Shown here: positions 1-64,000 of the stretch, one piece after another
Position numbering within the stretch: the stretch's first letter is position 1
Layout of the letters: each line of letters opens with the position of its first letter
Source of the DNA: a bacterium
Lineage (GTDB): Bacteria; Actinomycetota; Acidimicrobiia; Spongiisociales; Spongiisociaceae
Direction: 5' to 3'
Assembly: GCA_028821235.1 (NCBI GenBank)
Contig: JAPPGV010000089.1
Coordinates: 93,839-157,838 of the forward strand
Length of the DNA: 64,000 nucleotides
Position numbers and translations under genes: made by a program
The notes under the pieces: generated by a model
Told to the model about the DNA's origin: nothing
The model's database searches: none
The model's input: only the letters and a program-made list of their open reading frames with translations

Positions 1-301
1 CTCCAGGAACCATCTGCCGGACCTCGTCGAGCAACTGGCGGTTCTTGGGTAGCTCGAAGTCGACGATGTTGCTCACGATGGCGGCGAAGTCCCGCATGGT
101 GTCCTCATCATCGGCCTTCGCCACACCGAGGGCCATCGCCCTGGCCAACTCCCTCAGGAAGACGATGTTCTGGCCGATGTAGAAGGCGAACTTCCGTTCT
201 GGAAGGGTGCCGGCGGCCAATTCATCCACGAACGGATGGTTGTGCAGCACGTGCCAGATGTCCCGGCAGCTGTCCCTGAGGTTTTCGCAAACACTGCTCA
301 T
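1..301 (-). CDS. TenA/thiaminase-II-like (heme-oxygenase-like fold) family protein; 5' end in window, 3' end beyond window start
   Basis: Minus-strand ATG at 299-301 preceded by GGAGGAGG SD. Translation MSSVCENLRDSCRDIWHVLHNHPFVDELAAGTLPERKFAFYIGQNIVFLREL matches the TenA N-terminal signature (HPFV..L..GTLP.E.F..Y..Q). The start overlaps the stop of the upstream amidohydrolase (ATGA). Open frame runs to position 1. Confidence 0.6.
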   Translation of the reverse strand, partial: MSSVCENLRDSCRDIWHVLHNHPFVDELAAGTLPERKFAFYIGQNIVFLRELARAMALGVAKADDEDTMRDFAAIVSNIVDFELPKNRQLLDEVRQMVPG

Positions 302-1896
302 CGACGGGTACCTCCTCCGATACGCCGGCCGCCATCGAAGCCGACCGGGCCGGTCGTCGTGTTGTACTCGTAGCCGAGGGCCATGGGCTCCTCCGCCCAC
401 GGGCGGTAGAAGTCGAACAGGTACGGCTCGACCTCGAACGCAAGCTCGGCCCACCGAGCCCAGGGCTCCTCCAGATCGAAGAGCCCCCTCGCTATCGCCT
501 CGTTGTACTCGTCCCGGATCTGCTGCTCGTTAAGGGTGGTGATCTCCCCGTTGTCGAGCACCACCTTGCCGGCGATGAGCACCGTCTCGATGTCCGTGCC
601 GTCGGCCCGGTCCAGGATCACGTCGAGGACCGGGCTTATGTAGAAGCGAGCAGGCGTATCGAAGACCCGCTTGCGGTCGAGGATGAGCAAGTCGGCATCT
701 TTTCCCACCGCCAGGCTGCCGATGCGATCCTCGGCGCGGGCGGCCCGGGCGCCGTAGGTGGCCGCGGATCGCAGGAGCGCCTCGGAGTCGAGCCGGCCGT
801 GCTCGGGTTCCGGGCCTAGGGGTAGCCGCTGGAGGTAGGCGCCCAGCCTGACTTCCTGGAGCATGTCGTCACGTTCGGAGAAGGAGATGGCATCGGTGCC
901 GAACGCCAGCCCTCCGCCGGCGTCGAGGATGTCGCGCACCCGGCAAACGCCGGTGCTCAGCCGTAGATTCGAGCCGGGGTTGCTCGCCGCCACGGCCCCG
1001 CTGTCGGCCAGGATCTCGATGTCGCGGTCCGTTGCCCAGACGAAGTGCGACAGCGAGACGTCGGGACCGAGCAGTCCGATGTCAGACAGGCGTTGCATGC
1101 CGGTGACACCGAAGCGCTTGATGTTGTATTGCATCTCGGATCGGGTTTCGAGGCAGTGGGTCATGATCCCGGTGTCGTACTCGGTGGCTATGGCCCGGCA
1201 CCGCCGGTACAGGTCGTTCGAAACGGCCGGGGTCCAGTCCGGAGCAAGCAGGACGCGGAGCCGGTCGTCCCGGCGGTCCCACGTCCTGGCAGTATCCTGA
1301 TACGCGGCTAGGACATCGTCGCTGGGCAGGGCGTAACCCATGGGGGAGTTGCGCACCTCTTCGGCCAGCTGTTCGGGCAGTCGTTTCAGGAAGTCCTCGT
1401 TGGCCTCGTGGACATAGAGGTTCTCATCGCGCAGAGTGATCCCGAGCGCGGTCCGCATTCCCAGGTCCTCGTAGGCCTGCAGAGCATTGTTCATGCCGAA
1501 GTTCTTAGGACCGGGCCGGCCGTAGAAGGCGTCGACCGTGGTTGTGATTCCGCCCCGGACCGCGGTCATGAGGGTGACGAGGATGGCCTGGTACATGATC
1601 TCCTCGTCCATCGGCTTGAAGACCGGATGTACGTAGATGTTGGCCCTCTCGAAGAGCATCTCCCAGAGACCCGGACCCAGCGCCGACTCAGAGTGGTAGT
1701 GGGCGGCAACGAATCCGGGCATGACGAAGTGGTCCTGCGAGCCGAGGATGCGGTCGAAGGGCCCCTTGGTCTCGAGTTCGGCCCTCGGTCCCGACTCCAC
1801 AATCTTCTTACCTTCGACGATCAGGGCGCCATCCGTGATGAACGCTTCGTCGGCAAGCGTGACCACCGGGTTGCCCACGATGAGGTATCGCGACAT
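298..1896 (-). CDS. metal-dependent amidohydrolase family protein (amidohydrolase superfamily, about 532 aa); paralog of the gene at 6543-8099
   Basis: Real start is the internal Met MSRYLIVGNPVV (ATG at 1894-1896, AGGACGG SD upstream), not the track start at 2184. Contains PGFVAAHYHSES (HxH metal-binding motif) and GTD...S near the C-terminus. About 55-60% identical by eye to the 6543-8099 product. Confidence 0.85.
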   Translation of the reverse strand: MSRYLIVGNPVVTLADEAFITDGALIVEGKKIVESGPRAELETKGPFDRILGSQDHFVMPGFVAAHYHSESALGPGLWEMLFERANIYVHPVFKPMDEEIMYQAILVTLMTAVRGGITTTVDAFYGRPGPKNFGMNNALQAYEDLGMRTALGITLRDENLYVHEANEDFLKRLPEQLAEEVRNSPMGYALPSDDVLAAYQDTARTWDRRDDRLRVLLAPDWTPAVSNDLYRRCRAIATEYDTGIMTHCLETRSEMQYNIKRFGVTGMQRLSDIGLLGPDVSLSHFVWATDRDIEILADSGAVAASNPGSNLRLSTGVCRVRDILDAGGGLAFGTDAISFSERDDMLQEVRLGAYLQRLPLGPEPEHGRLDSEALLRSAATYGARAARAEDRIGSLAVGKDADLLILDRKRVFDTPARFYISPVLDVILDRADGTDIETVLIAGKVVLDNGEITTLNEQQIRDEYNEAIARGLFDLEEPWARWAELAFEVEPYLFDFYRPWAEEPMALGYEYNTTTGPVGFDGGRRIGGGTRR

Positions 1897-2012
1897 CTGT
1901 CCCGTCCTTTCGGCTCGTGCCTCCCGGGCCTGCACCGGTGAAGCGCTGACGTCTCTCCCGGACCTGCCGATTTGGTCCGTCATGGCGAGCTTACTTCGGG
2001 CTTGGGAACGGC

Positions 2013-2092
2013 GTCTTGAGGAGGGTGCCGCAAAGACGAGAGGGGGTTGGCCCGCGATCCCGCGACCTGGGTTTCGTTGCCGGTGCCGGGCC
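2013..2092 (+). promoter_or_regulatory. conserved ~80-nt upstream element, copy A (candidate cis-regulatory RNA or operator) in the leader of the amidohydrolase-2 gene
   Basis: cttgaggagggtgccgcaaagacgagagggggttggcccgcgatcccgcgacctgggtttcgttgccggtgccgggcc is closely similar to 10393-10472. Both copies keep a GGCCCG...CGGGCC inverted repeat. It lies 58 nt before the ATG at 2151 and is followed by the CTCGGG...CCCGAG hairpin and the GGAGG SD. Confidence 0.5.
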
Positions 2093-2150
2093 TGGCGGAC
2101 GGTGCTCGGGTTAGGGTATCGACGTTGCCCGAGTCCAGAGGAGGGCGCCA

Positions 2151-3152
2151 ATGCAGATCGATATGCACACCCATGTGCTCGCATTGGCGGCCGATCCCGA
2201 GTTCTCGGTGGAATACGGCCGGGAGGGGTCGCTCTGCATTTACCGCAGTGCGGGGTCCGTGCCGACGCATCGCATGCCCACGGAGGACGAGTGGGAGGAG
2301 AGTGGCTTCTCCCGCAAGGGTTGGCCGATCATCGGTGGCGCCGAATCCATGCGGGACCACCCCGGATTCGACAAGATCGTCCTGCTGTCCGTGTCGCCGC
2401 AGTGGCTCGACGGCCGCTTGATAGGAACGGTCGACCCGACGGGCATCAGCGGCGTCGAGGGTCCGCCTCACCCCGAGAAGTGCAACGACTACATAGCCGG
2501 GCTCGTGCGTCAGGACCCGGCGACCCTGGTCGGCTTCGCTTCGGTGAACCCCGCCTACCAGGGACCGGAGGCGGCGGTGGAGGAACTCACCCGGGCTGTC
2601 CGCGAGCTGGGATTGTCCGGAGTGAAGCTCTACCCGATGTACCAGCACTGGTCGCCCGACGATCGCGAACTGGCCTTCCCCGTCTACCAGTGTGCTCTTG
2701 AGCTCGGGATCCCGGTGATGTTCCACCAGGCCGGATCAACGCGTATCGACGCGTCCCTCGGCCTGGGACGGCCCGCGCTCCTCGACGATGTCGGCAGGGA
2801 GTTCCGTGACCTCGTGGTGATAATAGCCCACATGGGAATCCCGTGGCAGGACGAAGCGCTCTTCCTGCTCACCAAGCACCCCAACTTCTACGGTGAACTC
2901 TCCTACCTGATCGCGGCCCTCAGTCCGAGGGAGTTGTTCACCTTCCTCCACAAGGCGGAGCCCTTCTTCGTTCCCCTGGAGAAGCTGTTCTTCGGTTCGG
3001 ACTATCCCGGGTTCCTCTACGACCCGGTGGTGCTGCGTGACAAGCTCCTCACCATCAACGACCATGCTGAACCGCTGGGACTCGACCCCTTACCCCGGCA
3101 CAAGCTCAAGGGCATCATGGGCGACCACGCGGCCGCCGTCCTCGGCTGGTGA
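2151..3152 (+). CDS. amidohydrolase-2 family (PF04909-like TIM-barrel metal-dependent hydrolase/decarboxylase)
   Basis: ATG start with GGAGG SD 7 nt upstream. N-terminal MQIDMHTHV (D.H.H motif), internal HQAG, IIAHMG and FGSDYP motifs typical of the amidohydrolase-2/ACMSD family. Confidence 0.8.
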   Translation: MQIDMHTHVLALAADPEFSVEYGREGSLCIYRSAGSVPTHRMPTEDEWEESGFSRKGWPIIGGAESMRDHPGFDKIVLLSVSPQWLDGRLIGTVDPTGISGVEGPPHPEKCNDYIAGLVRQDPATLVGFASVNPAYQGPEAAVEELTRAVRELGLSGVKLYPMYQHWSPDDRELAFPVYQCALELGIPVMFHQAGSTRIDASLGLGRPALLDDVGREFRDLVVIIAHMGIPWQDEALFLLTKHPNFYGELSYLIAALSPRELFTFLHKAEPFFVPLEKLFFGSDYPGFLYDPVVLRDKLLTINDHAEPLGLDPLPRHKLKGIMGDHAAAVLGW

Positions 3153-3243
3153 TGGGGGAGTTCGGTAACGGCAGACCGTAGCCTTACCCGGGTCCGGTCG
3201 TCGTCCGGATGAGCACGCGGCATTCCAACCGCAGGAGCCCCGC

Positions 3244-4023
3244 TCATGCGGTCCATCCACCGTCGACGAGAAGGTTCTGCCCGGTCAGGTAGGAACTCAT
3301 ACCGGATACGAGGAACAGCGCTGCTCCGACCATCTCCTCCGGCCGGGCGATGCGGCCAATGGGCGTCCGCTGGAGGATGGCCGACACGTTGTCCTCGTCG
3401 GCGAGATAGTCGCGGGTCATGTCGGTTTCCACCCACGCCGGACTGATGCAGTTGAGCCGCACCTTGGGCGCCCAATGGTCGGCCAGCACGGCACTCATGT
3501 GGATCATGGCCGCCTTGCTGGCGCTGTAGGCGACCTGGGCGCCGTCGCTCACCACCCCTGACAGCGACGCGATGTGGACGATCGAGCCTCCATTGCCGTC
3601 CAGCATGCGGCGACCGACTTCCCTGGTCAGGAAGAAGGCGCCCCGGAGGTTCACGTCGAACAACGCATCCCATTCCGCGGGGCTGATCTCCAGCGCGGAG
3701 GAGCGGTTCGTGGCTCCGGCGGAGTTGACCAGGCTGTCCAGCCCTCCCTTCCACCTCCACGCCGCCGCTACAGCCGCCGCTGTGGAGTCGAGTTCGGCGA
3801 TGTCCGCAACGAGCGGAAGAAACTCGCCTCCTCCGGCGCGTATCTCGTCCCCGAGATCGTCAAGGGCGTCGGCGGAGCGGGCCAGGCCCATCACCGAGGC
3901 GCCGGCCGCGGCCAGACCGATGGCTATGGATCGCCCGATTCCCCTGCTGGCGCCGGCCACTAGCGAGGTGGCGCCACCGAGACCGGGCCGTAGTAGCACC
4001 TCGAAGTGTCCACATTCCACCAC
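3244..4023 (-). CDS. SDR family oxidoreductase (short-chain dehydrogenase/reductase)
   Basis: 259-aa ORF with N-terminal GASRGIGRSIA Rossmann motif, NAG motif (NSAGA) and YSASKAA catalytic Tyr-Lys motif. Confidence 0.85.
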   Translation of the reverse strand: MVECGHFEVLLRPGLGGATSLVAGASRGIGRSIAIGLAAAGASVMGLARSADALDDLGDEIRAGGGEFLPLVADIAELDSTAAAVAAAWRWKGGLDSLVNSAGATNRSSALEISPAEWDALFDVNLRGAFFLTREVGRRMLDGNGGSIVHIASLSGVVSDGAQVAYSASKAAMIHMSAVLADHWAPKVRLNCISPAWVETDMTRDYLADEDNVSAILQRTPIGRIARPEEMVGAALFLVSGMSSYLTGQNLLVDGGWTA

Positions 4024-4083
4024 GAGCGCCCTCCCTGACCTCCGATAAGCTGAGATCGGATCTCAACCAGCGAGGAAACCCTA

Positions 4084-5526
4084 ATGGCCTTGTTCGATGA
4101 GTACGAAGACCACGACGCCCTCGGCTTGGCCGGCCTCATCCGTGACCGCCGGACCACCCCCGATGAGCTGCTCGACGCGGCGCTGGAACGGGTAGCGACC
4201 AGGAATCCCGGTGTCAACGCGGTCATACATCTCATGGAGGACGCGGCCAGGGAAACGATCTCCCGCGGACTTCCTCCGGGGCCGGTGTCGGGGGTTCCCT
4301 TCATGCTCAAGGATCTTCACGGACTCTGCGCCGGCGAACCCACCACCAACGGATCCCGCCTCTACCAGGGGAACGTCGCGGACCATGACAGCACCATCAT
4401 CGCGCGGTACCGAGAGGCCGGTCTCCTCCTGTTCGCCAAGACCAACACGCCTGAGGTCGGGATCAGCGGCACCACCGAGCCGGTTCTTTACGGGCCGACC
4501 CTCAACCCATGGGACAGGTCCCGCAGCGCCGGAGGGTCGAGTGGCGGAGGCGCGGCGGCGGTGGTCACCGGCATGGTGCCCGTCGCGCAGGCAACCGACG
4601 GGGGAGGCTCGATCCGCAGTCCGGCCGCCAACTGCGGGCTGTTCGGTCTGAAACCGACCAGGGCACGGACACCGGCCGGTCCCGACGCGGGGGAGGGATG
4701 GAGCGGTCTTGCCACGTACCATGTCGTCTCCCGCACGGTGCGGGACAGTGCCGTCTTCCTCGACGTCGCCCACGGACCGGAACCCGGCGACCCCTACACC
4801 GCGCCCGTACCCGATCGCGACTTCCTGGCCGAGGTCGGCAGGGACCCGGGCAGGCTCCGCATTGCTCTGTGGACCGAGGGCCTCTGCGGGGAACCCGTCG
4901 ACCCGGAGTGCGTGCTGGCTGCGGAACGGGTCGCCGGCCGGCTAGCGGAACTCGGTCACACGGTCACCCCCGCCGTGCCTCCGGTCTCGGGGGCCGAATC
5001 CCGCCGAGCGATAACCACGATCCTCGTGGGGCATACCGCCAACCACGTCACGCTACGGCTGAATGCGCTGGGCCGTGCCCTCCGGAGCGACGATCTGGAG
5101 AACATAACCCGGCTGGCCGCCGAGGAGGGGAACCGTCTGTCGGCGCGTGACTACGCCAACGCCTTGGTGATGGCTCATCGCACCGGCCGTCAGATGGCCG
5201 GGTTCTTCGACGAGTACGACATCATCCTGAGCCCCACCCTCGCCGATCCACCCCTCCCGCTACGCGGCCTCGATATGATGGGGGACGACCTGGACTACTA
5301 CATGGACAGGCTGTGGGGGCACATGGCCTTCACCCCGCTCTACAACCTGAGCGGTTGCCCCGCCGCGAGCCTTCCGATGCGCATGACACCTGACGGTCTC
5401 CCCGTAGGCGTCCAGATCGGCGCCGCCTTCGGCAACGAGGCCATACTGTTCCGCCTCGCCGCCCAACTCGAAGAGGCCGACCCGTGGTGGGATCGCCGGC
5501 CCCCACCGCTGAACACGGAGGACTGA
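4084..5526 (+). CDS. amidase (amidase-signature family enzyme)
   Basis: 480 aa. Contains the [11 protein letters not shown] and [12 protein letters not shown] amidase-signature motifs. GAGGAA SD upstream of the ATG. Confidence 0.9.
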
Positions 5527-5571
5527 CTCTCCGATCACGGGTAGCCGGTTCTCACCGGCCACCGTTTCTGG

Positions 5572-6540
5572 TCACCGTCCGCTGTTTCGGTGGTGGTCTA
5601 GGCGGTACACGCGGCGGGTGTTCTCTCCGAGTATTTGGTCGATTTCGTGTTGGGGGATGCGGTAGCCCAGTTGTTTGGCCCATTCGGGGAGCATGCGGAA
5701 TTGGTCTACCCATTGTTTGAGGGTGAGGGAGACTTCTATGCCGGCCATGTCGGATCCGAACAGGATCCGGTCTGCTCCGATGCGGTCTCTCATCCATACG
5801 ATCTTGCGGGTTAGTTCGTCGGGGGAGATCCAGTGTTGCCATAGGCTCATGTCGAGGTGGATGTTGGTCTTGTAGATGGCGACGGAGATGGCTTCGTGTG
5901 CCCAGGTTTCGTAGCGGGCGGAGTGGCCGAGGATGAAGCGTAGGTCGGGGAAGTCGGCGGCGGCGGAGTCGACGTAGATGGGGTGTCCGAACTTGGATTT
6001 GTGCCGGCCTGCGGAGTGTCCTTGGTGGAGGAGTACGGGTAGGTCTCGTTCTAGGAGGAACCGGTAGAGGGGGTAGACGAGGTCTTCGTCGTCGGGGTAG
6101 AAGCCGTTGGTGGGGTATAGCTTGAGGCCTATGGCGCCCCATTCGTCTACTGCTGTGGTGAGGATGTCGAGGGCGTCGGGGCGGCGGGGGTCTACTCCGC
6201 AGAAGGTGTAGAGGCGTCCGGGGTGTCTTTTGGTGGCTTCGGCGCAGAGCCGGTTCTTTTCCGCGATGGGGATGACGCCTTCTTCGCCCAGGCCGACTCC
6301 GTGGTCCATGGGCATCATCACCGACGCGTCTACCCCGGCCTCGTCCATACGAGCCACCGCCTTATCGCCGTTGCCGTCGGCAGCCACACTCCAAGCCTCC
6401 GCGAAGTACTCGGGGTCGGACTTGGGCGGGTCGTACCAGCGCACCTGCCTCGCCCAGGATTCGGCCATGCCCGAGGACACGTTCATCGGGTTCCAGTCGT
6501 GTTCCATGATGTGCATGTGGCAATCCACCACCAAGGGCAT
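5572..6540 (-). CDS. amidohydrolase-2 family (PF04909-like metal-dependent hydrolase), second copy
   Basis: Real start is the internal Met MPLVVDCHMHIMEH (ATG at 6538-6540), 2 nt after the TGA of the upstream gene. The track's 565-aa ORF carries a spurious Arg/Pro-rich N-terminal extension. Motifs HQGHS and FGSDMAG. Confidence 0.8.
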   Translation of the reverse strand: MPLVVDCHMHIMEHDWNPMNVSSGMAESWARQVRWYDPPKSDPEYFAEAWSVAADGNGDKAVARMDEAGVDASVMMPMDHGVGLGEEGVIPIAEKNRLCAEATKRHPGRLYTFCGVDPRRPDALDILTTAVDEWGAIGLKLYPTNGFYPDDEDLVYPLYRFLLERDLPVLLHQGHSAGRHKSKFGHPIYVDSAAADFPDLRFILGHSARYETWAHEAISVAIYKTNIHLDMSLWQHWISPDELTRKIVWMRDRIGADRILFGSDMAGIEVSLTLKQWVDQFRMLPEWAKQLGYRIPQHEIDQILGENTRRVYRLDHHRNSGR

Positions 6541-6542
6541 GG

Positions 6543-8099
6543 TCACTCCCCTCTTGAACCGTTCCCCGTAAGGGGCGGATGCTTGGCGTTGTAAACGGCC
6601 GCCGGCTCCAACGGTGTCCGGGCCCACGGGCGGTAGAAGTCGAGGACGTAGGGGTCTACCTCCCATCCCAGGCGCACCGACTCGGGGTCGGGGTCGCTTC
6701 CCATGATGCGCGCAGCCGCTTCGGTGACGTAGTCGTGCACACGGCTGTGCGGAATGCGGGTGAACTCGCCGTCGTCGAACACGATCTCTCCGGCGACCAT
6801 GACCGAGGCCACGTCGGCGGCGGAGGCTCGGTCGAGGATCACGTCCAGGGGCGGGGTGGATGCGTAGCGTTCCTCCGGCCAGAACAAGCGGTCCCGGCTC
6901 AATACGACCAGGTCGGCTTCCTTGCCGACGCCGAGCGAGCCGAGTTCGGACTCGAAGCGGATCGCCCGGGCGCCGTTCTCCGCAGCGGCTCGCAGCACGG
7001 CCTCCGAATCGAGGCGCCCGACCTCGAGCAATCCCGGCGTTCTCTGCAGATAGGCGGCGAGGCGGAGTTCTTGGAGGAAGTCGCCGGAGTCGGAGAAGGA
7101 GATGTTGTCGGTGCCGAAGCACACCCGCCCGCCGCGGTCCATGATGTCCCTCACCCGGGCTATCCCGGTGCTGAGCCGGAGGTTGGAGCCGGGATTGTTG
7201 ACGGCCACCGCTCCCGTGTCGGCGAGTATCGAGATGTCCTCGTCGGTCGCCCAGACGAAATGGGAACACGACACGTCGGGCCCCAGCACCCCGAGATCCG
7301 CCAGGCGGCGCATAGCCGTCTTGCCGTCGCTCTCCAGCGCGTACATCATCTCGGAGCGGGTCTCGAGCACGTGCGTCATGATCCCCGTTCCGAACTCATC
7401 GGCGAGGCGCCGGTTCCGCACGTAGAGTTCGTCCGAGCACGCCGGCGTCCAGTCGGGGGCGAGCAGGACCCGGATCCGGCCCTCCCGGTGATCCCAGCGG
7501 GAGACCAGGTCCCGGTAGGTGGCGAACACCTCGCCGATCGGCCATGCGTAACCCATCGCCGAGGCGCGCACCCGAGCAGCCAGATCCTCGGGAAGCATGG
7601 CGAGGAACGACTCGTCGTCGGCATGGACCAGGGTGTTGCGGTCCCTGGTCACCACGCCGAGGGCCACCCGGACTCCGAGGTCCCGGTAGGCCGCCAGGAT
7701 CGCGTCGTACCCGAAGTTGGGCAGACCCGACCGGCCGTAGTTGAGGTCGACGAACCCGGTCTGGCCACCTCGCACATCGTTCATGACGTTGGCCAGTACC
7801 GCGTGGTATAGGTCTTCCTCGGTAACGGGGGTCCACATGCCATGCAAGTGGACGTTGGCCCGCTCGAAGATGTACTGGGCCATGCCCCTGCTCAGGGCTG
7901 AACCCGAGTGGTAGTGACCGTTGATGAATCCCGGAAGGACGGTATGGCGGCGCGATCCGACCCGCCGGTCGAACGGACCGAGGCCCTCCAGCTCGCGCCT
8001 CTTTCCGATCCGGGAGACGGTCCGATCCTCGACGACGAGCGCGCCGTCCCGGATATACCCCGGGGAAGCATCGCCGAGGACGACGAGGGGATCTCCCAT
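6543..8099 (-). CDS. metal-dependent amidohydrolase family protein (about 518 aa); paralog of 298-1896
   Basis: Start taken at MGDPLVVLGDASPGYIRDGALVVED (ATG 8097-8099), which aligns with MSRYLIVGNPVVTLADEAFITDGALIVEG of the paralog. GFINGHYHSGSAL HxH motif. The upstream 322 codons of the track ORF are low-complexity. Confidence 0.85.
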   Translation of the reverse strand: MGDPLVVLGDASPGYIRDGALVVEDRTVSRIGKRRELEGLGPFDRRVGSRRHTVLPGFINGHYHSGSALSRGMAQYIFERANVHLHGMWTPVTEEDLYHAVLANVMNDVRGGQTGFVDLNYGRSGLPNFGYDAILAAYRDLGVRVALGVVTRDRNTLVHADDESFLAMLPEDLAARVRASAMGYAWPIGEVFATYRDLVSRWDHREGRIRVLLAPDWTPACSDELYVRNRRLADEFGTGIMTHVLETRSEMMYALESDGKTAMRRLADLGVLGPDVSCSHFVWATDEDISILADTGAVAVNNPGSNLRLSTGIARVRDIMDRGGRVCFGTDNISFSDSGDFLQELRLAAYLQRTPGLLEVGRLDSEAVLRAAAENGARAIRFESELGSLGVGKEADLVVLSRDRLFWPEERYASTPPLDVILDRASAADVASVMVAGEIVFDDGEFTRIPHSRVHDYVTEAAARIMGSDPDPESVRLGWEVDPYVLDFYRPWARTPLEPAAVYNAKHPPLTGNGSRGE

Positions 8100-8171
8100 T
8101 ACCAGCGTCCGGCTCACCGTGGTCCTCTCACCCTGGTCCTCCTTGGGTGACCTGACCATAATGCCACCGGA

Positions 8172-9320
8172 GTGAGGTTGCTGGAACACGAGTCCAAGGC
8201 CCGCCTGGCCAGGGCCGGGGTCAGGGTTCCGCGGGGTGCCGTCGCCACCACACCGGAACAGGCTGGGTCTGCCGCGCGGGCTCTGGACGGCGAGGTCTTC
8301 GTCAAGGCGTTGGTCCCGGCGAACCGGCGGTCCAAGAACAATGGCGTGATAGGCCCCATCGGACGGGACGCCGCGGCGCGAGCGGCGCATGAGTTGCTCG
8401 GTTCCCGGATCCTGGGCCATCGGTGCCGGTCGGTCTACGTGGAGGAGGCTGTCGCCGTGGCCGGAGAGCTCTATACCGCCTTCTCGTGGGGTCCTCGCGG
8501 TCCCCGGGTCACCGCATCCGGCGCAGGAGGTGTTGACATCGAGAGCTCGGGCGATGCGATGGTTCACCTTGACCTCGAGGGGTTGGCAGAACTGCCCCAA
8601 GACGGGGCGGAGCGTCTCTGGCGGCGGGCGCTGGGCGACGCCCGGGTCCCACCTGCGCTGGTCGAGCTGACCGTGTCGGCAGCCGGCGTCTTCTTCGACG
8701 ATGCGCTGCTGGTGGAACTGAACCCGCTGGCCAGGTCGGCCGACGGGTTGTTCATCGCAGTCGGAGCGCTGATCGAGATGGACGGCAACGCCCTCTTCAG
8801 GCATCCGGAACTCCGATGGCGTCCCGACGGGTTCAGCGAGCGGGAGGCCGTCGTGGCAGAGGCCGATCGCCGGCTTCCGGGCGCCTCCGTACGTTACGTG
8901 GAACTCGACGGTGATACGGGGCTGCTGGTGGGCGGGGGCGGCGCCGGGCTCTACCAGCACGATCTGCTGGTCCAAGCGGGTATGCGACCGGCCAACCACA
9001 GCGACCTGGGCGCCGGGGTATCGGCCGAGAAGCTGGACGTGCTGATCGAGGCCGTGCTCGGCCACCCCAACCTCTCGCGTCTGCTGGTCAGCTTCAACAT
9101 CCTCCAGCTGGCCCCTTGCGACCTCATCATGGAGAGACTCCTGATGGGGCTGGACCGGCTCGGAGACCGAGACGGTCCGATCCCGGTGGTGGTCCGGCTA
9201 GAGGGGCTCAACGCCGATCGGGCCCGGAGGCTGGCGGCAGGACGGGCCGGTTTGCGGTACCTTCCGTCCGGAGCGAGTCTGGGAGAGGCCGTGGACACCT
9301 TGGTCAGGATCAGCCGGTGA
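8172..9320 (+). CDS. succinyl-CoA synthetase beta-subunit-like protein (SucC-like ATP-grasp subunit of an ADP-forming acid--CoA ligase)
   Basis: GTG start; N-terminal MRLLEHESKARLARAGVRVPRG aligns with the SucC start MNLHEYQAK.LL..YG.PVP. Length of 382 aa is typical for SucC. Divergently oriented to the amidohydrolase gene. Substrate is unknown. Confidence 0.8.
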   Translation: MRLLEHESKARLARAGVRVPRGAVATTPEQAGSAARALDGEVFVKALVPANRRSKNNGVIGPIGRDAAARAAHELLGSRILGHRCRSVYVEEAVAVAGELYTAFSWGPRGPRVTASGAGGVDIESSGDAMVHLDLEGLAELPQDGAERLWRRALGDARVPPALVELTVSAAGVFFDDALLVELNPLARSADGLFIAVGALIEMDGNALFRHPELRWRPDGFSEREAVVAEADRRLPGASVRYVELDGDTGLLVGGGGAGLYQHDLLVQAGMRPANHSDLGAGVSAEKLDVLIEAVLGHPNLSRLLVSFNILQLAPCDLIMERLLMGLDRLGDRDGPIPVVVRLEGLNADRARRLAAGRAGLRYLPSGASLGEAVDTLVRISR

Positions 9321-9535
9321 TCGTCCGCGCCGACATGGCGTCGATCGTCTGGCGGATCACCGTCGCCGAAGGCGAACGGGTGCGAGCCGGGCAGGAGCTC
9401 CTCATCCTCGAGTCGATGAAGATGGAGATGCCCGTCATTGCTCCGGTGGCCGGGACAGTGGTAAACATCCCGGTGGCGGAGGGAGACGTGATCGAGGCCG
9501 GTGACGCGCTGGTGCGGATCGAACGCAGCCGGTGA
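9317..9535 (+). CDS. stand-alone biotin carboxyl carrier protein (biotinyl domain, about 72 aa)
   Basis: GTG start overlapping the sucC-like stop (GTGA). Contains LILESMKMEMPVIAPVAGTV with the MKM biotinylation motif of biotin_lipoyl domains. The alternative ATG at 9335 is in frame. 4-nt overlap with the downstream gene. Confidence 0.7.
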   Translation: MIVRADMASIVWRITVAEGERVRAGQELLILESMKMEMPVIAPVAGTVVNIPVAEGDVIEAGDALVRIERSR

Positions 9536-10419
9536 GCATCCTGGTCGACGAGCGGACCCGGATCCTGGTCCAGGGCATAACCGGCTCCGTGGGCCGGGTG
9601 GATACCCGGCTTTGCCTCGACTACGGATCCCGGATCGTGGCCGGCGTAACGCCCGGACGGGGTGGTGAATCGGTCTCGGGGGTGCCGGTCTTCGATACGG
9701 TGGCCGAAGCAGTCGAGCGGACCGGGGCCACCGCGGCCGTTCAATACGTGCCGGCCCGCCACGCAGCGGACGCGGTGGTCGAGGCGGCCGCCTCCGGCCT
9801 GTCGCCGATCGTGGCCATTGCCGAGAACCTGCCCCGGCAGGATGCCTGGCGGGCCGCCGTCGCCGCTCGGAACGCCGGTTCGGTCCTGATCGGGTTCAAT
9901 ACCAACGGCATCATCTCACCGGGAAGGACGAAGCTGGGGGGCATCGGCGGGCCGCGGCCCGACGACCTGTTCCGCCCCGGAACCGTGGGTGTCTGCTCCC
10001 GGTCGGGGGGAATGTCCGCCGAGATCGCGCGTTCGTTAGCCAGGGCCGGCAGCGGGGTCTCTACCTGCGTCTCGATGGGAGGGGAGTCGATCACCGGAAG
10101 AACCATGGCCGAGTACGCCCGCTGGTTCGAGGCGGACGAGGCCACCCGCAGCATCGTGGTCTTCGGCGAGCCGGGATCGGAGCATGAGGCCGAAATGGCC
10201 GCCGCCATGGAGCGCGGCGAGGTGACCAAACCGGTCGTGGCGATGATCGTGGGCCAGTTCCAGGACGCCTACCCGGCCGGATCCTCCTTCGGCCACCTAT
10301 CGGCGATGGTACGGCTCGATACCGACCGTGCGGTGGTTAAACGTGACATGCTGGCGGCCGCCGGAGCGCTGATCGCGGAGCGTGTCGAGGACATTCCCGA
10401 TCTCTTGGGAGGGTGCTGA
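9532..10419 (+). CDS. succinyl-CoA synthetase alpha-subunit-like protein (SucD-like CoA-binding/phosphohistidine subunit)
   Basis: GTG start overlapping the previous stop (GTGA). MSILVDERTRILVQGITGSVG...GVTPGRGG...PVF matches the SucD N-terminus MSILV.K.TKVIVQG.TG..G...GVTPGKGG almost motif for motif. CSRSG and MGG motifs are present. Confidence 0.85.
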   Translation: MSILVDERTRILVQGITGSVGRVDTRLCLDYGSRIVAGVTPGRGGESVSGVPVFDTVAEAVERTGATAAVQYVPARHAADAVVEAAASGLSPIVAIAENLPRQDAWRAAVAARNAGSVLIGFNTNGIISPGRTKLGGIGGPRPDDLFRPGTVGVCSRSGGMSAEIARSLARAGSGVSTCVSMGGESITGRTMAEYARWFEADEATRSIVVFGEPGSEHEAEMAAAMERGEVTKPVVAMIVGQFQDAYPAGSSFGHLSAMVRLDTDRAVVKRDMLAAAGALIAERVEDIPDLLGGC

Positions 10420-10472
10420 AAAAGACGGGGTTTGGTTGGCCCGCGATGCCCCTACCTGGGGTTTTGTTTCCG
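10393..10472 (+). promoter_or_regulatory. conserved ~80-nt upstream element, copy B, in the leader of the carboxyltransferase gene
   Basis: cttgggagggtgctgaaaaagacggggtttggttggcccgcgatgcccctacctggggttttgtttccggctctcgggcc. The same blocks as copy A (aaagacg, ggttggcccgcgat, acctggg, ttt.gtt.ccgg, cgggcc) are conserved. It lies 63 nt before the GTG at 10536 and is followed by the ACCCT-cgt-AGGGT hairpin and the GGAGG SD. Its 5' end overlaps the last codons of the sucD-like gene. Confidence 0.5.
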
Positions 10473-10535
10473 GCTCTCGGGCCAACGGGACATTCTTCAG
10501 TACCCTCGTAGGGTCATGAGCAGGATGGAGGCGAA

Positions 10536-12092
10536 GTGATCTGGGACCCCGAACTCGAGGAGATGGAGCGCCGGAAGGTGTATGCGCTCTCGATGGGCGG
10601 GGAGGAGGCCGTGGCCCGCCAGCACGACGCCGGTCGGCTCACCGCCAGGGAGAGGCTCAGCCTACTGCTCGACGAGGGTACCTGGCAGGAGATCGGGACC
10701 TTCACCGGTGCGGCCACCTACGACGCGGAGGGCCGGCTCGTGACCGTGAAACCGGCCAACACCATCATCGGCACCGGCCGGGTCCGCGGTCGCCGGGTGG
10801 CCGTCGAAGCCGACGACTACACGATCAGGGGAGGTTCGACGGAAGCGCAGATCTCCGAGAAGTGGGAGTTCATCAACCGGTACGCATTGGAGATGCGGAT
10901 GCCGATGATCCGTCTCGTGGAGAATGTCGGCGGAAGTGTCCGCCTGCTCGAGAAGATGGGGCGGACCAAGATCCCCGGGTACCGCATGTGGCCCCTCGCC
11001 GGGATGCTCGGCTACGTACCTGTGGTGGCCCTGGTGCTAGGTCCGTCAGCAGGTCTCGGTCCTATGAAGGCCGCCAGCAGCCACTTCTCGGTGATGGTCC
11101 GCGGCACCAGCCAGGTGTTCGCCGCCGGCCCTCCGGTGGCGCGGGTCGCCCTGGGCCGGGACATCGATAAGGAGGAACTGGGAGGCGCCCACATCCACAC
11201 CGAGGAGAGCGGAGTCATCGATAACGCGACCGACTCGGAGGAGGAGGCGATCTGCCAGGCAAAGCGGTTCCTGTCGTACCTGCCGCAGAGTGTCTTCGAG
11301 TTGCCCCCCCGCCAACCCGGCGACGACTCTCCCGACCGCGCCGAGGACGAGTTGGCCTCGATCATCCCGCGGAATCAGCGCCGGGTCTACGACTCGCGGA
11401 GGCTCCTCTCGCTGGTCTTCGACCGCGGCACGCTCTTCGAGATCGCTCCCGCCTACGGACCTTCATCCATCACGATGCTGGCCCGCCTCAACGGTTATCC
11501 GGTCGGCGTGATCGCCAACGATCCCTACCGGTTCGGGGGCGGTCTGACCCGCGCCGCTGCAGAGAAGGTCGAGACTTTCGTGGATCTCTGTGACACCTTC
11601 CACGTTCCGATCGTGAACTTCGTGGACCAGCCCGGCACCGTGATCGGGCTGGAAGCCGAGCGCGAAGGGGCAGTGCGAGGGACCATCCGCCTCATCTCCG
11701 CCATCGAGCAGTCGCGGGTTCCGTGGTGCGGCATGATCGTGCGAAGGCTCTTCGGTCTGGCGGGCACCAGCTACGGTCGGCTGCAGGGCTTGAACCTTCA
11801 CTACGCCTGGCCGTCTGCCCGGTGGGGTTCCATCCCGATCCAGGGCGGGGTACGAGCCGCTTTCCGCCGGGAACTCGACGCCCTGCCACCAGACGAAGCG
11901 GCGGAAAGGCTTGCCCGGCTGGAGGAGCAATACGACGGGCTGTCGTCGCCGTTCCGGACGGCAGAGGCTTTTGGAGTGCCGGAGATCATCGACCCCCGCC
12001 GGACCAGGCCCATCCTGTGCCAATGGATCGAGGACGCCTATGCCGTGCTACCCGAGCAACTGGGGCCGACAGCCCGTACCATGCGCAGGTAG
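10536..12092 (+). CDS. acyl-CoA carboxyltransferase (PccB/AccD/12S transcarboxylase-like CT subunit)
   Basis: GTG start with GGAGG SD 5 nt upstream. N-terminal GGEEAVARQHDAGRLTARERLSLLLDEG is the classic propionyl-CoA carboxylase beta / methylmalonyl-CoA carboxyltransferase signature. 518 aa covers both CT halves. Confidence 0.9.
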   Translation: MIWDPELEEMERRKVYALSMGGEEAVARQHDAGRLTARERLSLLLDEGTWQEIGTFTGAATYDAEGRLVTVKPANTIIGTGRVRGRRVAVEADDYTIRGGSTEAQISEKWEFINRYALEMRMPMIRLVENVGGSVRLLEKMGRTKIPGYRMWPLAGMLGYVPVVALVLGPSAGLGPMKAASSHFSVMVRGTSQVFAAGPPVARVALGRDIDKEELGGAHIHTEESGVIDNATDSEEEAICQAKRFLSYLPQSVFELPPRQPGDDSPDRAEDELASIIPRNQRRVYDSRRLLSLVFDRGTLFEIAPAYGPSSITMLARLNGYPVGVIANDPYRFGGGLTRAAAEKVETFVDLCDTFHVPIVNFVDQPGTVIGLEAEREGAVRGTIRLISAIEQSRVPWCGMIVRRLFGLAGTSYGRLQGLNLHYAWPSARWGSIPIQGGVRAAFRRELDALPPDEAAERLARLEEQYDGLSSPFRTAEAFGVPEIIDPRRTRPILCQWIEDAYAVLPEQLGPTARTMRR

Positions 12093-12179
12093 CCAGGAGG
12101 AGACGGTTGTGGCGCCGGTGGCGCGATCCCACCTGCTTACCCGAGACCTGGAGAGGCCCACTGCGAAAGCGAGGAGATA

Positions 12180-13529
12180 GTGGCTGATCGGATCATCATC
12201 GAGAACGCTGCCATCGTGACGATGAACGAGGAGGACGATGTCATCTTCGACGGATCGATGGTCATCGAGGGCAACCGGTTAGTCGCCGTCGGAGGATCCG
12301 AGGCGGCGTCCGGATACGACCGCGCCACCGCGAAGGTCATCGACGCCGGCGGCAAAGCGGCGCTGCCGGGATTCGTCGACCTCCACTACCACACCGCCAT
12401 CGGAAAGGGCTACTGCGACCATCTGGATCTGTGGGAGATCCTGCAGGGGTTCTGGTATCCCATGATCCGGGCGATCAATCCCGAAGAGGCCTACTGGGCG
12501 GCCATGGCCAGTTACAGCGAGTCTCTGAAGGCCGGTGTCACCACCGCCAACGACATGTTCCGCCAACTCCCGGCCCTGGCGCGGGCGGCAGTCGACAGCG
12601 GGATCCGGGTGGTTCTCTCCAACGACATAGCCGACCCGGAGCACGACCTCGACGTGATCGAGGACAACGAATCGGCCTACCACGAGTGCCACGGGATGGG
12701 CGACGGGCGGGTGGAGGTCTACGTGGGTATCGAGTGGCTACCCCTCGCGTCCGAGCAACTGCTGGTGGACTGCCGGGCGCTGGCCGACCAGCTTGGGACC
12801 GGTATCCACATCCACCTGAACGAGTCCCTCGGCGAGGTCGAGATCTCCAAGCAGGCGTTCGGCGGCCGCCGGCCCACCGAGGTGGCATACGACACCGGGA
12901 TCCTGGGACCGGATTGCGTGGCCGCCCACTGCGTGCACCTATCGGACCGGGAGATCGGGCTCATGAGCGAGACAGGAACCCATATCTCCCACAACCCCAC
13001 CTCCAATGCCAAGCTCGGCAACGGTATCGCCCGGCTGCCCGAGATGCTGGAGGCAGGCCTCAACGTCGGCCTGGGCCACGACTCGGCGGAGGGAACCAAC
13101 AGTTGCGACCTGTTCCAGGTGATGAAGTGGGCGTCGTTGGTTCATCGGGCCGAGCGGAAGGACGCGTCGATCCTGCAGGCGCCCGCCATCCTGGGCATGG
13201 CGACCAGGAACGGCGCGCGTGCCCTCGGCCACGAGACGGGCGAGTTGAGCGTAGGAAAGGTGGCGGACGTGATCCTGGTCAACCTGCAGAACCACCACTT
13301 CACCCCTTGGGTGCCGGGCAACAAGATCCACCTCATGTCACACCTGGTCTACAGCGCGGAGAGCGCCGCGGTCGACACGACCATCGTGGACGGCACGGTG
13401 GTGATGGAAGGGCGCGAGTTCCTGGTCTTCGACGAGGAGGAGGTGCTGGCGAAGGCGACCGAGAGCTTCTTCACCTGCATCGACCGGATGGAGGTCCCCG
13501 AGGAGTACGCCGGGCTTCTCGATCGCTAG
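12180..13529 (+). CDS. amidohydrolase, TRZ/ATZ family (guanine/MTA-deaminase, chlorohydrolase-like)
   Basis: GTG start with GAGGAG SD. MADRIIIENAAIVTMNEE, LPGFVDLHYHTAIG (HxH), HIHLNES, GHD and VADVILV motifs characteristic of TRZ/ATZ-family amidohydrolases (MtaD/SsnA/AtzA-like). Confidence 0.85.
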   Translation: MADRIIIENAAIVTMNEEDDVIFDGSMVIEGNRLVAVGGSEAASGYDRATAKVIDAGGKAALPGFVDLHYHTAIGKGYCDHLDLWEILQGFWYPMIRAINPEEAYWAAMASYSESLKAGVTTANDMFRQLPALARAAVDSGIRVVLSNDIADPEHDLDVIEDNESAYHECHGMGDGRVEVYVGIEWLPLASEQLLVDCRALADQLGTGIHIHLNESLGEVEISKQAFGGRRPTEVAYDTGILGPDCVAAHCVHLSDREIGLMSETGTHISHNPTSNAKLGNGIARLPEMLEAGLNVGLGHDSAEGTNSCDLFQVMKWASLVHRAERKDASILQAPAILGMATRNGARALGHETGELSVGKVADVILVNLQNHHFTPWVPGNKIHLMSHLVYSAESAAVDTTIVDGTVVMEGREFLVFDEEEVLAKATESFFTCIDRMEVPEEYAGLLDR

Positions 13530-13603
13530 TTGCTAGGTATTAGATTTTGGTGATTGATTAGATCATATTGAGGTGTACTGACCGCTGGCCACAACCCTAG
13601 GGA

Positions 13604-14038
13604 CTAGCCATCTGGCGTTTCCACTAGTTCCACGAGCAGGCCGTCGAACTCGCGGGGGTGGACGAATGCGATCATCGTGCCCATCCCGCCGGGACGGGGC
13701 TGCTCGTCGATGAGTTGAACGCCCACGCTGGCGAGCCGCCGGAGGCATTCCCCGATGTCCTCCACCTCGAAGGCGATGTGGTGGAGAGCGGAGCCGCGCT
13801 TGTCTACGAACTTGCCTACGACCCCGGGGCCGGTCGCTTCGAGGGTCTGGACGAAGCCGTCCCCGACCGGGAGCATCCTCTCGGTGAATCCCGGTCCGTC
13901 CTCCTCGTGGCAGACCGGAACGCCCAGCAGCTCAGCGAACCGTTCGTGTGGCGCAGACGTCGGGGTGTGCGCGAAGGCGACATGGTGGATCCTGAGCAGC
14001 GGCGGCCACCACGGGGAAGGGGTCGGTTCCTGGACCAT
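13604..14038 (-). CDS. VOC/glyoxalase-family protein, methylmalonyl-CoA epimerase-like
   Basis: Start at internal Met MVQEPTPSPWWPPLLRIHHVAFAH (ATG 14036-14038), overlapping the stop of the upstream LLM gene (TAATG). HHVAF...LHHIAFEVEDI...VQLID motifs resemble methylmalonyl-CoA epimerase. The rest of the 447-aa track ORF is low-complexity. Confidence 0.65.
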   Translation of the reverse strand: MVQEPTPSPWWPPLLRIHHVAFAHTPTSAPHERFAELLGVPVCHEEDGPGFTERMLPVGDGFVQTLEATGPGVVGKFVDKRGSALHHIAFEVEDIGECLRRLASVGVQLIDEQPRPGGMGTMIAFVHPREFDGLLVELVETPDG

Positions 14039-15021
14039 TACAGGCGGGAGAAGACCCTGGAGAACGCCTCGACGGTCTCCCGGCGCCGGGAACCGAGCGG
14101 GAACACCGTCACCGAATCCACTCCCAGGTCGGCCAGGGTCCGGAGGTGGGCCATCGCTTGGTCGCTGTCGCCGGCGAAGGCCATCTTCTCGACGAATTCC
14201 CGGGGCATGATCGAAGCCGCGGCGAGTGCCTCCTGGAACTCGCCTCCTGCATACCGAGCCTTGACGTCGGCCGAGATGGCGGGGTCCAGACCGGCCAACT
14301 CGCAGTAGACCGGCGCGGTCTGGGGGAACCAGGCGGCGATCGAGCGGGCCGCCTGCAGGGCGCCGGCGGGATCGTCGTCGTCTATCGCTCCGTAGCCGAA
14401 GACGGACACGTGGGGGCGGGACCGGCCTGCTCGCTCGGCGCCCCGGTCGATGTGCTCCAACCCGTAGGCGACCCCGTCCCGGAACAGGCCGCCCAGGAAG
14501 ATGACCCCGTCGGCGATCTCGCCGGCCAACTCCAGGGTCTTGGGTCCGCTCGCCGAGATGAACACCGGGATCCGGTATGAGGCTTCGAACCGAAGGTGGG
14601 CGTCGTCCATAGTGAACCCAGCCCCTTCGTAGGTGACGTGTTCGCCGGCAAGGAGCCGGCGGATAACCTCGATCGACTGGCGCATCTCCAGGAGCCGGGC
14701 GGGCCGCAGGCCGAGGGAGCGGAGCGGGCGATCGCCCGCTCCGATACCGAGGACCGTCCTTCCCGGCGCCAACTCCTCGAGGCTGGCTGCATTGACGGCC
14801 ACGATGCCGGGATGGCGGGTCTGCGGGTTGGTCACCGCGGTTCCCAGCACCATGCGGGTGGTCAACCTCGCCGCCAGCGTCAGGTGCATGTAGGGGTTTC
14901 GGGTGTGGAGGGAGGAGTCGGTGAGCCAGAGGTAGTCGTACCCGCACCGGTCGACTACCCGGACCATGTCCTCGAATACGTGGGGAGGGTAACGACCCTG
15001 TAGGGCTACACCGGTCTGCAT
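14038..15021 (-). CDS. LLM-class flavin/F420-dependent oxidoreductase (luciferase-like monooxygenase family)
   Basis: Start at internal Met MQTGVALQGRYPPHVFEDMVRVVDRCGYDYLWLTDS (ATG 15019-15021, AGGAAGG SD upstream), 4 nt after the stop of the M20 gene. TIM-barrel LLM motifs are present. The track N-terminal 135 codons are spurious. Confidence 0.75.
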   Translation of the reverse strand: MQTGVALQGRYPPHVFEDMVRVVDRCGYDYLWLTDSSLHTRNPYMHLTLAARLTTRMVLGTAVTNPQTRHPGIVAVNAASLEELAPGRTVLGIGAGDRPLRSLGLRPARLLEMRQSIEVIRRLLAGEHVTYEGAGFTMDDAHLRFEASYRIPVFISASGPKTLELAGEIADGVIFLGGLFRDGVAYGLEHIDRGAERAGRSRPHVSVFGYGAIDDDDPAGALQAARSIAAWFPQTAPVYCELAGLDPAISADVKARYAGGEFQEALAAASIMPREFVEKMAFAGDSDQAMAHLRTLADLGVDSVTVFPLGSRRRETVEAFSRVFSRL

Positions 15022-15025
15022 ACGG

Positions 15026-16117
15026 TCATCCTGCCTTCCTGTCGTAGCGGAGGATGGTATCGGCCAGCGCGGCGAGTCCGGTTCCGATCGGTTCGGTCTC
15101 GATCCACTCCCCGGGTGTGTGCTCGCCGGATCCGAACGTGATGCCGATGGTGACCGCCGGAATGCCGGCCGCGTAGGCGGCGTTGGCGTCAGTGCTGGCT
15201 GCGACGTGCGCCGCATCGATCCCGACCGCGGCCAGGGCGGCGTCGGCGGCCGCCACCAGAGGATGCGTCTCCGGGATCGACCCGGCAGGCCGCTTGCCCA
15301 GTTCCTGGTAGGTCGCCGCCAGCTGTGACTCGGCCTCCACCACGCGGCGCGCCGAGGCATCGAGGTGGTCAAGGACCTCCGGGTCGGCGGAGCGGATGTC
15401 GACCCGCAGCGCTGCGCGGCGGGCACGAGCGTTGATCGACTCGCCCCCCTCGATGTGTCCTACGTTGAGCGAGCACCGGGCTCGGGACCTGGCGTCCGGC
15501 AGGAGATGTTCCAGGCCCACGATGATCCTCGCCAGGTCGTGGATGGCGCTGGGCGCGTCAGCAGCCTCCCAGGCGTGCCCTCCCGGACCCTCGAGTTCGA
15601 CCAGCCGGCGGACCGACCCGACACCCACCGTCGCCACCCGTCCGAGGTAGTTGCCCTCCAGCGCGATGAACGCGCTCATCCCGGCCGGAGGATGCTCCAC
15701 GAGGTGGAGTGCTCCGGCGAGGTTGCCTAGGCCCTCCTCGCCGGTGGTGGCCGCTATCCACACCGGCCGCGACAGGTCCTCCGGCAGGAGGCGGTCGAGC
15801 AGTGACAGGGCAGCGATGGCCACGGTGTTATCACCGACCCCGACACCATGGAGACGGCCGTCCCGCTGCTCGGTCCCATGGGGGATGTCCCGGCCGAAAA
15901 CCGTGTCGAGGTGGGCGGCCACGAACGTTGCCGGACCTTCTCCCGCACGGAGTCGGGCGACAACGTTTCCCGCCCGGTCGACCTGCGGCCGTAGCCCGTC
16001 CGCGCGCCACCACCGTTCTACGACGGTTACCCGGTCGGCCTCGTCAAGAGGAGGCCCGGGGACTGCTGCCAGCTCGACGGTCCGTGCGAGGATGACCGCG
16101 GCTGCATCTTCGGTCAT
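15026..16117 (-). CDS. M20 family metallopeptidase/amidohydrolase (ArgE/DapE/CPG2-like)
   Basis: 363 aa. HLDTV, GVGDN (His/Asp metal ligands) and EEG motifs of M20 peptidases. Stop overlaps the CoA-transferase start (ATGA). Confidence 0.8.
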   Translation of the reverse strand: MTEDAAAVILARTVELAAVPGPPLDEADRVTVVERWWRADGLRPQVDRAGNVVARLRAGEGPATFVAAHLDTVFGRDIPHGTEQRDGRLHGVGVGDNTVAIAALSLLDRLLPEDLSRPVWIAATTGEEGLGNLAGALHLVEHPPAGMSAFIALEGNYLGRVATVGVGSVRRLVELEGPGGHAWEAADAPSAIHDLARIIVGLEHLLPDARSRARCSLNVGHIEGGESINARARRAALRVDIRSADPEVLDHLDASARRVVEAESQLAATYQELGKRPAGSIPETHPLVAAADAALAAVGIDAAHVAASTDANAAYAAGIPAVTIGITFGSGEHTPGEWIETEPIGTGLAALADTILRYDRKAG

Positions 16118-17322
16118 CCCGGCTCGGCCGCCATCCCGCTTGCGAAGAGCGCATCGATGTAGGCGGGCTCCATACCGGCCTCGAGCAGTGACTCCCGCGT
16201 GTGCTGGCCGAGGAGGGGCGCAGGCCGGGGGATCGGCAAGGGTTCACGGTCGATCCGGAGCGGCAGGCCGATCGCAGGGTAGGGGCCCGCCGTGTCGTGC
16301 TCCAGCGTCTGTACCGAGCCGAGTGCCCGAGCCTGGGACCCGTCCAGTACCCCGCCGATGTCGTTGATACGGTCCGCCGGTACCTGAGCCTCTGCGAACA
16401 GGGTCAGCCACTCGGCTACGTCCTTCCGGGTGGTGATCGACTCGATCTCGGCGGTCAGTTCGTCACGAGCCGCCACCCGGGAGGCGTTGTCGGCGAAGCG
16501 AGGGTCTTCTACCAGGTGCGATGCGCCGAGCGTCTCGCAGAAGCGGCGCCAGATTGCCTCCGATCCGGCGCCGGCGGCCACGAAGTGCCCGTCGCGGGCG
16601 CGGAATGCTCCGTAAGGGGCGAAGGTGGGGGAGTGGCTGCCCAGCAGGCCGGGCACCTCGCCGTTCACGAGGTACGGCGTCGCTACCGTGGCCAGCGCGG
16701 CCAGCGAGAACTCGAGCAGCGAGGTGGAGACCTGGCGCCCGAGGCCGGTTCGTTCCCGCTCGGCCAGCGCGGCGAGCACCCCGACCACGCAGGCGAGCCC
16801 AGCTCCGATGTCGGTGACCGGGACGCCGATCTTGGCGGGCCCGGTCGCTTCATGCCCCGTGACGCTCATCAGGCCGCCGGAGGCCTGGAGAATGAGATCG
16901 AACCCACCCTTCCCGGCGTCGGGACCCACGTCTCCGAAGCCGGAGACCGACCCGTAGACCAGGGAGGGAAACCGGGCGTGGACCGCGGGGTAGTCGAGCC
17001 CGTACTTGGCGAGGCTTCCGGGCCGTCCGTTTTCCAGCAGGACATCCGCGGAGGCCAGGAGCCCATCCATCGCGGGGCGGGCATCCTCTGCTCGGAAGTC
17101 GAGAGCGACGCTCTTCTTGGCGCTGTTGAGGGTCATGAACAGCACCGATTGGTCCCCCACGCGCGCGGTTCCCTGGTTCCGGTAGGGGTCTCCACCGGCC
17201 GGGCCCTCGATCTTGAGAACCTCCGCGCCCAGGGTCGCCAGAATGAAGGAGGCATACGCTCCCGAGACGAACCTGGTCAGATCGACAACTCGGATGCCGT
17301 CCAGCATGCCGTTGCCGGTCAC
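16114..17322 (-). CDS. CoA-transferase family III protein (CaiB/BaiF/Frc-like)
   Basis: 402 aa. N-terminal MLDGIRVVDLTRFVSGAYASFILATLGAEV is the family III CoA-transferase signature. Start overlaps the stop of the mutase gene (ATGA). Confidence 0.85.
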   Translation of the reverse strand: MTGNGMLDGIRVVDLTRFVSGAYASFILATLGAEVLKIEGPAGGDPYRNQGTARVGDQSVLFMTLNSAKKSVALDFRAEDARPAMDGLLASADVLLENGRPGSLAKYGLDYPAVHARFPSLVYGSVSGFGDVGPDAGKGGFDLILQASGGLMSVTGHEATGPAKIGVPVTDIGAGLACVVGVLAALAERERTGLGRQVSTSLLEFSLAALATVATPYLVNGEVPGLLGSHSPTFAPYGAFRARDGHFVAAGAGSEAIWRRFCETLGASHLVEDPRFADNASRVAARDELTAEIESITTRKDVAEWLTLFAEAQVPADRINDIGGVLDGSQARALGSVQTLEHDTAGPYPAIGLPLRIDREPLPIPRPAPLLGQHTRESLLEAGMEPAYIDALFASGMAAEPG

Positions 17323-18911
17323 CAGGGACTCGGTTCCCGGAACTCTCCGTACTCGTTCCTCATCATGTCGCTCATCTCGCCGAGCGTCCCTCCGGCCCTC
17401 GCGCAGTCCATGATCGGGGGCATGACGTTGGTTCCGGTGCGCAAGGCCTCGCGCAGGGCCGCGAGCGTCGTCCTGGCTGCAGACTCGTCACGGGTGGCCC
17501 TTCTTCGTTCCGTGCGAGCGATCTGGAGTTCCCCGATCTTGGGATCCAGGGTGAACAGCCGCGGCTCGTGTTGTGCCAGCGCGTCGTCCACGTAGCGGTT
17601 CACGCCCACCCGGACCCTCGATCCGTCGGCGATCTCCCGCTCCGTCCGGTAGGCCTCAGCGGCTATCCACCGCTGGGGTGTACCCGACTCGAGCGCCGCG
17701 ACCGCTCCCCCCAGTTCCTCCACGGCGGCCATGATCTCGCGAGCCCGGCGTTCCACCTCGCTGGTGAGCCATTCGACGTAGTAGGAGCCCGCCAGGGCGT
17801 CGACCGTGTCGGCGACCCCGGACTCGTGTGCCACGATCTGCTGTGTCCTCAGGGAGAGCGTGACGGCCTCCTCGGTGGGAAGCTCGTAGGCCTCGTCATA
17901 GCCCATCACGTGTACGGACTGGGCGCCGCCCAGCACCGCGCCCAGGCACTGGATGGTCGAGCGGATGATGTTGTTGAGAGGCTGCGCGGCGGTGAGGGTG
18001 GTACCCGAGTTACCGGAGAAGAAGCGGAGCCGTGCGGAGCGGGGATCCTTGGCGCCGAAGCGGGTAGTGGCCGTGTCGTACCAGAGTCGCCGGGCCGCCC
18101 TCAGCTTGGCGACCTCCTCGAACAGGTTCATCGTGGTGGCGAAGTGGAAGGAGAACCGGGGCGCGAAGGAGTCGAAGGACAATCCTCGGGCCAGCAGTTC
18201 CTCCGCATATGCGATGGCGGATGACATGGTCAGGCCCAGTTCCTGGACGGCATTGCATCCGGCCTCTCTGGCGTGGTACCCGGTTATGGAGATCGGGTTG
18301 AACCGGGGCAGGTGTTCGGACGACCATTCCACGATGTCCGCCACGAGCCGCATCGATGCGGCCGGAGGGAAGATGAACGCCTTGCGGGCCAGGAACTCCT
18401 TGAGCAGGTCGTTCTGGAGCGTCCCCGAGAGGTCCGCGTAGGACGCGCCCTGGCGCTCGGCCGTCACCAGGTAGAACGCCAGGATGATCGGCGCCGTGGC
18501 ATTGATGGTGAAGTTCACCGAGAGCTTGTCGAGGGGCAGACCGTCGAACAACGCGGCCATGTCGTCGGCGGTATCGACAGCCACCCCCACCCGGCCGACT
18601 TCGGCGCGGGCCATGGGATGCGACGAGTCGTAGCCGAGCTGGGTGGGCAGGTCGAAGGCCACCGAGAGCGCCGTCTGGCCCTGTTCCAGCAGGAAGCGGA
18701 AGCGGTCGTTGGCGTCCTCGGCGCTGCCGTACCCTGCGAACTGGCGCATCGTCCACAGGCGCCCGCGGTACATCGTCTCGTACGGGCCCCTGGTGAAGGG
18801 AGGGTGGCCGGGGAGGCCCAGATGGTCCCCGGGCCGGAACCCCCCGACATCGTCCTGCGTGTATAGGGGAGCGACCGGGATGCCCGAGTCGGTACGGCGA
18901 TCGCCGGTCAT
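17319..18911 (-). CDS. acyl-CoA mutase large (substrate-binding) subunit, B12-domain-less (IcmA/HcmA/split-MCM type)
   Basis: 530 aa. PGHPPFTRGPYETMYRGRLWTMRQFAGYG..A...NDRF..LL..GQTALSVAFDLPTQLGYDSSH matches the methylmalonyl-CoA mutase catalytic domain. No C-terminal cobalamin-binding domain. ATGA overlap with the upstream small subunit. Confidence 0.85.
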   Translation of the reverse strand: MTGDRRTDSGIPVAPLYTQDDVGGFRPGDHLGLPGHPPFTRGPYETMYRGRLWTMRQFAGYGSAEDANDRFRFLLEQGQTALSVAFDLPTQLGYDSSHPMARAEVGRVGVAVDTADDMAALFDGLPLDKLSVNFTINATAPIILAFYLVTAERQGASYADLSGTLQNDLLKEFLARKAFIFPPAASMRLVADIVEWSSEHLPRFNPISITGYHAREAGCNAVQELGLTMSSAIAYAEELLARGLSFDSFAPRFSFHFATTMNLFEEVAKLRAARRLWYDTATTRFGAKDPRSARLRFFSGNSGTTLTAAQPLNNIIRSTIQCLGAVLGGAQSVHVMGYDEAYELPTEEAVTLSLRTQQIVAHESGVADTVDALAGSYYVEWLTSEVERRAREIMAAVEELGGAVAALESGTPQRWIAAEAYRTEREIADGSRVRVGVNRYVDDALAQHEPRLFTLDPKIGELQIARTERRRATRDESAARTTLAALREALRTGTNVMPPIMDCARAGGTLGEMSDMMRNEYGEFREPSPW

Positions 18912-19312
18912 GGCGCGACGCCGGCGGAGGCCTCACGGAACATCCCGTTCACCACCTCATCCAGGGGGGATCCGACCGGGAACACTCGGGAGATCCCGAT
19001 CCCCCGCAGCGCGTCGGCGTCCGCTTCGGGAATGGTCCCGCCGATGACGATCGGAACGCCAGCGATTCCGGCCTTGCCTCGTTCCTCCACCAGTTGGCGG
19101 CCCAGGGCGAGGTGGGCTCCGGACAGCACCGAAATGCCGATCACGTCGGCGCTCTCCTCGATCGCCGCGGTGATGATCTGCTCCGGTGATTGCCTGAGGC
19201 CGAGAAAGATCACTTCGGCGCCGGCATCCCGGAGGGCCATCGCGATGACCTTCACGCCGCGGTCGTGGCCGTCGAGACCGGGCTTGGCCAGGAGGATCCG
19301 GGGCCTTTTCAC
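18908..19312 (-). CDS. acyl-CoA mutase small subunit, cobalamin (B12)-binding domain
   Basis: GTG start (GGGGAG SD) overlapping the upstream stop (GTGA). 134 aa. LAKPGLDGHDRGVKVIAMALRDAGAEVIFLG...VIGISVLSGAHL matches the DxHxxG B12-binding motif of MCM/IcmB/HcmB. Confidence 0.8.
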   Translation of the reverse strand: MKRPRILLAKPGLDGHDRGVKVIAMALRDAGAEVIFLGLRQSPEQIITAAIEESADVIGISVLSGAHLALGRQLVEERGKAGIAGVPIVIGGTIPEADADALRGIGISRVFPVGSPLDEVVNGMFREASAGVAP

Positions 19313-20271
19313 TCCGTCAACTCCCCGTCGCTGATCACCACCTCGCCGTCGATCTCGAGGGTGGCGGCCGCCATCACGCAGTCGAGATGGGCGGTTGCGT
19401 CGACCGTCCCTCCGTAGGCGATGGAGTTGCCGAGGGCTATGTGGGCCGTCCCCAGCGCCGACTCGGTCTCCATGGGGACCCCGCAGATGGTTCCGAGCGG
19501 GTTTAGGCCCATGGAGACCTCGGCGAGGTTGCTCATCCGGTCGTCGTCACATCGAGCGATCATCTCGAGGAGCCGGTTCCGGTGGGTGCCCTCCACACCC
19601 ACCATCCGTCCGTCCTCAAAGTGCATCACGACCGGCTCGGGAAGGGGTCCTCTGCCCATGAAGAGCAGGTCGCCGTCGATCACGGCAACTCCGGAGGTGG
19701 TTTCCTCGACCGGCGCGGTGCCGGCCTCGATGTCGGGTGGCGCCATGTACTGGCCGTCGGCCCGGGCGATCCCGTCCAGCACGCGTCCGGCCCTGTTCTC
19801 GATCGAGCCTCGCAGATCGGTCCCGGCGGGGCTGGTGAGCCTGAACCCGGACCCGCGATCCCAAGCGGTTCCCACCTTGACGGCGACGGCACGCTGGGAG
19901 TCGAAGTCGACCGTCAGGGGGCCTCCGGAGCGGAATGTGCCCAACTCGACGCCGGGCATCGCCAGGTACCTGACCCCGGCCGCCGAGGCGCGCTGACGGG
20001 CCCGGCTCGATCCGATGAACAGGCTGGTCAGCTCGATGGCGGCGCCGGCCGATAGGAGGGCGGCGGCCACCGCCGCGGGTGGCTCGGCACCCGGAATGAA
20101 GGGCATCCGCATGGCGGCAATGACAGGGACGGCCCTCCGGGACGACACCCCATCCACGAGCCCGGCCACGACCTGCGCGTCCGTGCCCTCGTCGGTCAGC
20201 AGCAGAACCTCCTCACCCGGCCGTATTCGCAGGCACGAGTCGAGCACGGTGTCGAAACCCGGGTACTTCAT
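19309..20271 (-). CDS. aminopeptidase-T (M29)/NicX-like family protein, function uncertain
   Basis: Real start at internal MKYPGFDTVLDS (ATG 20269-20271), overlapping the M20 stop (ATGA). The upstream 228 codons of the track ORF are Arg/Gly-rich junk. Weak resemblance to the COG2309 (aminopeptidase T / 2,5-dihydroxypyridine dioxygenase) family. Call is tentative. Confidence 0.45.
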   Translation of the reverse strand: MKYPGFDTVLDSCLRIRPGEEVLLLTDEGTDAQVVAGLVDGVSSRRAVPVIAAMRMPFIPGAEPPAAVAAALLSAGAAIELTSLFIGSSRARQRASAAGVRYLAMPGVELGTFRSGGPLTVDFDSQRAVAVKVGTAWDRGSGFRLTSPAGTDLRGSIENRAGRVLDGIARADGQYMAPPDIEAGTAPVEETTSGVAVIDGDLLFMGRGPLPEPVVMHFEDGRMVGVEGTHRNRLLEMIARCDDDRMSNLAEVSMGLNPLGTICGVPMETESALGTAHIALGNSIAYGGTVDATAHLDCVMAAATLEIDGEVVISDGELTE

Positions 20272-21458
20272 GCCGAGAGAGCCAATGCTGCGAACGCGGC
20301 GTAAACCTTGGCGGCGTCGTGTATGTCGGGGACGGAGAGGTTCTCGTCGGCCGCGTAGACGGGTTCCCCACCCGGACCGAAGATCACCGTCTCGACCAGC
20401 GGCCCGAAGCTGGAGGTGTCGCCCAGCCAGCCCTCGACCCGCAGCGACGGCTCCTGTCCCGGCCGCGCCGCCCGGACAGCCTCCATCATCAGGGTCACCA
20501 CATCGGACTCCCGATCCACGAGATGGCCGGGCTTCTCGTCGGCGAGCACCACCTCGGCTCTGAACCGGGGGTCCCTTTCCGCCGCTGCGGCCAGGGCACG
20601 GTCGATCTCGGCCCGGACTGTCGCCTTGCTGACACCCGGCTGGGGCCGGCAGTCGACCCGGATCACGCACTCGTCGGGGATCATGGACGGGCCGCCCGGG
20701 GGTAACCCGCCGTAGATCCGGCCGGGGGACATGAACGTCTCGCTGCCGAACATCTCCGCCACCCAGGGCTCCAGTTGAGGCTCCAGCCGGGAGGCGTCCA
20801 ACTCGATGACCGCCAGCGCGGCCAGGTAGTTGGCGTTCACGGCGTCGTACTTGTGGCAGGTGTGGGCGGAGCGTCCGTAGACATGGATGTCGAAGTAGTA
20901 CCGGCCCCGATGGCCCAGGCAGATAGTGCTCTCGCTCAACTCTCCCAGAACGCACAGGTCGGCCGGGTGGGCCTCGAAGTATGCGATCGACCCCCGCTGG
21001 TCCCCCATGTGGTCCGACACCGCCGCGAAGGCGGCTGTCCCGGAGAGCGGGAGGCCGGCCTTCCTGAGTCCTGCCAGCGCCGCGATCTGGCAGGCCAGGG
21101 CCCCCTTCATGTCCATGATCCCGTGGCCGTACACGCGGTCGTTGACGAAGTCGCCCGAGTACGGTTCGGCAACCGTCCAGCCATGCGAGACCGGCTTGGT
21201 GTCGAGGTGGCCGGTGAGCACCACCCTCCGGCCCGGACCGAACGAGAGCTCCCCGATCGCGTTGGGCCGGTTGGCCAGGACGGGCTGGAGTTTCACCTTC
21301 TCGAACCCGAGATCCCCGAGCGTGCCGGCGATGAACGCCGCCAGGGGTCCCTCCTCGCCCAGGACGCTCGGGATGCGCGACACCTCCCGGCAGAGCTCGA
21401 CGGCCAGATCGAGGTCCACTGATTTGATCGCCGTCCGCGCTATCGCGTCAGCGCCCAC
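20268..21458 (-). CDS. M20 family metallopeptidase/amidohydrolase (second copy)
   Basis: 396 aa. GHLDTKPV, GHGIMDMKGA and HRGR motifs of the ArgE/DapE/ACY1 family. Confidence 0.8.
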   Translation of the reverse strand: MGADAIARTAIKSVDLDLAVELCREVSRIPSVLGEEGPLAAFIAGTLGDLGFEKVKLQPVLANRPNAIGELSFGPGRRVVLTGHLDTKPVSHGWTVAEPYSGDFVNDRVYGHGIMDMKGALACQIAALAGLRKAGLPLSGTAAFAAVSDHMGDQRGSIAYFEAHPADLCVLGELSESTICLGHRGRYYFDIHVYGRSAHTCHKYDAVNANYLAALAVIELDASRLEPQLEPWVAEMFGSETFMSPGRIYGGLPPGGPSMIPDECVIRVDCRPQPGVSKATVRAEIDRALAAAAERDPRFRAEVVLADEKPGHLVDRESDVVTLMMEAVRAARPGQEPSLRVEGWLGDTSSFGPLVETVIFGPGGEPVYAADENLSVPDIHDAAKVYAAFAALALSA

Positions 21459-21491
21459 CCGTCTCCTCTCTCGCCGGCAGACCGCTTCGGA

Positions 21492-22352
21492 TCATCCGGA
21501 CGACGGGTCTTCGAGTGGCAAGGAAGGGTCATTCGCCCACTCGCCCATCGAGGCGTCGTAGATCGAAACCTGCTCGACACCGAGGAGGGAAAGAGCGAAG
21601 GCCGTGCTGGCGGCGGAGATGCCGCCTCCGCAGTAGGCGATCTTCCGGCTGGACCCGGTCTCGAGTGCGGGGGCGGCCCGGCTTCGCAGTTCGTCGATGC
21701 CTGCATAGGCGTGGGTGTCGTGATCGACGAGGGAACCGGCCGGTACGTTGACGGCGGTCGGGATGTGGCCGCGACGCTGGTAGAACTGAATCGTTCCGTT
21801 GTAGTGGGCCGCCGGCAGGGCGTCGACTATGGCGACGTCTTCGTCCTCGATAGCAGCGAGCACCTCCTCCTTTCCGACGAAAGTGCCCGGTCGGGGCCGG
21901 ACAGTGAATGCGGCCCTCGGATGCCGCGGCGCAGGATCACTGGTTACACGCCGGCCCTCCGACTTCCAGCGCCTAAGCCCGCCATCGAGGACCCCGGCCT
22001 CGTCGAAGCCCATGGAGTGGAGCATCCACCACACCCTGGTGGCCCACATGTTGATGTCGAAGTCGTACAGGACGACCCTCGTTCCCTCGCCGACGCCGAC
22101 CGACTCCATGACGGACACGAACTGATCGGTGGACGGCATCATGAACAGGGCTTCCGCGGTCTGGTCGGCCAGTTCGGTCATGAGATCGACATGGACACTT
22201 CCCGGTATGTGCTCCCGATCCCATCTGGGCCTGCCGCTCTCGATGTTGAGCACGCCGCCCGGCCTCTCGAAGACCACCGAGCAGTCGAGGATGCGTAGAT
22301 CGGAGGCCGACCTGTTCTCTTCTAGCCAGCCTGGTTGTACGAGCTTCTCCAC
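21492..22352 (-). CDS. rhodanese-domain sulfurtransferase (thiosulfate/3-mercaptopyruvate sulfurtransferase-like, two rhodanese domains)
   Basis: Start reassigned to GTG at 22350-22352 (MEKLVQPGWLEEN...), which has a strong AAGGAGG SD 6 nt upstream. The track's upstream ATG adds an Arg-rich leader. EHIPGSV and the catalytic CGGGISA Cys loop are present. Confidence 0.8.
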   Translation of the reverse strand: MEKLVQPGWLEENRSASDLRILDCSVVFERPGGVLNIESGRPRWDREHIPGSVHVDLMTELADQTAEALFMMPSTDQFVSVMESVGVGEGTRVVLYDFDINMWATRVWWMLHSMGFDEAGVLDGGLRRWKSEGRRVTSDPAPRHPRAAFTVRPRPGTFVGKEEVLAAIEDEDVAIVDALPAAHYNGTIQFYQRRGHIPTAVNVPAGSLVDHDTHAYAGIDELRSRAAPALETGSSRKIAYCGGGISAASTAFALSLLGVEQVSIYDASMGEWANDPSLPLEDPSSG

Positions 22353-22455
22353 CCCGAGCCTCCTTGTCCGCGGTCGTCCGGAACGATAGATGATCACCCT
22401 GTCGGGTGTCCGCGCGTACTCAGCCCGCCGAGCCAACCGGCGGCGCGGCCTCGGG

Positions 22456-23973
22456 TCAGCGCGAGATGCCCTGTCCCTGGGTCGGGATCACCGCCTCCGT
22501 GTCTATCCAGATCGACTTGGGCTGGAGGTACGCGTCCAGCGCCTCCTCGCCCAGTTCACGTCCCCCGAAGCCCGACATCTTCTGGCCGCCGAACGGAACG
22601 GCGACGTCGAACATGCCGTAGGTGTTGATCCACACCGTGCCGGCGCGCACCGCGTTTGCGAACTTCAGCGCCTTGTTGACGTCGGATGTCCACACCCCGG
22701 CCGCGAGTCCATAGCTTACGTCGTTGGCCAGCGAGATGAGTTCGTCCCAATCGGAGAACCGCAGGATCGACACCACGGGTCCGAAGATCTCCTCCTGGGC
22801 CACTGTCATGTCGTTGGTCACCCGGTCGATCACCGTCGGCTCCAGGAAGTACCCGCCCTCTAGACCCTCCACGTTGGCGTCCCGCCCGCCCGCCACGACG
22901 TCGGCGCCTTCGTCGCCGGCGACGGTGACGAATCCTCTCACCGTCTCCCGGTGGGACGCCGAGACCAGCGGGCCCATCTGGGAGTCGGGGTTCAGACCCT
23001 GGCCGAGGCGCACGCCCTTGGCCTTCTCGGTCAGTTCCTCGGCGAACTCGTCGGCGATCGAGTCCTCCACGAACAGCCGGGATCCGGCCACGCAGGCCTG
23101 GCCCTGGTTGAAGAACGCTCCTCCGAACGCGCCCGCCATGGCGGCTTCCCGGTGGGCGTCCGCGAAGACCACGTTGGGGTTCTTCCCACCCAGCTCCAGC
23201 GAAACACGTTTGAGGGAGGGAATGGCCTGCCTGAGGATCTCCTGGCCGGTACTGGTCTGACCGGTGAAGGCCACCTTGTCGATCCCCGGATGGGACACGA
23301 GCGCTCCTCCGACCTCGGGACCGGGACCGGTCACGATGTTGATCACTCCCGGCGGGATCCCGGCCTCGTTCACCAGTTCCGCGAAGCGCAGTGTGGTGAG
23401 CGGCGTCCAGGTGGCAGGTTTCCCGACGACGGTGCAGCCGGCTGCCAGCGCCGGTCCGAGCTTGTAGATGATCTCGAGCAGCGGGAAGTTCCAGGGTGCT
23501 ATGGCCGCCACGACGCCGATCGGCTCCCGCTTGCGAATGCTGACCAACCCGGGAATGCTGTTCGGGAGCAGGTCACCGTGGATCTTGGTGGCCCAACCCG
23601 CGTAGTAGCGGAGGATCTCGATCGACAGGGCGATGTCGACCAACTCCGCCTCCCACAGGGGCTTTCCGTTGTCGAGAACCTCGAGCACGGCGAACTCGTC
23701 CTTGTGCTCGTCCAGCAGGTCGCCCAGACCCCAGATGAGCCGCTGGCGCTCCGTGGGCGCCATGTCGCGCCAACCGTTCTCGAAGGCATGCGCCGCCGCC
23801 TCCACGGCCTGGTCGACCTGGTCCGGGCCGGCGACCGGTATCTCGGCCAGTACTTCGCCGGTGGCGGGGTCGGTCGTCTCGAAAGTATCGACTCCGTCCA
23901 CCCATTCGCCGCCGATGAAGAGGCGCTTGGGTCGGGTCAGGAAGTCGAGGCTGGGGCGTTCTATCACGGTCAT
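22456..23973 (-). CDS. NAD(P)-dependent aldehyde dehydrogenase
   Basis: 505 aa. ELGGKNP and FFNQGQACVAGSR (catalytic Cys) ALDH signatures. Confidence 0.9.
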   Translation of the reverse strand: MTVIERPSLDFLTRPKRLFIGGEWVDGVDTFETTDPATGEVLAEIPVAGPDQVDQAVEAAAHAFENGWRDMAPTERQRLIWGLGDLLDEHKDEFAVLEVLDNGKPLWEAELVDIALSIEILRYYAGWATKIHGDLLPNSIPGLVSIRKREPIGVVAAIAPWNFPLLEIIYKLGPALAAGCTVVGKPATWTPLTTLRFAELVNEAGIPPGVINIVTGPGPEVGGALVSHPGIDKVAFTGQTSTGQEILRQAIPSLKRVSLELGGKNPNVVFADAHREAAMAGAFGGAFFNQGQACVAGSRLFVEDSIADEFAEELTEKAKGVRLGQGLNPDSQMGPLVSASHRETVRGFVTVAGDEGADVVAGGRDANVEGLEGGYFLEPTVIDRVTNDMTVAQEEIFGPVVSILRFSDWDELISLANDVSYGLAAGVWTSDVNKALKFANAVRAGTVWINTYGMFDVAVPFGGQKMSGFGGRELGEEALDAYLQPKSIWIDTEAVIPTQGQGISR

Positions 23974-23991
23974 GTTCCGGTTGCTCCCCTC

Positions 23992-25026
23992 TCAGGCCAG
24001 GGTGAGGATCTGGCGGCCGAGCACCCGCCGTTGCCTCAGGTTCTCCAGTGCTTCGCCCGCTCCGTCGAGCGGGTAGGTGGCGGCAACCGGTACCGAGATG
24101 TGCCCGCCCGCGGCCAGGCGGATGGCGTCGGCCAGGTCGCGGACCGTGGCGGCGACGGTTGAGACCCAGACGGTCTCGGGCAGGATGAACTCGATCGGAT
24201 GTACCTCCAGCGACTCGCCGGTGTACCCGGTGGAAACGAACCGACCGTGCTTGGCCAGGGAGCGGAGGCCGGCCAGCATGGTCTTGGTCGTTCCGACCAG
24301 CTCGAAGAAGAGGTCGGTGCCACGGCCTCCCGTCAACTCACGGATCCGGTCGGGCAGGTCTTCGTAGCCCGCGGCGTCCGGCACTACGACCCCTCCGGAG
24401 GCGCCGTACGACTTGGCCATCTCCAGCTTGTCCTCGGTATCGGCGACGGCGAGGACCCGGGCGCCGGCCAGGACGGCGACCTGGAGGACCATCGAGCCGA
24501 CCCCGCCGATACCGTTCACCACGGCCGTCTCACCGACGCTCATGTTCGAGAGATGGGCGGCGTGGACCGCGGTCATACCGGCACATGCCAGGACGGAGGC
24601 GGTTCCGAAGTCCACGTTGTCGGGAAGCGCCACCAGGTTGCGGGCCGGAGCGGTGATGTACTCCGCATACCCTCCGTCCAGGTTGAAGCCGAACTGCCCG
24701 GGCTCGTTGTCGCAGATGTTCTGGCGACCGACCAGGCACTGCTCGCACGCGCCGCAGAAGATCTTGTTGTAGACAGCCACCCGGTCGCCGACCGACACGG
24801 TCGATCCGTAGCCGACCTCGACCACGACTCCGGCCGCCTCATGTCCCACGGTCATCGGGTACTCGTCAGGCTGGATCATCCCTTCGAGAACATGCAGATC
24901 GGTGGCGCACACCCCCGCCGCATGGAGCCGGACCAAGGCCTCGCCGGGTCCCGGAGATCGTCTCTCCACATCGTTCACGTTCAGGCTCAGGTCTTCGTGA
25001 ACCTGCGCGGCCTTCATCGTTGGCAT
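23992..25026 (-). CDS. zinc-dependent alcohol dehydrogenase (MDR family)
   Basis: 344 aa. GVCATDLH, GHEAAGVVVEVG and GIGGVGS Rossmann motifs. GGAGGT SD 8 nt upstream of the ATG at 25026. Confidence 0.9.
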   Translation of the reverse strand: MPTMKAAQVHEDLSLNVNDVERRSPGPGEALVRLHAAGVCATDLHVLEGMIQPDEYPMTVGHEAAGVVVEVGYGSTVSVGDRVAVYNKIFCGACEQCLVGRQNICDNEPGQFGFNLDGGYAEYITAPARNLVALPDNVDFGTASVLACAGMTAVHAAHLSNMSVGETAVVNGIGGVGSMVLQVAVLAGARVLAVADTEDKLEMAKSYGASGGVVVPDAAGYEDLPDRIRELTGGRGTDLFFELVGTTKTMLAGLRSLAKHGRFVSTGYTGESLEVHPIEFILPETVWVSTVAATVRDLADAIRLAAGGHISVPVAATYPLDGAGEALENLRQRRVLGRQILTLA

Positions 25027-25556
25027 TCTGCTGACCTCCGTACGTGCTGCTGACGTGAGTCCTGTACCGCGCCCCGGACCTGCCGTCCAGGCCGATCGCG
25101 CGATCGCTCGGCCACTGCCTCGACCACCTAAGTTAGCTGCATACGGGCGCAGCCTGCGACCGGTTGCCGGCCCTTCCTCCTACCGATCCTGGTCCGGGCA
25201 ATCGAGGTCTCCCACAACACCATTCGAGGGAGGACGGAGTGTTCGCACGATTGCAGATAGATCACCGATTTCCGGCTACTGGCTATTCCCGAAGGCCGCT
25301 AACCCGTCCGTGGGTCGTCAATCCCGCGAACACGACCGATCAGTCTCTGTGCAAGACGAGGTCGATGGTTCCGGCGCCGGCTAGTCGGGCAGGATCGTGC
25401 TCCACAGCGCATGCAAGGGAGTCCGGCATCGAGGCGAAGTCGACGAAGAGGGTGACCCGGGGTTGATCGGCGCGGGGACCCGCTCCGGATCCGGTGGTCC
25501 CCGACTGTGCGGGGAATCCAGGAAGCCGGTGCGGGTCCGACGCGATGATCAGTCGA

Positions 25557-26078
25557 TCAGGCCAGTTCTATGTTCAGCGGTACCGGGTTACTCAGCGTGT
25601 GTCCGACCGGGGAGCTGTTGACGACCTTGTCGTGGAGGGCGGCAAGCTGCTCCTCCGTGGCATCGGAGTCCAGGTGGACCTTCACCGACAGGCCTCCGTA
25701 GCCGGCGTGGCCGGGCTTCAGACCCAGGAAGGTATGCAGGTCCAGATCGCCGCTGACTTCGATCTTGAGGTCGTTGATCTCCACTCCGGCCGCCGTAGCG
25801 TTGGCGGCGTATCCGACCGCCAAGCAATTGCCGAGCGCTCCGAGCACCTGCTCCGCCGGATTGGGGGCGGTGTCGGTGCCGCCGAGTCCGGCCGGCTCGT
25901 CGGAGGGGATCGGGTCAAAGTCCCGGATCGAGACCTCTGAGCGGAAGGCGCCCGTCCAGTTCACGGTGGCCTGCCATTCGGTCTGGCCCTGCTCCGGGTC
26001 GTCCGCCACGGCGGCGACCAGGGCGCCGACCGCCTGCAGGTCTACGTCGTTGAGTTGCTGTTCGGTCTTGGTAGTCAT
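25557..26078 (-). CDS. OsmC/Ohr family peroxiredoxin-like protein
   Basis: 173 aa. OsmC-fold pattern with paired Cys (GNCLAVGY ... SSPVGHT). Confidence 0.8.
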   Translation of the reverse strand: MTTKTEQQLNDVDLQAVGALVAAVADDPEQGQTEWQATVNWTGAFRSEVSIRDFDPIPSDEPAGLGGTDTAPNPAEQVLGALGNCLAVGYAANATAAGVEINDLKIEVSGDLDLHTFLGLKPGHAGYGGLSVKVHLDSDATEEQLAALHDKVVNSSPVGHTLSNPVPLNIELA

Positions 26079-26564
26079 GGATGTCCTTTCGTAGTCGTAC
26101 CCGTCCGGGTGCGCGTTGCACTCCGGATGGGCATATTCCTGACGCCGGATCTTGCTCTCGGGTGCTGGCGATCAGCGGGACAGGCCGAGCCGTCCCGGGC
26201 TTCTCACCCGAGAGCACGAACACGCGTGCATGGCGCAAACGGGGAAGGCGCGGGCCGGCATCAGGCCGAAGGGGGTTCCGTGAAGGGACATGGTCAGCAG
26301 TTCTCCTTTGTCGTTACGCGCTCCGTAGTGAGCGCCGACAGCGGAGTCCGCCGCAGGCTGTCTCATCGATCAGGCATTGGCACCGAACGGATCGGTTGCC
26401 GCGGTTTCGTAGGGCCTGTCCCTCCACCGCTCTTGATAAGCGCGTTGTTGGTGCGGAATGTTTGCATCCGGCCCTGCTGGTGTCAAGGTGGGAGCCGGGC
26501 CTGTTCCGAAAGTCATGTCAAGATGCCGAGGACACCAAGGTTGCAGTGCTCCGGAGACCGGTCG

Positions 26565-28172
26565 TCACACCTTCAGCTCGCGGCGAAGCATGAACATCCA
26601 GGTGAGGAGTCCCGACAGCGCGATGAGGACCAACGAGGTGATGCCGACCTCGGCGAAGAACCCGTCCTCCGCTGCGCTCCATATCAGTGTGGCCAGCGTC
26701 TCGAACCCGATCGGGGCGAGGAGCAGCGTGGCCGGCAGTTCCTTGAGCGTGGACAGCAGGACCAGGCCTCCTCCTGTTACCAGACCGGGCGTCACCAGCG
26801 GTAGGTCGATGGCGAAGAGACGGCGGCGGGCGGATACCCCGAGAGTGCGGGCGGCGTCTTCGTAGCGCGAGGGCACGTCCCTTATCGCCGCCTGGGTTGC
26901 CCTCATCGACTGGGCGCCGAAGTGCAGCACGTAGGCCAGCACGAGCAAGGGGAACGTCTGGTACAGCGCCGCCAGCGGGCCGGGCGCCCGGATGGCCCAG
27001 AAGACGATCGCCAGTGCGACCACCAGCCCGGGCAGGGCGAAGACAGAGGTCACTGAAGCGGCGGCCGAACTCGACACCCAGTTTCTACGCCTCGCGGCCG
27101 CGTAGGCCACGGGTAGCGTGACGGCCACTGCGCACAGCCCGGCGACAACCGAGGCGACAGCCGAGTTGAGGATGGGCCGGACGAGAAAGCCGAGCCCGTC
27201 CCCGATGCCCGAATAGCCGACCCCGACCGTGGTCGAGCCCCGGATCACCCAGAGCATGAACACCGCGACGGGGGCCACCAGAGCCACGCCGACCACCCCG
27301 CCGGCGAGCACTGCGGCCGGGGCCGCCGACCTGCGGAGCCGGTACCGCACCTGCTCCCTCCCGATTCCCGTGCCGGGTTGCCGGTCAGGTGAGGCTGCCC
27401 GCTCGATCAGCGCCACGATCAGCGCCAGGACGGCGAGCACCAGCCCGAGTGTCAGGGAAGTGGCTCGGTCGAACAGGCGGGACGAGAAGATGGCCCTCGC
27501 GATGGTGTCGTAGCGCATCAGCGCCACCGCACCGAAGTCGCTCAGCCCGTAGAGGAACACCAGCATGGTTCCGGCCGCCACCGTGTCGCGGATGTTCGGC
27601 AGGACTACCCGGATCAACGTACGTCCGGGGCGGCTGCCCAGGAGCCGCGCCGCTTCCTCCTGCGTGGCGACCGTGGTGGAGAGACGCGCCAGGACGGGGA
27701 GGTAGACGTAGGGATAGCTGAGCGCTGTCAGGACGATTAACGCTCCCCAGAACCCTTCGATCCTGGGGATGAAAGGCACCAGTCCTCCCCGACCGAAGGC
27801 CGACAGCAAGGCGGTGGCGCCCACGAAAGAGGGGATGACCAGCGGTAGCGGCAGCACCACCCGCCAGAACCGCCGCGCCACCAGGTCCGTGCGGGCTACG
27901 AGCCAGGCAAGCGTGGTTCCGAGGATCATGCAAGACACGGCGGTAGCCGAGGCGATCAGCAGCGAGTTGCGCAGTGGCCGCAGGGTGCGCTCGCCGAGGA
28001 CGGTCGTCCAGAAGTCCCCCCCGAGGTGCAGGGTTTCCCACGCCAGGTAGCCGATGGGGAAGAGGAAGAGTAGGCCCGATAGCGCCACCGCCACCAGGAG
28101 ACCGGGGTGGCGGCTCCGGCGCCGGGCTATGGCCGGAGCCGAGGTGTCAGAAGGACTCGAGCCCGCTTTCAT
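26565..28172 (-). CDS. iron(III)/thiamine-type ABC transporter permease, two-domain (FbpB-like)
   Basis: 535 aa polytopic membrane protein with two EAA-loop permease domains (LGSRPGRTLIRVVLPN; LGVSARRRLFAIDLPL). 26-nt overlap with the upstream SBP gene. Confidence 0.8.
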   Translation of the reverse strand: MKAGSSPSDTSAPAIARRRSRHPGLLVAVALSGLLFLFPIGYLAWETLHLGGDFWTTVLGERTLRPLRNSLLIASATAVSCMILGTTLAWLVARTDLVARRFWRVVLPLPLVIPSFVGATALLSAFGRGGLVPFIPRIEGFWGALIVLTALSYPYVYLPVLARLSTTVATQEEAARLLGSRPGRTLIRVVLPNIRDTVAAGTMLVFLYGLSDFGAVALMRYDTIARAIFSSRLFDRATSLTLGLVLAVLALIVALIERAASPDRQPGTGIGREQVRYRLRRSAAPAAVLAGGVVGVALVAPVAVFMLWVIRGSTTVGVGYSGIGDGLGFLVRPILNSAVASVVAGLCAVAVTLPVAYAAARRRNWVSSSAAASVTSVFALPGLVVALAIVFWAIRAPGPLAALYQTFPLLVLAYVLHFGAQSMRATQAAIRDVPSRYEDAARTLGVSARRRLFAIDLPLVTPGLVTGGGLVLLSTLKELPATLLLAPIGFETLATLIWSAAEDGFFAEVGITSLVLIALSGLLTWMFMLRRELKV

Positions 28173-29148
28173 CGATCAGTTCCTTAGTCCGCTCCAGCCC
28201 GCCTCCGAGCCGATCGAAATCGTAGGTGGCGACACCCAAGCTCGGAAGAGGGGGCAGTACGGAGGATGGTGCCACACCGGCCGCCAGTGGGTACTCGAAA
28301 GCCTGCTCGCTGAGGAAACGCTGGGCCTCCTCGCTGAGCATGAACTCCACGAGTTGATCGGCTAGTTCGGGGACATCGGTGGTGGAGAGCACCCCGATCG
28401 CCGTGACGATCAGTAGGGAGCCGATGTCGCGGTCGGGGAAGTAGTAGTTCTCCGAGGCGACGCCCGGATCCTCGGCCTTGGCGCGAAGGTTGTAGTAGTG
28501 GTTGACGAGGCCCATCGGGACATCACCCCGGCCCACGGCCTGGACGATCGAGGTGTTGTTGGCGTAGGCGCGGGCGTCGTTGGCCTCCAACGCCTTGAGC
28601 CACTCCAGAGCCACTCCATCGCCGTGGACCTCCCGCATGGCTGTCACGAAGTCCTGGAACGAGCCGTTGGCGGGCGCCACCCCGACTCGTCCGCGGAATC
28701 GCTCGTCGGTCAAATCGAAGACCGAGGCGGGAAGCTCGGCGGGATCCACGAGATCGCGGTTGTAGACGATGACGCGGACCCGGCCCGACATCCCCACCCA
28801 GAGACCTCCGGCATTCCGGAACTCCCCAGGGACCGCCTGGAGAGCGTACTGGTCGATGGGCCGGAGGTGGCCCTCCCCGGCCAGGAAACCCACCGCGCCC
28901 GGGCTCTGGGAGATGAACACGTCGGCCGGGTTCCGATCCCCTTCCTGGTCGATGAGCAGCGCCAGGTCGGCCGACTCTCCGTACCGGACCACGACCTCGA
29001 TGCCGGTAGCTTCGGTGAAGTCCTCGAGGATCGGCCCGATCAGGTTCTCGGTACGCCCCGAGTACACCGTAACCTTCTCGTCCCCACCCCCACAGGAGAC
29101 CCCCACCAATCCAAGGACCATCACCACCGCCGCGACTGCAGATCTCAC
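28147..29148 (-). CDS. iron(III) ABC transporter substrate-binding lipoprotein (FbpA-like)
   Basis: GTG start. Signal peptide with lipobox LVGVSCGGG. Periplasmic-binding fold similar to Fe3+ binding proteins. Confidence 0.75.
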   Translation of the reverse strand: MRSAVAAVVMVLGLVGVSCGGGDEKVTVYSGRTENLIGPILEDFTEATGIEVVVRYGESADLALLIDQEGDRNPADVFISQSPGAVGFLAGEGHLRPIDQYALQAVPGEFRNAGGLWVGMSGRVRVIVYNRDLVDPAELPASVFDLTDERFRGRVGVAPANGSFQDFVTAMREVHGDGVALEWLKALEANDARAYANNTSIVQAVGRGDVPMGLVNHYYNLRAKAEDPGVASENYYFPDRDIGSLLIVTAIGVLSTTDVPELADQLVEFMLSEEAQRFLSEQAFEYPLAAGVAPSSVLPPLPSLGVATYDFDRLGGGLERTKELIDESGLESF

Positions 29149-29584
29149 GTGCGTCCCTTCTGTATTCGGGGCTACTCAAGCGCAGGCGACTCACCACCTC
29201 GATGTGAGAGTAGGTAGACTATAGGATGACTGTCAAGTAACCCGATGAAAGAATATTCGGGCACCCTAATCACATATACTCTGAATTGAAGTCGGGCCTT
29301 TTGGCCTAGTGGCCGCTGGTCAAGGCGACGTGCTTCGGACGTTCCACGATCGCTCGCGGTGTAACCGTTCGGTGCCGCTATCCGGATACCGGGCGGTTAC
29401 GAATCCGTAGCTTACGAGTGGCTACTCGCTCCACCGGATCAGATCCTCCCGCGCGACTGACCCAGGGCCGAGTACAGCCCGGTAGGGTCCGGCTTGTGTT
29501 CGATGTTTCCGAGTACCGGGGTACAGCTTGGCTGTCCGTACTCTCTCAAGGCGGCGGCTGGTCGGTCGGGGACGGGCTTCTCCC

Positions 29585-29701
29585 ATGATCGGATGGATAC
29601 TGGGGATCGTGGTGGGGCTGTGGATACTTGTTCTGCTCGGGGTGATGCTGCTGGGCGCATGGACAATGATCCAGAAGTGGCGCAGCAAGAAGCAGCAGTG
29701 A
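29585..29701 (+). CDS. possible small hydrophobic membrane peptide (38 aa), speculative
   Basis: ATG...TGA ORF encoding MIGWILGIVVGLWILVLLGVMLLGAWTMIQKWRSKKQQ (one TM helix plus basic tail). It is below the 60-aa cutoff of the ORF track. No strong SD. Lies in an otherwise non-coding ~840 bp stretch. Confidence 0.2.
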   Translation: MIGWILGIVVGLWILVLLGVMLLGAWTMIQKWRSKKQQ

Positions 29702-29986
29702 GGGGCTGATCGCCGACTCTTCCTGGAGTTCCAGGTCCGGACGACAGGGACGCCGAGGGGACAGGGAAACGCCGAGGGCCTGCCGGGTGAGGCCGTGGGG
29801 CGCAAGAAGACGAAGATCGTGCGGATCGACGGCCTCCGCAGCCCGTGTCACGAGTACCCGAGCAGCTGCTCCGAGACCTGCTGGAGCTGACTCGCGGTCG
29901 CTCGTCGTCTGGTACCGGAAGCGATCGCTGTGCCTTGGAACCCCGTTAGGCTGCGATGCCACTGCCTGACATCACCGGAGCCGGAT

Positions 29987-30494
29987 GTGACTACGACATT
30001 GTCGGAGGAGATTGCCGCCTGGGACGGCAAATCCGCCGCCGTGTTGCAGTCGACATATGAGCGCCATAGCGCAGAAGAGGGTTTTGTTGCGACGATCCTG
30101 GCGCATATTTCAGATGTCGAATTGCAGCGGGCGGCGACCTGGCTGCTGAAGAAGTACCTCGAGGTGGGGAACTCGCTATCCGTTGCCGGTTGCCGTGCGG
30201 TCCTCGGAATGCTGTCGGGGCAGGAGCATTGGGAAGCCAAGCTGCACATCCTCCAGTGCCTGCCCTATCTGGACATTTCCGAGGACGACAGCGTCGGTGT
30301 CGGAGCAGTTCCTGGATGCCTGTCTTGAGAGCGAGCGCAAGTTCGTCAGGGCGTGGGCCTATAACGGATTCAACGAACTGGCGCTTCACTTCCCGCGGTA
30401 CCGGGACGAGGTGGACCGCATGCTTGCCCGGGCCGGCGAATCCGAATCTGCGTCGGTTCGGGCGAGGATTCGCAACATACGGAAAGGGCGCTGA
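29987..30494 (+). pseudogene. frameshifted hypothetical alpha-helical (HEAT-like repeat) protein, possibly DNA-alkylation-repair-like
   Basis: GTG at 29987 (GGAG SD) opens MTTTLSEEIAAWDGKSAAVLQSTYERH...LPYLDISEDD, ending at 30328. The reading frame then continues in the +1 frame (SVSEQFLDACLESERKFVRAWAYNGFNELALHFPRYRDEVDRMLARAGE...RKGR) to 30494. The two frames share the SV junction near 30290, indicating a single-base indel. Family assignment is weak. Confidence 0.4.
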
Positions 30495-30617
30495 CCTGTC
30501 CGACCGGCCCACTTATCCCTATTCACAGCTGCTTGCGTCGGCATCGGTGGTCACCAACGACCGGTGCTCGACGGAAGAACGGACCCTGGATGAGCTGCAG
30601 GAAGTCCGCTCGTCACG

Positions 30618-32981
30618 ATGCCGACTCACCCCGGATCCGGCTATGCGCGGGGCAGGGGGATGAAGGGTCTGGACGGAACTTCCCGGGCCCTCCGGAGAAA
30701 CCGGCATGGACGGGCCGGAGGCCTGGGCGCCGTCACGTTGCTGCTGGCCGTCACCCTGGTGGTACCGCCTGGTGCCGCGTACGGCGCCTCCCCGGATGGA
30801 TCAGCACCGCTCGCGCAGGCGGAGAGGGATCGGTTGGCGAGGGAGTTCGCGGCCGTGCTCAACCTGCGGGAAGCTCCCGACTCGATGTGCCTCTCGGTGA
30901 TGCTGGATGGTGATCCGATCTTCGAATCGCGGTCCGGTACCGCCTTCACCCCCGCGTCCTTGATGAAGGTGGCCACTGCCGCGGCTGCCTTCGAGGTGAT
31001 GAGCCCGGACGAGGTCTTCACCACGGAAGTGTTTGTCCGGACCGAGGACCTCGAGTCGATCACCGACGGCGTCCTGACGGGCGACGTGTACCTCGTCGGT
31101 CAGGGCGACCCGGTGCTGTCCACGCCCCGCTTCATCAACCGCTACGAGGTGCCGGTGGCCCACACCGACATCACGGGCCTGGCCAACCAGGTGATGGACG
31201 CCCTATCCGCCCATGGCGTCAGGAGGATCGAGGGCCGGATCGTGGGAGACGAGTCGTGGTATCCCGACAAGGAGCGCGACTACTCCGGGGAGGTTATCGC
31301 CGGCGAGACGGACCCGGTGTGGAGACGCTCCTTCGTGACCGCCAACCACTCCGGACCGCTGTCGGCCCTGCTCCTCAACAGCGGGTTCTCGCGGTATTCC
31401 AGCTCGGTATTCTCCGCGGGCCGCCGCCAGAGCGTGCGGGCGGCGCAGCCCGCGCAGCACGCCGCTTCGGTATTCGACGACTTCCTCGAGGCGCGACGGA
31501 TGGTGATCACGCGGCGGCCGGTGGCGGGCGTGGCGCCGGCTCCGAGCGAGCGGACCATGCTCGGGGCGGTCGAATCCCCGCCTCTGTCCGAGATCGTGGC
31601 TCGCATGCTGACCCGTTCCGACAACACCATCGCCGAGATGCTGCTGAAGGAGATCGGCCGCCGGGGCGGGGGCTCGGACCGCGCCTCTGCGGTGGCCGAT
31701 GTTCAGACCATCCTCCGGGACAAGTTGGGGCGGGCGGCGGACGGGTTGCTGATCGCCGATGGCTCGGGCCTGTCCTACTCCAACCGCCTCACCTGCGGCG
31801 CGGTCGCCGGACTGCTGGAGGAGGCCGGCCCCGGTTCGCCGCTGGTGGAGGGTCTGGCCGTGGCGGGCGAGACGGGCACTCTGAGAAACTGCCACCCCGT
31901 CCGGTCTAGGGGAAACCAGGACCAGCTCCTTACCGTCAAGGGCAAGACGGGCTCGCTGGACCATGTGATCTCCCTGGCGGGGACGGCTGTGGCGGCCGGC
32001 GGCGAGGCGATCACGTTCTCGATGATCGCGAACCAGCCAAACATCATCCTCCTCGGATCCTGCAACCGTCTCCGCAGGACGCTCCTGAACGCCGCCGCCA
32101 ACTACACGTACGGTCCCGCCGGGCCGGGTATTCCTGTCCATGCGGGAGATCGCGCCGCGCTCGTGGCGTTGTTCAACGACACGGGCGGGGAGGGCTGGTT
32201 CAACGCGTGGAGCTGGAAGACCGGCGCGCACCCGAGCAGGTGGCACGGTGTGGCCACCGACTCCGAGGGAAGGGTCACCGGGATCGACCTGAGCGGCCCG
32301 TTCGGTAACGGCTTGACGGGATCGATACCGGAGGAGATCGGCCGGTTGAGCGAGCTCGTCCGGCTCGATCTTTCCGGCAACGACCTGTGCGTGCCCCGGT
32401 CCATCGTAGACAGCTTGCCGAGCACCGGGGTCGGGACCTGTCCCGTGTTCGTCGACGCGATGGGGAACACTCATGAGGCGGCGCTGGAAGCCCTGGCCGG
32501 AAGGGGGATCCTGGACGGCACCGAGTGCGCGGACGGCATCTGTCCGAACGAGCCGATCAAGCGATGGACCATGGCGGTGTGGCTGGTTCGGGCGCGCGAC
32601 GGCCGCGAGCCATCTGCGGTCTCCACGTCGTCGTTCGCCGACGTGGACACGGATGCGTGGTGGCTTCCCTACGTGGAGCGGCTGTCGGAACTCCGCATCA
32701 CCGCAGGATACGCGCTCCAGCCGCTACGTTTCTGCCCTGACCGCCCGGTAACACGGGACGAGATGGCGTCGTTCCTGGTGCGCGCCTTCGACCTCGAAGA
32801 CGCCCCTCCAGCAGGATTCGGCGATACCGGTGGAAGCGTCCACCGGGCAGCCATCGACGCCCTATGGGCCGCCAGAGTCACGGCCGGATGCCAGGCGAAC
32901 CCGCCGCTCTACTGCCCCGCCCAAGCGGTCACCCGAGCCGAGATGGCGACGTTCCTCGCCCGATCTCTCGGCCTCGGCTGA
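30618..32981 (+). CDS. D-alanyl-D-alanine carboxypeptidase/endopeptidase (PBP4/DacB, peptidase S13) fused to a leucine-rich-repeat region and three C-terminal SLH domains
   Basis: 787 aa. Signal peptide (MKGLDG...VPPGAAYGA; the alternative start at 30660 gives the same mature protein). SxxK motif ASLMKV, SDN motif TRSDNT and KTG motif KGKTGSL. LRR segment GRVTGIDLSGPFGNGLTGSIPEEIGRLSELVRLDLSGNDL. Three S-layer-homology-like repeats (F.D....W...YVE.L...I.AGY). Confidence 0.8.
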   Translation: MPTHPGSGYARGRGMKGLDGTSRALRRNRHGRAGGLGAVTLLLAVTLVVPPGAAYGASPDGSAPLAQAERDRLAREFAAVLNLREAPDSMCLSVMLDGDPIFESRSGTAFTPASLMKVATAAAAFEVMSPDEVFTTEVFVRTEDLESITDGVLTGDVYLVGQGDPVLSTPRFINRYEVPVAHTDITGLANQVMDALSAHGVRRIEGRIVGDESWYPDKERDYSGEVIAGETDPVWRRSFVTANHSGPLSALLLNSGFSRYSSSVFSAGRRQSVRAAQPAQHAASVFDDFLEARRMVITRRPVAGVAPAPSERTMLGAVESPPLSEIVARMLTRSDNTIAEMLLKEIGRRGGGSDRASAVADVQTILRDKLGRAADGLLIADGSGLSYSNRLTCGAVAGLLEEAGPGSPLVEGLAVAGETGTLRNCHPVRSRGNQDQLLTVKGKTGSLDHVISLAGTAVAAGGEAITFSMIANQPNIILLGSCNRLRRTLLNAAANYTYGPAGPGIPVHAGDRAALVALFNDTGGEGWFNAWSWKTGAHPSRWHGVATDSEGRVTGIDLSGPFGNGLTGSIPEEIGRLSELVRLDLSGNDLCVPRSIVDSLPSTGVGTCPVFVDAMGNTHEAALEALAGRGILDGTECADGICPNEPIKRWTMAVWLVRARDGREPSAVSTSSFADVDTDAWWLPYVERLSELRITAGYALQPLRFCPDRPVTRDEMASFLVRAFDLEDAPPAGFGDTGGSVHRAAIDALWAARVTAGCQANPPLYCPAQAVTRAEMATFLARSLGLG

Positions 32982-32998
32982 GCACCCGTGACTCACCG

Positions 32999-33742
32999 GT
33001 GAGCCGGGTGGCCATCGTCTCCGGGGGAGGCCGCGGGATCGGGGCCGCCGTCTGCCGCAAGCTCGCCGACCGGTTCCGGGCCATCGGAGTGATCGACCGT
33101 GACCGGGATCCGGCGGAGCAGGTCGCAGCAGAACTGCGGGCCGCGGGGAGGGTCGCGGAGGTACGTGTCGTCGATGTCACCAACGTCGACGCGGTCGGGC
33201 AGGCGGTGGACAGCCTGGTGGCCGAGATGGGAGGCCTGGACACGGTGGTGGCGGCGGCCGGGAACCAGGTCGGCGCAGAGTTGGCGGATATGTCCGTGGC
33301 GGTCTGGTCCTCCGTCCTGGATGTCCACCTGACCGGCTCCTTCGCGCTGGTCAGAGCCTCGCTGCCCGCCTTGCGACAGTCGTCCAGCCCGAGCGTGGTG
33401 CTGGTCTCCTCGGTCGCCGCCCGCGGCATAGTCGGGCATGCCAACTACGGAGCGGCCAAGGCGGGCATCATGGGTCTCACCCGTTCCCTTGCCAGGGAGC
33501 TAGGGCCGGAGGGCATCCGGGTCAACGCAGTGGCGCCCGGCTTCATTGACACCCGCATGACCCGGGACGGCGCCGGCCACCGGGGCCTGAGCTGGGAGGA
33601 GTTCGCAGGGCCGGCGGCGGCCGCCACGGCCCTGGGACGGATCGGCCAACCGGAGGAGGTGGCCTCGGTCGTCGACTTCCTGGCGAGCCCGGACAGCAGC
33701 TACGTGACCGGCCAGATCGTCTACGTGACGGGCGGTATTTGA
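32999..33742 (+). CDS. SDR family oxidoreductase (FabG-like 3-oxoacyl reductase)
   Basis: Start reassigned to GTG at 32999 (MSRVAIVSGGGRGIGAAV), 18 nt after the PBP4 stop. The track ATG at 32864 lies inside the PBP4 gene. NAAG-like motif, YGAAKAG catalytic motif and PGFIDT. Confidence 0.85.
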   Translation: MSRVAIVSGGGRGIGAAVCRKLADRFRAIGVIDRDRDPAEQVAAELRAAGRVAEVRVVDVTNVDAVGQAVDSLVAEMGGLDTVVAAAGNQVGAELADMSVAVWSSVLDVHLTGSFALVRASLPALRQSSSPSVVLVSSVAARGIVGHANYGAAKAGIMGLTRSLARELGPEGIRVNAVAPGFIDTRMTRDGAGHRGLSWEEFAGPAAAATALGRIGQPEEVASVVDFLASPDSSYVTGQIVYVTGGI

Positions 33743-33789
33743 CCCGGGCCGATCCTCGTGCGTGGGCCAGCCCGGTGCCGATCTCCTGG

Positions 33790-33961
33790 GACGGAAGGGG
33801 CTGGAATGCCTGGTACAGGCCCGTTATACCTGTCAATGAGCACGAGGCTCGGAGGTGCTCGGCGTATTAGGCGGTGCCGAAGCCTCGGCTCATTTGTATA
33901 AAGCGGAACGGCACGGGACCAACGGGCACCCAGATGAGCGAGTCCTTGACTGAAGTCGGAC
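33790..33961 (+). promoter_or_regulatory. low-GC promoter/operator region of the hicAB operon
   Basis: Local drop in GC (tgtcaatgagcacgaggctcggaggtgctcggcgtattaggcgg...catttgtataaagcggaacggcac). Contains a TATAAA-like -10 candidate. Region lies immediately upstream of hicA. Confidence 0.35.
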
Positions 33962-34171
33962 ATGCCTCGACGGGTTAGGGTCCGTCAAGCCCTTCGGATT
34001 GTTGAGGGGGATGGCTGGGAACTGGCGCGGACACGTGGCAGCCACCGACAGTACCGGCATCCCGTGAAACCAGGAACCGTCACCATTCCTGGCCATATGA
34101 ACGATCAATTACATCCGAAGACATGGAAGAGTATTCTCAAGCAAGCAGGACTTGATCAGGAGCCCTTATGA
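33962..34171 (+). CDS. hicA: type II toxin-antitoxin system HicA family toxin (mRNA interferase)
   Basis: 69 aa. MPRRVRVRQALRIVEGDGWELARTRGSHRQYRHPVKPGTVTIPGH...KTWKSILKQAGL matches the HicA/YcfA consensus. Preceded by a low-GC promoter-like region. Stop overlaps the hicB start (ATGA). Confidence 0.8.
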   Translation: MPRRVRVRQALRIVEGDGWELARTRGSHRQYRHPVKPGTVTIPGHMNDQLHPKTWKSILKQAGLDQEPL

Positions 34172-34533
34172 AGTTGCGGTATGCGGTGGTGTACGAGGCC
34201 GGCACGCACAACCTCTCGGCATACGCCCCTGACCTACCAGGATGTGTTGCTACCGGCGGGAGTCTTGACAAGATCAGACAGAACATGCGCGAAGCGATGA
34301 CCCTTCACTTGGATCTCATCCGGGAGCACGGCGAGCCTTTTCCCCAACCGATGACGTCAGTAGGTGAGGCCATCGAGGATTATCGTCGCTATCACGAAGA
34401 GTCCGATGAACAGTCGGAGAACAGCATTCTCGAGTCGCCCGCGATCGCGGAGTTCATCGAAGTCGATACATCTCGGGGTGCCCTGGCGCGTGACTTTGGC
34501 CACATCTCCGGCGATGTACGACAGATCGCCTAG
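34168..34533 (+). CDS. hicB: type II toxin-antitoxin system HicB family antitoxin
   Basis: 121 aa. MKLRYAVVYEAGTHNLSAYAPDLPGCVATGGSLDKIRQNMREAMTLHLDL matches the HicB N-terminal (RNase-H-like) domain consensus. Translationally coupled to hicA. Confidence 0.8.
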   Translation: MKLRYAVVYEAGTHNLSAYAPDLPGCVATGGSLDKIRQNMREAMTLHLDLIREHGEPFPQPMTSVGEAIEDYRRYHEESDEQSENSILESPAIAEFIEVDTSRGALARDFGHISGDVRQIA

Positions 34534-34663
34534 TACTCGAACTACGGCGTAGGGAATCGCACGACGTCTCCACGAAGGCACGGAAGTGACGGAACTCCGC
34601 CATACCGTTCATGCTGGCGGAACCCGGGCGAGAGGCAATCAGCTCCTCGACTGTGAGTGAAGG

Positions 34664-35941
34664 TCAGAGGTCGGGAACGGCGAAGACCGCTCCGCCGAAG
34701 AGGATGGTGGCCACTAGCAACGTCCAGACGATGTTGGCGCCCTGTCCGAGCAGGAAGGCGGCGGCCGGGCGGCCCTGGTCCATCGACACCAGGTCGCGGA
34801 AGCGGGTCTCCAGACCGATGCAGGTGAAGGCCAGCGCGAACCACCAGGTGCGTATCTCTTTCATCAGCGCACCGGTCGAGTCGACCAGGTCGGCGCCGAG
34901 GACGAACGAGAACAGCAGCGACGCGGCGATGAACCCGAGCACGAACTTGGGGAACCGGTCCCAGATAACCCGCGCCGTCGGTCTCGTGTCGCTCTCCTCA
35001 CTGCCCCGGAATGCCCACCAGAGCGAGATCGCGAAGGCTGCCACGCCGAGCAGGGCGTTCTGGGAGAACTTGACGATCACGGCCGCGTTGAGAGCGGAGT
35101 CCCCCAGAATCTCACCCGCCGCGACAACCGCTCCCGAAGTGTCGATGGTCCCGCCCAGCCAGGCCCCGCCCACGATGGCTGGGATACCCAGAAGCTCCAC
35201 GACCCACGGCATGACAACCGTCATCGGCACCGCCACGATGAGCACCAGCGAGGTGACGTAGGAGAGTTTCTTCCGGTCTCCGGCGATGGCGCCGCACGTG
35301 GCGATGGCCGCGGACACCCCGCAGATCGAGACCGCCGACGCCAGCATGGTCCCGAACTCGTCGTCCACCCGCAGCCGCCTCGCTATTCGGTAACAGAGGT
35401 ACCACACCACCACGACCACGAGCAGGGCCTGGGCCACGCCGAGCAGGCCGGCCTGGAGGATCTCACCGAAGACGATGCCGGTGCCCAGGATCACCAGTCC
35501 CGTCTTGATGTAGTACTCGGTGCGGATCGCCTCCCGCATCCAGGTAGGAACGGATCCCAGGTTGGAGATGACCAGCCCGGCGGCCAGAGCCACGATCACG
35601 TAGCTGATCCCCCATTCCCTCAGGGCACCGTTCCCGGCGACGAGGCGGACGGCCCAGGCAACGGCGAACACGGCCGGGAAGCCGATCAGATACTCCCGCG
35701 TGCTCCCTCCCATCAGGCGGATCCCCGCAGCCGATACCGCTAGCAGCAGGAGTCCGGTCAGCACGGTGGCGGCCACGGCGCCCCACGAGAAGGCATCCAC
35801 GAGCTGTCCGGCGGACCACGAGAAGTCCGGGATGGCCGGCCTGATCCCCACCAGGACCAGGAGTATGAGGGCGCAGCCCTGCCAGACCGAGACCCAGTCC
35901 TCGGTAGCGAACCTGCCGGAGCCGTCCCGGGAGTCGGTCAT
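34664..35941 (-). CDS. YeiH/UPF0324 family putative sulfate exporter-type membrane protein
   Basis: Start at internal Met MTDSRDGSG (ATG 35939-35941, GAGGAG SD). About 425 aa polytopic membrane protein with the YeiH-family pattern. Confidence 0.75.
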   Translation of the reverse strand: MTDSRDGSGRFATEDWVSVWQGCALILLVLVGIRPAIPDFSWSAGQLVDAFSWGAVAATVLTGLLLLAVSAAGIRLMGGSTREYLIGFPAVFAVAWAVRLVAGNGALREWGISYVIVALAAGLVISNLGSVPTWMREAIRTEYYIKTGLVILGTGIVFGEILQAGLLGVAQALLVVVVVWYLCYRIARRLRVDDEFGTMLASAVSICGVSAAIATCGAIAGDRKKLSYVTSLVLIVAVPMTVVMPWVVELLGIPAIVGGAWLGGTIDTSGAVVAAGEILGDSALNAAVIVKFSQNALLGVAAFAISLWWAFRGSEESDTRPTARVIWDRFPKFVLGFIAASLLFSFVLGADLVDSTGALMKEIRTWWFALAFTCIGLETRFRDLVSMDQGRPAAAFLLGQGANIVWTLLVATILFGGAVFAVPDL

Positions 35942-36177
35942 GGGGCCCTTCTCCTCGACTGAGCGCAAACGGAAGCTAGTGGTCTGTCTGCGAAACAACC
36001 GGGTGCTCTGGCGGCCATCGGCGTCCCGTCGCTGCGTTCCGCTTCCTCAACGTACCCTGCGGGTACGCCTTCGTCAGCGGGCCTTGCGAGGAACACCGCT
36101 GCCGACGCCATACCACACCGCCATTACACAGACAGACCACTAGCCGCGCCGGAAGGCAAGGCTACCCTCGCTCTTCG

Positions 36178-37101
36178 ATGCCCTCCTCTCCCGGCCGATC
36201 GGGCCGGTCTCCCATCTTCTCCACGGCCCGGGGATCGCAGCCCGGCGCCTTCGGACCGGTCGAGTGGGCACTGCTCACCGGCGTGGCCCTTATCTGGGGT
36301 TCGTCATACTTGCTCATCGACATCGGGCTCGACGCCCTCGAACCGGCAGTGGTCACGTGGGTGAGGGTCACGCTCGGCTTCCTGGTGATGACCGCCTTCC
36401 CGGCCGCGCGCCGCCCCGTGGACCGGGCGGATTGGCCGCGGATCACGGCGCTCGCGCTGGTGTGGACCAGCTTCCCGTTCCTGCTCAGCCCCATCTCGCA
36501 GCAACACATCGACTCGGCCCTGGCGGGAATGATCAACTCCCTCATACCGATCTTCGCTGCATTGATCGCCATGGTGTTCCTGCGTACCCTGCCCGGCATC
36601 CGCCAGGTGTCGGGACTCCTCCTCGGGCTGGTGGGAGCGATCAGCCTCGCTCTTCCCGCCGCGTCGGAATCGCCGGCGGCGGCCTGGGGGGTCTTCCTGG
36701 CCGTGGTGGCCGCAGCCTTCTACGGGCTGGGACTCACCCAGGCGGTGCCCCTGCAGCAGCGGTACGGGGCTGCGGCGGTGATGTCGCGGGCCATGGGGAT
36801 ATCGTCGATCGTCATCGCGCCCTTCGCCCTCACCGGCCTGGGGGAGTCCACCTGGCAGGCCGGACCTGTGGTGGCGGTCACGATGCTCGGGCTCGTGAAC
36901 ACGGGGGTGGGCTTCCTGTTGATGGTGCTGTTCGCGGGGCGGGTGGGCCCGACTCGAGGGGGAGTGGCGATCTACTTCCTGCCGATCGTCGCCATCCTGC
37001 TCGGAACGGTCTTCCGCTCCGAGACCGTGCTCCCGATCCAGTGGATCGGAACGGCGGTGGTGCTGTTCGGCGCCTGGCTCACCAGCCGCGGCGAGTCCTG
37101 A
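36178..37101 (+). CDS. EamA/DMT-superfamily transporter (tandem copy 1)
   Basis: 307 aa, 10-TM DMT pattern. About 65% identical to the adjacent gene. Confidence 0.8.
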   Translation: MPSSPGRSGRSPIFSTARGSQPGAFGPVEWALLTGVALIWGSSYLLIDIGLDALEPAVVTWVRVTLGFLVMTAFPAARRPVDRADWPRITALALVWTSFPFLLSPISQQHIDSALAGMINSLIPIFAALIAMVFLRTLPGIRQVSGLLLGLVGAISLALPAASESPAAAWGVFLAVVAAAFYGLGLTQAVPLQQRYGAAAVMSRAMGISSIVIAPFALTGLGESTWQAGPVVAVTMLGLVNTGVGFLLMVLFAGRVGPTRGGVAIYFLPIVAILLGTVFRSETVLPIQWIGTAVVLFGAWLTSRGES

Positions 37102-37131
37102 CAGGGATCGCCCGGTACCCTCGTCCCTCCC

Positions 37132-38058
37132 ATGCCGTCCCCGCCTTCCCGTAGTCCCGCTCGTAGACCCGTACTGTCCACCAGCGAGGGATCCCAACTC
37201 GGACCGTTCGGTCTCGTCGAATGGGCCCTGCTCACCGGGGTGGCCCTCATATGGGGTTCCTCGTACCTGCTCATCGAGATCGGCCTGGAGTCGCTGGCGC
37301 CCACGGCTATCAGTTGGGTGAGGGTCACGCTGGGCTTCCTGGTGCTGGTGGCCGTTCCCGTGGCCCGGCAGAGGATCGACCGGCGGGACTATCCGCGCGT
37401 GGTGCTGCTGGGGTTCACCTGGGTCGCCGTGCCCTTCCTCCTGTTCCCGATCGCCCAACAGCACATCGACTCGGCCCTGGCGGGCATGCTGAACGCCCTG
37501 GTGCCCATCTTCAGCACCTGTACCGCCATCGTGCTGATGCGGTCCCTGCCCCGGCGCCGCATTGCGGTCGGCATCATCCTCGGCTTCGCCGGGGCGATCG
37601 TCATCAGCGTCCCCGCTATCCGCGATTCGACCGTAGGCGCATGGGGGGTGTCACTGGTGGTCCTCGCCACCTTCCTGTACGGCATATCCATCAACCTGGC
37701 GGTACCGCTCCAGCAGCGCTACGGGGCTCCGGCCGTGATGATGAGGGCGATCGGGGTAGGGGCGGTCGCCACCGCGCCCTTCGGCGTAGCCGGCCTGGCC
37801 GGCTCGCACTGGAGGATGGGGCCGGTGATCGCGGTGATCGTGCTGGGGGTGCTCAACACCGGTGCGGCGTACGTGATCATGGCCTCCTTCGTGGGGCGGG
37901 TGGGTCCTACCCGTGGGGGTGTGGCGATCTACTTCCTGCCGATCGTCGCCATAGTGCTGGGAGTGGCGTTCCGTTCGGAGGTAGTGCTCCCGGTCCAATG
38001 GGCCGGTACGGGCGTGGTGCTGTTCGGTGCCTGGCTAGCCAGCCGCCGCGAGGCCTGA
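37132..38058 (+). CDS. EamA/DMT-superfamily transporter (tandem copy 2)
   Basis: 308 aa. Paralog of 36178-37101 (WALLTGVALIWGSSYLLI.IGL...WVRVTLGFLV...QQHIDSALAGM..L.PIF are conserved between the two). Confidence 0.8.
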   Translation: MPSPPSRSPARRPVLSTSEGSQLGPFGLVEWALLTGVALIWGSSYLLIEIGLESLAPTAISWVRVTLGFLVLVAVPVARQRIDRRDYPRVVLLGFTWVAVPFLLFPIAQQHIDSALAGMLNALVPIFSTCTAIVLMRSLPRRRIAVGIILGFAGAIVISVPAIRDSTVGAWGVSLVVLATFLYGISINLAVPLQQRYGAPAVMMRAIGVGAVATAPFGVAGLAGSHWRMGPVIAVIVLGVLNTGAAYVIMASFVGRVGPTRGGVAIYFLPIVAIVLGVAFRSEVVLPVQWAGTGVVLFGAWLASRREA

Positions 38059-38069
38059 ACGGTGGCCGC

Positions 38070-38720
38070 TTAGACGTCCCGTCCTTGCCAGCCGTCCCAG
38101 TGCGTGAACTCCGCGGCCGGGATCCTGGTGACGGGCTTGAAGTCGTCGGCGGGATACCCGAGCGGGATCAGGGCGATGATCTGGGTCTCCTCCGGCATCC
38201 CGAGCGCGATCTTGGCGTCCTCCTCGAGGATGTTGAGGGCCGTGGTGAGGCAGGTACCGAGGCCGAGGTCACGGGCCGCCAGCATCAGGTTCTGGACGCA
38301 GGGCATGATGGATGTGTAGACCGCCTCGGTGCGGATGGCCTTGAGGACCCCGTATCGGGGCAGGTTGTGCTTGTCGAGGTTCATGGCCACGACGATGAGC
38401 ACCGGACTCTTCTCGAGGTGGTCGCGCAGGTAGACCGACTTCCTGATCATGGTCTTCTCGAAGGTGCGCTCGTCGACCTCCGTACGACCTTGGCGGAGAG
38501 GGTGGTCCAGCAGGAACTGCAGGCCCTCCCGGTAGAGGTCGGCGAGTCGCTTCTTGAGTTCCGCGTCCTTGACCACGATGAACTCCCATGGCTGAGCGTT
38601 GTGGCCGTTGGGTGCCCAGGTGGCCGCGGTCAGGATGGTGCGGATGTCGTGGTCGGACACCGGGTCCGGCTTGAAACGCTTGACGCTGCGCTGCGTCCGC
38701 ATCGCCTCTAATACGTCCAC
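38070..38720 (-). CDS. nitroreductase family protein
   Basis: 216 aa. RSVKRF, PNGHNAQPWEFIVV motifs of the NADH oxidase/nitroreductase fold. Confidence 0.85.
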   Translation of the reverse strand: MDVLEAMRTQRSVKRFKPDPVSDHDIRTILTAATWAPNGHNAQPWEFIVVKDAELKKRLADLYREGLQFLLDHPLRQGRTEVDERTFEKTMIRKSVYLRDHLEKSPVLIVVAMNLDKHNLPRYGVLKAIRTEAVYTSIMPCVQNLMLAARDLGLGTCLTTALNILEEDAKIALGMPEETQIIALIPLGYPADDFKPVTRIPAAEFTHWDGWQGRDV

Positions 38721-38839
38721 GTCTTCCTCCTCTCGGTCGCTCTACGCCCCCAGCACCCGCAACCTTAGGTTGAGAGCGAGGTCCAGCGCGCCAGGAGCCT
38801 TGGGTTGGGAGGTGGCCGGGTGAAGATCCGTAGAGACGG

Positions 38840-39787
38840 CTACCGAGCCTCATCGAGAACCGCGGTGAGGTATTCGTGCATCCTGTCCCGGGCGGCATTC
38901 CCGTAGGCGTTGTCGTACAGGTCGAAGGCGTGCAGGCCGCCGGGCCAGAGGTCGAGCCGGGCGGGGTTGCCGGCGGCCTTCCAGCGGGCGGCCATGAACA
39001 GCGAGTCGTCCAGCAGCGGGTCGAGGGTGCCCACGGTGAACAGCGCCGGCGGCATTCCACCGAGATCGGCCCAGATGGGGGAGATGTCGGGGTCCTCGAG
39101 GTCCCGGTCTCCGGTGAACAACTCCACGAACCAGTCGATGGAGGACGTGTTCAGGATCAGTGGCTGGTCGCCGAAGGCTCTCATCGACGGTGTCCCGCGC
39201 AGGTCGAAGGCCCCGTAGGTGAGCAGCGCCGCCCGGAAGGGGGTCAGGCCGTAGCGGTCCCGCAGCCGCAGGCAGGTGACGGCGGTGAGGTGCCCGCCCG
39301 CCGACTCCCCGCCGATCGCGACCAGCTCGTGCCCGAATGCGTCGACAGCATTCCGGTGGAGCCAGAGGGCCGCGGCCTCGCAGTCGTCGGGACCGGCCGG
39401 GTGGGGATGCTCGGGCGCCAGGCGGTAGGAGGTGGACACCGAGATCAGACCGGTTGCGTCCGCGAGAGCCGTCATCTGAGGGTCGTGATGGTGGGGTCCG
39501 CCCCACACCCATCCTCCCCCGTGGATGTGCAGGAATACCCCCCGGGCCGCCCTTCCCTCCGGGTGGATGACCCGCAGCCGGATGGGCCCGCCGGGCCCGT
39601 CGATGGTGCGGACCGAGGCTCGCGGCGAGAGACGGGGAGGACCGATCAATGACCTGCCCTCCTCCCTGGCCTGGCGGCCCGCCGCGGCGCCCACTTCCCA
39701 CACAGGTGGCGCGTGCCGCGTCTGGTCGGCCACCCATTCGTTGAAGGCCAGTACCTCGGCGGGTGCTTCTGAAGGTATATCGGTCAT
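38840..39787 (-). CDS. alpha/beta-hydrolase fold esterase/lipase (hormone-sensitive-lipase family)
   Basis: 315 aa. HGGGW oxyanion motif and GESAGG nucleophile elbow. Confidence 0.85.
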   Translation of the reverse strand: MTDIPSEAPAEVLAFNEWVADQTRHAPPVWEVGAAAGRQAREEGRSLIGPPRLSPRASVRTIDGPGGPIRLRVIHPEGRAARGVFLHIHGGGWVWGGPHHHDPQMTALADATGLISVSTSYRLAPEHPHPAGPDDCEAAALWLHRNAVDAFGHELVAIGGESAGGHLTAVTCLRLRDRYGLTPFRAALLTYGAFDLRGTPSMRAFGDQPLILNTSSIDWFVELFTGDRDLEDPDISPIWADLGGMPPALFTVGTLDPLLDDSLFMAARWKAAGNPARLDLWPGGLHAFDLYDNAYGNAARDRMHEYLTAVLDEAR

Positions 39788-39905
39788 CGGCCAAAGGCTC
39801 CCGGTACGCGGTCACATCCAGGGATTCAAGACCGCAACGTTACCGCGATGGGCGGGGGTGCGGCACCCACCACGACGGGCCTTTGGTATGGGACCTGGCC
39901 CAGGG

Positions 39906-40544
39906 CTAGACGATCCTCCTCCGGCTCGCCCAGTTGGCGAGCTCGTAGCGGTTGCTTAGCTGGAGTTTCCTGAGCACCGCCGAAACGTGGGACTCGACCG
40001 TCTTGTGGCTGATGTACAGCCGGTGCGCCACCTGCTTGTAGGAGAAGCCGCGGGCGATCAGGCGCAGTACCTCCTGCTCACGGGTGGTCAGCTGATCCAG
40101 TTCGGGATCCTCCGGAACGGGGATGGTGGCGGCGAAGGTGTCCAGCACGAATCCGGCCAGCATGGGGGAGAAGACCGCATCGCCCGCATGGACCCGCCTG
40201 ATCGCGTCGACCAGAGCCTCCGGGCGGATCGACTTGGTGACGTATCCACGGGCCCCGGCCCTGATCATGGCGATGACGTCCTCGGCCGCGTCCGACACGG
40301 ACAGGGCGAGGAACTTCACCTGCGGATGGGTCTGGAGCACGTTCTCCAGGATCGCGAGGCCTCCGCCTCCCGGCATGTGGACATCCACCAGCGCCACGTC
40401 GGGAGGATCGAGCCGCAGGGCGTCGATGGCATCGTCCACATCGCCGGCGGAGCCGATGAGTTCTATGTCGTGCGGATCGGACAGTTCCGTCCTGACCCCG
40501 GAGAGGAACAGCCGGTGGTCATCCACCAGAAAGACGCGGATCAT
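39906..40544 (-). CDS. LuxR/NarL-family two-component response regulator
   Basis: 212 aa. Receiver domain (VFLVDDH, phospho-acceptor D in VALVDVHMPGGGG) plus C-terminal LuxR HTH (TTREQEVLRLIARGFSYKQVAHRLYISHKTVESH). Start overlaps the sensor kinase stop (ATGA). Confidence 0.9.
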   Translation of the reverse strand: MIRVFLVDDHRLFLSGVRTELSDPHDIELIGSAGDVDDAIDALRLDPPDVALVDVHMPGGGGLAILENVLQTHPQVKFLALSVSDAAEDVIAMIRAGARGYVTKSIRPEALVDAIRRVHAGDAVFSPMLAGFVLDTFAATIPVPEDPELDQLTTREQEVLRLIARGFSYKQVAHRLYISHKTVESHVSAVLRKLQLSNRYELANWASRRRIV

Positions 40545-41689
40545 CGGGGCTCTCCTCCCAGATACAGATGGACTTCGGTACCTTCCCCCGGCGTCGACGA
40601 GATGGTGGCGGTGCCGCCCTTGCCCTCCATCCGGCCGACAATGGACGCGGCGATTCCGTGCCGGTCTCCGGCCACCGCGGTGGGGTCGAACCCGACGCCG
40701 TGGTCGGAGATCCAGACGTCCGTTGCGTCCCTACCCACCTCGGAGTAGACGGAGATTCGATCGGTGCCCGAGTGCCGGGCGGCGTTGTTCAGCGACTCGC
40801 CCGTGGCCGCGATGATCGCCCTGACGTCGTCATCGAGGGGGCGGTCCCCCACCGTGACCAGCTGGACCCGGACGTCGAAGGTGTGTTCGACCCGGTCGGC
40901 CTCCTCCTGCAGTGCGGCGGAGAGCAGCTCCGGATCGTCCGCAGGCCTCGTGTCGTAGAGCCATCGTCGTAGCTCCCTTTCCTGGACCCGGGCCAGCGTC
41001 ACCATCCTTCGCGAGTCGTCGGTCCGCTGGATGAGGGCCAGCGTCTGGAGTACCGAGTCGTGGAGGTGGGCGGCCATGTCGGCCCGTTCCTCCTGGCGGA
41101 TACGCTTCCGGCGTTCGGCCCCCAGATCTGCTCCTAGTTTCCATACCCACGGTCCGAAGAGCACGACCATGCCGACTCCGGTGATCAGCACCGCCAGCAG
41201 TACGGTTCCGACGGCAGGAGCCGCCACGTTGGCGAGGATCGACACCCCGGCAAGCGCCAGCACGATCCCGATCACCGTGCGCGCCCGGAACCTTCCGCTC
41301 TGCGGATCGAACAGTCCCAGGATGGCCGAGCGGGGATCGATGTCACCCCTGTCCATCAGGAAGGCGATGCCGAAGCTCAGTGCCAGTCCGGGCCAGACCC
41401 AACCGTCTCCGCTCCAGATCCCCAGGCTGCGGAGCAGCAGCAGCGAGCCGATGAACATCAGGACGTAAGCCGCCCGCCGCTCCCCGTCCGCCTCCGGAGC
41501 AGGATCCTGGCGGGCGGTCTTGTCCAGGGTCAGCGCCCACAGCACCAGGTAGAGGAGTATTCCCAGTCCCCATACGAGCGCGAGAACCAGGAAGGCGGCG
41601 CGGACATAGAGATCGGGGATGCCTAGTTGGTCGGCGATCCCTCCGGCCACGCCGGCCACCAGGCGGTTCCGTTCCCGCCGTGCCGGCAT
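40541..41689 (-). CDS. PspC-domain sensor histidine kinase (HisKA_3 + HATPase_c)
   Basis: Start at internal Met MPARRERNRLVAGVAGGIADQLGIPDLYVRAAFLV (PspC domain; ATG 41687-41689, GAGAGG SD). C-terminal H-box AAHLHDSVLQTL and ATPase N/G boxes (ESLNNAARHSG, DHGVGF). The track N-terminal 107 codons are not credible. Confidence 0.85.
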   Translation of the reverse strand: MPARRERNRLVAGVAGGIADQLGIPDLYVRAAFLVLALVWGLGILLYLVLWALTLDKTARQDPAPEADGERRAAYVLMFIGSLLLLRSLGIWSGDGWVWPGLALSFGIAFLMDRGDIDPRSAILGLFDPQSGRFRARTVIGIVLALAGVSILANVAAPAVGTVLLAVLITGVGMVVLFGPWVWKLGADLGAERRKRIRQEERADMAAHLHDSVLQTLALIQRTDDSRRMVTLARVQERELRRWLYDTRPADDPELLSAALQEEADRVEHTFDVRVQLVTVGDRPLDDDVRAIIAATGESLNNAARHSGTDRISVYSEVGRDATDVWISDHGVGFDPTAVAGDRHGIAASIVGRMEGKGGTATISSTPGEGTEVHLYLGGEPR

Positions 41690-41840
41690 TGCCGTGGCCT
41701 CTCGTGCGGTATGGCTTCGCATGAGGCTTATGTTGGCATCGTCCGGTTGCCGTTCGGGCCCGGAACCGGAGATATACCCCCGGCCGGCGGCCGGTCTGGG
41801 GGATGTTTCAGGGTGATACCCCACAGACTCAGGGTCCGGA

Positions 41841-43079
41841 ATGATGGATGATATGGGTATGACGAACAGCAGCCACCCATCGCTCCGCAGACCCGGCGAG
41901 GGTCGCTGGATTGCAGGGGTGGCGCTCGGAATCGCCCACCGCCTCGGCATCGAGGCTTGGATCGTCCGGGTGGCCTTCATCGTCCTCGTGACCGTCGGTG
42001 GCGTCGGCATCTTCCTCTACGCGGCAGGCTGGATCCTGATCCCGGATGAAGGCGAGACCGAGTCGATCGTCCGGGGATGGTCCGGCCGACCCTCGGCGCG
42101 CCGGTGGGTGGGCGTCATCCTCATCGGGCTCGCGGCGATCGTGCTGCTCGCCGAGACCAGGTGGGTGAGGGGCGAGCTTGTGTTTGCCCTCGTCCTCCTG
42201 GGGATCGGAGTATTGCTGTACCGCGGCGACCTGAGCGCGCCGGAACAGCAGAGCCCGGATTCCGCAAGTGTCCCGCAGGCGGCGCCTGCCGACCAGGTCG
42301 AAGAGCCTGGGGCCGGCCCTCCCTCCTCCTTGCCCGCCGGTCCCGTGCCGGCGCCGCCGCGGGATAAGTCCCACCTCGGTCGCGTGACGGTCGGAGCCGC
42401 CTTGATCTCGCTGGGATTACTCGGGTTCCTCGACGGCGTGGTACCCGGGTTCAATCCGGCTTTCCGCCACTACATGGCGTTGCTGGTAGCGGTGGTGGGT
42501 CTCGGGCTGGTGGTAGGCGCCTGGTTCGGGCGGATCGGCGGTCTGGTTGCCCTGGGCATCGTGCTCGTGCCCGTGGTGCTGGTGTCGCTCGTGTCCGACA
42601 AGGTCGAGTTCAGGACGACCGATAACGGACCGGTGGTGCTGGTGTCGTTGTCATCGGACACGGCTGAGTTCAGCACGTCCGCCGGAGACGGATACCACCG
42701 TCCGGCCGGAGTGGAGCAGATCCCCGATGCCTACCGTCTCGGTGTCGGGAGTCTGCTGGTCGACATGAGGCAGGTCGACTTCACGGGCAGGGTGGTCCGA
42801 GTCAAGGCCGAGGTCGGCATCGGTGAACTGATCGTCTACCTGCCCCAGGATGTCGCGGCCGACGTGTCCGGACGGGTAGGGATCGGGTCGATACGCACCT
42901 GGGACCATCTTGGCAGCACCTCCAGGCAAGGGATCGGAATAACGTCCGACTATGTCTGGGAGGGCGCCCACGGAATGATCATCCTCGATGCCAGCGTGGG
43001 GCTGGGTGAGATCGAGGTCCGGACGTTGCCCGGAGCGCCAAGGCCATCGACAACGGTGACCGTGGGGGACAGCCGATGA
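41841..43079 (+). CDS. PspC-domain membrane protein with LiaF-like (DUF2154-type) C-terminal domain
   Basis: 412 aa. N-terminal PspC motif RRPGEGRWIAGVALGIAHRLGIEAWIVRVAFIVL. Several TM segments. C-terminal beta-repeat domain (VKAEVGIGELIVYLP...GIGSI...DASVGLGEIEV) resembles the LiaF-like cell-wall-active-antibiotic response domain. Contains an internal ~51-nt tandem repeat. Confidence 0.7.
   Translation: MMDDMGMTNSSHPSLRRPGEGRWIAGVALGIAHRLGIEAWIVRVAFIVLVTVGGVGIFLYAAGWILIPDEGETESIVRGWSGRPSARRWVGVILIGLAAIVLLAETRWVRGELVFALVLLGIGVLLYRGDLSAPEQQSPDSASVPQAAPADQVEEPGAGPPSSLPAGPVPAPPRDKSHLGRVTVGAALISLGLLGFLDGVVPGFNPAFRHYMALLVAVVGLGLVVGAWFGRIGGLVALGIVLVPVVLVSLVSDKVEFRTTDNGPVVLVSLSSDTAEFSTSAGDGYHRPAGVEQIPDAYRLGVGSLLVDMRQVDFTGRVVRVKAEVGIGELIVYLPQDVAADVSGRVGIGSIRTWDHLGSTSRQGIGITSDYVWEGAHGMIILDASVGLGEIEVRTLPGAPRPSTTVTVGDSR
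42571..42680 (+). repeat. imperfect ~51-nt tandem direct repeat inside the PspC/LiaF-like gene
   Basis: ccgtggtgctggtgtcgctcgtgtccgacaaggtcgagttcaggacgacc and ccggtggtgctggtgtcgttgtcatcggacacggctgagttcagcacgtcc, separated by 9 nt. They encode VVLVSLVSDKVEFRTT / VVLVSLSSDTAEFSTS. Confidence 0.7.
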
Positions 43080-43363
43080 AACGCCACCCTTTCAACGTGT
43101 TCTCGCTCGGGTTCGGGGTGGTGCTGATCCTGCTCGCGGTCGGGTTGGTGGTCCCCGCCGAGCTCAGCGATGAGTTCAGCCGATTCGCCACTGTCCGGTG
43201 GCTCCTACCCCTGGCGATGGTGCTGGTGGGGGTCTCGATGCTGAGCTCTCTCTTCCGCCGCCGCGAGAGCGGGGCCGAGCCCGATCCGGTAGAGGCCGCA
43301 ACCGAAACGCACGGCGAGTCTGAGATCGAAGCAGAAGCCGAGACGGAGTCCGCTTCCGGCTGA
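43076..43363 (+). CDS. small membrane protein (hypothetical), co-transcribed with the PspC/LiaF-like gene
   Basis: 95 aa. ATG overlaps the upstream stop (ATGA). Two predicted TM helices followed by an acidic (E/A/T-rich) tail. Confidence 0.45.
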   Translation: MKRHPFNVFSLGFGVVLILLAVGLVVPAELSDEFSRFATVRWLLPLAMVLVGVSMLSSLFRRRESGAEPDPVEAATETHGESEIEAEAETESASG

Positions 43364-43400
43364 ACCGGCCGGCTCCTGCCTGGCTAATCCGGTCCGGGTC

Positions 43401-44420
43401 TCACAACTGCTCCCGCTGCCAGCCGAGGTTGGAGAGGAGCACGATCCCGGTCCCGACCAGGAGGGCCTGGGGGTTGGCTATGGAGACATCGGCGAACAGC
43501 CACAGCCAGAGCATCTGGAAGACCGGCGAGAAGAACATGATCCTCTGGACGCTCAGGCTCGAGGTCACGTAAAGGGAGTACCGGTGGCTGAGGGCGCCGG
43601 CCGCATTGAACACTCCGGTCGCGGTCAGGAGGCCCACCATGTTCCACGTGACGTCGAAACTGTCGCCGGACGGCGGGAAGAACAGGAAGCTTCCCACCAG
43701 GGTCAGTGGTAGGGCGAGTGCCCGTCCGGCTACCGCCGCGAATGTGGCGTTCCAGACCAGGTCGTGGGGATTGCGGGTCGGCCACCCCATCATGCGTCCG
43801 ATCGAAACGGTTCCCCATAGGCTTCCGACTGCGGTCGCGGTGCCCATGAACGCCACGGCTATACCCAGCCAGTTGAGGGTGCTTACCGCGGCCGTCTCCG
43901 ACCAGATGACCAGCGCGGCGCCCAGGAACGAGAAGAACATGAGCGTCCAGTGCTTGCCACCGATGACGTGCGGGGACGATCGCTGCCCGCCGGAGATCTT
44001 CCTGCCCAGCCGGGCCGCCATCCAGACCATCCCGATCAGCATCAGCTGGAAGATGATGGTCACCACCAGCGGATCGATCAGCGTGGCGGCCCATACCCAG
44101 AAGGCCAGGTCGAGGGCGAAGCAGATCGCCATCCACAGGACCGGGGCTCGAAGCATGTCCTGCGCGTTCCGCACCTTGACGGGCTCCCCGCCGTCTCCCC
44201 AGTAGAACAGCAGCCGCCGGGTGTTCTCTATCCAGCGCTTGTTCTCGGCCGGGACCAGGAAGAACACCGGGATGAGCATGACGACCTGGAAGACCAGCAG
44301 CCACGATCGCCACACGAATGGGTCGTTGCTGACGTGGGTGTAGAGGTAGAACAGAGGTAACCAGGAGCCGGTCAGGACCGCGGACACAGCCCACAACATC
44401 CCCTTGGTGTTCGGGTTCAC
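43401..44420 (-). CDS. hypothetical polytopic integral membrane protein (Trp-rich)
   Basis: 339 aa with about 9 hydrophobic helices and many Trp residues. No family recognisable by eye. The opposite-strand ORF 43384-44394 is a shadow. Confidence 0.55.
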   Translation of the reverse strand: MNPNTKGMLWAVSAVLTGSWLPLFYLYTHVSNDPFVWRSWLLVFQVVMLIPVFFLVPAENKRWIENTRRLLFYWGDGGEPVKVRNAQDMLRAPVLWMAICFALDLAFWVWAATLIDPLVVTIIFQLMLIGMVWMAARLGRKISGGQRSSPHVIGGKHWTLMFFSFLGAALVIWSETAAVSTLNWLGIAVAFMGTATAVGSLWGTVSIGRMMGWPTRNPHDLVWNATFAAVAGRALALPLTLVGSFLFFPPSGDSFDVTWNMVGLLTATGVFNAAGALSHRYSLYVTSSLSVQRIMFFSPVFQMLWLWLFADVSIANPQALLVGTGIVLLSNLGWQREQL

Positions 44421-44557
44421 CGGTCGAACGATCCTGTTCCGTGTGCCTGGTTTCGCAGGGGTCGCCGAGGCGGATGACCCTGGAGCGGCGATCGGCGGCG
44501 AGGCCGGGCCGTACCCCGGAGGCTACCCGCCCGTGGCAGCACGGGATGACCCGTGGC

Positions 44558-46201
44558 TCAGGCGGACTCGATCCGGGCCGCGCCCTCCAGTCCGAGTTCG
44601 GCGATGGATGCCTCGCGCATCTCGACCTTGCGGATCTTGCCGGTAACCGTCATCGGGAAGCTGTCAACGAACTTCACGTATTGCGGGACCTTGAAGTGGG
44701 CGATCCGGCCCCGGCAGAAGTCTCTGATGTCCTGTGCGGTCGCCTCGGCGCCCTCCCGCAGTTTCACCCACGCCATGACCTGCTCGCCGTACTTGACGTC
44801 CGGTACGCCGATCACCTGCACGTCCTCGATGGCGGGATGGCCGTACAGGTACTCCTCGATCTCCCTCGGGTAGATGTTCTCGCCGCCGCGGATGATCATG
44901 TCCTTGATCCGGCCCACGATGTTCATGTAACCGTCCGGGTCCATCGTGGCGAGGTCACCGGAGTGCATCCACCCGTCGGCGTCGATGGACTCCTCGGTTC
45001 GCTGCGGGTCGTTCCAGTACCCCAACATGATCGAGTAACCGCGGGTACAGAGCTCGCCGTCCTGTCCCCGCTCCACGGTCTCGCCGGTCTCGGGGTCGAT
45101 GATCTTGATCTCGACGTGGGGATGCACCCGGCCCACGGTGGACACCCGTCTCTCTATCGAGTCGGTGGTCTTCGTCTGGGTGGACGTAGGGGAGGTCTCG
45201 GTCATGCCGTAGGCGATCGTGACGTCGGTCATGTTCATGTCGGATATCACCTGCTTCATCACCTCCACCGGGCAGGGGGATCCGGCCATGATCCCGGTGC
45301 GGAGCGAGGACAGGTCGAAGGTCTCCAGGTCGGGATGGGCGAGTTCTGCGATGAACATCGTCGGGACTCCGTAGACGCTGGTGCAGTGCTCCTGCTGGAT
45401 CGCGGTGAGGACCTGGTCCGGATCGAAACCGGCGCCCGGCAGCACGATGGCGGCGCCGTGGGTAGTGCATGCCAGCGTTCCGAGCACCATCCCGAAGCAG
45501 TGATAGAGGGGGACGGGGATGCAGACCCGGTCCTCTTCCGTGTAGGCGCAGGATTGGCCCACGAAGAAACCGTTGTTGAGGATGTTGGCGTGGCTGAGCG
45601 TGGCGCCCTTCGGGAACCCGGTGGTGCCCGACGTGTACTGGATGTTGATGGCGTCGTCATGATGCAGCCCGGCCTTCCGATCGGCCAGGGCGCCGTCCAT
45701 ACCGTCCTCCGACGGGGCCATGAGGTCGTCCCATTCGGGCGTGCCGAAGAAGATCACCCGCTCCAGGTCGGGCAACTCGTCCTCCACCTTGGCCACCATC
45801 TCCCGGTAATTCGAGGACTGATGGGTCTGCGCGGCGACCAGCACCCGGCAGCCGGACTGGGCCAGTGCGTAGCGGAGTTCGTGGGTCCGGTAGGCGGGGT
45901 TGATGTTGACGAGGATCACCCCGGCCTTCGCGGTGGCGTACTGGAGCCATACCCACTCCGCGCAGTTGGGACTCCAGATGCCGACCCGGTCGCCCGTCTC
46001 GAGACCGAGCCGGAGCAACCCCATCGCAAGCAGGTCCACCGAGTCGTTGAAGGCCCGGTAGGTCTGGCGGATCCCCTGGTGCACCGAGATGAGAGCATCC
46101 CGCTCGGGGAACCGGGCAACGGTTGATTCCAGGTTCTGGCCGACAGTCTCCTGCAACAGCGGTGTCGACCGGTCGCCGCTCGTATAGGCCGGATCGGGCA
46201 T
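44558..46201 (-). CDS. AMP-dependent acyl-CoA synthetase/ligase (FadD-like)
   Basis: Start at internal Met MPDPAYTSG (ATG 46199-46201, AAGGAG SD 6 nt upstream). [15 protein letters not shown]-binding motif, GYGMTETS and GWMHSGDLA motifs. Confidence 0.9.
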
Positions 46202-46327
46202 TCGGGCTCCTTGCAGTACACGAATTCGTCGCGGTTTCACTGTATCAGCCTGCACATGGCGTCCATATGCGCATGCTCGGCGATGACCGGGAGCGGCCGG
46301 AACGGACGAGGCTCTTAGGATTGCGAC

Positions 46328-47245
46328 GTGAGCCTGCGGATCACCAACCAACGGATCTGGGTGATCCTCGGGATCATCAGCCTGTCATGGGGCACCGCCC
46401 CGATCGCCGGAAGGATCGGCCTCGCCGAGGGCATCGGCCCCTCGACCATGGCGGCCGGAGGGTCACTGGTCGCCGCCGTGGCGGTCTGGCTGATGATCGG
46501 CCTTATGCGTCGCCGGAACCTGGTGGGTCCGGCCGAGCTTCGCATCGGTCTGGTGCTGGCCCTCGTAGCCGTGCTACTGCCCCAGCAGGCCCGATACCTG
46601 GCGCTGGCCAACGCTTCGGCCGGTTTCGTCACCCTGATCAGTGCCCTGATCCCGCTGGGTACCGCTTTGATCGCCCATTTCATGCTGGCAGACGAGCGCC
46701 TCAACCCGTGGACCACGTTCGGTCTGCTGCTCGGTCTGGCGGGAACGGCTGCTCTCATCCTGATCGGTGACTCCGGAATCATCGAGGGCGGCGACCCGAC
46801 GACCGCGGGCATGATGGCCCTGGCCGCCGTGGTGTTCATCTCGCTCGCGAGCGTCTATGCCAAGCGCTATGCCGGGCAGTACTCGGTGCTCGGCGTAACA
46901 GGGGTCCAGTTGGCGGTGGGAAGCCTGGCCCAGTGGGCGGTGGCATTGACGATCGAAGGGTTGCCGCTCGGCCATAGCACCACCGGCCTCCTGGCGATTC
47001 TCTACGTCGGCACTATCGGGGTGTTTCTCCCGCTCAGCCTCTACTACTTCCTGATCCGCCACGTTCCGGTGGTCTTCTCGTCCGTCATCTCCTATCTGAT
47101 CCCACTGGTGGCCGTCATTGCCGGAGTTCTGGTCCTCGACGAGCAGCTCCAGCCGGGCATCCTGTTGGGCGGCGCGCTGGTTCTTTCGGGAGTGGTGGTG
47201 ACCGACCTGGTCCGCATCCGGGAAGCCCGCCGGCAGGGGGCGTGA
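46328..47245 (+). CDS. DMT-superfamily (EamA-like) transporter
   Basis: GTG start. 305 aa with 10 TM segments and two EamA-like halves. Confidence 0.7.
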
Positions 47246-47332
47246 CTCCGGGCCTCTCCGGTTACCATCCGGCCGGTATCCCGTCCCGGCGCTAGCCAGG
47301 CGCCCTCCATCCCGGCAACCGGAAAGGTCCCG

Positions 47333-48352
47333 GTGAAAGCGGCAGTCATCACAGGACCCGGCCAGGTGGAACTTCGCACCGAGCCATGCCCCACCCCCGG
47401 TCGCGATCAGGTGCTGGTCGAGCTGGCCGCCTGCGGTGTCTGCACCTTCGAGAGGAGGCTGTTCGCGGGCGATAAACGTTGGTACCCCGTCTCTCCAGGA
47501 CACGAGATTTCCGGGTCGGTGGTGGAGGTGGGCTCCGCCGTGGACGGCCTGGAGGGTTCCCCGCAGGTCGGGGAGCCCGTGACGGTCGATCTATTGACCC
47601 GATGCCTCACCTGTGCACCGTGCCGGCGGGGCAGGACCGCCCTCTGCCGGTACCCCCAGGGTCGTTCCCTGTCGGACGGGACCTTCAGCTTCGGAGGGTT
47701 GGTGGAGGCCATCTCGGTCGACGCCAAGTCGACCTACCCGGTCGGGAGTGCCCCCATGCTGCATGCCGCCATGGGGGAGCCCATCGCCTGCACGGTCCAT
47801 TCCCTGCGTAGGGCCGGTCACGTGGCAGGGGGGCGGGTCGCCATCATCGGCGGCGGGTTCATGGGGCGGCTCCATATGGCCCTGGCACGCATCGAGGGTG
47901 CCTCGGCGATCGGAGTGGTGGACATTTCGGAGGAGAGGCGCAGGCAAGCCGCGGACGCGGGCGCCGACTGGGTGGCCCGGCCCCGGGCAGCCCGCCAGGT
48001 CGGTGGTCTCCAGGATGTGGTGTTCGTGACCGCCATGGGGGGTCTGGACCTCGCGGTCGAGATGGTGGCGCCGGGCGGCTCGGTCGTCCTGTACAGCGCC
48101 TTCGACCCGGAGGCCACGGTCGGCATGGCGGCTGATCGGGCTCACCGCGACGAGATGTCGATCGTCGGGGTGTACAGCCAGGAGCCCGAGGATTGGATGC
48201 GGGCGGCGGCCGTCATCCGCTCTGGAGTGATCGCGGACGAGCTTGACCGTCTGGTAACGGCTCGGTTCCCGCTGTCCCAGGCGCACGAGGCCCTCACCCT
48301 CGTCACTTCCCAGCCCACCTACCGGGTGTTCGTGGAGAACGAGCCGGGCTGA
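47333..48352 (+). CDS. zinc-dependent MDR-family dehydrogenase (sorbitol/threonine dehydrogenase-like)
   Basis: GTG start with GGAAAGG SD. GHEISGSVVEVG, structural-zinc Cys cluster (CLTCAPCRRG) and GGGFMG Rossmann motif. Confidence 0.85.
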   Translation: MKAAVITGPGQVELRTEPCPTPGRDQVLVELAACGVCTFERRLFAGDKRWYPVSPGHEISGSVVEVGSAVDGLEGSPQVGEPVTVDLLTRCLTCAPCRRGRTALCRYPQGRSLSDGTFSFGGLVEAISVDAKSTYPVGSAPMLHAAMGEPIACTVHSLRRAGHVAGGRVAIIGGGFMGRLHMALARIEGASAIGVVDISEERRRQAADAGADWVARPRAARQVGGLQDVVFVTAMGGLDLAVEMVAPGGSVVLYSAFDPEATVGMAADRAHRDEMSIVGVYSQEPEDWMRAAAVIRSGVIADELDRLVTARFPLSQAHEALTLVTSQPTYRVFVENEPG

Positions 48353-49653
48353 TGGCAGGCCAGGTTGTCGTCGGGGTGGACATCGGCACCGGCGCGGCTA
48401 GAGCGGTGGCCCTCGACCGGGCCGGAAGGGTCTTGGCCGGATCCGAGGCGCGGATCGTGCCGATGAATCTCCCCCGAGGCGAGGCGGATCCCTTCCGCTG
48501 GATGGAGGGGCTGGTTCAAGCAGTGGAGCAACTCGACGCCGGTCCGCCAGCCGCCCTCGGGATCGGCGGCCAGGGTCCCACCACCGTGATGCGATCGGCG
48601 CGCCGGGCGCTGACCTACCAGCATCCGGCCGGCGCCTCCTCCGACTTCGCCGGCCAGCATCTGGCGCAGGCGGAGGAGCTGTCGGGCCGGTTCGGAGGCG
48701 CCGGCCGACCCCGCCAGATGTGGGACTTCCTGGTGGCCGAACTCGGCGGCTCGTCCGGCACCCAGGCGGTCTGGCCGGGTCAGGATCCTCTGGAAGGGTT
48801 CGGAGACCCCATCCCGGTCGGGTCGGCCGCCGGAGTCACGGCGGGCGATTCCGGGCTGCCCGGGGGGATCGTGCTGGCTCCGGGCGCCAACGACGCCTTT
48901 CTCACCGCCTGGGCAGCCGCCATCGACCGGCCCGGCAAGGGCTTCGACCCGGGTGGCCGGACAGGTGGTCTCGGCGTGGCCGCCAGCCGGTGCGACCACC
49001 CGTCGGTCTCCGAACACGGCATCCCCGGACACGTCCCCGGTGTCTACCTGGTCGGTGGCCCGGCGGCTTCGCACGGCGCCATGCTGGACTGGTGGTCCTC
49101 GATGACCGGCCGGACGGTTCCCGAACTGCTCGAAGCGGCCGCAGCTGTCGGACCGGGATCGGGTGGGGTGACGGTCCTGCCGTTCCTCGAGGGGGAGAGG
49201 GCGCCCCGCTGGGTGTCGGGGCTACGGGCCGAGATCCACGGTCTCGGTGTGGCCTCAGACCAGGGCGTCGTCGCCCGAGCCGTCCTGGAGGCCTCCGCCT
49301 ACGGCTTGGCTCACATCGCCCGTGACCTTGCCCGGCACGGCATTACCATGAACCGGATGGTGAGTTCGGGTGCCCCGTCGCGTAGCAGTCTGTGGGTTTC
49401 CATCAAGGCATCGGTGCTGGGCGTGCCGGTCGATGTCCCGAGTTGTCCCGAGATGGCGGCCTACGGAGCGGCCCTGGCTGCGGGATCCGCCGTCGGGTGG
49501 TGGCCGCGGCCGGGCGAGGGCGAGGCCGGAGACTGGCCGGCGCCGGCGTTCACCACGTTCGCGCCGGCGACCGTGACAGCCTACGAAGAGGGGCTGGACC
49601 GCTTCATCGCGCTCGGTGATGAGGCAGCCCGCCGGCTCCGGCAGGAGGTTTGA
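48352..49653 (+). CDS. FGGY-family carbohydrate kinase (xylulokinase/glycerol-kinase-like, divergent)
   Basis: 433 aa. N-terminal VVGVDIGTGAARAV (ATPase phosphate-1 motif). ATG overlaps the upstream stop (TGATG). Confidence 0.7.
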   Translation: MAGQVVVGVDIGTGAARAVALDRAGRVLAGSEARIVPMNLPRGEADPFRWMEGLVQAVEQLDAGPPAALGIGGQGPTTVMRSARRALTYQHPAGASSDFAGQHLAQAEELSGRFGGAGRPRQMWDFLVAELGGSSGTQAVWPGQDPLEGFGDPIPVGSAAGVTAGDSGLPGGIVLAPGANDAFLTAWAAAIDRPGKGFDPGGRTGGLGVAASRCDHPSVSEHGIPGHVPGVYLVGGPAASHGAMLDWWSSMTGRTVPELLEAAAAVGPGSGGVTVLPFLEGERAPRWVSGLRAEIHGLGVASDQGVVARAVLEASAYGLAHIARDLARHGITMNRMVSSGAPSRSSLWVSIKASVLGVPVDVPSCPEMAAYGAALAAGSAVGWWPRPGEGEAGDWPAPAFTTFAPATVTAYEEGLDRFIALGDEAARRLRQEV

Positions 49654-49656
49654 GGC

Positions 49657-50442
49657 ATGGATTCGGTGGCCTCGGCAGTGGGCGCAGGCAAGACCAGGCG
49701 TACTCGCCGCTTCGTGGGTCGGGACGGGCGAGCGTTGCTGGTCGCCATCGACATGCAGCTGGCCACGGGGTCCGGTCCGGCGCTGGACGTGGTGGAGGCG
49801 GTGTCCGAAGGGCAACCCGACGGCATCCTGGTCACCTGGCAGATTGCCCGGCGCTACCCCGAGACCTTCGCGGAGTGCGGTCTGATTCTCCGCATGGATG
49901 GTGCGGCCACCCACCTTGATCCGAATGCGGACGGCGACGGCCTCTCGCTGATGTATCGAGCCGAGGAGGCGGCGGTGATCGGCGCGGATGCGGTCATCCT
50001 GATGGTCTACCCGGGTATGCGCGAGGAGAAGCGCTCGCTGCGCCGGCTGGCTGCTCTGGTGGGGGAGTGCGAGCGGATCGGGATGCCGGTGATTGCCGAG
50101 TCCATTCCCGGAGGGTGGCATCGGGATGTGCCTTGGGATACGGACAACATCGCCCGGAGCGCCCGGATCTGCGTGGAGATCGGTGCCGACGCCGTCAAGA
50201 CCATGGCTCCTGCGCAGGTCGAGGAGCTCGGTGACGTGGTGGAAGGATGCGAGGCCCCGCTGTTCGTGCTGGGTGGTCCCAAGAGGGACAGCGAGCACGA
50301 AGTGGTCACGTACGCGGCCGGCGTGGTGACCGCGGGAGCCTCGGGCGTCTGCTTCGGGCGCAACGTCTGGGGAGCTTCCGACCCCGGGGAGATGGTCCGG
50401 CGCCTCGGCCGAGTCGTCCACGGTAACGGGCAGCGAGCATGA
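49657..50442 (+). CDS. class I aldolase, DeoC/FbaB (DhnA)-type
   Basis: 261 aa. TIM-barrel aldolase pattern with the Schiff-base Lys region (GADAVKTM). Confidence 0.65.
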   Translation: MDSVASAVGAGKTRRTRRFVGRDGRALLVAIDMQLATGSGPALDVVEAVSEGQPDGILVTWQIARRYPETFAECGLILRMDGAATHLDPNADGDGLSLMYRAEEAAVIGADAVILMVYPGMREEKRSLRRLAALVGECERIGMPVIAESIPGGWHRDVPWDTDNIARSARICVEIGADAVKTMAPAQVEELGDVVEGCEAPLFVLGGPKRDSEHEVVTYAAGVVTAGASGVCFGRNVWGASDPGEMVRRLGRVVHGNGQRA

Positions 50443-51518
50443 AGGGCTTCCGGGTCTGGCCCGTGCTCGGCTTCCTGGCGGTCTTAGCGGTTGCTTCGGC
50501 CTGTGCCGACACCGGCGACGGCCCAGGAGAGACGCCTTCGGCGGAATGGGGGGCGGCGGACTTCAACGGCGACGGATCGGTCCGCATCGCGGTGGTCACA
50601 GAGGGCTCCCGAGACGATGGGGCCTACTACCAGGCCCTGGTCGAGCGGGTCGAGGAGATATCGGCGGCTGAGGGATACGAGGCGCCGCTGATCGTGGACC
50701 AGGTCGCTCCGGCCGACGCCCGGGCCGAGTTGAACAACGTGGTGGCCCAGGGTGCGGACATCATCGCCATCGGCTCCAGCAACCTGGCGGATGGCAACGA
50801 GGACCTGTTCCTGGAGCATGAGGAGATCTTCTGGTACTGCAACTGCGGGTCCGGTTACCAGGACACTCCCGGCCTGCTGCGGAGTGCCGACAGCGGGGCC
50901 GAACTGGGCATCTCGGCCGGATACGCGACCGGTTTGCTGCTGGATGCTCGTGACGCCGACCTGGCGGTGTTCCTTGGATGCTGCGATCTCAACTTCGAGG
51001 TGGAGTCCTTCCTGGCCTTCCGGCTCGGTCTTCATCTGGTGGACGAGTCGTTCGACGCCATCTACGTGCCCACCGGCAACTTCCCCTTCGACTTCAACAA
51101 CACCGCCGGAGCCACCGAGGCATACAACGCCGCGGTCGCCGAGGGCGTGGCGGCGGTCTACCCGTTCCTGGGCGGCGCCCACGAGCCGATCACCCGGCTC
51201 GCCAACGAGGACGGGCTGGTCGTCCTGACCGCCGGTTCGTCCAGAGGCTGCGAACGAGAAGACCTGGACTACGACATTGAGGTGATGTTCGATGCCGGCG
51301 ACTTCCTGACGCCGATCTTCGACGAGATCATCGCCGGCACTGCCGAAGAGGGGGGAGCGCGCCGCTTCACCGTGGGGGTCGATCCCGAGGTGGGGGCCAA
51401 CCTGTGCGACGGAACCCCCGACCAGGATCAGGCGCTCACCGATCTGAACGCCCGGATCGGGGCCGGCCAGTTCGAGGAGGAGATCTCCAGGATCCTCGCC
51501 GAGGCTTACGGCTTCTGA
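50439..51518 (+). CDS. BMP-family ABC transporter substrate-binding lipoprotein (nucleoside/purine-binding, PnrA-like)
   Basis: 359 aa. Signal peptide with lipobox LAVASAC. Overlaps the previous stop by 4 nt. Confidence 0.75.
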   Translation: MKGFRVWPVLGFLAVLAVASACADTGDGPGETPSAEWGAADFNGDGSVRIAVVTEGSRDDGAYYQALVERVEEISAAEGYEAPLIVDQVAPADARAELNNVVAQGADIIAIGSSNLADGNEDLFLEHEEIFWYCNCGSGYQDTPGLLRSADSGAELGISAGYATGLLLDARDADLAVFLGCCDLNFEVESFLAFRLGLHLVDESFDAIYVPTGNFPFDFNNTAGATEAYNAAVAEGVAAVYPFLGGAHEPITRLANEDGLVVLTAGSSRGCEREDLDYDIEVMFDAGDFLTPIFDEIIAGTAEEGGARRFTVGVDPEVGANLCDGTPDQDQALTDLNARIGAGQFEEEISRILAEAYGF

Positions 51519-51601
51519 GTGCCCGCTCCGGTCCGTCTGTCGTCCAGCGAGCGTGGCCTGATTCGTCCTCCGGCCGGCCGTCTCCCTGATCGATCCCACC
51601 C

Positions 51602-53224
51602 TTGGCGGGCCGGATGATCGAGGACTTCAGGTTCGAGCCCCCGGTGATCGAGGTGGACGGCCTCACCAAGCACTTCGGTTCGGTGGTCGCCTGCGAGGAG
51701 GTTGACCTGGCCCTCCGGGCGGGCGAGATACACGGCATTCTCGGAGAGAACGGCGCCGGTAAGTCCACCCTCATGCGCATGATGTTCGGCTTGGTCCATC
51801 CCGACCTGGGGGTGATCAGGGTCGATGGCCAAGCCATCCGCATAGCCGATCCGTCCGAGGCCGTACGGCTCGGGATCGGCATGGTCCACCAGCACTACAG
51901 CCTGGTCGACGCGCTGACTGTGTGGGAGAACGTTGCCCTCGGCGAGGTGGGGTCCCTGGATCCCGACCGGACCAGGGCCCGTGTCCGGAGGATCTCGTGG
52001 CGGTACGGCCTGTCGGTCGATCCGGACGCGACCGTGCGCGACCTTTCGGCCGGCATCCGCCAGAGGGTCGAGATCATCAAGTGCCTGGGGCGCCGGCCGC
52101 GCACGATCATCCTTGATGAGCCGACTTCGGCGCTGACCCCTGCCGAGTCCCAGTACCTGTTCGACGTTCTCCTGACCGGCGTGCGGACCCAGGGCTGGGC
52201 GGTGGCGCTGGTCAGCCACAAGCTCGACGAGATACTGCGGGCCACCGACCGGATCACGGTGATGCGGGAGGGGAGGGTGGTGGATCGCCTGCTGACCGCC
52301 GAGGCGCGGGTTCCCTCGCTGGCCCGGGCGATGGTGGGTCGTCCCGTACCGCTCCGTACGGTCACGGCCGCTTTCGAGCGGGATCAGGTTGCCCGGGATC
52401 TGCTCGAGGCCGACCCGATGGACGGCGAAGGACCCGACCGGGCCGTCGAGACGGGCGCGCGGACGGTTCCGGTCCTGCAAGTTGAGAGAGCGTCGGTGAA
52501 GGGCGCTGACGGGCGAGTGCTGCTGGACGGCCTGTCGCTCACCGTGGGCGCGGGCGAGATAGTCGGGGTGGCGGGCGTGGAGGGAAACGGCCAGACCGCC
52601 CTCGCCGATCTGCTGGGCGGTCTACTGCGCCTCGATGACGGAACGGTCCACGTCAATGGCCGGACGGTTCCGACCGGTGTGGCCGGGGCCATGACCAGGG
52701 CCGGCATAGCGGTCGTGCCGGCCGATCGCCATCGGGCCGGATGCGTGCTGGACATGACCGTGGCCGAGAACCTGATGATCCCTTCCATGCGCAGGATGCG
52801 ACGCTGGGGCTTGCTCCGCCTGGACGCCATCAGGCGCCACGCCCTCCGGCTGATCGACGAGTACGACATCCGGACGTCCGGACCCGATGCCTCGCTCGGT
52901 GACCTGTCGGGCGGGAACCAGCAGCGGACGGTGATCGCTCGTGCTCTGTCCGCCTCCCCCGAGGTCATGGTGGCCCACCAGCCCACCAGAGGCCTCGATG
53001 TCGGGGCGATCGAGTACGTGGCGGATCGGATCCGGCAGGCGGCGGATCGGGGAATCGGGGTGCTGCTCCTCTCCACCGACCTCCGCGAGATACTGTCGCT
53101 GGCCGACCGGCTGGTGGTACTCCATCGGGGGAGCATCGTGGGCGAGATGTCGCGTGAAGAGTTCGACCTGCCCCGGCTGGGCTTGCTGATGGGCGGGACG
53201 GACGAGGAGGAACAGGCGTCTTGA
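51602..53224 (+). CDS. ABC transporter ATP-binding protein with duplicated ABC domains (sugar/nucleoside type)
   Basis: 540 aa. Two Walker A motifs (GENGAGKST; GVEGNGQT) and two signature motifs (LSAGIRQR; LSGGNQQR). The start is TTG at 51602 or ATG at 51614 (uncertain). Confidence 0.9.
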   Translation: MAGRMIEDFRFEPPVIEVDGLTKHFGSVVACEEVDLALRAGEIHGILGENGAGKSTLMRMMFGLVHPDLGVIRVDGQAIRIADPSEAVRLGIGMVHQHYSLVDALTVWENVALGEVGSLDPDRTRARVRRISWRYGLSVDPDATVRDLSAGIRQRVEIIKCLGRRPRTIILDEPTSALTPAESQYLFDVLLTGVRTQGWAVALVSHKLDEILRATDRITVMREGRVVDRLLTAEARVPSLARAMVGRPVPLRTVTAAFERDQVARDLLEADPMDGEGPDRAVETGARTVPVLQVERASVKGADGRVLLDGLSLTVGAGEIVGVAGVEGNGQTALADLLGGLLRLDDGTVHVNGRTVPTGVAGAMTRAGIAVVPADRHRAGCVLDMTVAENLMIPSMRRMRRWGLLRLDAIRRHALRLIDEYDIRTSGPDASLGDLSGGNQQRTVIARALSASPEVMVAHQPTRGLDVGAIEYVADRIRQAADRGIGVLLLSTDLREILSLADRLVVLHRGSIVGEMSREEFDLPRLGLLMGGTDEEEQAS

Positions 53225-54351
53225 GCACCGATCCCGCGGCACTACCACCCGACGCTCCCGGTCTCGCAGGCCGGGACGGGGGCCTGTACGTGCTGCTGCT
53301 CTACGTGGTGAGCGTCGGGTTCGCGCTGGTGATCTCGGCCGGGCTGGTGGCGGTCTCCGGCAATGCCTGGGGCAGCGTTGCCGAGGCACTGGCGGAGGGC
53401 GCCTTCCTCGCCCCCGGACGGTGGGGCGAGACGCTGGCCGTCGCCACGCCCATCCTCCTGGTGTCCCTCGGCATGGTGGTGGGGGTCAGGGCCGGTTTCT
53501 TCAACATCGGGCAGGAGGGCCAGCTCCTGATGGGTGCGCTGGCCATGGCCCTCATCGGCACCAGGGTGGCCGGGTCGGGCCCCCTCCTTCTCGTGGGCGG
53601 GTTGGCCCTCGGGGCGGTGGCCGGGGGCCTCTACGCCGGGGTGGCGGCGCTGATGAGGTTTCGCCGGGGAGTCCCCGAGGTCATCTCCACCCTGCTCCTG
53701 GTGTTCGTGGCGTTCCAGATAGTCGGATTCGCCATCACGACCGACTGGTTCCTGCGGGACCTCGACCCGAACCGGCCTAGCCAGGCCGTGACCAGCGCCG
53801 CCCTTCCCGGCTCCGTGCGCCTGCCGGTCATGACGGTATGGGGCAACGAGGTCACGATCGGGTTCTACCTGGCCCTGCTGGGCGCCGGGCTGGCGGCGTT
53901 CGTCCTGGCCCGGACCGTATTCGGGTTCAAGCTGCGGCTGCTCGGGAGCAATCCCAAGGTCGCCCAGCAGGCGGGGGTCTCCTTCGGGCGAGCCGGTGCT
54001 ACGGCGCTCTTCATCTCCGGGGCCGCGGCCGGCCTGGCAGGCGCCGTGATGCTGGCGGCCGGGGCATCGAGTGCCCGCCTGACGGCCGGATTCTCCAACG
54101 AGATCGGATGGCAGGGGCTCCTCGTGGCGCTGCTGGCGCGAAACCGTCCGTTGCTGTGCATTCCCATGGCGATCCTGTTCGCAGCTCTTCGAACCGGATC
54201 CGGGTTCCTGGCCGCCACCGGGGTGGATCGGACCGTGGTCGACGTGGTACAGGCCCTGCTCGTACTGGCCCTGCTGGTCCCTCCGGCGGTTGAGTTCATG
54301 CGGGATCGGCGCCGGGTCTCGATTGCGGCCCAGGTTGCGGAACCGGCATGA
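53221..54351 (+). CDS. ABC transporter permease (BMP-type system, permease 1)
   Basis: 376 aa polytopic membrane protein. 4-nt overlap with the upstream ATPase gene. Confidence 0.8.
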   Translation: MSTDPAALPPDAPGLAGRDGGLYVLLLYVVSVGFALVISAGLVAVSGNAWGSVAEALAEGAFLAPGRWGETLAVATPILLVSLGMVVGVRAGFFNIGQEGQLLMGALAMALIGTRVAGSGPLLLVGGLALGAVAGGLYAGVAALMRFRRGVPEVISTLLLVFVAFQIVGFAITTDWFLRDLDPNRPSQAVTSAALPGSVRLPVMTVWGNEVTIGFYLALLGAGLAAFVLARTVFGFKLRLLGSNPKVAQQAGVSFGRAGATALFISGAAAGLAGAVMLAAGASSARLTAGFSNEIGWQGLLVALLARNRPLLCIPMAILFAALRTGSGFLAATGVDRTVVDVVQALLVLALLVPPAVEFMRDRRRVSIAAQVAEPA

Positions 54352-55283
54352 ACGACATCCTCGGCGCCCTTGGCGACATTTTCTCCAGTCCCGCCATGTA
54401 CGGGAGCGCCGTCAGGCTCGGAGTGTTCCTGGCGTTCGCCGCCCTCGGCGAACTGGTGGCCGAGAAGGCGGGAACCATCAACATATCGGTGGAAGGCTCC
54501 CTGCTGGCGGGCGCGTTGGGCGGGACGATGGCCTACGACCTGTCCGGTTCGACCGTCCTCGGCCTGACCGCGGGAGCGGTGGCCGGGGTGTTGGTCGCGA
54601 TGGTGGCGGCCAACATGAGCCACCGGCTCACCGCCGATCAGTTCGTGGTGGGAATCACGGTCAACGTTCTCGTGCTGGGCCTGGCCGGGTTCCTGGACGC
54701 GACGGTCGGCCCCCTCGGAGGGCGGGCCGGGGTGGTCACCATCCCGCTCCTGTCGCGCATACCCGTGATCGGTCAGGCGCTGTTCAGCCAGACCTGGCCC
54801 ACGTACCTGCTGTACGGGCTGATTCCGCTGACCTGGTGGCTGCTCTACCGGACTCGGTGGGGTTTGGAGGTGAGGTCCGCGGGCGAGAATCCCCAGGCCG
54901 CCGACGTCTCCGGGGTGGACGTCAACGGCCGCCGCCGCCAAGCCATCTACTACGGCGGAGTCCTTTCCGGCCTGGGAGGAGCGTTCCTGATCCTGGGTCA
55001 GGTGGGAAGCTTCGACGTCGGCGTGGTCGGCGGCCGGGGCTTCATCGCCATCGCCGCCGTCTACTTCGGTGGGTGGACGCTGCGGGGCACGCTGATAGGC
55101 GCGCTCCTGTTCGGGATGGCGGATGCCTTCCGCCTGGCCGTGCCGGTGCTGGGCTACCAGGTGAACGCCCAGCTCCTGGCGGCTCTTCCCTATCTCCTCA
55201 CGCTGGTCGTCATGTACTTCATCACCAAACGGTTCGTCCAGCCGGCCGCACTCGCCAGACCATTCGTGCGCGGCCTGCGCTAG
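54348..55283 (+). CDS. ABC transporter permease (BMP-type system, permease 2)
   Basis: 311 aa polytopic membrane protein. 4-nt overlap with permease 1. Confidence 0.8.
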   Translation: MNDILGALGDIFSSPAMYGSAVRLGVFLAFAALGELVAEKAGTINISVEGSLLAGALGGTMAYDLSGSTVLGLTAGAVAGVLVAMVAANMSHRLTADQFVVGITVNVLVLGLAGFLDATVGPLGGRAGVVTIPLLSRIPVIGQALFSQTWPTYLLYGLIPLTWWLLYRTRWGLEVRSAGENPQAADVSGVDVNGRRRQAIYYGGVLSGLGGAFLILGQVGSFDVGVVGGRGFIAIAAVYFGGWTLRGTLIGALLFGMADAFRLAVPVLGYQVNAQLLAALPYLLTLVVMYFITKRFVQPAALARPFVRGLR

Positions 55284-55327
55284 CTGATCCGTCGGCGGCC
55301 CCATCCCGTCTCGTATCCTCCAAAGCG

Positions 55328-56038
55328 ATGTTCTCGTACGACCATGAGGTGCCGGCCAGGTTCCCGACCATCCGAGCCGGCGTCGTCCATGCCGACGGGT
55401 TGGTCAACGGCCCGAGTCCCGACGCTCTCCGGAAGGCTTTCCAGCAGCAGCAGGCTGTCTCGCTGGACCGATTCCGCGGTACGCCCATTTCGGAGGTCCC
55501 CTCGATCGTCGCCTGGAGGAGGACCTTCTCGGCCTTCGGTGTGCAGCCGACCCGGTACCGCAACGCCGCCGAAGCGTTGATCCGGCGCCTCACCAAGGCG
55601 GGTGACATCCCGTCGATCAACTGCCTGGTGGACATCGCCAACCTGGTGTCGATCCGGTACGGGTTGCCGGTCGCGGCGATGGATCAGGAACGGGTTGCGG
55701 GGTCGACCACCGTTCGCTTTGCCCAGGGAGACGAGCGTTTCAACGATCTGGGCAGTTCCAGGACCACCTCGCCCGAGGTGGGAGAGGTCATCTTCGTAGA
55801 CCGGGTGGGCACGGTGTCGGCGCGCCGCTGGTGCTGGCGGCAGAGCGCTCAGAGCGCCACCGGTCCGGACACGGTGGAGGCCCTGTACACCGTGGAGGGT
55901 CATCACGAGGGCGCCGAGGAGGACGTTGCTTCCGCCACCCGCGATCTGGTGGCACTCCTCGAGGCCCACCAGCCGCAGGCCCGGATCGAGTCGGCACGGC
56001 TCTCGCCATCCCGGCCACGGTACGAGCCTGACCACTAG
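55328..56038 (+). CDS. B3/4-domain-containing protein (Phe-tRNA-synthetase-beta-like B3/B4 domain), function unknown
   Basis: Start at internal ATG 55328 (MFSYDHEVPARFP...). The track ORF 54290-56038 overlaps the permease and is spurious upstream. The motif IPSINCLVDIANLVSIRYGLPVAAMD is typical of stand-alone B3/4 domain proteins. Confidence 0.5.
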   Translation: MFSYDHEVPARFPTIRAGVVHADGLVNGPSPDALRKAFQQQQAVSLDRFRGTPISEVPSIVAWRRTFSAFGVQPTRYRNAAEALIRRLTKAGDIPSINCLVDIANLVSIRYGLPVAAMDQERVAGSTTVRFAQGDERFNDLGSSRTTSPEVGEVIFVDRVGTVSARRWCWRQSAQSATGPDTVEALYTVEGHHEGAEEDVASATRDLVALLEAHQPQARIESARLSPSRPRYEPDH

Positions 56039-56130
56039 GAAGCGTGTACCGCCCGAGCAGGCCGGTGCGTCCTCAAGCGCCGCCTCACTCGGTAGCATTC
56101 GGTGTACACCAGCATCGAACGGAGCGCACG

Positions 56131-56637
56131 ATGGCACTAGCCGAACGGATGGAGAGGGCACTCAACGATCAGATCACCTGCGAGCTCAGCGCGTCTCTCG
56201 CCTACCTCCAGATGGCTGCCTACTTCGAGGCGGACGAACGTCCCGGCATGGCCTCGTGGATGGCCGCGCAGTCCGAGGAGGAGGCCGGCCACGCCCGGAT
56301 GTTCATCGACTACGTCGTGGACCGGGACGGGCGGGTGGAGATAGGCGCCATCGACGCTCCTGTCTCCAAGTTCGACAGCCCTCTACACGTGTTCGAGGAG
56401 GCCCTGCGGCACGAACAGTTCGTAACCGGGAGGATACGGAACCTCTACCGGCTGGCGACCGAGTTGGGCGACCTGGAGAGCCTGCCGTTTCTGCAGGGCT
56501 TCCTGGTGGAGCAGGTGGAGGAGGAGGCGTTGGTCTCCGGGATACGCGAGCGTATCGGTCGCCTGGAGGGCAACGAGGTCGGCCTGGCGCTGATCGAGGC
56601 CGAGCTGGGCGGACGCGCCGGAGCGGACGAGGAGTGA
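56131..56637 (+). CDS. ferritin (non-heme bacterial ferritin, Ftn-like)
   Basis: Start at internal ATG 56131 (GGAG SD). MALAERMERALNDQITCELSASLAYLQMAAYFE matches the ferritin N-terminal consensus. Ferroxidase-centre Glu/His residues are present. Confidence 0.85.
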   Translation: MALAERMERALNDQITCELSASLAYLQMAAYFEADERPGMASWMAAQSEEEAGHARMFIDYVVDRDGRVEIGAIDAPVSKFDSPLHVFEEALRHEQFVTGRIRNLYRLATELGDLESLPFLQGFLVEQVEEEALVSGIRERIGRLEGNEVGLALIEAELGGRAGADEE

Positions 56638-56813
56638 AGCGGGCCGGATAGCCCGGCTCCCGTACTACTCTCGCCTGTTGGTGGTCGTAGAAGGCATTTG
56701 GGCTCGTCGTCCGTGCTGCCAGTGGTCTGTCCATTTCACAGACACACCACCGAGAATCAAGGGCCGGGCCTGATGCCGCGCGGTCTCGCCGGTAGTCGAC
56801 AGGACATTGAGCG

Positions 56814-57812
56814 ATGAAAGAGATCATCCACGCGACCGGACTGGTCAAGCGTTACGGGGAGGTGGTGGCCCTCGACGGCCTGGACCTGTCGGTGCGGGAG
56901 GGGACCATCGTCGCCCTGCTCGGGCCGAACGGGGCCGGCAAGACCACCGCGGTATCGGTCCTCACCACCCTGATCGAGCCCGACGAGGGCGCCGCCACGG
57001 TGGCGGGTATCGACGTGCTGAGCGATCCGGCGGAGGTCCGCAAGCTGATCGGCCTCTCCGGCCAGTACGCCGCGGTCGACCAGGACCTGACCGGCTTCGA
57101 GAACCTGGACATGATCGGGTGTCTCTACCACCTCGGCCGGAAGAAGGCGAGGTCCCGGGCCCGGGAGCTCCTGGACAGGTTCGATCTGGCCGACGCAGCC
57201 GACCGGCCCGTCAAGACCTACTCGGGAGGCATGAGGCGGCGACTCGACCTGGCCGGGGCGCTGGTGGCGGAGTCGCCGGTGCTGTTCCTGGACGAGCCCA
57301 CAACCGGCCTGGACCTCATCAGCCGCAGGGAGCTGTGGGGGCTGATCCGCACCCTGGTCGATCAGGGAGCCACGCTGCTCCTCACCACCCAGTACCTGGA
57401 GGAAGCCGACCGGCTGGCCGATGACGTCCTGGTCATCGACAAGGGCAAGACCATTGCCCATGGCACGGTTGACGAATTGAAAGACATGGTGGGCGGCGAG
57501 CGAATCGCGGTCAAGGTGACCAACCGGGATGACCTACCTGCGGCCCACGAGATACTGGGTCGGGCGGCGGTTGGAGAGCTGCAGGGCGACGAACGGTCCC
57601 GCACGGTGGTCGCGCCCGTGTCGGGCGGCACCAGAGAGCTGGCCGGGGTGCTGGAGGCCTTCGAGAGTCACCGGGTCCGGATCAGCGAGGTGGTGCTCCG
57701 CCGTCCGACTCTCGACGACGTGTTCCTGGCGCTGACCGGTGCTTCCGCGGAGTCCGGCGAGGAAACGCCGCCGCCTGCCAAGCCGGGCCGGAGGGGAAGG
57801 GGATCGCGATGA
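56814..57812 (+). CDS. ABC transporter ATP-binding protein (ABC-2/DrrA-like exporter)
   Basis: 332 aa. Walker A GPNGAGKTT, signature YSGGMRRRL, Walker B LFLDEPTTGLD. Confidence 0.9.
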   Translation: MKEIIHATGLVKRYGEVVALDGLDLSVREGTIVALLGPNGAGKTTAVSVLTTLIEPDEGAATVAGIDVLSDPAEVRKLIGLSGQYAAVDQDLTGFENLDMIGCLYHLGRKKARSRARELLDRFDLADAADRPVKTYSGGMRRRLDLAGALVAESPVLFLDEPTTGLDLISRRELWGLIRTLVDQGATLLLTTQYLEEADRLADDVLVIDKGKTIAHGTVDELKDMVGGERIAVKVTNRDDLPAAHEILGRAAVGELQGDERSRTVVAPVSGGTRELAGVLEAFESHRVRISEVVLRRPTLDDVFLALTGASAESGEETPPPAKPGRRGRGSR

Positions 57813-58612
57813 ACTTCCTGTCAGCCCTCGGCGACGGCCTGGTCATCGCCCGCCGCAACCTCATCAAGCTCAAGCGGGTGCCCGACGTGCTGGTGTTCGT
57901 GCTGCTCTCACCGATCATGTTCGTCCTGCTGTTCGCCTACGTGTTCGGAAGCGCCATCGACATCCCGGGCGGGTCCTACCGGGAGTTCCTCATGGCCGGG
58001 ATCTTCGGACAGACCGTGGTGTTCGGCGCCACCTTCACCGGCGCCGGCCTCGCCGAGGACATGCAGAAGGGCATCATCGACAGGTTCCGTTCACTGCCCA
58101 TGTCGCGGGCGGCGGTGGTGTTCGGACGGACCGCCAGCGATGTGGTCTACAACATCATCACGCTGACCGTCATGGCGACAGCCGGACTCATCGTGGGATG
58201 GCGCGTCAGGGGAAGCCTGCTCGACGCTCTGGCCGGCTTCCTGCTGCTGCTCCTGTTCGCCTACTCCGTCTCCTGGATAATGGCCCTGCTCGGCCTGTCG
58301 GTGCCCAGCCCGGAGGTGCTCAACAACGCCTCCTTCATCGTGATCTTCCCGATGACGTTCATCGCCAACACGTTCGTGCCGGCCGAGAGCCTTCCAACGG
58401 TGCTGAGGGTGTTCGCCGAGTGGAACCCGATCTCGTCCCTGGTCCAGGCGACCAGAGAGCTGTTCGGGAACATCCCACCGGGAACCCCCGAACCGGCCTC
58501 CTGGGCGCTGCAGAATCCGGTTATCTACACCGTGTCCTGCGCCTGCCTGATCATCGCCGTATTCGCCCCCCTGGCAGTCCGCCGCTACATCCGGGTGGCC
58601 AAGAAGACTTAG
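57809..58612 (+). CDS. ABC-2 type transporter permease (DrrB-like)
   Basis: 267 aa with 6 TM segments. 4-nt overlap with the upstream ATPase. Confidence 0.8.
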   Translation: MNFLSALGDGLVIARRNLIKLKRVPDVLVFVLLSPIMFVLLFAYVFGSAIDIPGGSYREFLMAGIFGQTVVFGATFTGAGLAEDMQKGIIDRFRSLPMSRAAVVFGRTASDVVYNIITLTVMATAGLIVGWRVRGSLLDALAGFLLLLLFAYSVSWIMALLGLSVPSPEVLNNASFIVIFPMTFIANTFVPAESLPTVLRVFAEWNPISSLVQATRELFGNIPPGTPEPASWALQNPVIYTVSCACLIIAVFAPLAVRRYIRVAKKT

Positions 58613-58648
58613 AAGAGACGACCGGTCTGTAGATGGCGGGGTTTTGGT

Positions 58649-60331
58649 TTGATGCCGTCCCCTGGTGATACTGGCCGATTGATGCGGGACTCGACGCCTC
58701 TGGCGGCCATCGACGTGGGGACCAACTCCGTGCACATGGTGATAGCCCGGCCGGTGGATGGTGGGACTCCGGAGGTTCTGGCCCGTGAGAAGTTGTCGGT
58801 TCGCCTCGGGCAGGGCGCCACCGACATGAAGCACTTGGGCCATGACGCCATCGAGCGGGCGGTGGCGGCCCTCACCGAGTTCCGGCACATCGCGGACGCC
58901 TACGGCGCCGAAGTGGTGGCGGTAGCCACCAGCGCGGCCCGGGAGGCCGAGAACCGGACCGACTTCCAGCGACAGGTGCGGGACGAGACCGGGGTGGACG
59001 TCGAGGTGATCTCGGGAGTGGAGGAGGCGCGGCTCATCCACCTCGGGGCGTTGAGCGCGGTGCCGGCGGCCGGACGGCCCCACCTGGTCATCGACATCGG
59101 CGGGGGATCGACCGAGCTGATCGTGGCCACCGACACCGAGCCCCACCTGGTACGCAGCGTCAAGCTCGGGCATATGCGGCTCACCGAGCGCTTCTTTCCG
59201 GGCGGGATCATCCGCGACGGGGCGGTGGAGGAGTGTCGCCGGCACATCCGTTCCTTCGTGGCGCCGGAGGCCCGCCGGGCCAGGGCTATCGGCTTCGATC
59301 TTGCGGTGGGATGTTCGGGGACGATCGCCGCGCTGGCGTCCATGTCCGCATCGAGCCGGGGCAAGCGGCCCCGAAGCTTGGCCAACACCACCATCGACCG
59401 GAAGGAACTCGACTGGACGGTGGCGGCGGTTCTGGCTCGGGCGCACCCAGACGACCGCAAGGGCCTCACCGGCCTCGAGCCGGCCCGTCGGGATGTGATC
59501 GTCGGAGGAGCCGTCCTGCTGAGCCAGCTGTTCGAAGACCTGGGGATCGAGTCTCTGGTCATATCGACAGGCGCCCTGCGCGAGGGGGTTCTTCTCGACA
59601 GGTTCAGCCGGCGGGAGGAGTCGCTATCCGATCGACTCCACCATCTCGGCGACCTCCGGCGGAGCAGCGTCCTGGCCCTGGCCCGGAGTTATGACGAGGA
59701 TCTCATCCATGTCGAACACGCCACGGAGTTGGCCCTGCAGCTGTTCGACGAGACCCAACATGTTCATGGCTTGGGCGCGAGCGATAGCGAACTGCTGGAG
59801 GCGGCGGGATTGCTCCACAACATCGGGCGTTTTGTGGCCAACTCCGCCCATCACCGCCACTCGTACTATTTGATCCGTCACAGCGAGCGCCTGGCCGGAT
59901 TCACGGCCGGCGAGCTAGAGCTGATCGCCCTGGTGGCCCGCTACCACCGCAAGAGTGCTCCCCGCAGGAGGCATTCGCGCTTCAGTGCCCTGAGCCGATC
60001 CGACCGGCGCAAGGTTCGGTTGCTGGCCGGTATGTTGCGAGTCGGAATCGGGCTTGACCGCACCTACAGGCGGGCGGTGGAGTGCGTTCATGCCCGGTTC
60101 AACGGTGACACCATCACCATCGATGTGGAGGCGGCGGACGGGATGGATGTGGAGATCGAGATGTTCAGCGCCAAGGCCCGGTCGAGCCTGCTTGCCGATG
60201 CGCTGGGCCACCGGGTGGAGTTCAGGACGGCCGATCCGTGCGGAGCTCCGGGTGGCAGGGCCGGGGCCCAGCAACGCCATCCGTCGGCGTTCGGGGCGGA
60301 GGAGCGGGTCAGTAGCCCCCCAGCCGTCTGA
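58649..60331 (+). CDS. Ppx/GppA family exopolyphosphatase / guanosine pentaphosphate phosphohydrolase with C-terminal HD domain
   Basis: 560 aa. N-terminal AAIDVGTNSVHMVIA (ASKHA phosphate-1 motif), DIGGGSTE, and C-terminal HD-domain motif (LLHNIGRFV...HHRHSYYLI). The start is ATG 58649 or 58682. Confidence 0.85.
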   Translation: MMPSPGDTGRLMRDSTPLAAIDVGTNSVHMVIARPVDGGTPEVLAREKLSVRLGQGATDMKHLGHDAIERAVAALTEFRHIADAYGAEVVAVATSAAREAENRTDFQRQVRDETGVDVEVISGVEEARLIHLGALSAVPAAGRPHLVIDIGGGSTELIVATDTEPHLVRSVKLGHMRLTERFFPGGIIRDGAVEECRRHIRSFVAPEARRARAIGFDLAVGCSGTIAALASMSASSRGKRPRSLANTTIDRKELDWTVAAVLARAHPDDRKGLTGLEPARRDVIVGGAVLLSQLFEDLGIESLVISTGALREGVLLDRFSRREESLSDRLHHLGDLRRSSVLALARSYDEDLIHVEHATELALQLFDETQHVHGLGASDSELLEAAGLLHNIGRFVANSAHHRHSYYLIRHSERLAGFTAGELELIALVARYHRKSAPRRRHSRFSALSRSDRRKVRLLAGMLRVGIGLDRTYRRAVECVHARFNGDTITIDVEAADGMDVEIEMFSAKARSSLLADALGHRVEFRTADPCGAPGGRAGAQQRHPSAFGAEERVSSPPAV

Positions 60332-61715
60332 TCCCGTCCAGAGCGGCGGTGGTGTATGCCTCGGCGAGGGTGGGATAACCGATCACCGACTCCACGAAGT
60401 AGTCGATGGTTCCTCCGTAGGCGATGACAGCCTGGCCGATGTGGATCAGTTCGGCGGCGTTCTCGCCCACGATGTGCACCCCGAGGATCTGCCGGGTCTT
60501 CAGATGGAACAGCAGCTTGAGGAATCCGACGTCGTCGCCTCGCATCAGGCTGCTCTCCGTCTCTCGGTAGCGAGCCTTGCCCACCTCGAAGGGGACGCCT
60601 TCCTCGTTGAGCTGGTCCTCGGTCTTGCCCACCATGGCCACCTCGGGAATGGTCTTGATGGTGTAGGGGAGGAGGTCCTGGAAGTCCTCGCGCTCGATCC
60701 CGAACGCATGGCGGGCGGCCAGGCGCCCCTGCATGCGGGAGGTCGAGACCAGGTCGGGGAACCCGATCACCCCACCCACCGCGTAGACGCCCTCGACGCT
60801 GGTCTGGTAGTTCTCGTCGACGCTGAGGCGGCCGCGTGCGTCCGCTTCCAGCCCGATCGCCTCGAGGTTGAGCGAAGCCGTACAGCCCGTCCGTCCCACG
60901 CAGTACATGACGGCGTCGCTGATGATCTGCTTGCCGCTCTCGAGCTGTACCCGCACCCGGTCACCCACCTCGTCCCTCATGTAGTCGATGTCGAACACCA
61001 CCTCGGTCAGGCGCAGGGTCACGCCGGTCTGGCGCATGTGGTAGGCGAGCGTGTCGGCGAGCTCCTCATCGGCGAAGGTGAGCAGGCGATGGTTCCGGTC
61101 AACCAGGGTCACCCGGATACCGAGCGCGGCGAACGTGCTGGTGTATTCCAGCCCAATGGCGCCCGCGCCGACGATGGTCAGCGTACGGGGCAGCTTCGGC
61201 AGGCTGAGCATGTGATCGCTCACGAAGACCAGCCGCCCGTCGGCGTAGACGACCGGAGGCTCGGTGGAGTAGGAGCCGACTGCGATCACCACCTTGTCGG
61301 CGGTGATGGTGCGTTCCGTCCGGTTCTCCTCGGACCTCACCCTCAGGGTGTGGCGGTCGACGAATGAGCCCTCGCCGATGATCGTCTCCACCCGGTTGTG
61401 GGCGAGCTGGCTCTGCAGGATGTCCGACTGCTGCTGGATCACGTATCGGGTGCGCACCATCAGGTCGTCCATCGTGATGTTCTGCTTGACCGCGTAGGAC
61501 TGGCCGTAGATGTTGCGTTCCCGGTAGCCCGTGAGGTAGAGGACCGCATCCCGCATCGTCTTGCTGACCGTGCCGGCGTAGATGTTGATACCGCCGATGC
61601 GGGGGGACTTCTCGAGGATGACGGTGCGTTTCCCGATCTCGGCCGCCTGGATGGCGGTCCGCTGACCGGCAGGCCCCGATCCGATGATCGCTAGGTCGTA
61701 GTCATAACCCGGCAT
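60309..61715 (-). CDS. sthA: soluble pyridine nucleotide transhydrogenase (Si-specific NAD(P)+ transhydrogenase)
   Basis: Start at MPGYDYDLAIIGSGPAG (ATG 61713-61715, AAAGGA SD). Near-collinear with the E. coli SthA consensus (MPHSYDYDAIVIGSGPGG ... IHIGQAI ... YPTMAEAYR). 468 aa. Confidence 0.85.
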   Translation of the reverse strand: MPGYDYDLAIIGSGPAGQRTAIQAAEIGKRTVILEKSPRIGGINIYAGTVSKTMRDAVLYLTGYRERNIYGQSYAVKQNITMDDLMVRTRYVIQQQSDILQSQLAHNRVETIIGEGSFVDRHTLRVRSEENRTERTITADKVVIAVGSYSTEPPVVYADGRLVFVSDHMLSLPKLPRTLTIVGAGAIGLEYTSTFAALGIRVTLVDRNHRLLTFADEELADTLAYHMRQTGVTLRLTEVVFDIDYMRDEVGDRVRVQLESGKQIISDAVMYCVGRTGCTASLNLEAIGLEADARGRLSVDENYQTSVEGVYAVGGVIGFPDLVSTSRMQGRLAARHAFGIEREDFQDLLPYTIKTIPEVAMVGKTEDQLNEEGVPFEVGKARYRETESSLMRGDDVGFLKLLFHLKTRQILGVHIVGENAAELIHIGQAVIAYGGTIDYFVESVIGYPTLAEAYTTAALDGIRRLGGY

Positions 61716-61907
61716 CGCCGATCCTTTCACCACCCGGCGCCCGCGGGCCCGGGATGCGCCATCTGCTTGTGAGGTACGAGGCTCCGAGCATCCATCAGCC
61801 TCGAACGTTGAGGGTAGCGCGCCAACCCGGCGGCGATGCCTGATCCGGCATCGGACCTGCTTCGCCGAAGGGCACGACTGGTGACGAGGCCGTGATCGTC
61901 TCCCGTC

Positions 61908-63269
61908 CTATAGCTCGAGGAGGGCTTGCTCCACCACCTCGGGCAGGGCCGGGTGGATGTAGTACTGGCCACGGGCCATCTGGTCGACGGTCAGGTCGAA
62001 GTGCATCCCCTGGATCAGCTGCTGGATGAGGGTGGAGGCCTGGGGCCCGATGATGTGGCCCCCGAGCAGCCGGCGGGTGTGGCGGTGGGCGATGACTTTG
62101 GCGGCGCTCTCGGTGTCCTCCAAGGCCCATCCGTAGCCGGCAGCCGAGTAGGGCTGGACATGGGACACGTAGGGGAGGCCCTGCTCCTGGCACTCGCGTT
62201 CGGTCAACCCCACTGCTGCGATCTGGGGATGGCCAAACACGGCATGGGGGATGAAGCGGTGATCGACCGTGATCGGCGAATCAGGATGGATCAGGTTGTG
62301 GCGGACCACCCGGGCTTCGTGGTTGGCCACGTGCTTGAGCTGGACCGGGTTGGTGATGTCGCCCAGGGCCCACACACCGTCCACGTTGGTACGGAGGTGG
62401 TCATCGGTGATCACCTGCCCCCGGTCGGCCACGGCGAGTCCCCCGGCGGCCGCGTCCACCAGGTCCGAATTGGGCCTCCGTCCCGTCGCGACCAGGAGCT
62501 CGTCGCCGCGCAGGTCAGCGGTGACCCCATCCCGGCCGGCCACCTGCAACACCACCTCGTCACCTTCCCGGCGGGCTCCGAGGATCCGGGTGTGGGTGCG
62601 CACATCGAACCGTTGCGAGTAGGCATCGGTGAAGCGGCGGCTGATCTCCGCGTCCTCCCGCCGCAGGAAGCTGTCTCCCCTCAGCAGGAACGTCACCCTC
62701 GACCCCAGCGCGCCCATGACACCCCCCAGTTCGGCGGCGATGTAGCCGGCGCCGATCACCAGCAGGCGCTCGGGTAGCCGATCCAGGCGCATGATCGTGT
62801 CGGAGGTGTGGTAGCCGACGCCGTCCAGGCCGGGTACGGGAGGAGCCACGGCTCGGGCGCCCGCCGCCAGCACGATCCGGTCGGCCGTGATCACTTCGTC
62901 GCCGACCTCCAGCTGCTTGGGGGCCACGAAGCGTCCGGTGACCGGGTACACAGTGACGTTGGGTGATCCTTCCCGGTAGTCGCGGCCCGCCTCGGCGATC
63001 GGGTCGATCCGGCCGAAGATGCGGTCCCTGACGGCGGGCCAGTCGACGCCGTTGAAGCTGGTGTGAACGCCCAGCCGGTCGCCGCCGGCTGCCAGTTCGG
63101 CGACTTCGGCGGTGTAGACGAACATCTTGGACGGGAGGCATCCGACGTTGAGGCAGGTTCCGCCGAACGGACCGTGTTCCACCATGGCGATGTCCCAATC
63201 GGCGTGCTCGGGCCCGATCACCGAATTGCCCGAGCCTGCGCCGATTACCAGCAGGTCGAAACTGCGCAC
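61908..63269 (-). CDS. mtr: mycothione reductase-like class I pyridine nucleotide-disulfide oxidoreductase
   Basis: 453 aa. [19 protein letters not shown]...[25 protein letters not shown] resembles the mycobacterial Mtr N-terminus and redox-active disulfide CLNVGC. C-terminal HP.L.E catalytic dyad region. Confidence 0.7.
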   Translation of the reverse strand: [453 protein letters not shown]

Positions 63270-63326
63270 GTTGTCCTCATCTCTCCGGGTAGATGCAATG
63301 TAGACGCGGCGGCCGGTTCAGCCGGA

Positions 63327-63773
63327 TCACTCGAACTCGGCCGGTGAGGCCCGGGCGGTCACCGTGACCGTTATCCCGCCGGCGGGAGCGAACATCCGCA
63401 TCAAGGTCAGCGGGACCGTCTCGGTTATCTCCACCACTATCTCCGACCGGCTCGCCTCAGGGGTGAGGCTCATCGAGTTGTCCCAGTCCGGCTGGTTCTC
63501 GGCGAACCGGCGGGCAGCTTCCTCGGCGACATCCGGATCCAGCACCAGCCTGTTCTCGTACAGGTCGGACTCGACCACCCTGGCGGCCCCGGCGACGGCC
63601 GACTTGTAGGCGATGCCGCTCAGGGTGCCGTGCCGGGAGAGCACCCGCCACAGATCGAGTGCGAGACCGCCCGCGAACAACAGCATCAGCAGCAACCCCA
63701 GGCTCCACAGCACGACAGCGCCTCGCTCACCGGCCGGTCCGGATCGGCCGGTCTGCTTTACGCGGCGCCTCAT
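63327..63773 (-). CDS. TadE/TadG-like Flp-pilus assembly (pseudopilin-like) protein
   Basis: Start at internal Met MRRRVKQTGRSG (ATG 63771-63773), overlapping the upstream stop (ATGA). N-terminal ERGAVVLWSLGLLLMLLFAGGLAL resembles the TadE-like motif. Confidence 0.45.
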   Translation of the reverse strand: MRRRVKQTGRSGPAGERGAVVLWSLGLLLMLLFAGGLALDLWRVLSRHGTLSGIAYKSAVAGAARVVESDLYENRLVLDPDVAEEAARRFAENQPDWDNSMSLTPEASRSEIVVEITETVPLTLMRMFAPAGGITVTVTARASPAEFE

Positions 63774-63991
63774 GGGCGCGGAATACTCCGGTACGGTTCC
63801 ATCTGCTCCCGGTAGCTGCTGGTGATCGTCCACGTGCCCAGCGTCCAGGATCCCATCACCTTGATGGCCGGTACGTCCAGCGATACCCGGGCGCTCACCA
63901 CCCCGCCCGGCGCCCAGGAGGTCCGGCAGTCGATCACAAGGTCGGGCGTACCGGGAGCCAGGCTCCGCTCGGCCAGGATCCGGCGGGCCAC
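63770..63991 (-). CDS. C-terminal fragment of a TadE-like/hypothetical secreted protein; 5' end probably beyond the window
   Basis: Open minus-strand frame ending TGA at 63770-63772. No N-terminal TM segment within the window, so the true start is likely upstream of 64000. Confidence 0.3.
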   Translation of the reverse strand: MARRILAERSLAPGTPDLVIDCRTSWAPGGVVSARVSLDVPAIKVMGSWTLGTWTITSSYREQMEPYRSIPRP

Positions 63992-64000
63992 GGCCTCGGA

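Follow-up and report, generated by a model that had tools for sequence, protein, structure and literature searches.

In the thiaminase II family protein TenA, Asp44 forms hydrogen bonds to the amino groups of HMP-P, and most activity is lost in the D44A variant (PMC5623701). A TenA gene lies at the left edge of the DNA analyzed here, a 64,000 nt stretch of the Acidimicrobiia contig JAPPGV010000089.1 (the window), and its ATG at 301-299 is part of an ATGA overlap with the stop codon of an amidohydrolase gene, A1 (Table 1). The full-length protein scores 166 bits on the thiaminase II equivalog TIGR04306 (salvage_TenA), for which the cut-off is 130, and its signature QN...C135...F163...E205 retains the catalytic Cys135 and Glu205. 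In contrast, Asn replaces Asp44, the residue with which canonical TenA binds the pyrimidine 4-amino group. Asn44 and Phe163, with Cys135, Tyr112, Glu205 and Phe208 kept, were found in 82 of 116 TenA homologues and in nearly all TenAs inside the clusters described below. With Asn44, the cluster TenA probably does not accept canonical AmMP; it could instead act on a 5-substituted pyrimidine of the 4-oxo or uracil/cytosine type.

Table 1. Features of the window referred to in the text.
Feature	Position	Strand	Description	Evidence or remark
TenA (thiaminase II family)	1-301	-	first 100 codons; continues past left window edge, full 222 aa	Asn44/Phe163 variant
A1	298-1896	-	532 aa, cog0402/TRZ-ATZ-type amidohydrolase, deaminase-like active site	PF01979 at 1.7e-45
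Intergenic motif, copy 1	2032-2074	+	conserved	~77 nt upstream of B1 start
B1	2151-3152	+	PF04909 (Amidohydro_2), B1-type subfamily, divergent from A1	Pfam match
B2' remnant	3170-3248	-	~75-nt 5' piece of deleted third PF04909 gene	alignment with L014
SDR oxidoreductase	3244-4023	-	sponge-lineage-specific addition	Pfam match
Amidase-signature enzyme	4084-5526	+	sponge-lineage-specific addition	PF01425 at 2.6e-92
B2	5572-6540	-	PF04909, B2-type subfamily, translationally coupled to A2	Pfam match, junction read
A2	6543-8117	-	524 aa, A1 paralogue	start corrected to GTG 8117 (most likely)
Succinyl-CoA ligase beta subunit-like	8172-9320	+	ATP-grasp_2	
Biotin carboxyl carrier-like	9317-9535	+	72 aa	gene call, Pfam; NF004547 80 bits, cut-off 75
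Succinyl-CoA ligase alpha subunit-like	9532-10419	+		
Intergenic motif, copy 2	10421-10463	+	conserved	~73 nt upstream of carboxyltransferase start
Acyl-CoA carboxyltransferase	10536-12092	+		PF01039 at 2.6e-87
A3	12180-13529	+	449-aa TRZ/ATZ-type amidohydrolase	elsewhere conserved as the upstream neighbor of A genes
Methylmalonyl-CoA epimerase-like	13604-14038	-	Glyoxalase_4	TIGR03081 91.7 bits, below cut-off 115
Luciferase-like oxidoreductase (LLM)	14038-15021	-	F420/Mer-like class	
M20 deacylase (M20a)	15026-16117	-		
Family III CoA-transferase	16114-17307	-		
B12-dependent acyl-CoA mutase	17319-18911	-	large subunit	PF01642 at 1e-198; best PDB match HcmA 4R3U
B12-binding small subunit	18908-19312	-		DxHxxG motif
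NicX-like protein	19309-20271	-		68% identity to L024 NicX-domain protein
M20 deacylase (M20b)	20268-21458	-		
Aldehyde dehydrogenase (ALDH)	22456-23973	-	cluster ALDH orthologue	52-65% identity in metagenome clusters, 61-65% in canonical soil form
Zn alcohol dehydrogenase (ADH)	23992-25026	-	cluster ADH orthologue	61-67% identity in canonical soil clusters

The variant thiaminase II is the center of a widespread, uncharacterized gene cluster, on which a literature search found no publication. The cluster occurs in sponge Acidimicrobiia, many soil metagenome contigs, Frankia sp. EI5c and Herbiconiux sp. P15. Its genes usually run in the order mutase, CoA-transferase, M20, LLM, epimerase, GntR, TenA, ADH, ALDH, A3, A and B, and the co-linear arrangement MCM-CoAT-M20-LLM-Epim-GntR-TenA-ADH-ALDH-A3-A-B1 recurs on many soil contigs. 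An equivalent gene set is present in L024, L028, L029, L031 and the Frankia and Herbiconiux strains, the Frankia core lacking TenA, ADH and ALDH. Synteny is strong: among the metagenome loci, 37 of the 46 A-family genes have a PF04909 gene as neighbor, the gene immediately upstream of A is of the A3 type in 39 of 57 loci, and TenA is present in 30 of the 39 long loci. Positions 1 to ~25000 of the window hold the whole cluster in rearranged form, with HyuA and HyuB following TenA just past the left edge. A conserved motif precedes two of the window genes, and its 27-nt core has two matches in the window against none expected.

The amidase and the SDR, whose presence had been noted before, were confirmed by Pfam. 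Of the 39 long metagenome loci, none has the amidase and two have matches to the SDR, at only 33-34% identity. By this distribution, both are sponge-lineage additions outside the cluster core; the rhodanese and the SucCD-like, BCCP and carboxyltransferase genes are further additions of this lineage. None of A1, A2, A3 and the amidase reaches an NCBIfam equivalog cut-off. Together with the conserved clustering, this supports the earlier suggestion of a dedicated pathway over scattered housekeeping deaminases.

The sequence-only reading had described A1 and A2 as paralogues, and they share 54% amino acid identity over 520 aa (537 bits), as well as the motifs HYHS, LLAPDWTPA, GIMTHxLETRSEM and NPGSNLRLSTG. 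Both match PF01979, and the HxH, HxxE, H and D residues of the active site are invariant across an alignment of 28 diverse A-family members. The stop of A2 at 6543 on the minus strand was correct; its start is most likely GTG 8117 rather than 8099, giving 524 instead of 518 aa, because residue 1 of A1 aligns to 8117 and the NCBI record MDE0376374 has 524 aa. A third amidohydrolase, A3, is located where it had been reported. In a tree built by neighbor-joining only, whose deep branches carry no support values, A1 and A2 fall into separate clades, that of A1 having relatives at 63-68% identity. Both paralogues belong to a single distinct, uncharacterized clade of metal-dependent cog0402 (TRZ/ATZ-type) amidohydrolases with a deaminase-like active site, within which they diverged long ago.

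As had been observed, each of A1 and A2 has a PF04909 neighbor (B1 and B2, by Pfam), and the A2-B2 junction is exactly TGA-cc-ATG. This layout had been explained as a recent, local inverted segmental duplication of one amidohydrolase + amidohydrolase-2 pair, for which the clear paralogy of A1 and A2 and the mirrored plus-strand gene order (A1, B1 ... B2, A2) speak. The paralogues, partners and surrounding genes are real, but the inversion and the copying of a gene pair are not. A1 and A2 both lie on the minus strand and form direct repeats of ~70% DNA identity spaced by ~6220 nt, and the identity between B1 and B2 is only 29% (over 234 aa) versus 54% for A1 and A2. Copying a single segment, whether directly or inverted, would not give the arrangement A(-)B(+) ... 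B(-)A(-). Moreover, each of the 118 full-length best database matches to A2 resembles A2 more closely than A1 does, unrelated soil contigs conserve both B subfamilies at 58-91% identity, and the spacing of the A-B blocks varies from 6 to 22 kb between sister genomes. The local duplication was rejected on strand, identity and phylogeny, and is almost certainly incorrect.

A very old duplication of an A-B module, preceding the spread of the cluster over Actinomycetota and yielding A1/B1-type and A2/B2-type modules that were later shuffled, is conceivable but doubtful. Comparison of the B1 and B2 profiles shows homology, with an hhalign probability of 99.4%, and the two share 3IRS as best PDB relative, A-B adjacency is the rule, and two A-B modules are also carried by soil contigs L036, L037, L047 and L071. 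However, the A clade is not cleanly tracked by the B type, and both partner types are scattered over the A tree: the A gene of L024, sister to A2, adjoins a B1-type gene, and Herbiconiux pairs a B1-type gene with an A3-type gene without any A gene. We consider it rather probable that the layout reflects shuffled modules of a widespread catabolic cluster with ancient A1/A2 paralogy, the breakdown of a thiamine-type pyrimidine being the most likely function.

B1 and B2 fall into separate PF04909 subfamilies, both of them old. B1-type orthologues (69-89% identity) are found adjoining A genes in soil loci, and in Frankia and Herbiconiux; B2-type orthologues (58-91%) are on unrelated contigs, and the close relative L014 retains an intact B2' at the position of the remnant. 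Neither protein matches any NCBIfam model. Both families keep an N-terminal HxH, additional His residues and a late Asp without exception, and their closest PDB relatives are 3IRS, followed by ACMSD, LigJ and LigW. They are thus ACMSD-like, and this likeness to ACMSD/LigW/LigJ-type decarboxylases or hydratases does not support their earlier assignment as C-N hydrolases. A search of the PF04909 proteins against isoorotate decarboxylase detected no match at E<0.01, which counts against the thiamine-pyrimidine reading.

The gene content suggests that the cluster probably serves the catabolism of a 5-(substituted-methyl)pyrimidine, and we favor the thiamine pyrimidine family (HMP, AmMP, FAMP, PCA). 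In the order of steps that we infer, TenA would convert the 5-methylene substituent to OH, and ADH and ALDH (a GMC oxidase in some variants) would oxidize the hydroxymethyl group. The PF04909 enzyme may then decarboxylate or hydrate the product, and A3 and A may strip the ring of its amino or amidine nitrogen. The LLM, NicX-like and HyuAB enzymes would open the ring, M20 and amidase would deacylate, and CoA-transferase, epimerase and mutase would turn the branched C4 skeleton into a linear succinyl-CoA-type product. The mutase large subunit keeps the TMY, R and GYH motifs, of which the Tyr and Arg presumably correspond to the carboxylate-binding Tyr89 and Arg207 of MCM. These residues, the GntR regulators and the lack of a TPP riboswitch point to a catabolic rather than biosynthetic role.

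Biosynthetic recycling of the thiamine pyrimidine to HMP is very unlikely. The TenA score above the salvage_TenA cut-off, the M20 family, to which the YlmB deformylase also belongs, and the ThiY-like binding proteins of some variants would suit such salvage, but a search of the window, L024, L028, L036 and L078 detected no TPP riboswitch. GntR/FCD regulators occur instead, and neither thiD nor thiE was seen in the loci read. Furthermore, the co-linear deaminase-like enzymes, ADH/ALDH, CoA-transferase, B12 mutase and epimerase would destroy the pyrimidine.

The link to thiamine is drawn from the TenA equivalog score and from several cluster variants in which canonical TenAs occur together with a binding protein of the NMT1 type. 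The one such protein tested, from L028, has as best PDB match the FAMP-binding protein ThiY (3IX1, E=1e-40), and L028 also carries a Thiamine_BP-family (PF01910) gene. The window itself contains neither a ThiY-like transporter nor a canonical TenA, nor does the adjacent ABC transporter resemble ThiBPQ; these absences, the Asn44 of the cluster TenA and the Frankia core without TenA, ADH or ALDH speak against a thiamine pyrimidine. Thiamine derivatives are trace compounds, an awkward fit with a catabolic island of ~20 genes.

A modified nucleobase (5-methyl-, 5-hydroxymethyl- or 5-aminomethyl-cytosine or -uracil, or thymine) in place of a thiamine-derived pyrimidine is unlikely, although Asn in place of Asp44 suits a 4-oxo (uracil-type) ring and the Frankia core dispenses with TenA. 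In fungal thymidine salvage, 5-hydroxymethyluracil is converted to 5-carboxyuracil and then to uracil, a route paralleled by ADH, ALDH and the PF04909 enzyme, and the epimerase and mutase suit thymine-type methylmalonate chemistry. Against this, the ThiY-like proteins, canonical thiaminase II genes and the L028 PF01910 gene accompany the cluster, and no phosphorylases, permeases or other nucleoside- or nucleobase-specific genes were seen beside it.

The dedicated N-heterocycle pathway of the sequence-only reading is thus supported, but s-triazine, which it had listed among the candidate substrates, is not a likely one. Catabolism of an s-triazine (atz/trz-like), hydantoin or pyridine (nicotinate, vitamin B6) is highly improbable. 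N-ethylammeline chlorohydrolase and TRZ/ATZ hydrolase are among the top NCBIfam names, but all TRZ/ATZ matches are far below their own cut-offs (e.g. 189 versus 609 bits). The HyuA and HyuB genes after TenA and the NicX-like gene would also fit pyridine or lactam substrates; HyuA, however, reaches 418 bits on the caprolactamase model (cut-off 1000), and the recurrent TenA and ThiY-like genes indicate pyrimidines. The B12 mutase, epimerase and CoA-transferase imply a substrate with a branched carbon skeleton, and s-triazines have none. On the AtzE model the amidase reaches 198 bits (cut-off 461), and it is also below the allophanate hydrolase cut-off. This locus has no cyanuric acid (AtzD/TrzD-type), biuret or allophanate hydrolases.

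The genes around A1 and A2, two paralogous large amidohydrolases, very probably belong to a conserved island for the catabolism of an N-heterocycle. They lie between position 1 and ~25000 of the window, whose GC content is uniformly high (64-71%). The window matches the ENA scaffold ROBB21-1_SAMN13943213 scaffold_125, on which the A2 protein is identical and the gene order is the same, and there hydantoinase A and B genes follow TenA just outside the left edge of the window. The NCBI labels of the cluster proteins are only 'amidohydrolase family protein' or 'thiaminase II'.

Features of the window (the eleven genes of the long minus-strand stretch form an uninterrupted run and are named from the high to the low coordinate)
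Feature	Position	Strand	Remark
TenA	<1-301	-	start overlaps A1 stop as ATGA
A1	298-1896	-	
Intergenic element, copy 1	2032-2074	+	
B1	2151-3152	+	
B2′ remnant	~3170-3248	-	first ~75 nt only
SDR	3244-4023	-	
Amidase	4084-5526	+	
B2	5572-6540	-	
A2	6543-8117	-	
SucC-like, 72-aa biotin carrier, SucD-like, carboxyltransferase	8172-12092	+	
Intergenic element, copy 2	10421-10463	+	
A3	12180-13529	+	
Zn-ADH, ALDH, rhodanese, M20b, NicX-like, B12-binding subunit, mutase large subunit, CoA-transferase III, M20a, luciferase-like oxidoreductase, epimerase-like	25026 down to 13604	-	
Mutase region	17319-20271	-	B12-binding subunit encoded separately (134 aa, DxHxxG)
Rhodanese	21492-22436	-	3-mercaptopyruvate sulfurtransferase-like
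204-aa gene	25557-26171	-	OsmC-like domain
SAM riboswitch RF00162	26360-26442	-	69.3 bits (gathering score 44.4)
ABC importer	26565-29148	-	
787-aa protein	30618-32981	+	D-Ala-D-Ala carboxypeptidase (S13) + S-layer homology domain
LuxR-type response regulator	39906-40544		adjoins the histidine kinase
PspC-domain histidine kinase	40541-42010		
Second PspC-domain protein	41841-43079		divergent

The sequence-only reading had taken A1 and A2, together with the amidohydrolase-2 proteins B1 and B2 beside them, for an inverted duplication of a gene pair serving an N-heterocycle pathway. The paralogy of A1 and A2 is borne out by 54% identity over 520 aa (537 bits) and by the presence of all the quoted motifs; B1 and B2 both match PF04909, and the A2-B2 junction reads exactly TGA-cc-ATG. 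The start of A2 is more likely the GTG at 8117, where residue 1 of A1 aligns, and most homologs as well as the PGAP protein are 524 aa long. An exact-sequence look-up with a 518-aa A2 gave no match because public gene calls start elsewhere (538 or 524 aa). The duplication did not hold up in the same way: A1 and A2 share one strand, and at DNA level they form direct repeats with ~70% identity and ~6220 nt spacing. Nor was the pair copied as a unit, as B1 and B2 share just 29% identity over 234 aa versus 54% for A1/A2, and the orientation A(-)B(+) ... B(-)A(-) is not that expected of a copy, whether direct or inverted.

To place the paralogs, 5.8 billion proteins were searched with A2, which gave 634 matches at E<=1e-20 among 8000 candidates scored. 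All 118 full-length matches listed are nearer to A2 than A1 is. The relatives of A1 itself are 63-68% identical to it, and A1 and A2 fall into well-separated clades of a neighbor-joining tree. B1-type (69-89% identity) and B2-type (58-91%) proteins are each found in unrelated contigs, and their profiles are homologous yet distant (hhalign probability 99.4%, 29% identity). The pattern of nearer relatives, the separate clades and the occurrence of the B types in unrelated contigs indicate that the paralogy is older than the spread of the families and is not local; A1 and A2 are very likely ancient paralogs that arose without local duplication. A recent inverted segmental duplication was rejected on orientation, on the unequal divergence of A and B, and on the copies not being each other's closest relatives. 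In the close relatives L006 and L014, a second copy of B2 (B2′) lies between SDR and B1, and a B2-like gene is in the same place in L017 and L020. The L014 B2′ (3717-4661) is 94% identical to the L014 B2 and 100% over residues 60-315, pointing to recent duplication or gene conversion, and the window keeps only a remnant followed by a ~950 bp deletion. As written, the duplicated gene pair is an ordinary and partly mistaken observation of little interest in itself; the locus is a good lead, and the surrounding cluster matters more.

We then compared the gene neighborhoods. In sponge-associated Acidimicrobiia MAGs, the genes form two stable blocks 6 to 22 kb apart: A3-CT-SucD-SucC facing A2-B2, followed, where the locus is long enough, by the amidase and usually SDR; and B1 facing A1-TenA. 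A scan of metagenome contigs found 79 loci, which by their contig names come mostly from JGI soil and sediment assemblies. Many of these are co-linear in the order [M20]-[NicX/B12]-mutase-CoA-transferase-M20-LLM-epimerase-GntR-TenA-ADH-ALDH-A3-A-B1, where LLM is the luciferase-like oxidoreductase, and their proteins are 50-89% identical to those of the window. Of the 46 A genes whose loci extend far enough in both directions, 37 adjoin a B-type gene, and a gene of the type of A3, the TRZ/ATZ-type amidohydrolase, is directly upstream of the A gene in 39/57. TenA is present in 30 of the 39 loci of 9 kb or more, and SDR and the carboxyltransferase have weak 32-35% matches only, in two of them. 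The amidase, SucC and SucD are absent from all 39 and are therefore sponge-lineage additions.

Two cultured carriers were found. Frankia sp. EI5c (LRTK01000022.1) has mutase-CoAT-M20-LLM-GntR-A3-NicX-A-B1, a core cluster without TenA, ADH and ALDH, and Herbiconiux sp. P15 (JBHFHH010000009.1) has a compact variant, LLM-TenA-B1-GMC oxidase-A3-NMT1 binding protein-TenA-ABC-LLM. The families recur together outside the sponge clade, so that the locus is a dedicated cluster, as had been proposed from the sequence, and not a set of scattered housekeeping deaminases. The cluster comprises 12-20 genes, is conserved in soil Actinomycetota as well as in sponge symbionts, and links a distinct TenA subclass with deaminase-like and decarboxylase-like amidohydrolases and a B12 mutase.

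Several features vary between carriers. In L023, the segment 18538-21617, just left of window position 1, encodes Hydantoinase_A (677 aa) and Hydantoinase_B directly after TenA; the best match of HyuA is the caprolactamase alpha subunit (418 bits vs cut-off 1000), and the string A-TenA-HyuA-HyuB is also found in the soil contigs L056, L063, L064 and L071. Within the long minus-strand operon, the rhodanese gene separates ALDH from M20b; the canonical soil clusters do not have it there, and elsewhere there are only weak 31% matches (L036 and L055). An intergenic element of ~43-55 nt (AAAGACGnGnnnnGGTTGGCCCGCGATnCCnCnACCTGGG...) is conserved upstream of B1 and of the carboxyltransferase, in each case ~75 nt from the start, with two matches of its 27-nt core versus 0 expected; L009, L013 and L014, all close relatives, have it too. 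The B1 and carboxyltransferase units may be co-regulated through it as a common operator or promoter; inspection by eye did not favor an RNA hairpin, as the short CGCG/CGCG stem of copy 1 is lost in copy 2.

A1, A2 and A3 match PF01979 with 156, 146 and 206 bits, respectively (cut-off 25). H68, H70, H249, E252, H286 and D337 (A2 numbering) are invariant in 28/28 diverse members of the A family, the relatives of A1 and A2. Judged from these motifs (HxH, HxxE, H and D), the active site is of the cog0402 deaminase type, with a mononuclear metal and a catalytic HxxE glutamate. Among the named cog0402 enzymes compared (MTA/SAH deaminase, 5′-deoxyadenosine deaminase, N-ethylammeline chlorohydrolase, 8-oxoguanine deaminase, guanine deaminase and SsnA), no NCBIfam equivalog cut-off was reached (A1 206 vs 522 bits, A2 204 vs 522, A3 337 vs 609). 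The nearest structures to the A family are MTA/SAH deaminase, 8-oxoguanine deaminase and atrazine chlorohydrolase. Automatic JGI annotation assigns the family as MTA/SAH and 5′-deoxyadenosine deaminase. It does share the HxH/HxxE/H/D site with MTA/SAH deaminase, and its best solved relative is 4F0R (E=3.5e-43), but it differs in a C-terminal extension of ~70 residues that includes a conserved VEPYVxDFYRxW motif and in its context, which is a catabolic island and not methionine/adenosine salvage; with 206 bits it also falls short of the 5′-deoxyadenosine deaminase equivalog (cut-off 522). A separate A-family clade in L011 and L012 (8143-13131), 57-58% identical to A2, has no PF04909 partner; its genes are flanked on one side by a peptide-type ABC transporter (SBP_bac_5) and on the other by a luciferase-like monooxygenase. 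The L011 locus continues with a RidA-like gene and in part resembles the Rut arrangement.

PF04909 scores of B1 and B2 are 104 and 116 bits (cut-off 26.4). H6, H8, H192, H227 and D284 are invariant in the B1 type, and H8, H10, H172/H175, H206 and D264 in the B2 type; by analogy with ACMSD we infer that these residues are metal ligands. Among solved structures, 3IRS (function unknown) is nearest, ahead of ACMSD, LigJ, LigW and gamma-resorcylate decarboxylase. Members of PF04909 are known to decarboxylate or hydrate their substrates rather than to hydrolyze amides, and B1 and B2 are predicted to belong to its ACMSD-like decarboxylase/hydratase branch.

The TenA of the window scores 166 bits on the thiaminase II equivalog TIGR04306 (cut-off 130). 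Compared with the BsTenA reference sequence, verified against PDB 1TO9 and 1YAF, it retains Cys135, Tyr112, Glu205 and Phe208, while Asn takes the place of Asp44 and Phe that of Tyr163. The Asn44/Phe163 pair is found in nearly all TenAs inside these clusters and in 82/116 database homologs, and the canonical Asp44/Tyr163 TenAs mostly adjoin NMT1-type transporter genes. Asp44 hydrogen-bonds the amino groups of HMP-P, the D44A substitution cripples TenA, and Asp44 is needed for AmMP activity (PMC5623701). The Asn44 residue suggests a ring altered at C4, which makes a 4-oxo ring or a uracil/cytosine-type substrate a serious rival to a thiamine-derived one.

The mutase scores 568 bits on the methylmalonyl-CoA mutase (MCM) equivalog NF006944, below the cut-off of 876, and is nearer to HcmA (513 bits; best PDB match 4R3U) than to MCM (439 bits). 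HcmA is 2-hydroxyisobutyryl-CoA mutase. The TMY, R and GYH motifs are retained, at positions which we take to be the carboxylate-binding Tyr89 and Arg207 and the catalytic His244 of the MCM structures. In L024 (3692-5050), the B12-binding domain is fused to a NicX-like protein (452 aa). The luciferase-like protein is of the F420/Mer-like class. The plus-strand operon between A2 and A3, an unusual one confined to the sponge Acidimicrobiia lineage, encodes succinyl-CoA-ligase-like beta and alpha subunits, the biotin carrier and an acyl-CoA carboxyltransferase. A biotin carboxylase gene is missing from its surroundings, and the operon may encode a CoA-ligase-coupled transcarboxylase or decarboxylase.

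With respect to thiamine, the TPP riboswitch RF00059 had no match at gathering thresholds in the window, L024, L028, L036 or L078, and the window has neither a ThiY-like gene nor a canonical TenA. ThiY-like proteins of the NMT1/THI5 fold are encoded in L024, L028, L036, L037, L050, L054, L102, L104 and L112. The one tested, from L028, has as its best PDB match 3IX1, the FAMP-binding ThiY (E=1e-40), and L028 also has a Thiamine_BP-family gene. The GntR regulators and the absence of the TPP riboswitch argue for catabolism rather than salvage. Adjoining the island, the ABC importer has a permease with two fused domains (535 aa) and a binding protein of the SBP_bac_6 type, a ThiB/ThiP-like architecture. 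Its assignment as ThiBPQ was rejected (ThiP 27 vs 679 bits; thiB-type model 27 vs 93); 2-aminoethylphosphonate (AEP)-type models score slightly better, still below cut-offs. The SAM riboswitch lies upstream of the 204-aa gene, whose best NCBIfam match, 'OsmC-related (seleno)protein', is below cut-off.

We moderately favor a 5-substituted pyrimidine as the substrate. The recurring set of TenA, ADH/ALDH or GMC oxidase, a decarboxylase-like PF04909 enzyme, one or two deaminase-type amidohydrolases, and deacylases, with CoA-transferase, epimerase and B12 mutase, would suit the breakdown of a pyrimidine with a one-carbon substituent at C5. TenA would act at the C5 methylene, ADH and ALDH, or GMC oxidase, would oxidize the C5 group, and a PF04909 enzyme would act next; the branched C4-C5(-C7)-C6 skeleton would finally be linearized by the methylmalonyl-type mutase. 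That the substrate is specifically thiamine-derived is a tentative reading, to which we give somewhat less than an even chance. The TenA family, the canonical TenAs and ThiY-like proteins of several variants, and the Thiamine_BP gene of L028 argue for it. The window without ThiY-like gene and canonical TenA, the Frankia core without TenA, ADH and ALDH, and the scarcity of thiamine fragments as nutrients argue against it.

The most far-reaching reading, which we regard as rather unlikely, is that the cluster serves to break down the thiamine pyrimidine (HMP, AmMP, FAMP and PCA) completely, which would make it the first one described for this process in bacteria. It would comprise a new Asn44/Phe163 TenA subclass whose substrate is a pyrimidine that has been deaminated or altered in some other way, amidohydrolase modules that pair a deaminase type with a decarboxylase type, and a new two-subunit B12 acyl-CoA mutase for the branched C4 skeleton after ring opening. 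The fates of PCA and other oxidized thiamine fragments were stated as unknown in 2024, the pathway products having been known since the 1960s and the enzymes being unknown (PMC11223231). Our literature search on thiamine/HMP catabolism found no paper describing the cluster, and that on Spongiisociaceae only a nomenclature paper. Should the thiamine pyrimidine, or another 5-substituted pyrimidine related to it, be the substrate, the cluster would supply the genes for that pathway. It would then give functions to several large families that lack annotation (the 520-aa A family, the B1/B2 types and the Asn44 TenAs) and be relevant to the cycling of vitamin B1 in soils, oceans and sponge holobionts; the cultured Frankia and Herbiconiux strains make this directly testable.

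Among known systems, the Atz/Trz pathways (AtzA/B/C, TrzN and AtzE) likewise combine cog0402 amidohydrolases with an amidase-signature enzyme, and PDB matches include atrazine chlorohydrolase and triazine hydrolase. In contrast to them, the cluster has a mutase/epimerase/CoA-transferase module, which has no role in triazine breakdown, and its widespread form lacks the amidase. The amidase was rejected as AtzE (198 vs 461 bits) and as allophanate hydrolase (118 vs 487), and no AtzD-like, cyanuric acid, allophanate or biuret hydrolase was found among the called genes.

The epimerase-like gene, the B12 acyl-CoA mutase and the CoA-transferase are reminiscent of reductive pyrimidine/thymine catabolism by the methylmalonate semialdehyde route, in which analogy an M20 amidase could take a beta-ureidopropionase-like role. 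No PydA, PydB or PydC homologs were identified, and reduction would here fall to the F420-type luciferase-like enzyme. Unlike in the methylmalonyl-CoA route, the mutase is nearer to HcmA than to MCM and its B12 subunit is separate.

In fungal thymidine salvage, 5-hydroxymethyluracil is converted via 5-formyluracil to 5-carboxyuracil, from which isoorotate decarboxylase, a PF04909 enzyme, forms uracil. The co-linear ADH, ALDH/GMC oxidase and B1 or B2 genes would by analogy follow the same order, from 5-hydroxymethyl to carboxylate and then to a PF04909 enzyme. Oxidation would, however, use dehydrogenases and not the 2OG-dependent thymine 7-hydroxylase, and at E<0.01 neither B1 nor B2 could be matched to isoorotate decarboxylase by sequence; decarboxylation by them is a prediction.

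The Bacillus ThiXYZ-YlmB-TenA salvage system is similar in that the cluster TenA keeps Cys135, Glu205 and Tyr112, that M20 deacylases are present, YlmB being of the M20 family, and that several variants encode ThiY-like proteins. It differs in that the cluster TenAs are Asn44/Phe163, no TPP riboswitch is found and the window lacks ThiY. Since the neighbors of these genes are deaminase-like amidohydrolases, ADH/ALDH, a B12 mutase and a CoA-transferase, the cluster follows a degradative logic, not a recycling one.

Follow-up and report, generated by a model that had tools for sequence, protein, structure and literature searches.

We propose that the four-gene operon at positions 8172 to 12092 of the window (the whole 64-kb stretch of DNA analysed here) codes for an acid-CoA ligase along with the biotin carrier (BCCP) and carboxyltransferase (CT) of an uncharacterised biotin-dependent acyl-CoA carboxylase, whose biotin carboxylase (BC) is supplied from elsewhere in the genome; we put the probability of this reading at roughly 60%. 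Most likely, this is a carboxylase of the "ordinary" type with one subunit encoded elsewhere, and the operon probably feeds the epimerase and B12 mutase coded nearby. The original prediction had recognised the ligase, the CT, the biotinyl carrier and a methylmalonyl/succinyl-CoA node, all of which are borne out below; its suggestion of a system that lacks BC, or in which the SucC-like protein serves as BC, is not.

Domain architecture of the operon

An ORF check recovered the four plus-strand genes, coding in order for SucC-like, BCCP, SucD-like and CT proteins, packed as originally described, with GTGA stop/start overlaps between the SucC-like and BCCP genes (9317-9320) and between the BCCP and SucD-like genes (9532-9535). 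Pfam matched the anticipated ATP-grasp_2, Biotin_lipoyl, CoA_binding/Ligase_CoA and Carboxyl_trans domains in the respective proteins. The 116-nt spacer separating the SucD-like and CT genes (10420..10535, plus strand) contains a weak hairpin resembling a terminator (10448-10462) and also the ribosome-binding site of CT, a GGAGG that precedes the GTG start codon by 5 nt. This spacer has no Rfam match and represents a lineage-specific insertion of ~100 nt found only in the window and locus L005; in the remaining orthologues the SucD stop codon overlaps the CT start.

The SucC-like protein (8172..9320, plus strand; 382 aa) is the putative beta subunit of an NDP-forming acid-CoA ligase of the succinyl-CoA synthetase (SCS) type, combining an ATP-grasp domain (Pfam ATP-grasp_2, E 3e-20) with a C-terminal domain. 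Its best PDB match in phmmer searches is SCS beta (121 bits), and alignment to this match showed that it keeps equivalents of E197, N199 and D213, with "NILQLAPCD" standing in place of the SCS "FGGIVRCD" loop. The AF2 model (pLDDT 87.9) recovered SCS beta chains as top Foldseek matches (TM 0.73-0.80) and no BC among its structural matches; the predicted fold is accordingly that of SCS-beta and rules against a BC fold. The SucD-like alpha subunit (9532..10419, plus strand; 295 aa) unites a CoA-binding Rossmann domain with a phosphohistidine loop (Pfam CoA_binding, Succ_CoA_lig and Ligase_CoA), and its catalytic His aligns with that of its best PDB match, SCS alpha (220 bits), the loop reading FGHLSAM where SCS has MGHAGA. 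Both subunits score below the NCBIfam cut-offs for SucC (171 bits against 370) and SucD (255 bits against 336). Every clade nonetheless retains the pair's ATP-grasp residues, catalytic His and CoA-binding motifs, with QGxTGxxG, GVTPG(R/K)GG, SRSGGMSAE, FGEPG and FGHxxA kept throughout the SucD-like proteins. The pair constitutes a distinct subfamily of SCS-like ligases, and the reading of the heterodimer as a ligase, with its catalytic His and CoA site kept, holds.

The 72-aa BCCP (9317..9535, plus strand), whose gene overlaps the SucC-like stop with its GTG start and the SucD-like start with its own stop, proved to be a genuine biotinyl domain, as claimed: it matches Biotin_lipoyl (Pfam, E 1e-18), passes NF004547 "biotin/lipoyl-binding carrier protein" (80 bits against a cut-off of 75) and displays an ESMKME motif, with E(S/T)MKME invariant across 14 orthologues. 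The gene has a dN/dS of 0.24-0.32 and a GC3 of 0.85. Its closest relatives are stand-alone carriers of ~70 aa, and we found no fusion of BCCP to SucC or SucD among the nearest carrier relatives or the top 120 of the 570 SucC-like homologues obtained at E<=1e-10. Throughout the actinobacterial clade the gene lies between both ligase genes and is translationally coupled to them, a real and conserved architecture of which the literature searched holds no description.

The CT (10536..12092, plus strand; 518 aa) is a beta subunit that belongs with the PccB/MmdA/12S-like proteins, as had been anticipated, matching Carboxyl_trans (Pfam, E 3e-87) and, among PDB entries, best PccB, MmdA-like and 12S proteins (243-275 bits); against the NCBIfam mmdA model it attains 305 bits with a cut-off of 999. 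It shares the motifs "AGLGxxK" and "FGLAG" with proteobacterial CTs that adjoin SucCD-like genes. Its orthologues are exactly 518 aa long, 58-69% identical across phyla and show a dN/dS of 0.08-0.09, and the CT is a member of a distinct, highly conserved subfamily.

Conservation of the cassette and the location of the biotin carboxylase

The cassette occurs in ~14 distinct related loci (the window and 13 further loci of the actinobacterial type), mostly from sponge Acidimicrobiia MAGs, among which the SucC-like proteins are 55-94% identical. The four-gene order recurs in all nine Acidimicrobiia species representatives and in four further distinct loci, one of which has CT reduced to a remnant. 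With dN/dS values of 0.08-0.38 across the cassette, all four genes are under purifying selection and have been conserved together. At L073 the adjacent CT has decayed and BCCP still sits between the SucC-like and SucD-like genes; an intact CT lies 45 kb away in the same genome, pointing to rearrangement rather than independence. At L075 and L112 the cassette sits among housekeeping genes.

The claimed absence of BC, 5S and pump subunits from the window was upheld: a Pfam scan of ~54 coding-looking ORFs, with very small ORFs covered in part, found no BC, HMGL/PYC_OADA or OAD_beta domains, and a true BC used as a tblastn query retrieved nothing from the 64 kb at E<=1. Likewise, no BC was found within 10 kb at any distinct actinobacterial-type locus examined. 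However, the conclusion that had been drawn from this absence is not supported, since the proteobacterial orthologue clusters include canonical BC. Of 58 other species-representative loci, 21 have a gene for the 518-aa CT type (CT518) no more than 10 kb from the ligase, and at least three more have CT518 and the ligase on one contig (L065, Lautropia and Oceanibacterium hippocampi, in the last two of which CT518 falls just past the 10-kb flanks), so that the ligase and CT subfamilies co-occur outside Acidimicrobiia far beyond chance. In several Proteobacteria these clusters also hold a canonical BC and a 73-aa BCCP. For instance, Rhodoferax (L030/L035/L038) has an AMP-ligase and BCCP on one strand and BC-TctC-SucC-SucD-CT on the other; L018 has BC and BCCP alongside the ligase and CT; Lautropia (L014+L110) has CT2 | CT518 ... 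BCCP-BC-SDR-SucC-SucD; and the cultured O. hippocampi (L111) has BioYNM-GntR-BCCP-CT2 | CT518-BC, with CT and BC adjacent. Outside the actinobacteria, the closest relatives of the SucC-like protein and those of CT come largely from the same group of genomes, and four of these loci (L018, L065, Lautropia and O. hippocampi) have BC in the cluster. An AMP-forming ligase is also present in several clusters, making the role or direction of the SCS-like ligase ambiguous. Based on the proteobacterial co-clustering with BC, the conservation of the SucD-like motifs and the SCS-beta fold of the SucC-like model, the economical assumption is that BC lies elsewhere in the genome.

Genomic context

Directly downstream of CT on the same strand is a TRZ/ATZ-type amidohydrolase (12180..13529; 449 aa; Pfam Amidohydro_1), chlorohydrolase/deaminase-like in NCBIfam with scores under the cut-offs, which may be co-transcribed with the cassette. 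This position is filled in L001 and L076 too, and the amidohydrolase gives the cassette a catabolic context. The three further components named in the original prediction are all present. A VOC protein resembling methylmalonyl-CoA epimerase (MCE-like; 13604..14038, minus strand; 144 aa; Pfam Glyoxalase_4; TIGR03081 at 91 bits against a cut-off of 115) is coded by the gene that opens the adjacent operon on the minus strand. Beyond it on the same strand are a family III CoA-transferase (16114-17322; CoA_transf_3) and a split mutase, with an MCM-type large subunit (17319-18911; MM_CoA_mutase; NCBIfam acid_CoA_mut_N, 654 bits) and a B12-binding small subunit (18908-19312; B12-binding; acid_CoA_mut_C, 137 bits). 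A paralogous VOC gene directly precedes the SucC-like gene in L001, L007, L008, L013 and L109, and remnants of one do so in L072, L073, L075 and L112; in several lineages such MCE-like genes are translationally coupled upstream of the SucC-like gene. A family III CoA-transferase gene lies close to the cassette both in the window and at six of nine species-representative loci from Acidimicrobiia; the split mutase was seen beside it in the window and L072 only, most other loci ending before the mutase position. We infer a functional tie of these genes to the cassette, with the CoA-transferase and mutase (16114..19312) likely forming a downstream or upstream module for CoA-ester rearrangement, in line with an operon placed at a methylmalonyl/succinyl-CoA-type node.

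Predicted function and alternative explanations

The domain identities, the conservation of catalytic motifs, the synteny and the proteobacterial co-clustering with BC are the observations from which we infer that BC acts in trans and that the parts work together physically, as well as what class of substrate is used and which way flux runs. Together, the two SCS-like subunits would make up an ADP/NDP-forming ligase whose subfamily is uncharacterised and whose reaction is reversible: ATP bound by the ATP-grasp domain would give a phospho-His on the alpha subunit, then an acyl-phosphate and finally an acyl-CoA. In place of succinate, the acid used is probably a dicarboxylate that is short or substituted. 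BCCP and CT would shuttle CO2 from carboxybiotin to the alpha-carbon of a CoA ester or back; in Acidimicrobiia, the BC that charges BCCP would be coded elsewhere, either standing alone or as an alpha subunit of the AccA type. CT would produce or use up a 2-substituted malonyl-CoA, which the MCE-like epimerase and the B12 mutase could then connect to a succinyl-type CoA ester; this ester would be formed or cleaved by the ligase or by the CoA-transferase of family III. Against this reading, actinobacteria normally have BC fused to a BCCP domain of its own, and the charging of a separate 72-aa carrier in trans is therefore unproven; moreover, the wedging of BCCP between overlapping ligase genes may point to a closer link with the ligase than a BC in trans requires.

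The coupled position of BCCP would suit a scheme with the SCS-like ligase in the place of BC, where ATP, or a succinyl-type CoA thioester in the reverse direction, would yield the phospho-His and thence carboxyphosphate from bicarbonate, which would carboxylate BCCP for CT to pass on to an acyl-CoA. ATP-grasp enzymes all act through acyl-phosphates, BC is missing nearby, and in L073 BCCP retains its place beside a decayed CT. We nevertheless regard this as very unlikely, because the proteobacterial operons hold the same ligase subfamily together with a true BC, the CoA-binding and phosphohistidine motifs, of which the former are not needed for a BC role, are equally conserved with and without a nearby BC, the modelled fold is that of SCS-beta, fusions of BCCP to either ligase subunit are lacking in the set surveyed above, and L073 is explained by its distant intact CT.

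Unlikely, in our view, is a biotin system in Acidimicrobiia that works independently of an ATP-dependent BC, with CT and BCCP decarboxylating or transcarboxylating. The ligase, or the CoA-transferase, mutase and epimerase together, would supply a substituted malonyl-CoA (the latter three from a substituted succinate), from which CT would pass the carboxyl to biotin. The carboxyl would then either be handed by the same CT to another acyl-CoA, as a transcarboxylation between two CoA esters, or be lost. Consistent with this are the lack of BC within 10 kb at all actinobacterial-type loci examined and the behaviour of the cassette as a self-contained mobile unit in the unrelated contexts of L075 and L112. 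Against it, the window lacks both a 5S-type second carboxyltransferase and a membrane decarboxylase subunit, and carboxybiotin, as established for biotin enzymes, undergoes no useful decarboxylation on its own. Furthermore, the adjacency of the orthologous proteobacterial CT to BC favours the ATP-driven, carboxylating direction for this subfamily, and its identity and shared motifs across lineages do not indicate a change of mechanism. We give very little credence to a housekeeping SCS and a propionyl-CoA carboxylase beta subunit brought together by accident; SucC, SucD and PccB are the best named matches, and the nearby mutase and MCE-like genes could complete a methylmalonyl pathway, but the three proteins fall far below the equivalog/subfamily cut-offs, and subfamily-specific signatures take the place of the SCS substrate loop and GHAGA motif and of the two GG motifs of PccB. 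The genes also lie in a variable catabolic island of amidohydrolases, away from TCA-cycle genes, and the proteobacterial members adjoin genes for TRAP/TTT transporters, GntR regulators, MaoC, ECH and PrpD.

Comparison with known systems

A precedent for the reading without BC is offered by the indoleacetate pathway, in which IaaL, a family III transferase, and the mutase IaaGH precede a decarboxylating step; an MCE has also been found to accept benzylmalonyl-CoA (PMC8360864). S. coelicolor PccB has AGGAVYS (G182-G183) where our CT has "AGLGxxK" and FGGAYD (G419-A420-D422) where it has "FGLAG". As both "GG" oxyanion motifs of PccB thus read "GL" here, a point against the favoured reading, the chemistry or substrate of this CT may differ from that of textbook acyl-CoA carboxylases.

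Organization and conservation of the operon

The original prediction described an operon of four plus-strand genes, and this was borne out, with its coordinates, overlaps and gap, by ORF listing and direct reading of the DNA (window G+C ~67%). The first three genes code for a SucC-like protein of 382 aa with the Pfam ATP-grasp_2 domain (8172-9320, plus strand), a biotin carrier protein (BCCP) of 72 aa with the Biotin_lipoyl domain (E 1e-18; 9317-9535, plus strand) and the motif ESMKME, and a SucD-like protein of 295 aa combining the CoA_binding and Succ_CoA_lig/Ligase_CoA domains (9532-10419, plus strand); they are chained by GTGA stop/start overlaps at 9317-9320 and 9532-9535. The fourth gene, coding for a carboxyltransferase (CT) of 518 aa (Carboxyl_trans, E 3e-87; 10536-12092, plus strand), follows after a 116-nt gap, with a GGAGG 5 nt ahead of its GTG start. 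All the domains anticipated for the four proteins were thus assigned by Pfam. Neither a biotin carboxylase (BC), nor a 5S-type (HMGL/PYC_OADA) subunit, nor OAD_beta was detected by Pfam among the scanned ORFs of the window, and tblastn of the window with a bona fide BC returned nothing at E<=1, in keeping with the claim that the 64 kb holds none of these subunits. As the ORFs, the Pfam domains and the null result for BC all agree, we consider the underlying observation confirmed in every particular.

In most orthologues the start of the CT gene overlaps the stop of the SucD-like gene. The spacer in the window (10420-10535) is a ~100-nt lineage-specific insertion common only to the window and one related locus (L005). 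It contains a weak, GC-rich, terminator-like hairpin with a T-rich run behind it (10448-10471), matches no Rfam family, and could represent an internal attenuator or a small mobile or repeat element. No sigma-70-type promoter was found in or around the operon.

An identical copy of the SucC-like protein is encoded on a 189.5-kb NCBI MAG contig, and sequence searches recovered 570 homologues at E<=1e-10. Scanning the GTDB species representatives with this protein yielded 67 loci, the nine closest of which (70-93% identity) come from Acidimicrobiia MAGs, some named Candidatus Spongiisociaceae and several from sponge bins. The SucC-BCCP-SucD-CT order is kept in all nine, and contig look-ups showed that four more distant loci (L072, L075, L076 and L112; 55-64% identity) keep the cassette too, so synteny is conserved in related genomes. 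In two of these, L075 and L112, the surroundings differ and consist of housekeeping genes, so the cassette moves as a unit. Comparison with three relatives gave dN/dS values of 0.19-0.38 for the SucC-like protein, 0.24-0.32 for the BCCP, 0.12-0.15 for the SucD-like protein and 0.08-0.09 for the CT. A scan of JGI metagenomes contributed one further locus of the actinobacterial type (that is, an Acidimicrobiia-like cassette locus) together with numerous short proteobacterial loci, none showing a new gene arrangement, and a tblastn search of a plasmid collection with the SucC-like protein found as its sole match a malate-CoA ligase at 33% identity.

One locus departs from this order. In L073 SucC-BCCP-SucD is kept and the CT gene is a frameshifted remnant of its first ~99 codons (12276-12750), while 45 kb away on the same 1.63-Mb contig a second locus (L109, 6875-11557) has an intact CT, without ligase and BCCP genes, in an operon of the order Lactamase_B-AMP-ligase-VOC-CT-LLM-hydantoinase. 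With a CT stump at one site, an intact CT at the other and all parts present in the genome, we interpret the pair as a reciprocal split by rearrangement. We accordingly rejected L073 as proof of a BCCP-ligase trio independent of CT, given the CT remnant there and the intact copy 45 kb off.

The biotin carrier

The BCCP passes the NCBIfam model NF004547, 'biotin/lipoyl-binding carrier protein' (80 versus 75 bits), its E(S/T)MKME motif is invariant in 14 orthologues, and the GC3 of its ORF (0.85) is on par with that of real genes in the window. The early recognition of a biotinyl carrier with the lysine of an MKM motif therefore stands, with biotinylation itself predicted from the sequence. Only in the actinobacterial-type clade is the carrier gene wedged between those of the ligase. 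SucC-BCCP and BCCP-SucD fusions were absent both from the first 120 SucC-like homologues and from the carrier's 150 best relatives in a representative library of 1.84 billion proteins; the long relatives of the BCCP are OadA/PycB-type tails with tandem biotinyl domains.

A distinct subfamily of acid-CoA ligases

The SucC-like and SucD-like proteins score well below the cut-offs of the respective NCBIfam models (171 versus 370 bits for SucC and 255 versus 336 for SucD). In a sequence search of the PDB, succinyl-CoA synthetase (SCS) was nearest for both subunits (121 bits for beta and 220 for alpha), with CCS and ACLY being more remote relatives. An AlphaFold model of the SucC-like protein (pLDDT 87.9) matched SCS beta chains over both domains in Foldseek (TM 0.73-0.80), and no BC was among its best structural matches. 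By alignment, residues equivalent to Lys46, Glu197, Asn199 and Asp213 of the Escherichia coli SCS beta subunit (numbered as in the established SCS literature) are retained in the SucC-like subunit. The alpha subunit likewise keeps GxTGxxG, GVTPG(R/K)GG, a Glu97-like residue, SRSG, a Glu208-like residue and a catalytic His that aligns with His246-alpha of SCS. The signature loops of SCS (GHAGA and FGGIVRCD) are not kept, the window ligase reading FGHLSAM and NILQLAPCD at these positions. All homologues instead have in common the alpha signatures SRSGGMSAE, FGEPG and FGH(A/V/L)xAM, and, where SCS has FGGIVRCD, the beta signature NxLQ(L/M)A(P/R)CD.

Because these motifs are equally conserved in the Acidimicrobiia and the proteobacterial clades, we conclude from the sequences that the pair is likely to be a functional acid-CoA ligase of the NDP-forming kind, which belongs to a distinct subfamily and probably acts on an acid other than succinate itself. 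The claim of an SCS-type ligase is thus supported by the CoA-binding motifs, the catalytic His and the SCS-beta fold, but with placement in a subfamily of its own. The wider family adjoins genes for TRAP/TTT dicarboxylate transporters, GntR regulators, MaoC, ECH, PrpD and family III CoA-transferases, which fits C4-C6 di- or tricarboxylate metabolism. The subfamily, labeled automatically as a generic 'acetate--CoA ligase family protein', is without a characterized member.

A carboxyltransferase subfamily with altered oxyanion-hole motifs

The CT scores 305 bits against the NCBIfam mmdA model, whose cut-off is 999. Its best structural relatives, namely Streptomyces coelicolor PccB (~275 bits), an archaeal MmdA-like protein, other PCC beta chains and 12S, lie at 243-275 bits, and the CT is equidistant from all of them. 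Alignment shows that AGGAVYS of PccB (G182-G183) is replaced by AGLGPMK and FGGAYD (G419-A420-D422) by FGLAGT, such that both oxyanion-hole GG motifs become GL and D422 becomes T. The same AGLG../FGLAG signatures are found in CTs adjoining SucCD-like genes in Alpha- and Betaproteobacteria. Database searches showed that these proteins form a large subfamily, here termed CT518, whose members are almost always exactly 518 aa long, share 58-69% identity between phyla and are far better conserved than the ligase. It carries the generic automated label 'acyl-CoA carboxylase subunit beta' and is without a characterized member.

A paralogous second CT (CT2; 511 aa, 31% identity to CT518), with the degenerate oxyanion motifs FGTG and YGQAY, lies divergently beside CT518 in Lautropia (L110, 8290-9825, minus strand) and in Oceanibacterium hippocampi (L111, 8347-9882, minus strand); it also occurs at the edge of a betaproteobacterial locus (L020) and was not seen in the actinobacterial-type loci. 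The sequences suggest that CT518 and CT2 might form a heteromeric CT, with CT2 possibly as a non-catalytic partner.

Association with biotin carboxylase in Proteobacteria

BC genes were absent from the 10 kb on either side of the cassette in every actinobacterial-type locus examined, and no OAD_beta was found in the called genes of related loci. Of the 58 species-representative loci from outside Acidimicrobiia, 21 have CT518 within 10 kb of the ligase genes, against ~2% expected by our estimate for a random 20-kb stretch and a handful of CT genes per genome, and 6 have a canonical BC there. The proteobacterial genomes closest to the Acidimicrobiia in their ligase are largely those closest in their CT, and BC is part of the cluster at four of these loci (L018, L065, Lautropia and O. 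hippocampi). The arrangements that include a BC are independent of one another. In Rhodoferax (L030, L035 and L038) genes for an AMP-ligase and BCCP on one strand face BC-TctC-SucC-SucD-CT; L018 has SucC-SucD, CT, BCCP and BC; Lautropia combines CT2 and CT518, TRAP, Amidohydro_2, TRAP and BCCP-BC-SDR-SucC-SucD within ~22 kb; and the cultured O. hippocampi has BioY-BioN-BioM, GntR, and BCCP (73 aa) plus CT2 facing CT518-BC, with the ligase ~14 kb off and the full set spanning ~25 kb. Given the BC genes in these proteobacterial clusters, CT518 in its other hosts is, as judged from gene content, the predicted beta subunit of a complete BC/BCCP/CT enzyme, with the ligase acting alongside BC and not in its place. 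In O. hippocampi the genes of the ECF biotin transporter BioY-BioM-BioN (L111, 5417-7254) stand directly beside BCCP-CT2/CT518-BC, which fits a high biotin demand.

Genomic context and candidate pathways

Around the cassette (298-8117 and 12180-13529) the window codes for three TRZ/ATZ-type Amidohydro_1 and two Amidohydro_2 proteins, an amidase-signature enzyme and an SDR; the rest includes transporters and housekeeping genes. Related loci (L076, L108) add hydantoinase A/B, TenA-like proteins and a molybdopterin oxidoreductase. These surroundings resemble an island for the catabolism of cyclic amides or N-heterocycles in sponge symbionts. The homarine pathway (homABCDER) was rejected as a candidate, being without a biotin or CoA-ligase component. 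In sponge and marine Alphaproteobacteria (L023, L025-L027, L063), CT518 and SucC-SucD occur by a CoxG/CoxM/CoxL-type molybdenum hydroxylase together with DAO-type and FAD_binding_2-type flavoproteins, ECH and up to three PrpD/MmgE paralogues, hinting at a heterocycle or branched-dicarboxylate pathway using the same ligase/CT core.

A gene of the VOC superfamily resembling methylmalonyl-CoA epimerase (MCE) is translationally coupled upstream of the SucC-like gene in four loci (L001, L007, L008, L013), directly precedes the CT in L109, and persists as remnants in L072, L073, L075 and L112. A second MCE-like paralogue (TIGR03081, 91 versus 115 bits) belongs to a tightly packed eight-gene operon on the minus strand of the window (13604-21458), which codes, in order of transcription, for an M20 peptidase, a 319-aa M29/NicX-like protein, the B12-binding small subunit and the large subunit of a split methylmalonyl-CoA mutase (MCM)-type enzyme, a family III CoA-transferase, a second M20 peptidase, an F420-type LLM oxidoreductase and the MCE-like protein. 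The 319-aa protein has no significant Pfam match in the window, and its L072 orthologue matches PF26233 (NicX); L072 has an alike gene order beside its cassette. It is unusual to find peptidase/deacylase genes together with a CoA-ester mutase in one operon.

Pfam and NCBIfam matches thus corroborate the nearby MCE-like, split B12 mutase and CoA-transferase genes. By analogy, the epimerase, mutase and transferase genes support a node leading from a 2-substituted malonyl-CoA to a succinyl-type CoA. The earlier suggestion of a methylmalonyl/succinyl-CoA node holds in this general form. A comparable set is known from the indoleacetate pathway, where a family III CoA-transferase, a B12 mutase and MCE can act on substituted succinyl-CoA and benzylmalonyl-CoA (PMC8360864).

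Farther along (39906-43079), the window has genes for a histidine-kinase-like protein and a LuxR-type response regulator set between those of two PspC-domain proteins, which looks like a LiaFSR-like envelope-stress module unrelated to the cassette.

Functional interpretation

We propose, with a probability of roughly 0.6, that the operon combines an SCS-like acid-CoA ligase with the carrier and beta subunit of an uncharacterized biotin-dependent acyl-CoA carboxylase whose BC is encoded elsewhere. The ligase would form an acyl-CoA by NDP-forming chemistry, the BCCP would act as carrier and the CT as beta subunit, with BC acting from elsewhere in the genome. A use of CT and BCCP in a BC-independent decarboxylase or transcarboxylase would suit the free carrier and the BC-less locus, but is a doubtful alternative beside the proteobacterial orthologues that neighbor BC. 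That the genes are an ordinary housekeeping SCS and PCC is improbable: SCS and PccB are indeed among the nearest relatives, but both subfamilies have signatures of their own and the ligase falls below the equivalog cut-offs.

Least probable of all is the substitution of the ligase for BC that was entertained in the original prediction. The lack of a BC near the cassette in the sponge Acidimicrobiia would accord with such a self-sufficient, BC-less carboxylase, in which the phosphohistidine of the ligase, phosphorylated with ATP or by running the reaction backwards from a succinyl-type thioester, would give carboxyphosphate and thence CO2 for the BCCP encoded between the ligase genes, and the CT would carboxylate an acyl-CoA. 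Together with the epimerase and B12 mutase it could close an ATP-neutral cycle from propionyl-type to succinyl-type esters and, if true, would be a new way to charge biotin; but a canonical BC shares the cluster with the same ligase in Proteobacteria, where the two work alongside each other.

Returning to the favored reading of a carboxylase with its BC elsewhere, the chemistry is most likely conventional, and what is undescribed in the literature searched is the gene arrangement and both subfamilies. Neither the literature searched on SCS-like ligases with BCCP/CT, on new biotin carboxylases and on sponge Acidimicrobiia nor the GapMind gaps paper describes such a module, in agreement with the view that a BCCP between SCS-type subunits is a novel architecture. 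If correct, this reading adds an uncharacterized carboxylase that is widespread among sponge Acidimicrobiia as well as Proteobacteria from the sea, soil and groundwater, defined by the CT signature AGLG..K plus FGLAG (518 aa), a mini-BCCP and a dedicated SCS-like acid-CoA ligase subfamily. Identifying its substrate would close a gap in the picture of how symbionts break down N-heterocycles and dicarboxylates of host or algal origin, and would extend a well-studied family of enzymes by a new specificity class; O. hippocampi CECT 7691, a cultured host with the complete set, is experimentally approachable.

Comparison with known systems

The Aromatoleum iaa module resembles the window in its family III CoA-transferase (IaaL), split B12 mutase (IaaGH) and MCE-type epimerase (PMC8360864), and in the cyclic-amide/hydantoinase-type catabolic island that surrounds the cassette; it differs in its decarboxylating step on benzylmalonyl-CoA, where the acyl-CoA dehydrogenase IaaF, not a biotin enzyme, removes the malonyl-type CoA ester, and is without an SCS-like ligase or BCCP. 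The Propionibacterium transcarboxylase (12S/5S/1.3S) and the Na+-pumping decarboxylases of methylmalonyl-CoA (MmdABCDE) and glutaconyl-CoA (GcdABCD) share with the cassette a small free carrier, a 12S/MmdA-like CT and a locus without BC. Unlike the former, the scanned window ORFs hold no 5S subunit, and unlike the latter and Oad, no membrane beta subunit; unlike both, orthologous CTs stand beside BC in Proteobacteria. The Rv3221c/TB7.3-type carriers of NF004547 are comparable in size (~70 aa) and in having a single biotinyl domain, but the present carrier has fixed genomic partners, the ligase and CT; to our knowledge, the function of TB7.3 is not established.

With SucCD and its relatives (malate-CoA ligase MtkAB, citryl-CoA synthetase CcsAB and ATP-citrate lyase) the ligase shares two subunits from translationally coupled genes, a beta ATP-grasp and an alpha CoA-binding subunit, and equivalents of the catalytic His, Glu197-beta and Glu208-alpha. 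It differs in its signatures, in the BCCP gene inserted between the subunit genes, and in its genomic ties to CT and, in other clades, to MaoC, ECH, PrpD and dicarboxylate transporters.

Named actinobacterial acyl-CoA carboxylases include AccA/PccB/PccE of S. coelicolor and AccA3/AccD5/AccE5 and the long-chain AccD4-AccD5 complex of Mycobacterium tuberculosis. The cassette resembles them in its full-length PccB-type beta subunit and its MKM-bearing carrier, and the second CT of the proteobacterial versions recalls the heteromeric AccD4/AccD5. It is set apart by the lack of a nearby BC or epsilon subunit, by the GL motifs and the D422 to T change, by a carrier that is a free 72-aa protein and not a domain of an alpha subunit, and by the embedding of its genes in an SCS-like ligase operon.

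Follow-up and report, generated by a model that had tools for sequence, protein, structure and literature searches.

Eleven minus-strand genes at positions 13604-25026 of the window, the whole stretch of 64,000 nucleotides that was analysed, could well be one form of an undescribed and widely conserved cluster of actinobacteria that serves the catabolism of a 5-substituted 4-aminopyrimidine, most likely the thiamine pyrimidine; judging from gene content and neighbourhood, we regard this proposal as about evenly balanced. The likeliest substrates would be HMP and the compound formed from it by oxidation, 2-methyl-4-amino-5-pyrimidinecarboxylate (PCA), a microbial thiamine oxidation product with a metabolic fate stated as unknown (PMC11223231), and the cluster would then encode an undescribed pathway degrading the pyrimidine half of vitamin B1.

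Organization of the operon

The eleven-gene operon is real: its open reading frames are all co-directional, Pfam agrees with the families assigned by the first-pass annotation, and the gene arrangement is not due to chance, since 88 independent loci repeat this order of the core genes. The first gene (23992..25026, minus strand, as are all genes of the operon) encodes a 344-aa Zn-dependent alcohol dehydrogenase (ADH; Pfam ADH_N and ADH_zinc_N), for which no NCBIfam equivalog scores at or above its cut-off. It is followed by genes for a 505-aa NAD(P)-dependent aldehyde dehydrogenase (ALDH, 22456..23973; Pfam Aldedh, 3.7e-174), a 286-aa two-domain protein resembling rhodanese and 3-mercaptopyruvate sulfurtransferase (21492..22352, or from an alternative TTG at 22436; Pfam Rhodanese in two stretches; NCBIfam 3-MST, 144.7 bits, under the cut-off of 250), and a 396-aa M20 amidohydrolase of the ArgE/DapE type, M20a (20268..21458; Pfam Peptidase_M20 and M20_dimer), which has deacylase-type matches and reaches 140.8 bits with TIGR01910, under the cut-off. 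The next product is a 320-aa NicX/M29-like metalloenzyme (19309..20271; precomputed Pfam PF26233 NicX and a weak M29 match), which matches NicX (PDB 7cn3) at 8.5e-4, and of which Glu251, His295 and Asp297, invariant across 39 homologues, align with the NicX iron ligands His265, His318 and Asp320. The mutase is split, as had been proposed, into a 134-aa cobalamin-binding small subunit (18908..19312; Pfam B12-binding, 7.6e-26; TIGR00640, 137 bits, over the cut-off of 57) with the motif DGHDRG (DxHxxG), and a large subunit of 530 aa that has no B12 domain (17319..18911; Pfam MM_CoA_mutase, 1.3e-198). The family III CoA-transferase (16114..17322; Pfam CoA_transf_3, 7.3e-116), 402 aa long if started at GTG 17322 and 397 aa if started at ATG 17307, appears closest to dicarboxylate transferases: its best named NCBIfam relative is succinate-glutarate CoA-transferase (282 bits, under the cut-off), and it matches succinate-hydroxymethylglutarate CoA-transferase (9br7) at 6.5e-65. 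The last three genes encode M20b, a second M20 amidohydrolase of 363 aa (15026..16117; Pfam Peptidase_M20 and M20_dimer) with weak matches to deacetylases and carbamoylases; a 327-aa luciferase-like oxidoreductase (LLM) of the F420-dependent, Mer-like type (14038..15021; Pfam Bac_luciferase), with F420 methylene-H4MPT reductase as top NCBIfam match (185 bits, under the cut-off) and a match to Mer (PDB 8qq8) at 1.1e-44; and a 144-aa VOC protein (13604..14038; Pfam Glyoxalase_4), described earlier as epimerase-like, of which methylmalonyl-CoA epimerase is indeed the top match (TIGR03081, 91.7 bits, under the cut-off of 114.95).

Translational coupling through overlaps of 1-4 nt, as claimed for six junctions, is borne out by the strings read directly at each: ATGA at 20268-20271 (M20a/NicX-like), GTGA at 19309-19312 (NicX-like/B12 subunit), ATGA at 18908-18911 (B12 subunit/mutase large subunit), GTGA at 17319-17322 (mutase/CoA-transferase), ATGA at 16114-16117 (CoA-transferase/M20b) and TAATG at 14036-14040 (LLM/VOC). 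The claim that the other gaps measure 3 to 35 nt holds for ADH/ALDH (18 nt), rhodanese/M20a (33 nt) and M20b/LLM (4 nt), but probably not for the ALDH-rhodanese gap. Two of the eleven start codons, those of the rhodanese and the CoA-transferase, are debatable. For the rhodanese, GTG 22352 is the most probable start: AAGGAGG lies 6 nt before it, and the public gene call is identical. The gap then measures 103 nt, versus 19 nt with TTG 22436. The overlap at 17319-17322 requires GTG 17322 as the CoA-transferase start, whereas the public call, ATG 17307, leaves an 11-nt gap; GTG 17322 is plausible, since the homologues are 400-402 aa long and overlap the mutase stop. No intrinsic terminator signal was found inside the 13604-25026 block, and positions 13000-26700 contain two terminator-like sites, one per strand, versus 4.3 expected from shuffles. 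The Pfam scan of the window's open reading frames found no MeaB/ArgK domain, in keeping with the first-pass annotation.

The mutase clade and its conserved cluster

The large subunit appears to be a previously unclassified B12-dependent acyl-CoA mutase, as judged against MCM, split MCM, Icm and Hcm; its active-site signature differs from the Mcm, Icm or Hcm type suggested for it earlier. It scores 568 bits with the MCM equivalog, under the cut-off of 876, and its top PDB match is HcmA (4r3u, 513 bits). The clade to which it belongs is tight, with identities of at least 68% within it and of at most about 51% to non-clade relatives (51% or less for the nearest full-length representatives among the top matches in a 50% library of 1.84 billion proteins). 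In the numbering of P. shermanii MCM, verified against the 5REQ Y89F sequence, the window's mutase has Phe89, Ala116, Gln197, Arg207, Tyr243-His244, His287, Phe328-Ser-Gly330-Asn331, Val365-Met366 and Glu370. Seventeen positions are diagnostic of the clade, including H328F, Q330G, T331N, N366M and F287H; F or Y at position 89 (Tyr in a minority of members), R207 and F-S-G-N are common to the best 120 database matches, none of which falls below 68% identity; at about 50% identity there are 77 loci, of the Icm type (F89, Q207, HxQT). The clade keeps the MCM features Arg207 (carboxylate-binding), Gln197, Tyr243-His244, Glu370 and Ala116, but has Phe-Ser-Gly-Asn and Met in place of the His328-x-Gln330-Thr and Asn366 of MCM, split MCM, Icm and Hcm. 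His328, Gln330 and Asn366, which we take to have active-site roles, do not vary among the MCM, split MCM, Icm and Hcm sequences that were compared.

Rather than grouping with the housekeeping MCMs of some unrelated locus, the mutase clade was never found outside this hydrolase-rich cluster in the 88 clade loci examined, where the core order is M20a, NicX-like gene, B12 subunit, mutase, CoA-transferase, M20b, F420-type LLM and epimerase-like VOC. Among the clade loci with enough flank to show the gene in question, M20a is present in 37 of 37, LLM in 33 of 33, the B12 subunit in 64 of 67, the NicX-like gene in 39 of 46 and M20b in 35 of 43 (it is missing in L002 and L003); the CoA-transferase comes after the mutase in 62 of 63, and 11 of the 12 loci with both flanks have VOC within the cluster, either upstream or downstream of the core. 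An upstream flank of at least 5.5 kb (29 loci) reveals a ThiY-like substrate-binding protein (SBP) in 17 and TenA in 13, and the rhodanese occurs in 7 of the 29 loci with a long upstream flank, mainly in variants without TenA and ThiY. With at least 7 kb downstream (17 loci), ADH (orthologues 51-87% identical) and GntR are each found in 13, TenA and Amidohydro_1 each in 12, and ALDH in 8; ALDH orthologues of 64-70% identity follow ADH in L004, L084, L085 and L086. The ThiY-like ABC transporter, TenA, GntR, ADH, ALDH and the ATZ/TRZ deaminase occur in roughly half to two-thirds of adequately flanked loci, TenA and ThiY being missing from roughly one-third to one-half, and two TenA copies in one locus are common.

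Proposed link to thiamine pyrimidine and proposed pathway

The first-pass annotation had the gene families of the operon right and overlooked what the conserved neighbours (ThiY-like transporter, TenA, ATZ/TRZ deaminase and GntR) suggest, namely the catabolism of an aminopyrimidine (thiamine pyrimidine). The top solved relative of the SBP is ThiY 3IX1 (1.5e-35, 126 bits), which binds FAMP (N-formyl-4-amino-5-aminomethyl-2-methylpyrimidine), and other members of the NMT1 family rank lower; with B. subtilis TenA, the TenA homologue gives a match of 1e-25, and it retains the catalytic Cys of a Cys-type thiaminase II. No TPP riboswitch was found in the nine TenA/ThiY loci scanned, nor any ThiD, ThiE or ThiM domain in the gene lists of such loci, which have instead a GntR/FCD regulator, of a kind typical of catabolic operons; this combination fits catabolism, not cofactor salvage. 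TenA and ThiY-like genes were not found in the window, so the pyrimidine link at this locus comes solely through orthology of the core. The ATZ/TRZ-type amidohydrolase of 449 aa (12180..13529, plus strand; Pfam Amidohydro_1) is convergent on the operon, and we propose that it belongs functionally to the cluster: its orthologues (59-66% identical) are co-directional after ADH-ALDH in L004, L083, L084 and L086. It appears closest to amino-heteroaromatic deaminases, its top NCBIfam matches being N-ethylammeline chlorohydrolase and 5'-deoxyadenosine deaminase, both under the cut-off.

In the predicted pathway, all steps of which are deduced from sequence, ADH would oxidise the 5-CH2OH group of the pyrimidine and ALDH would then convert 5-formyl to 5-COOH, the ATZ/TRZ amidohydrolase would take off the 4-amino group as a 4-aminopyrimidine deaminase, and the F420-type LLM could serve as a ring or C=N reductase. 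Ring opening and stripping of N1-C2-N3 would fall to the NicX/M29-like enzyme (a putative ring or amidine hydrolase), M20a (a candidate deacylase, deformylase or amidine hydrolase; the FAMP deformylase YlmB is M20-related, PMC10470507) and accessory amidohydrolases, leaving a branched C4 remnant (C4, C5, C6 and the side-chain carbon on C5) in the form of a C2-substituted malonate, e.g. (N-acyl)aminomethylmalonate. The dicarboxylate-type CoA-transferase would make its CoA ester, the epimerase-like VOC would set the C2 configuration, and the mutase would linearise the substituted malonyl-CoA (a substrate that is a guess) by migration of the thioester carbon, as from methylmalonyl-CoA to succinyl-CoA, yielding a linear 2-substituted succinyl-CoA of the aspartyl, N-acylaspartyl or malyl type. 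Arg207 would have been kept for the free carboxylate of the substrate, and positions 328, 330, 331, 365, 366 and 287 remodelled, presumably to fit the additional substituent that the migrating carbon carries. The CoA-transferase would recycle CoA, and M20b would remove any leftover N-acyl group. In N-heterocycle catabolism, IaaGH/IaaL provide a precedent for pairing a B12 mutase with a family III CoA-transferase (PMC8360864). It counts against the mutase step that plain decarboxylation of a substituted malonate would be possible.

Alternative readings and neighbouring genes

The succinyl-CoA route proposed in the first-pass annotation drew in the convergent sucC-like, BCCP, sucD-like and carboxyltransferase operon (8172..12092, plus strand; Pfam and NCBIfam); in that case an ordinary methylmalonyl-CoA mutase/epimerase/CoA-transferase module would turn CoA esters of the propionyl or methylmalonyl type into succinyl-CoA, with the hydrolases and dehydrogenases only feeding it. 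Such a module is improbable, even though the retained MCM residues, the minority Tyr89, the epimerase match of VOC and the succinate/dicarboxylate type of the CoA-transferase are in its favour, as is the carboxyltransferase, which matches the mmdA or propionyl-CoA-carboxylase-beta type best. It has to contend with the low MCM equivalog score, the replacement of three invariant residues by Phe, Gly and Met, the lack of MeaB in the window's Pfam scan and the constant placement of the clade within a hydrolase-rich cluster, and canonical split MCMs (Y, R, HTQT, HTN) already form separate lineages at 47-48% identity (P0126, P0128). Moreover, the full sucC-BCCP-sucD-CT operon, in which no biotin carboxylase was found, is next to the mutase cluster in just two of about 36 long loci, the window and L002, and L162 and L164 have a lone carboxyltransferase gene near the cluster; the operon is a lineage-specific neighbour and possibly an alternative handler of a substituted malonyl-CoA.

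Thiamine pyrimidine is scarce in the environment, which speaks against a nutritional pathway, and it is conceivable, if doubtful, that the same pathway logic serves another, more abundant heterocycle, the TenA and ThiY-like proteins having been co-opted for a 5-(X-methyl)-4-aminopyrimidine of a related kind instead of the one in thiamine. Candidates are 5-hydroxymethylcytosine, 5-hydroxymethyluracil, 5-carboxyuracil-type bases, bacimethrin-like compounds or another amino-N-heteroaromatic. Gene content does not distinguish a C2-methyl from a C2-oxo ring, the M20b and M20a matches are of carbamoylase (weak) and deacylase type, and some clusters contain Amidohydro_2 genes, of a family that includes isoorotate decarboxylase; further, the window and its closest relatives are without TenA and ThiY, the clade, with 217 relatives, is frequent in metagenomes, and the ThiY similarity is only family-level. 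The specific match of the SBP to a FAMP-binding ThiY, the Cys-type thiaminase II and the frequent pairs of TenA copies argue instead for the thiamine pyrimidine. That the cluster is for salvage or repair, turning a damaged pyrimidine into HMP rather than mineralising it, is very unlikely: the B12 carbon-skeleton mutase, CoA-transferase, epimerase, ALDH and several deaminases and amidohydrolases would have no role, the scanned loci are without a TPP riboswitch, thiD, thiE and thiM were not found nearby, and the regulators are of the catabolic GntR/FCD kind. In favour of salvage stand the known components of the FAMP route, a ThiXYZ-like transporter, an M20 enzyme (perhaps YlmB-like) and TenA (PMC10470507).

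The window's variant, without TenA and ThiY, has an extra rhodanese, which the thiamine-pyrimidine route does not explain, and the neighbouring ABC transporter is of the ferric-iron FbpA type. Beyond the sucC-like operon lies a block of accessory C-N hydrolase genes (298..8159, mixed strands; Pfam), comprising Amidohydro_1 (298-2184, minus), Amidohydro_2 (2151-3152, plus), SDR (3244-4023, minus), amidase (4084-5526, plus), Amidohydro_2 (5572-6540, minus) and Amidohydro_1 (6543-8159, minus). Both Amidohydro_2 genes and the amidohydrolase gene at 6543 have homologues of 47-65% identity inside the mutase cluster of L082, L083 and L085.

Active-site signature of the mutase

The large subunit of the B12-dependent mutase encoded in the minus-strand operon at 25026-13604 represents a new, well-delimited variant of acyl-CoA mutase, found in a conserved, apparently undescribed catabolic cluster that is linked to genes of thiamine-pyrimidine metabolism. 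As in the split methylmalonyl-CoA mutases (McmA/McmB), a PF01642 large subunit (1.3e-198) is accompanied by a separate B12-binding subunit, which carries the DxHxxG motif (DGHDRG) and scores above cut-off for PF02310 and TIGR00640. The large subunit exceeds an NCBIfam cut-off only for a generic N-terminal-domain model, and its score against the methylmalonyl-CoA mutase (MCM) equivalog NF006944 is 568.3 bits versus a cut-off of 876. Among solved structures the highest score is for HcmA (4R3U, 513 bits), which shares the split architecture, with human MCM scoring lower (439 bits).

The window protein was aligned with HcmA, human MCM, P. shermanii MutB, 120 database hits and the mutases of 80 genomic loci; the numbering used here is that of the P. 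shermanii enzyme, fixed with entry 5REQ, which carries the Y89F mutation. All 120 best database hits (68-95% identity) share with the window protein Ala116, Gln197, Arg207, Tyr243-His244 and Glu370, which are also the residues of MCM. Unlike MCM, whose Tyr89 and Arg207 are ligands of the substrate carboxylate, the window protein has Phe at position 89 (as do 113 of the 120 hits, the other seven having Tyr), and in it and its clade of close relatives Phe-Ser-Gly-Asn takes the place of His328-x-Gln330-Thr331, Val-Met that of Thr365-Asn366, and His that of Phe287. Phe298, Gly300 and Met336 of the window protein, and their equivalents throughout the clade, thus replace His328, Gln330 and Asn366, which are kept in every canonical MCM, split MCM, Icm-type and Hcm sequence compared. 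The enzyme had been assigned from sequence reading to the Icm, Hcm or archaeal MCM type, but its active-site residues constitute a signature separate from all three. Split MCM combines Tyr89 and Arg207 with HTQT and HTN motifs; Hcm has Ile90, Asp117 and Gln208 (HcmA numbering), which align in 4R3U with Phe, Ala and Arg of the window protein, and keeps HCQT and HTN; and the Icm-type enzymes (77 loci), which are split like the window mutase, share its Phe at the position of Tyr89 and include its nearest genomic relatives beyond the clade (~50% identity), have Gln207 and keep HxQT and HTN, whereas the clade has Arg207. In the light of the established biochemistry of MCM and Icm, the retention of Arg207 in the clade, at a position where Icm has Gln, implies that the substrate bears a free carboxylate, and the remodelling around residues 328, 330 and 366 implies that it is not simply methylmalonyl-CoA.

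In an exhaustive HMMER search of a library of 1.84 billion proteins clustered at 50% identity, none of the top matches examined was a full-length relative exceeding 51% identity, so the clade is sharply separated. No MCM is more than ~47-51% identical. The clade is judged not to be an Ecm/MeaA orthologue, since the full-length representatives among the 50%-library matches listed reach 51% identity at most, but it may be a sister lineage of Ecm. No clade members were found among 72,556 plasmid records. Acyl-CoA mutases form a small set of radical enzymes, only a handful of whose substrate specificities are known, and with each further specificity a new pathway and biocatalyst have come to light; the sharply delimited clade, with its remodelled active site and invariant genomic context, offers a concrete, expressible target. 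Other mutase lineages (proteins P0121, P0127, P0129, P0144, P0153 and P0158) also keep Arg207 and are devoid of the His328-x-Gln330-Thr motif, which gives way for example to F-A-G-G-N-G or to five consecutive Gly; some of them have a B12 domain fused at the N or C terminus, and all have generic names only. The substrate diversity of acyl-CoA mutases looks much under-sampled, many such lineages with non-canonical motifs remaining uncharacterised. The Methylobacterium record examined encodes a canonical McmA.

Organization and conservation of the gene cluster

The window lies within a metagenomic scaffold of 189.5 kb (ENA ERZ23495471, scaffold_125) with a G+C content of ~67%, and its nearest genomic relatives are metagenome-assembled genomes of Acidimicrobiia (L002, OY760694.1, and L003, OZ241390.1, with 89% and 83% mutase identity). 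The first-pass annotation described eleven co-directional genes, and the ORF listing and Pfam scans agree with it in number and families: Zn-dependent alcohol dehydrogenase (ADH), aldehyde dehydrogenase (ALDH), two-domain rhodanese, M20 amidohydrolase (M20a, 20268-21458), NicX/M29-like protein, B12-binding subunit, mutase large subunit, family III CoA-transferase, second M20 (M20b, 15026-16117), LLM oxidoreductase and VOC protein. Reading of every minus-strand junction likewise recovered the ATGA, GTGA and TAATG overlaps that it had placed at 20268-20271, 19309-19312, 18908-18911, 17319-17322, 16114-16117 and 14036-14040; the remaining gaps are 18, 33 and 4 nt. For the rhodanese the probable start is GTG 22352, which is preceded by AAGGAGG and leaves a gap of 103 nt, so that the junctions span -4 to 103 nt. 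The CoA-transferase has two possible starts, ATG 17307 and GTG 17322, the second of which overlaps the stop codon of the mutase gene. Two terminator-like sites were counted versus 4.3 expected from shuffled sequences, which is no enrichment. With its co-directional genes, short or overlapping junctions and no excess of terminator-like sites, the operon is predicted to be a single transcription unit. Neither a cobalamin nor a TPP riboswitch was found upstream of the operon or in related loci, and NCBIfam equivalogs named none of the operon's proteins, all of which score below the cut-offs. The absence of MeaB that had been noted earlier is another difference from MCM; Pfam scans covering every sizeable ORF in the window showed no MeaB/ArgK domain.

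The order M20, NicX-like, B12 subunit, mutase, CoA-transferase, (M20), LLM, VOC is common to the three clade genomes found first, and the same core occurs in five further clade members (~70% identity, long contigs with precomputed Pfam annotation). Three of these five also have two TENA_THI-4 genes, a GntR/FCD regulator and an ABC transporter whose binding protein is NMT1/THI5-like, along with orthologues of the window's ADH, ALDH and Amidohydro_1 genes. When metagenomes were scanned for the clade-specific motifs RLRFFSGN and GAQS[IV]HVM, 217 relatives and 80 loci were recovered. Synteny was then counted over 88 clade loci, each gene being scored only where enough flank was available: M20a is present in 37 of 37 loci, LLM in 33 of 33, the CoA-transferase in 62 of 63, the B12 subunit in 64 of 67, the NicX-like gene in 39 of 46 and M20b in 35 of 43. 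Among 29 loci with at least 5.5 kb of upstream flank, 17 encode a ThiY-like substrate-binding protein (SBP), 13 TenA and seven a rhodanese; among 17 with at least 7 kb downstream, ADH and GntR genes occur in 13 each, TenA and Amidohydro_1 in 12 each, and ALDH in eight. The window represents a variant, shared with L002, L088 and L089, in which ADH, ALDH and rhodanese genes stand in front, an ATZ/TRZ amidohydrolase gene is inverted at 12180-13529, and TenA and ThiY are missing. Locus L083 has, at 1-1301 and thus within a few kb of its mutase cluster, a gene for another B12-binding small subunit (152 aa), which adjoins a gene for an ATP-grasp/citrate-synthase-N/CoA-ligase fusion.

The other proteins of the cluster show family-level similarities that indicate the type of enzyme rather than its substrate. 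The CoA-transferase (CoA_transf_3, 7.3e-116, covering positions 1-366 of 366, with no equivalog at cut-off) is of the dicarboxylate, SUGCT-like type (6.5e-65), the LLM protein is F420-type and Mer-like (1.1e-44), the ATZ/TRZ enzyme resembles amino-heteroaromatic deaminases, and the VOC protein, which has a Glyoxalase_4 fold, scores 91.7 bits against TIGR03081 versus a cut-off of 114.95. The NicX-like protein has Glu251, His295 and Asp297, invariant in 39 homologues, at the positions of the Fe(II) ligands His265, His318 and Asp320 of NicX, but its similarity to NicX is only 21.6 bits and the residue pattern fits an M29-like hydrolase equally well. Clade loci without this gene (L083, L106, L112, L119 and L164) carry an extra upstream Amidohydro_1 gene of ATZ/TRZ type, hinting that the NicX-like protein is a hydrolase replaceable by an amidohydrolase, not a dioxygenase.

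Thiamine-pyrimidine genes and a hypothetical degradation route

The SBP of the related loci has as its best solved relative ThiY, which binds N-formyl-4-amino-5-aminomethyl-2-methylpyrimidine (3IX1, 1.5e-35), and the TenA homologue (1e-25 to B. subtilis TenA) keeps the catalytic Cys. As in ThiXYZ-YlmB-TenA salvage, these loci place a ThiY-like SBP with its ABC partners, a Cys-type TenA and an M20 hydrolase together, here beside the mutase core. Unlike the FAMP-YlmB-TenA salvage route (PMC10470507), they show no Rfam match to a TPP riboswitch in 149 kb from nine TenA/ThiY loci, and no ThiD, ThiE or ThiM Pfam domains in their gene lists; the 64-kb window itself has neither a ThiY-like SBP nor TenA by tblastn. 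The coupling to genes of oxidation, deamination and CoA-ester rearrangement implies degradation, and a pure salvage function is unlikely because TPP riboswitches and thi genes are absent and CoA-ester chemistry is present.

In the hypothetical degradation route, the thiamine pyrimidine moiety (HMP) would be oxidised by ADH and ALDH to 2-methyl-4-amino-5-pyrimidinecarboxylate (PCA), or AmMP and FAMP would enter via TenA and an M20 enzyme at the loci that have these. The pyrimidinecarboxylate would be deaminated, its ring reduced and the reduced ring hydrolysed, leaving the C4-C5(-C7)-C6 skeleton as a C2-substituted malonate. Following CoA activation and epimerisation, the mutase would linearise the substituted malonyl-CoA to a 2-substituted succinyl-CoA that belongs to the aspartate or malate family; the transferase would recycle CoA, and M20b would strip the N-acyl group, if present. 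We infer this route from enzyme families, synteny, the association with salvage genes and the mutase signature. It gives every conserved gene a step and would account for the need of a skeleton-linearising mutase; the rhodanese is left without a role. In the pathways where HcmAB acts, oxidation of an alcohol and an aldehyde also comes before the mutase step. A precedent for a B12 mutase and a family III CoA-transferase acting after hydrolytic opening of an N-heterocycle is anaerobic indoleacetate degradation, with the benzylmalonyl/phenylsuccinyl-CoA mutase IaaGH and the CoA-transferase IaaL (PMC8360864). There, too, the opened heterocycle becomes a substituted succinate or malonate, which the transferase activates and the mutase rearranges; the two systems differ in heterocycle and host phylum and in that no acyl-CoA dehydrogenase follows in the window.

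We tentatively suggest, as a possibility well short of an even chance, that the mutase catalyses a new B12-dependent rearrangement of (N-acyl)aminomethyl- or hydroxymethyl-malonyl-CoA to an aspartyl- or malyl-type CoA ester, which would make the cluster the first genetically defined pathway for mineralisation of the thiamine pyrimidine (HMP/PCA). The true substrate might instead be a different 5-substituted aminopyrimidine, itself a rather doubtful reading, which is favoured by the absence of TenA and ThiY from the window, by the abundance of the clade and by a gene content that would be the same for C2-methyl and C2-oxo rings; the ThiY-like SBP and TenA of related loci point to the thiamine pyrimidine. 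Still more improbable is an ordinary MCM module feeding succinyl-CoA. The epimerase-like VOC protein and succinate-type CoA-transferase that adjoin the mutase do recall the MCM and epimerase system, but the residue signature and the below-cut-off equivalog score oppose this reading, and canonical split MCM lineages exist separately. The convergent sucC-BCCP-sucD-CT operon (plus strand, 8172-12092), which had been proposed as a partner in a route to succinyl-CoA, is moreover rarely a neighbour, adjoining the cluster only in the window and L002, with the carboxyltransferase gene alone near L162 and L164. The first-pass interpretation is partly supported: the split B12 mutase module stands, and this operon was rejected as a core partner.

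Microbes are documented to oxidise thiamine to PCA, and a 2024 paper still gives the catabolic fate of HMP and PCA as unknown (PMC11223231). Neither a published thiamine or HMP catabolic gene cluster nor a paper tying TenA to a CoA mutase was found in the literature. If the reading from genomic context is true, it provides genes that were lacking for the breakdown of the vitamin B1 pyrimidine by microbes. It would also identify the sink for HMP, AmMP, FAMP and PCA, vitamers that organisms trade with one another in soils and waters.

Neighbouring features of the window

The operon at 8172-12092 encodes sucC-like ATP-grasp and sucD-like subunits, a 72-aa BCCP and a carboxyltransferase whose best match, the mmdA subfamily, scores far below cut-off; it has no gene for a biotin carboxylase. 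This odd combination of an ADP-forming CoA ligase with a carboxyltransferase could serve decarboxylation or transcarboxylation of a substituted malonyl-CoA. To its left, at 298-8159, both strands carry a dense block of C-N hydrolases, comprising two Amidohydro_1, two Amidohydro_2 and one amidase signature enzyme, with an SDR. Homologues of the Amidohydro_2 genes at 2151-3152 and 5572-6540 and of the Amidohydro_1 gene at 6543-8159 lie inside the cluster at other loci, so the functional island is larger than the operon.

Upstream of the mutase operon, a SAM-I riboswitch (RF00162, 69.3 bits; minus strand, 26360-26442) precedes a 40-codon Cys-rich ORF (26292-26170) and an OsmC-like gene (25557-26078) with the NCBIfam domain 'OsmC-related (seleno)protein', an unusual member of a SAM-I regulon. 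The riboswitch is unlikely to control the operon: the OsmC-like gene that it precedes is followed by a gap of 530 nt, and both are absent beside the cluster in L002 and L003. Further upstream (minus strand, 26565-29148) are genes for a fused two-domain ABC permease (535 aa) and an FbpA/HitA-type ferric-iron binding protein (PDB 7w3w, 2e-76). Identification of this transporter as a ThiBPQ thiamine importer was rejected, since NCBIfam gave only weak AEP-type matches and the binding protein is a ferric-iron FbpA/HitA homologue; no ATPase gene for it was identified in the 29.2-30.6 kb stretch. The gene at 30618-32981 (plus strand) encodes a 787-aa S13 D-Ala-D-Ala carboxypeptidase with an S-layer-homology domain.
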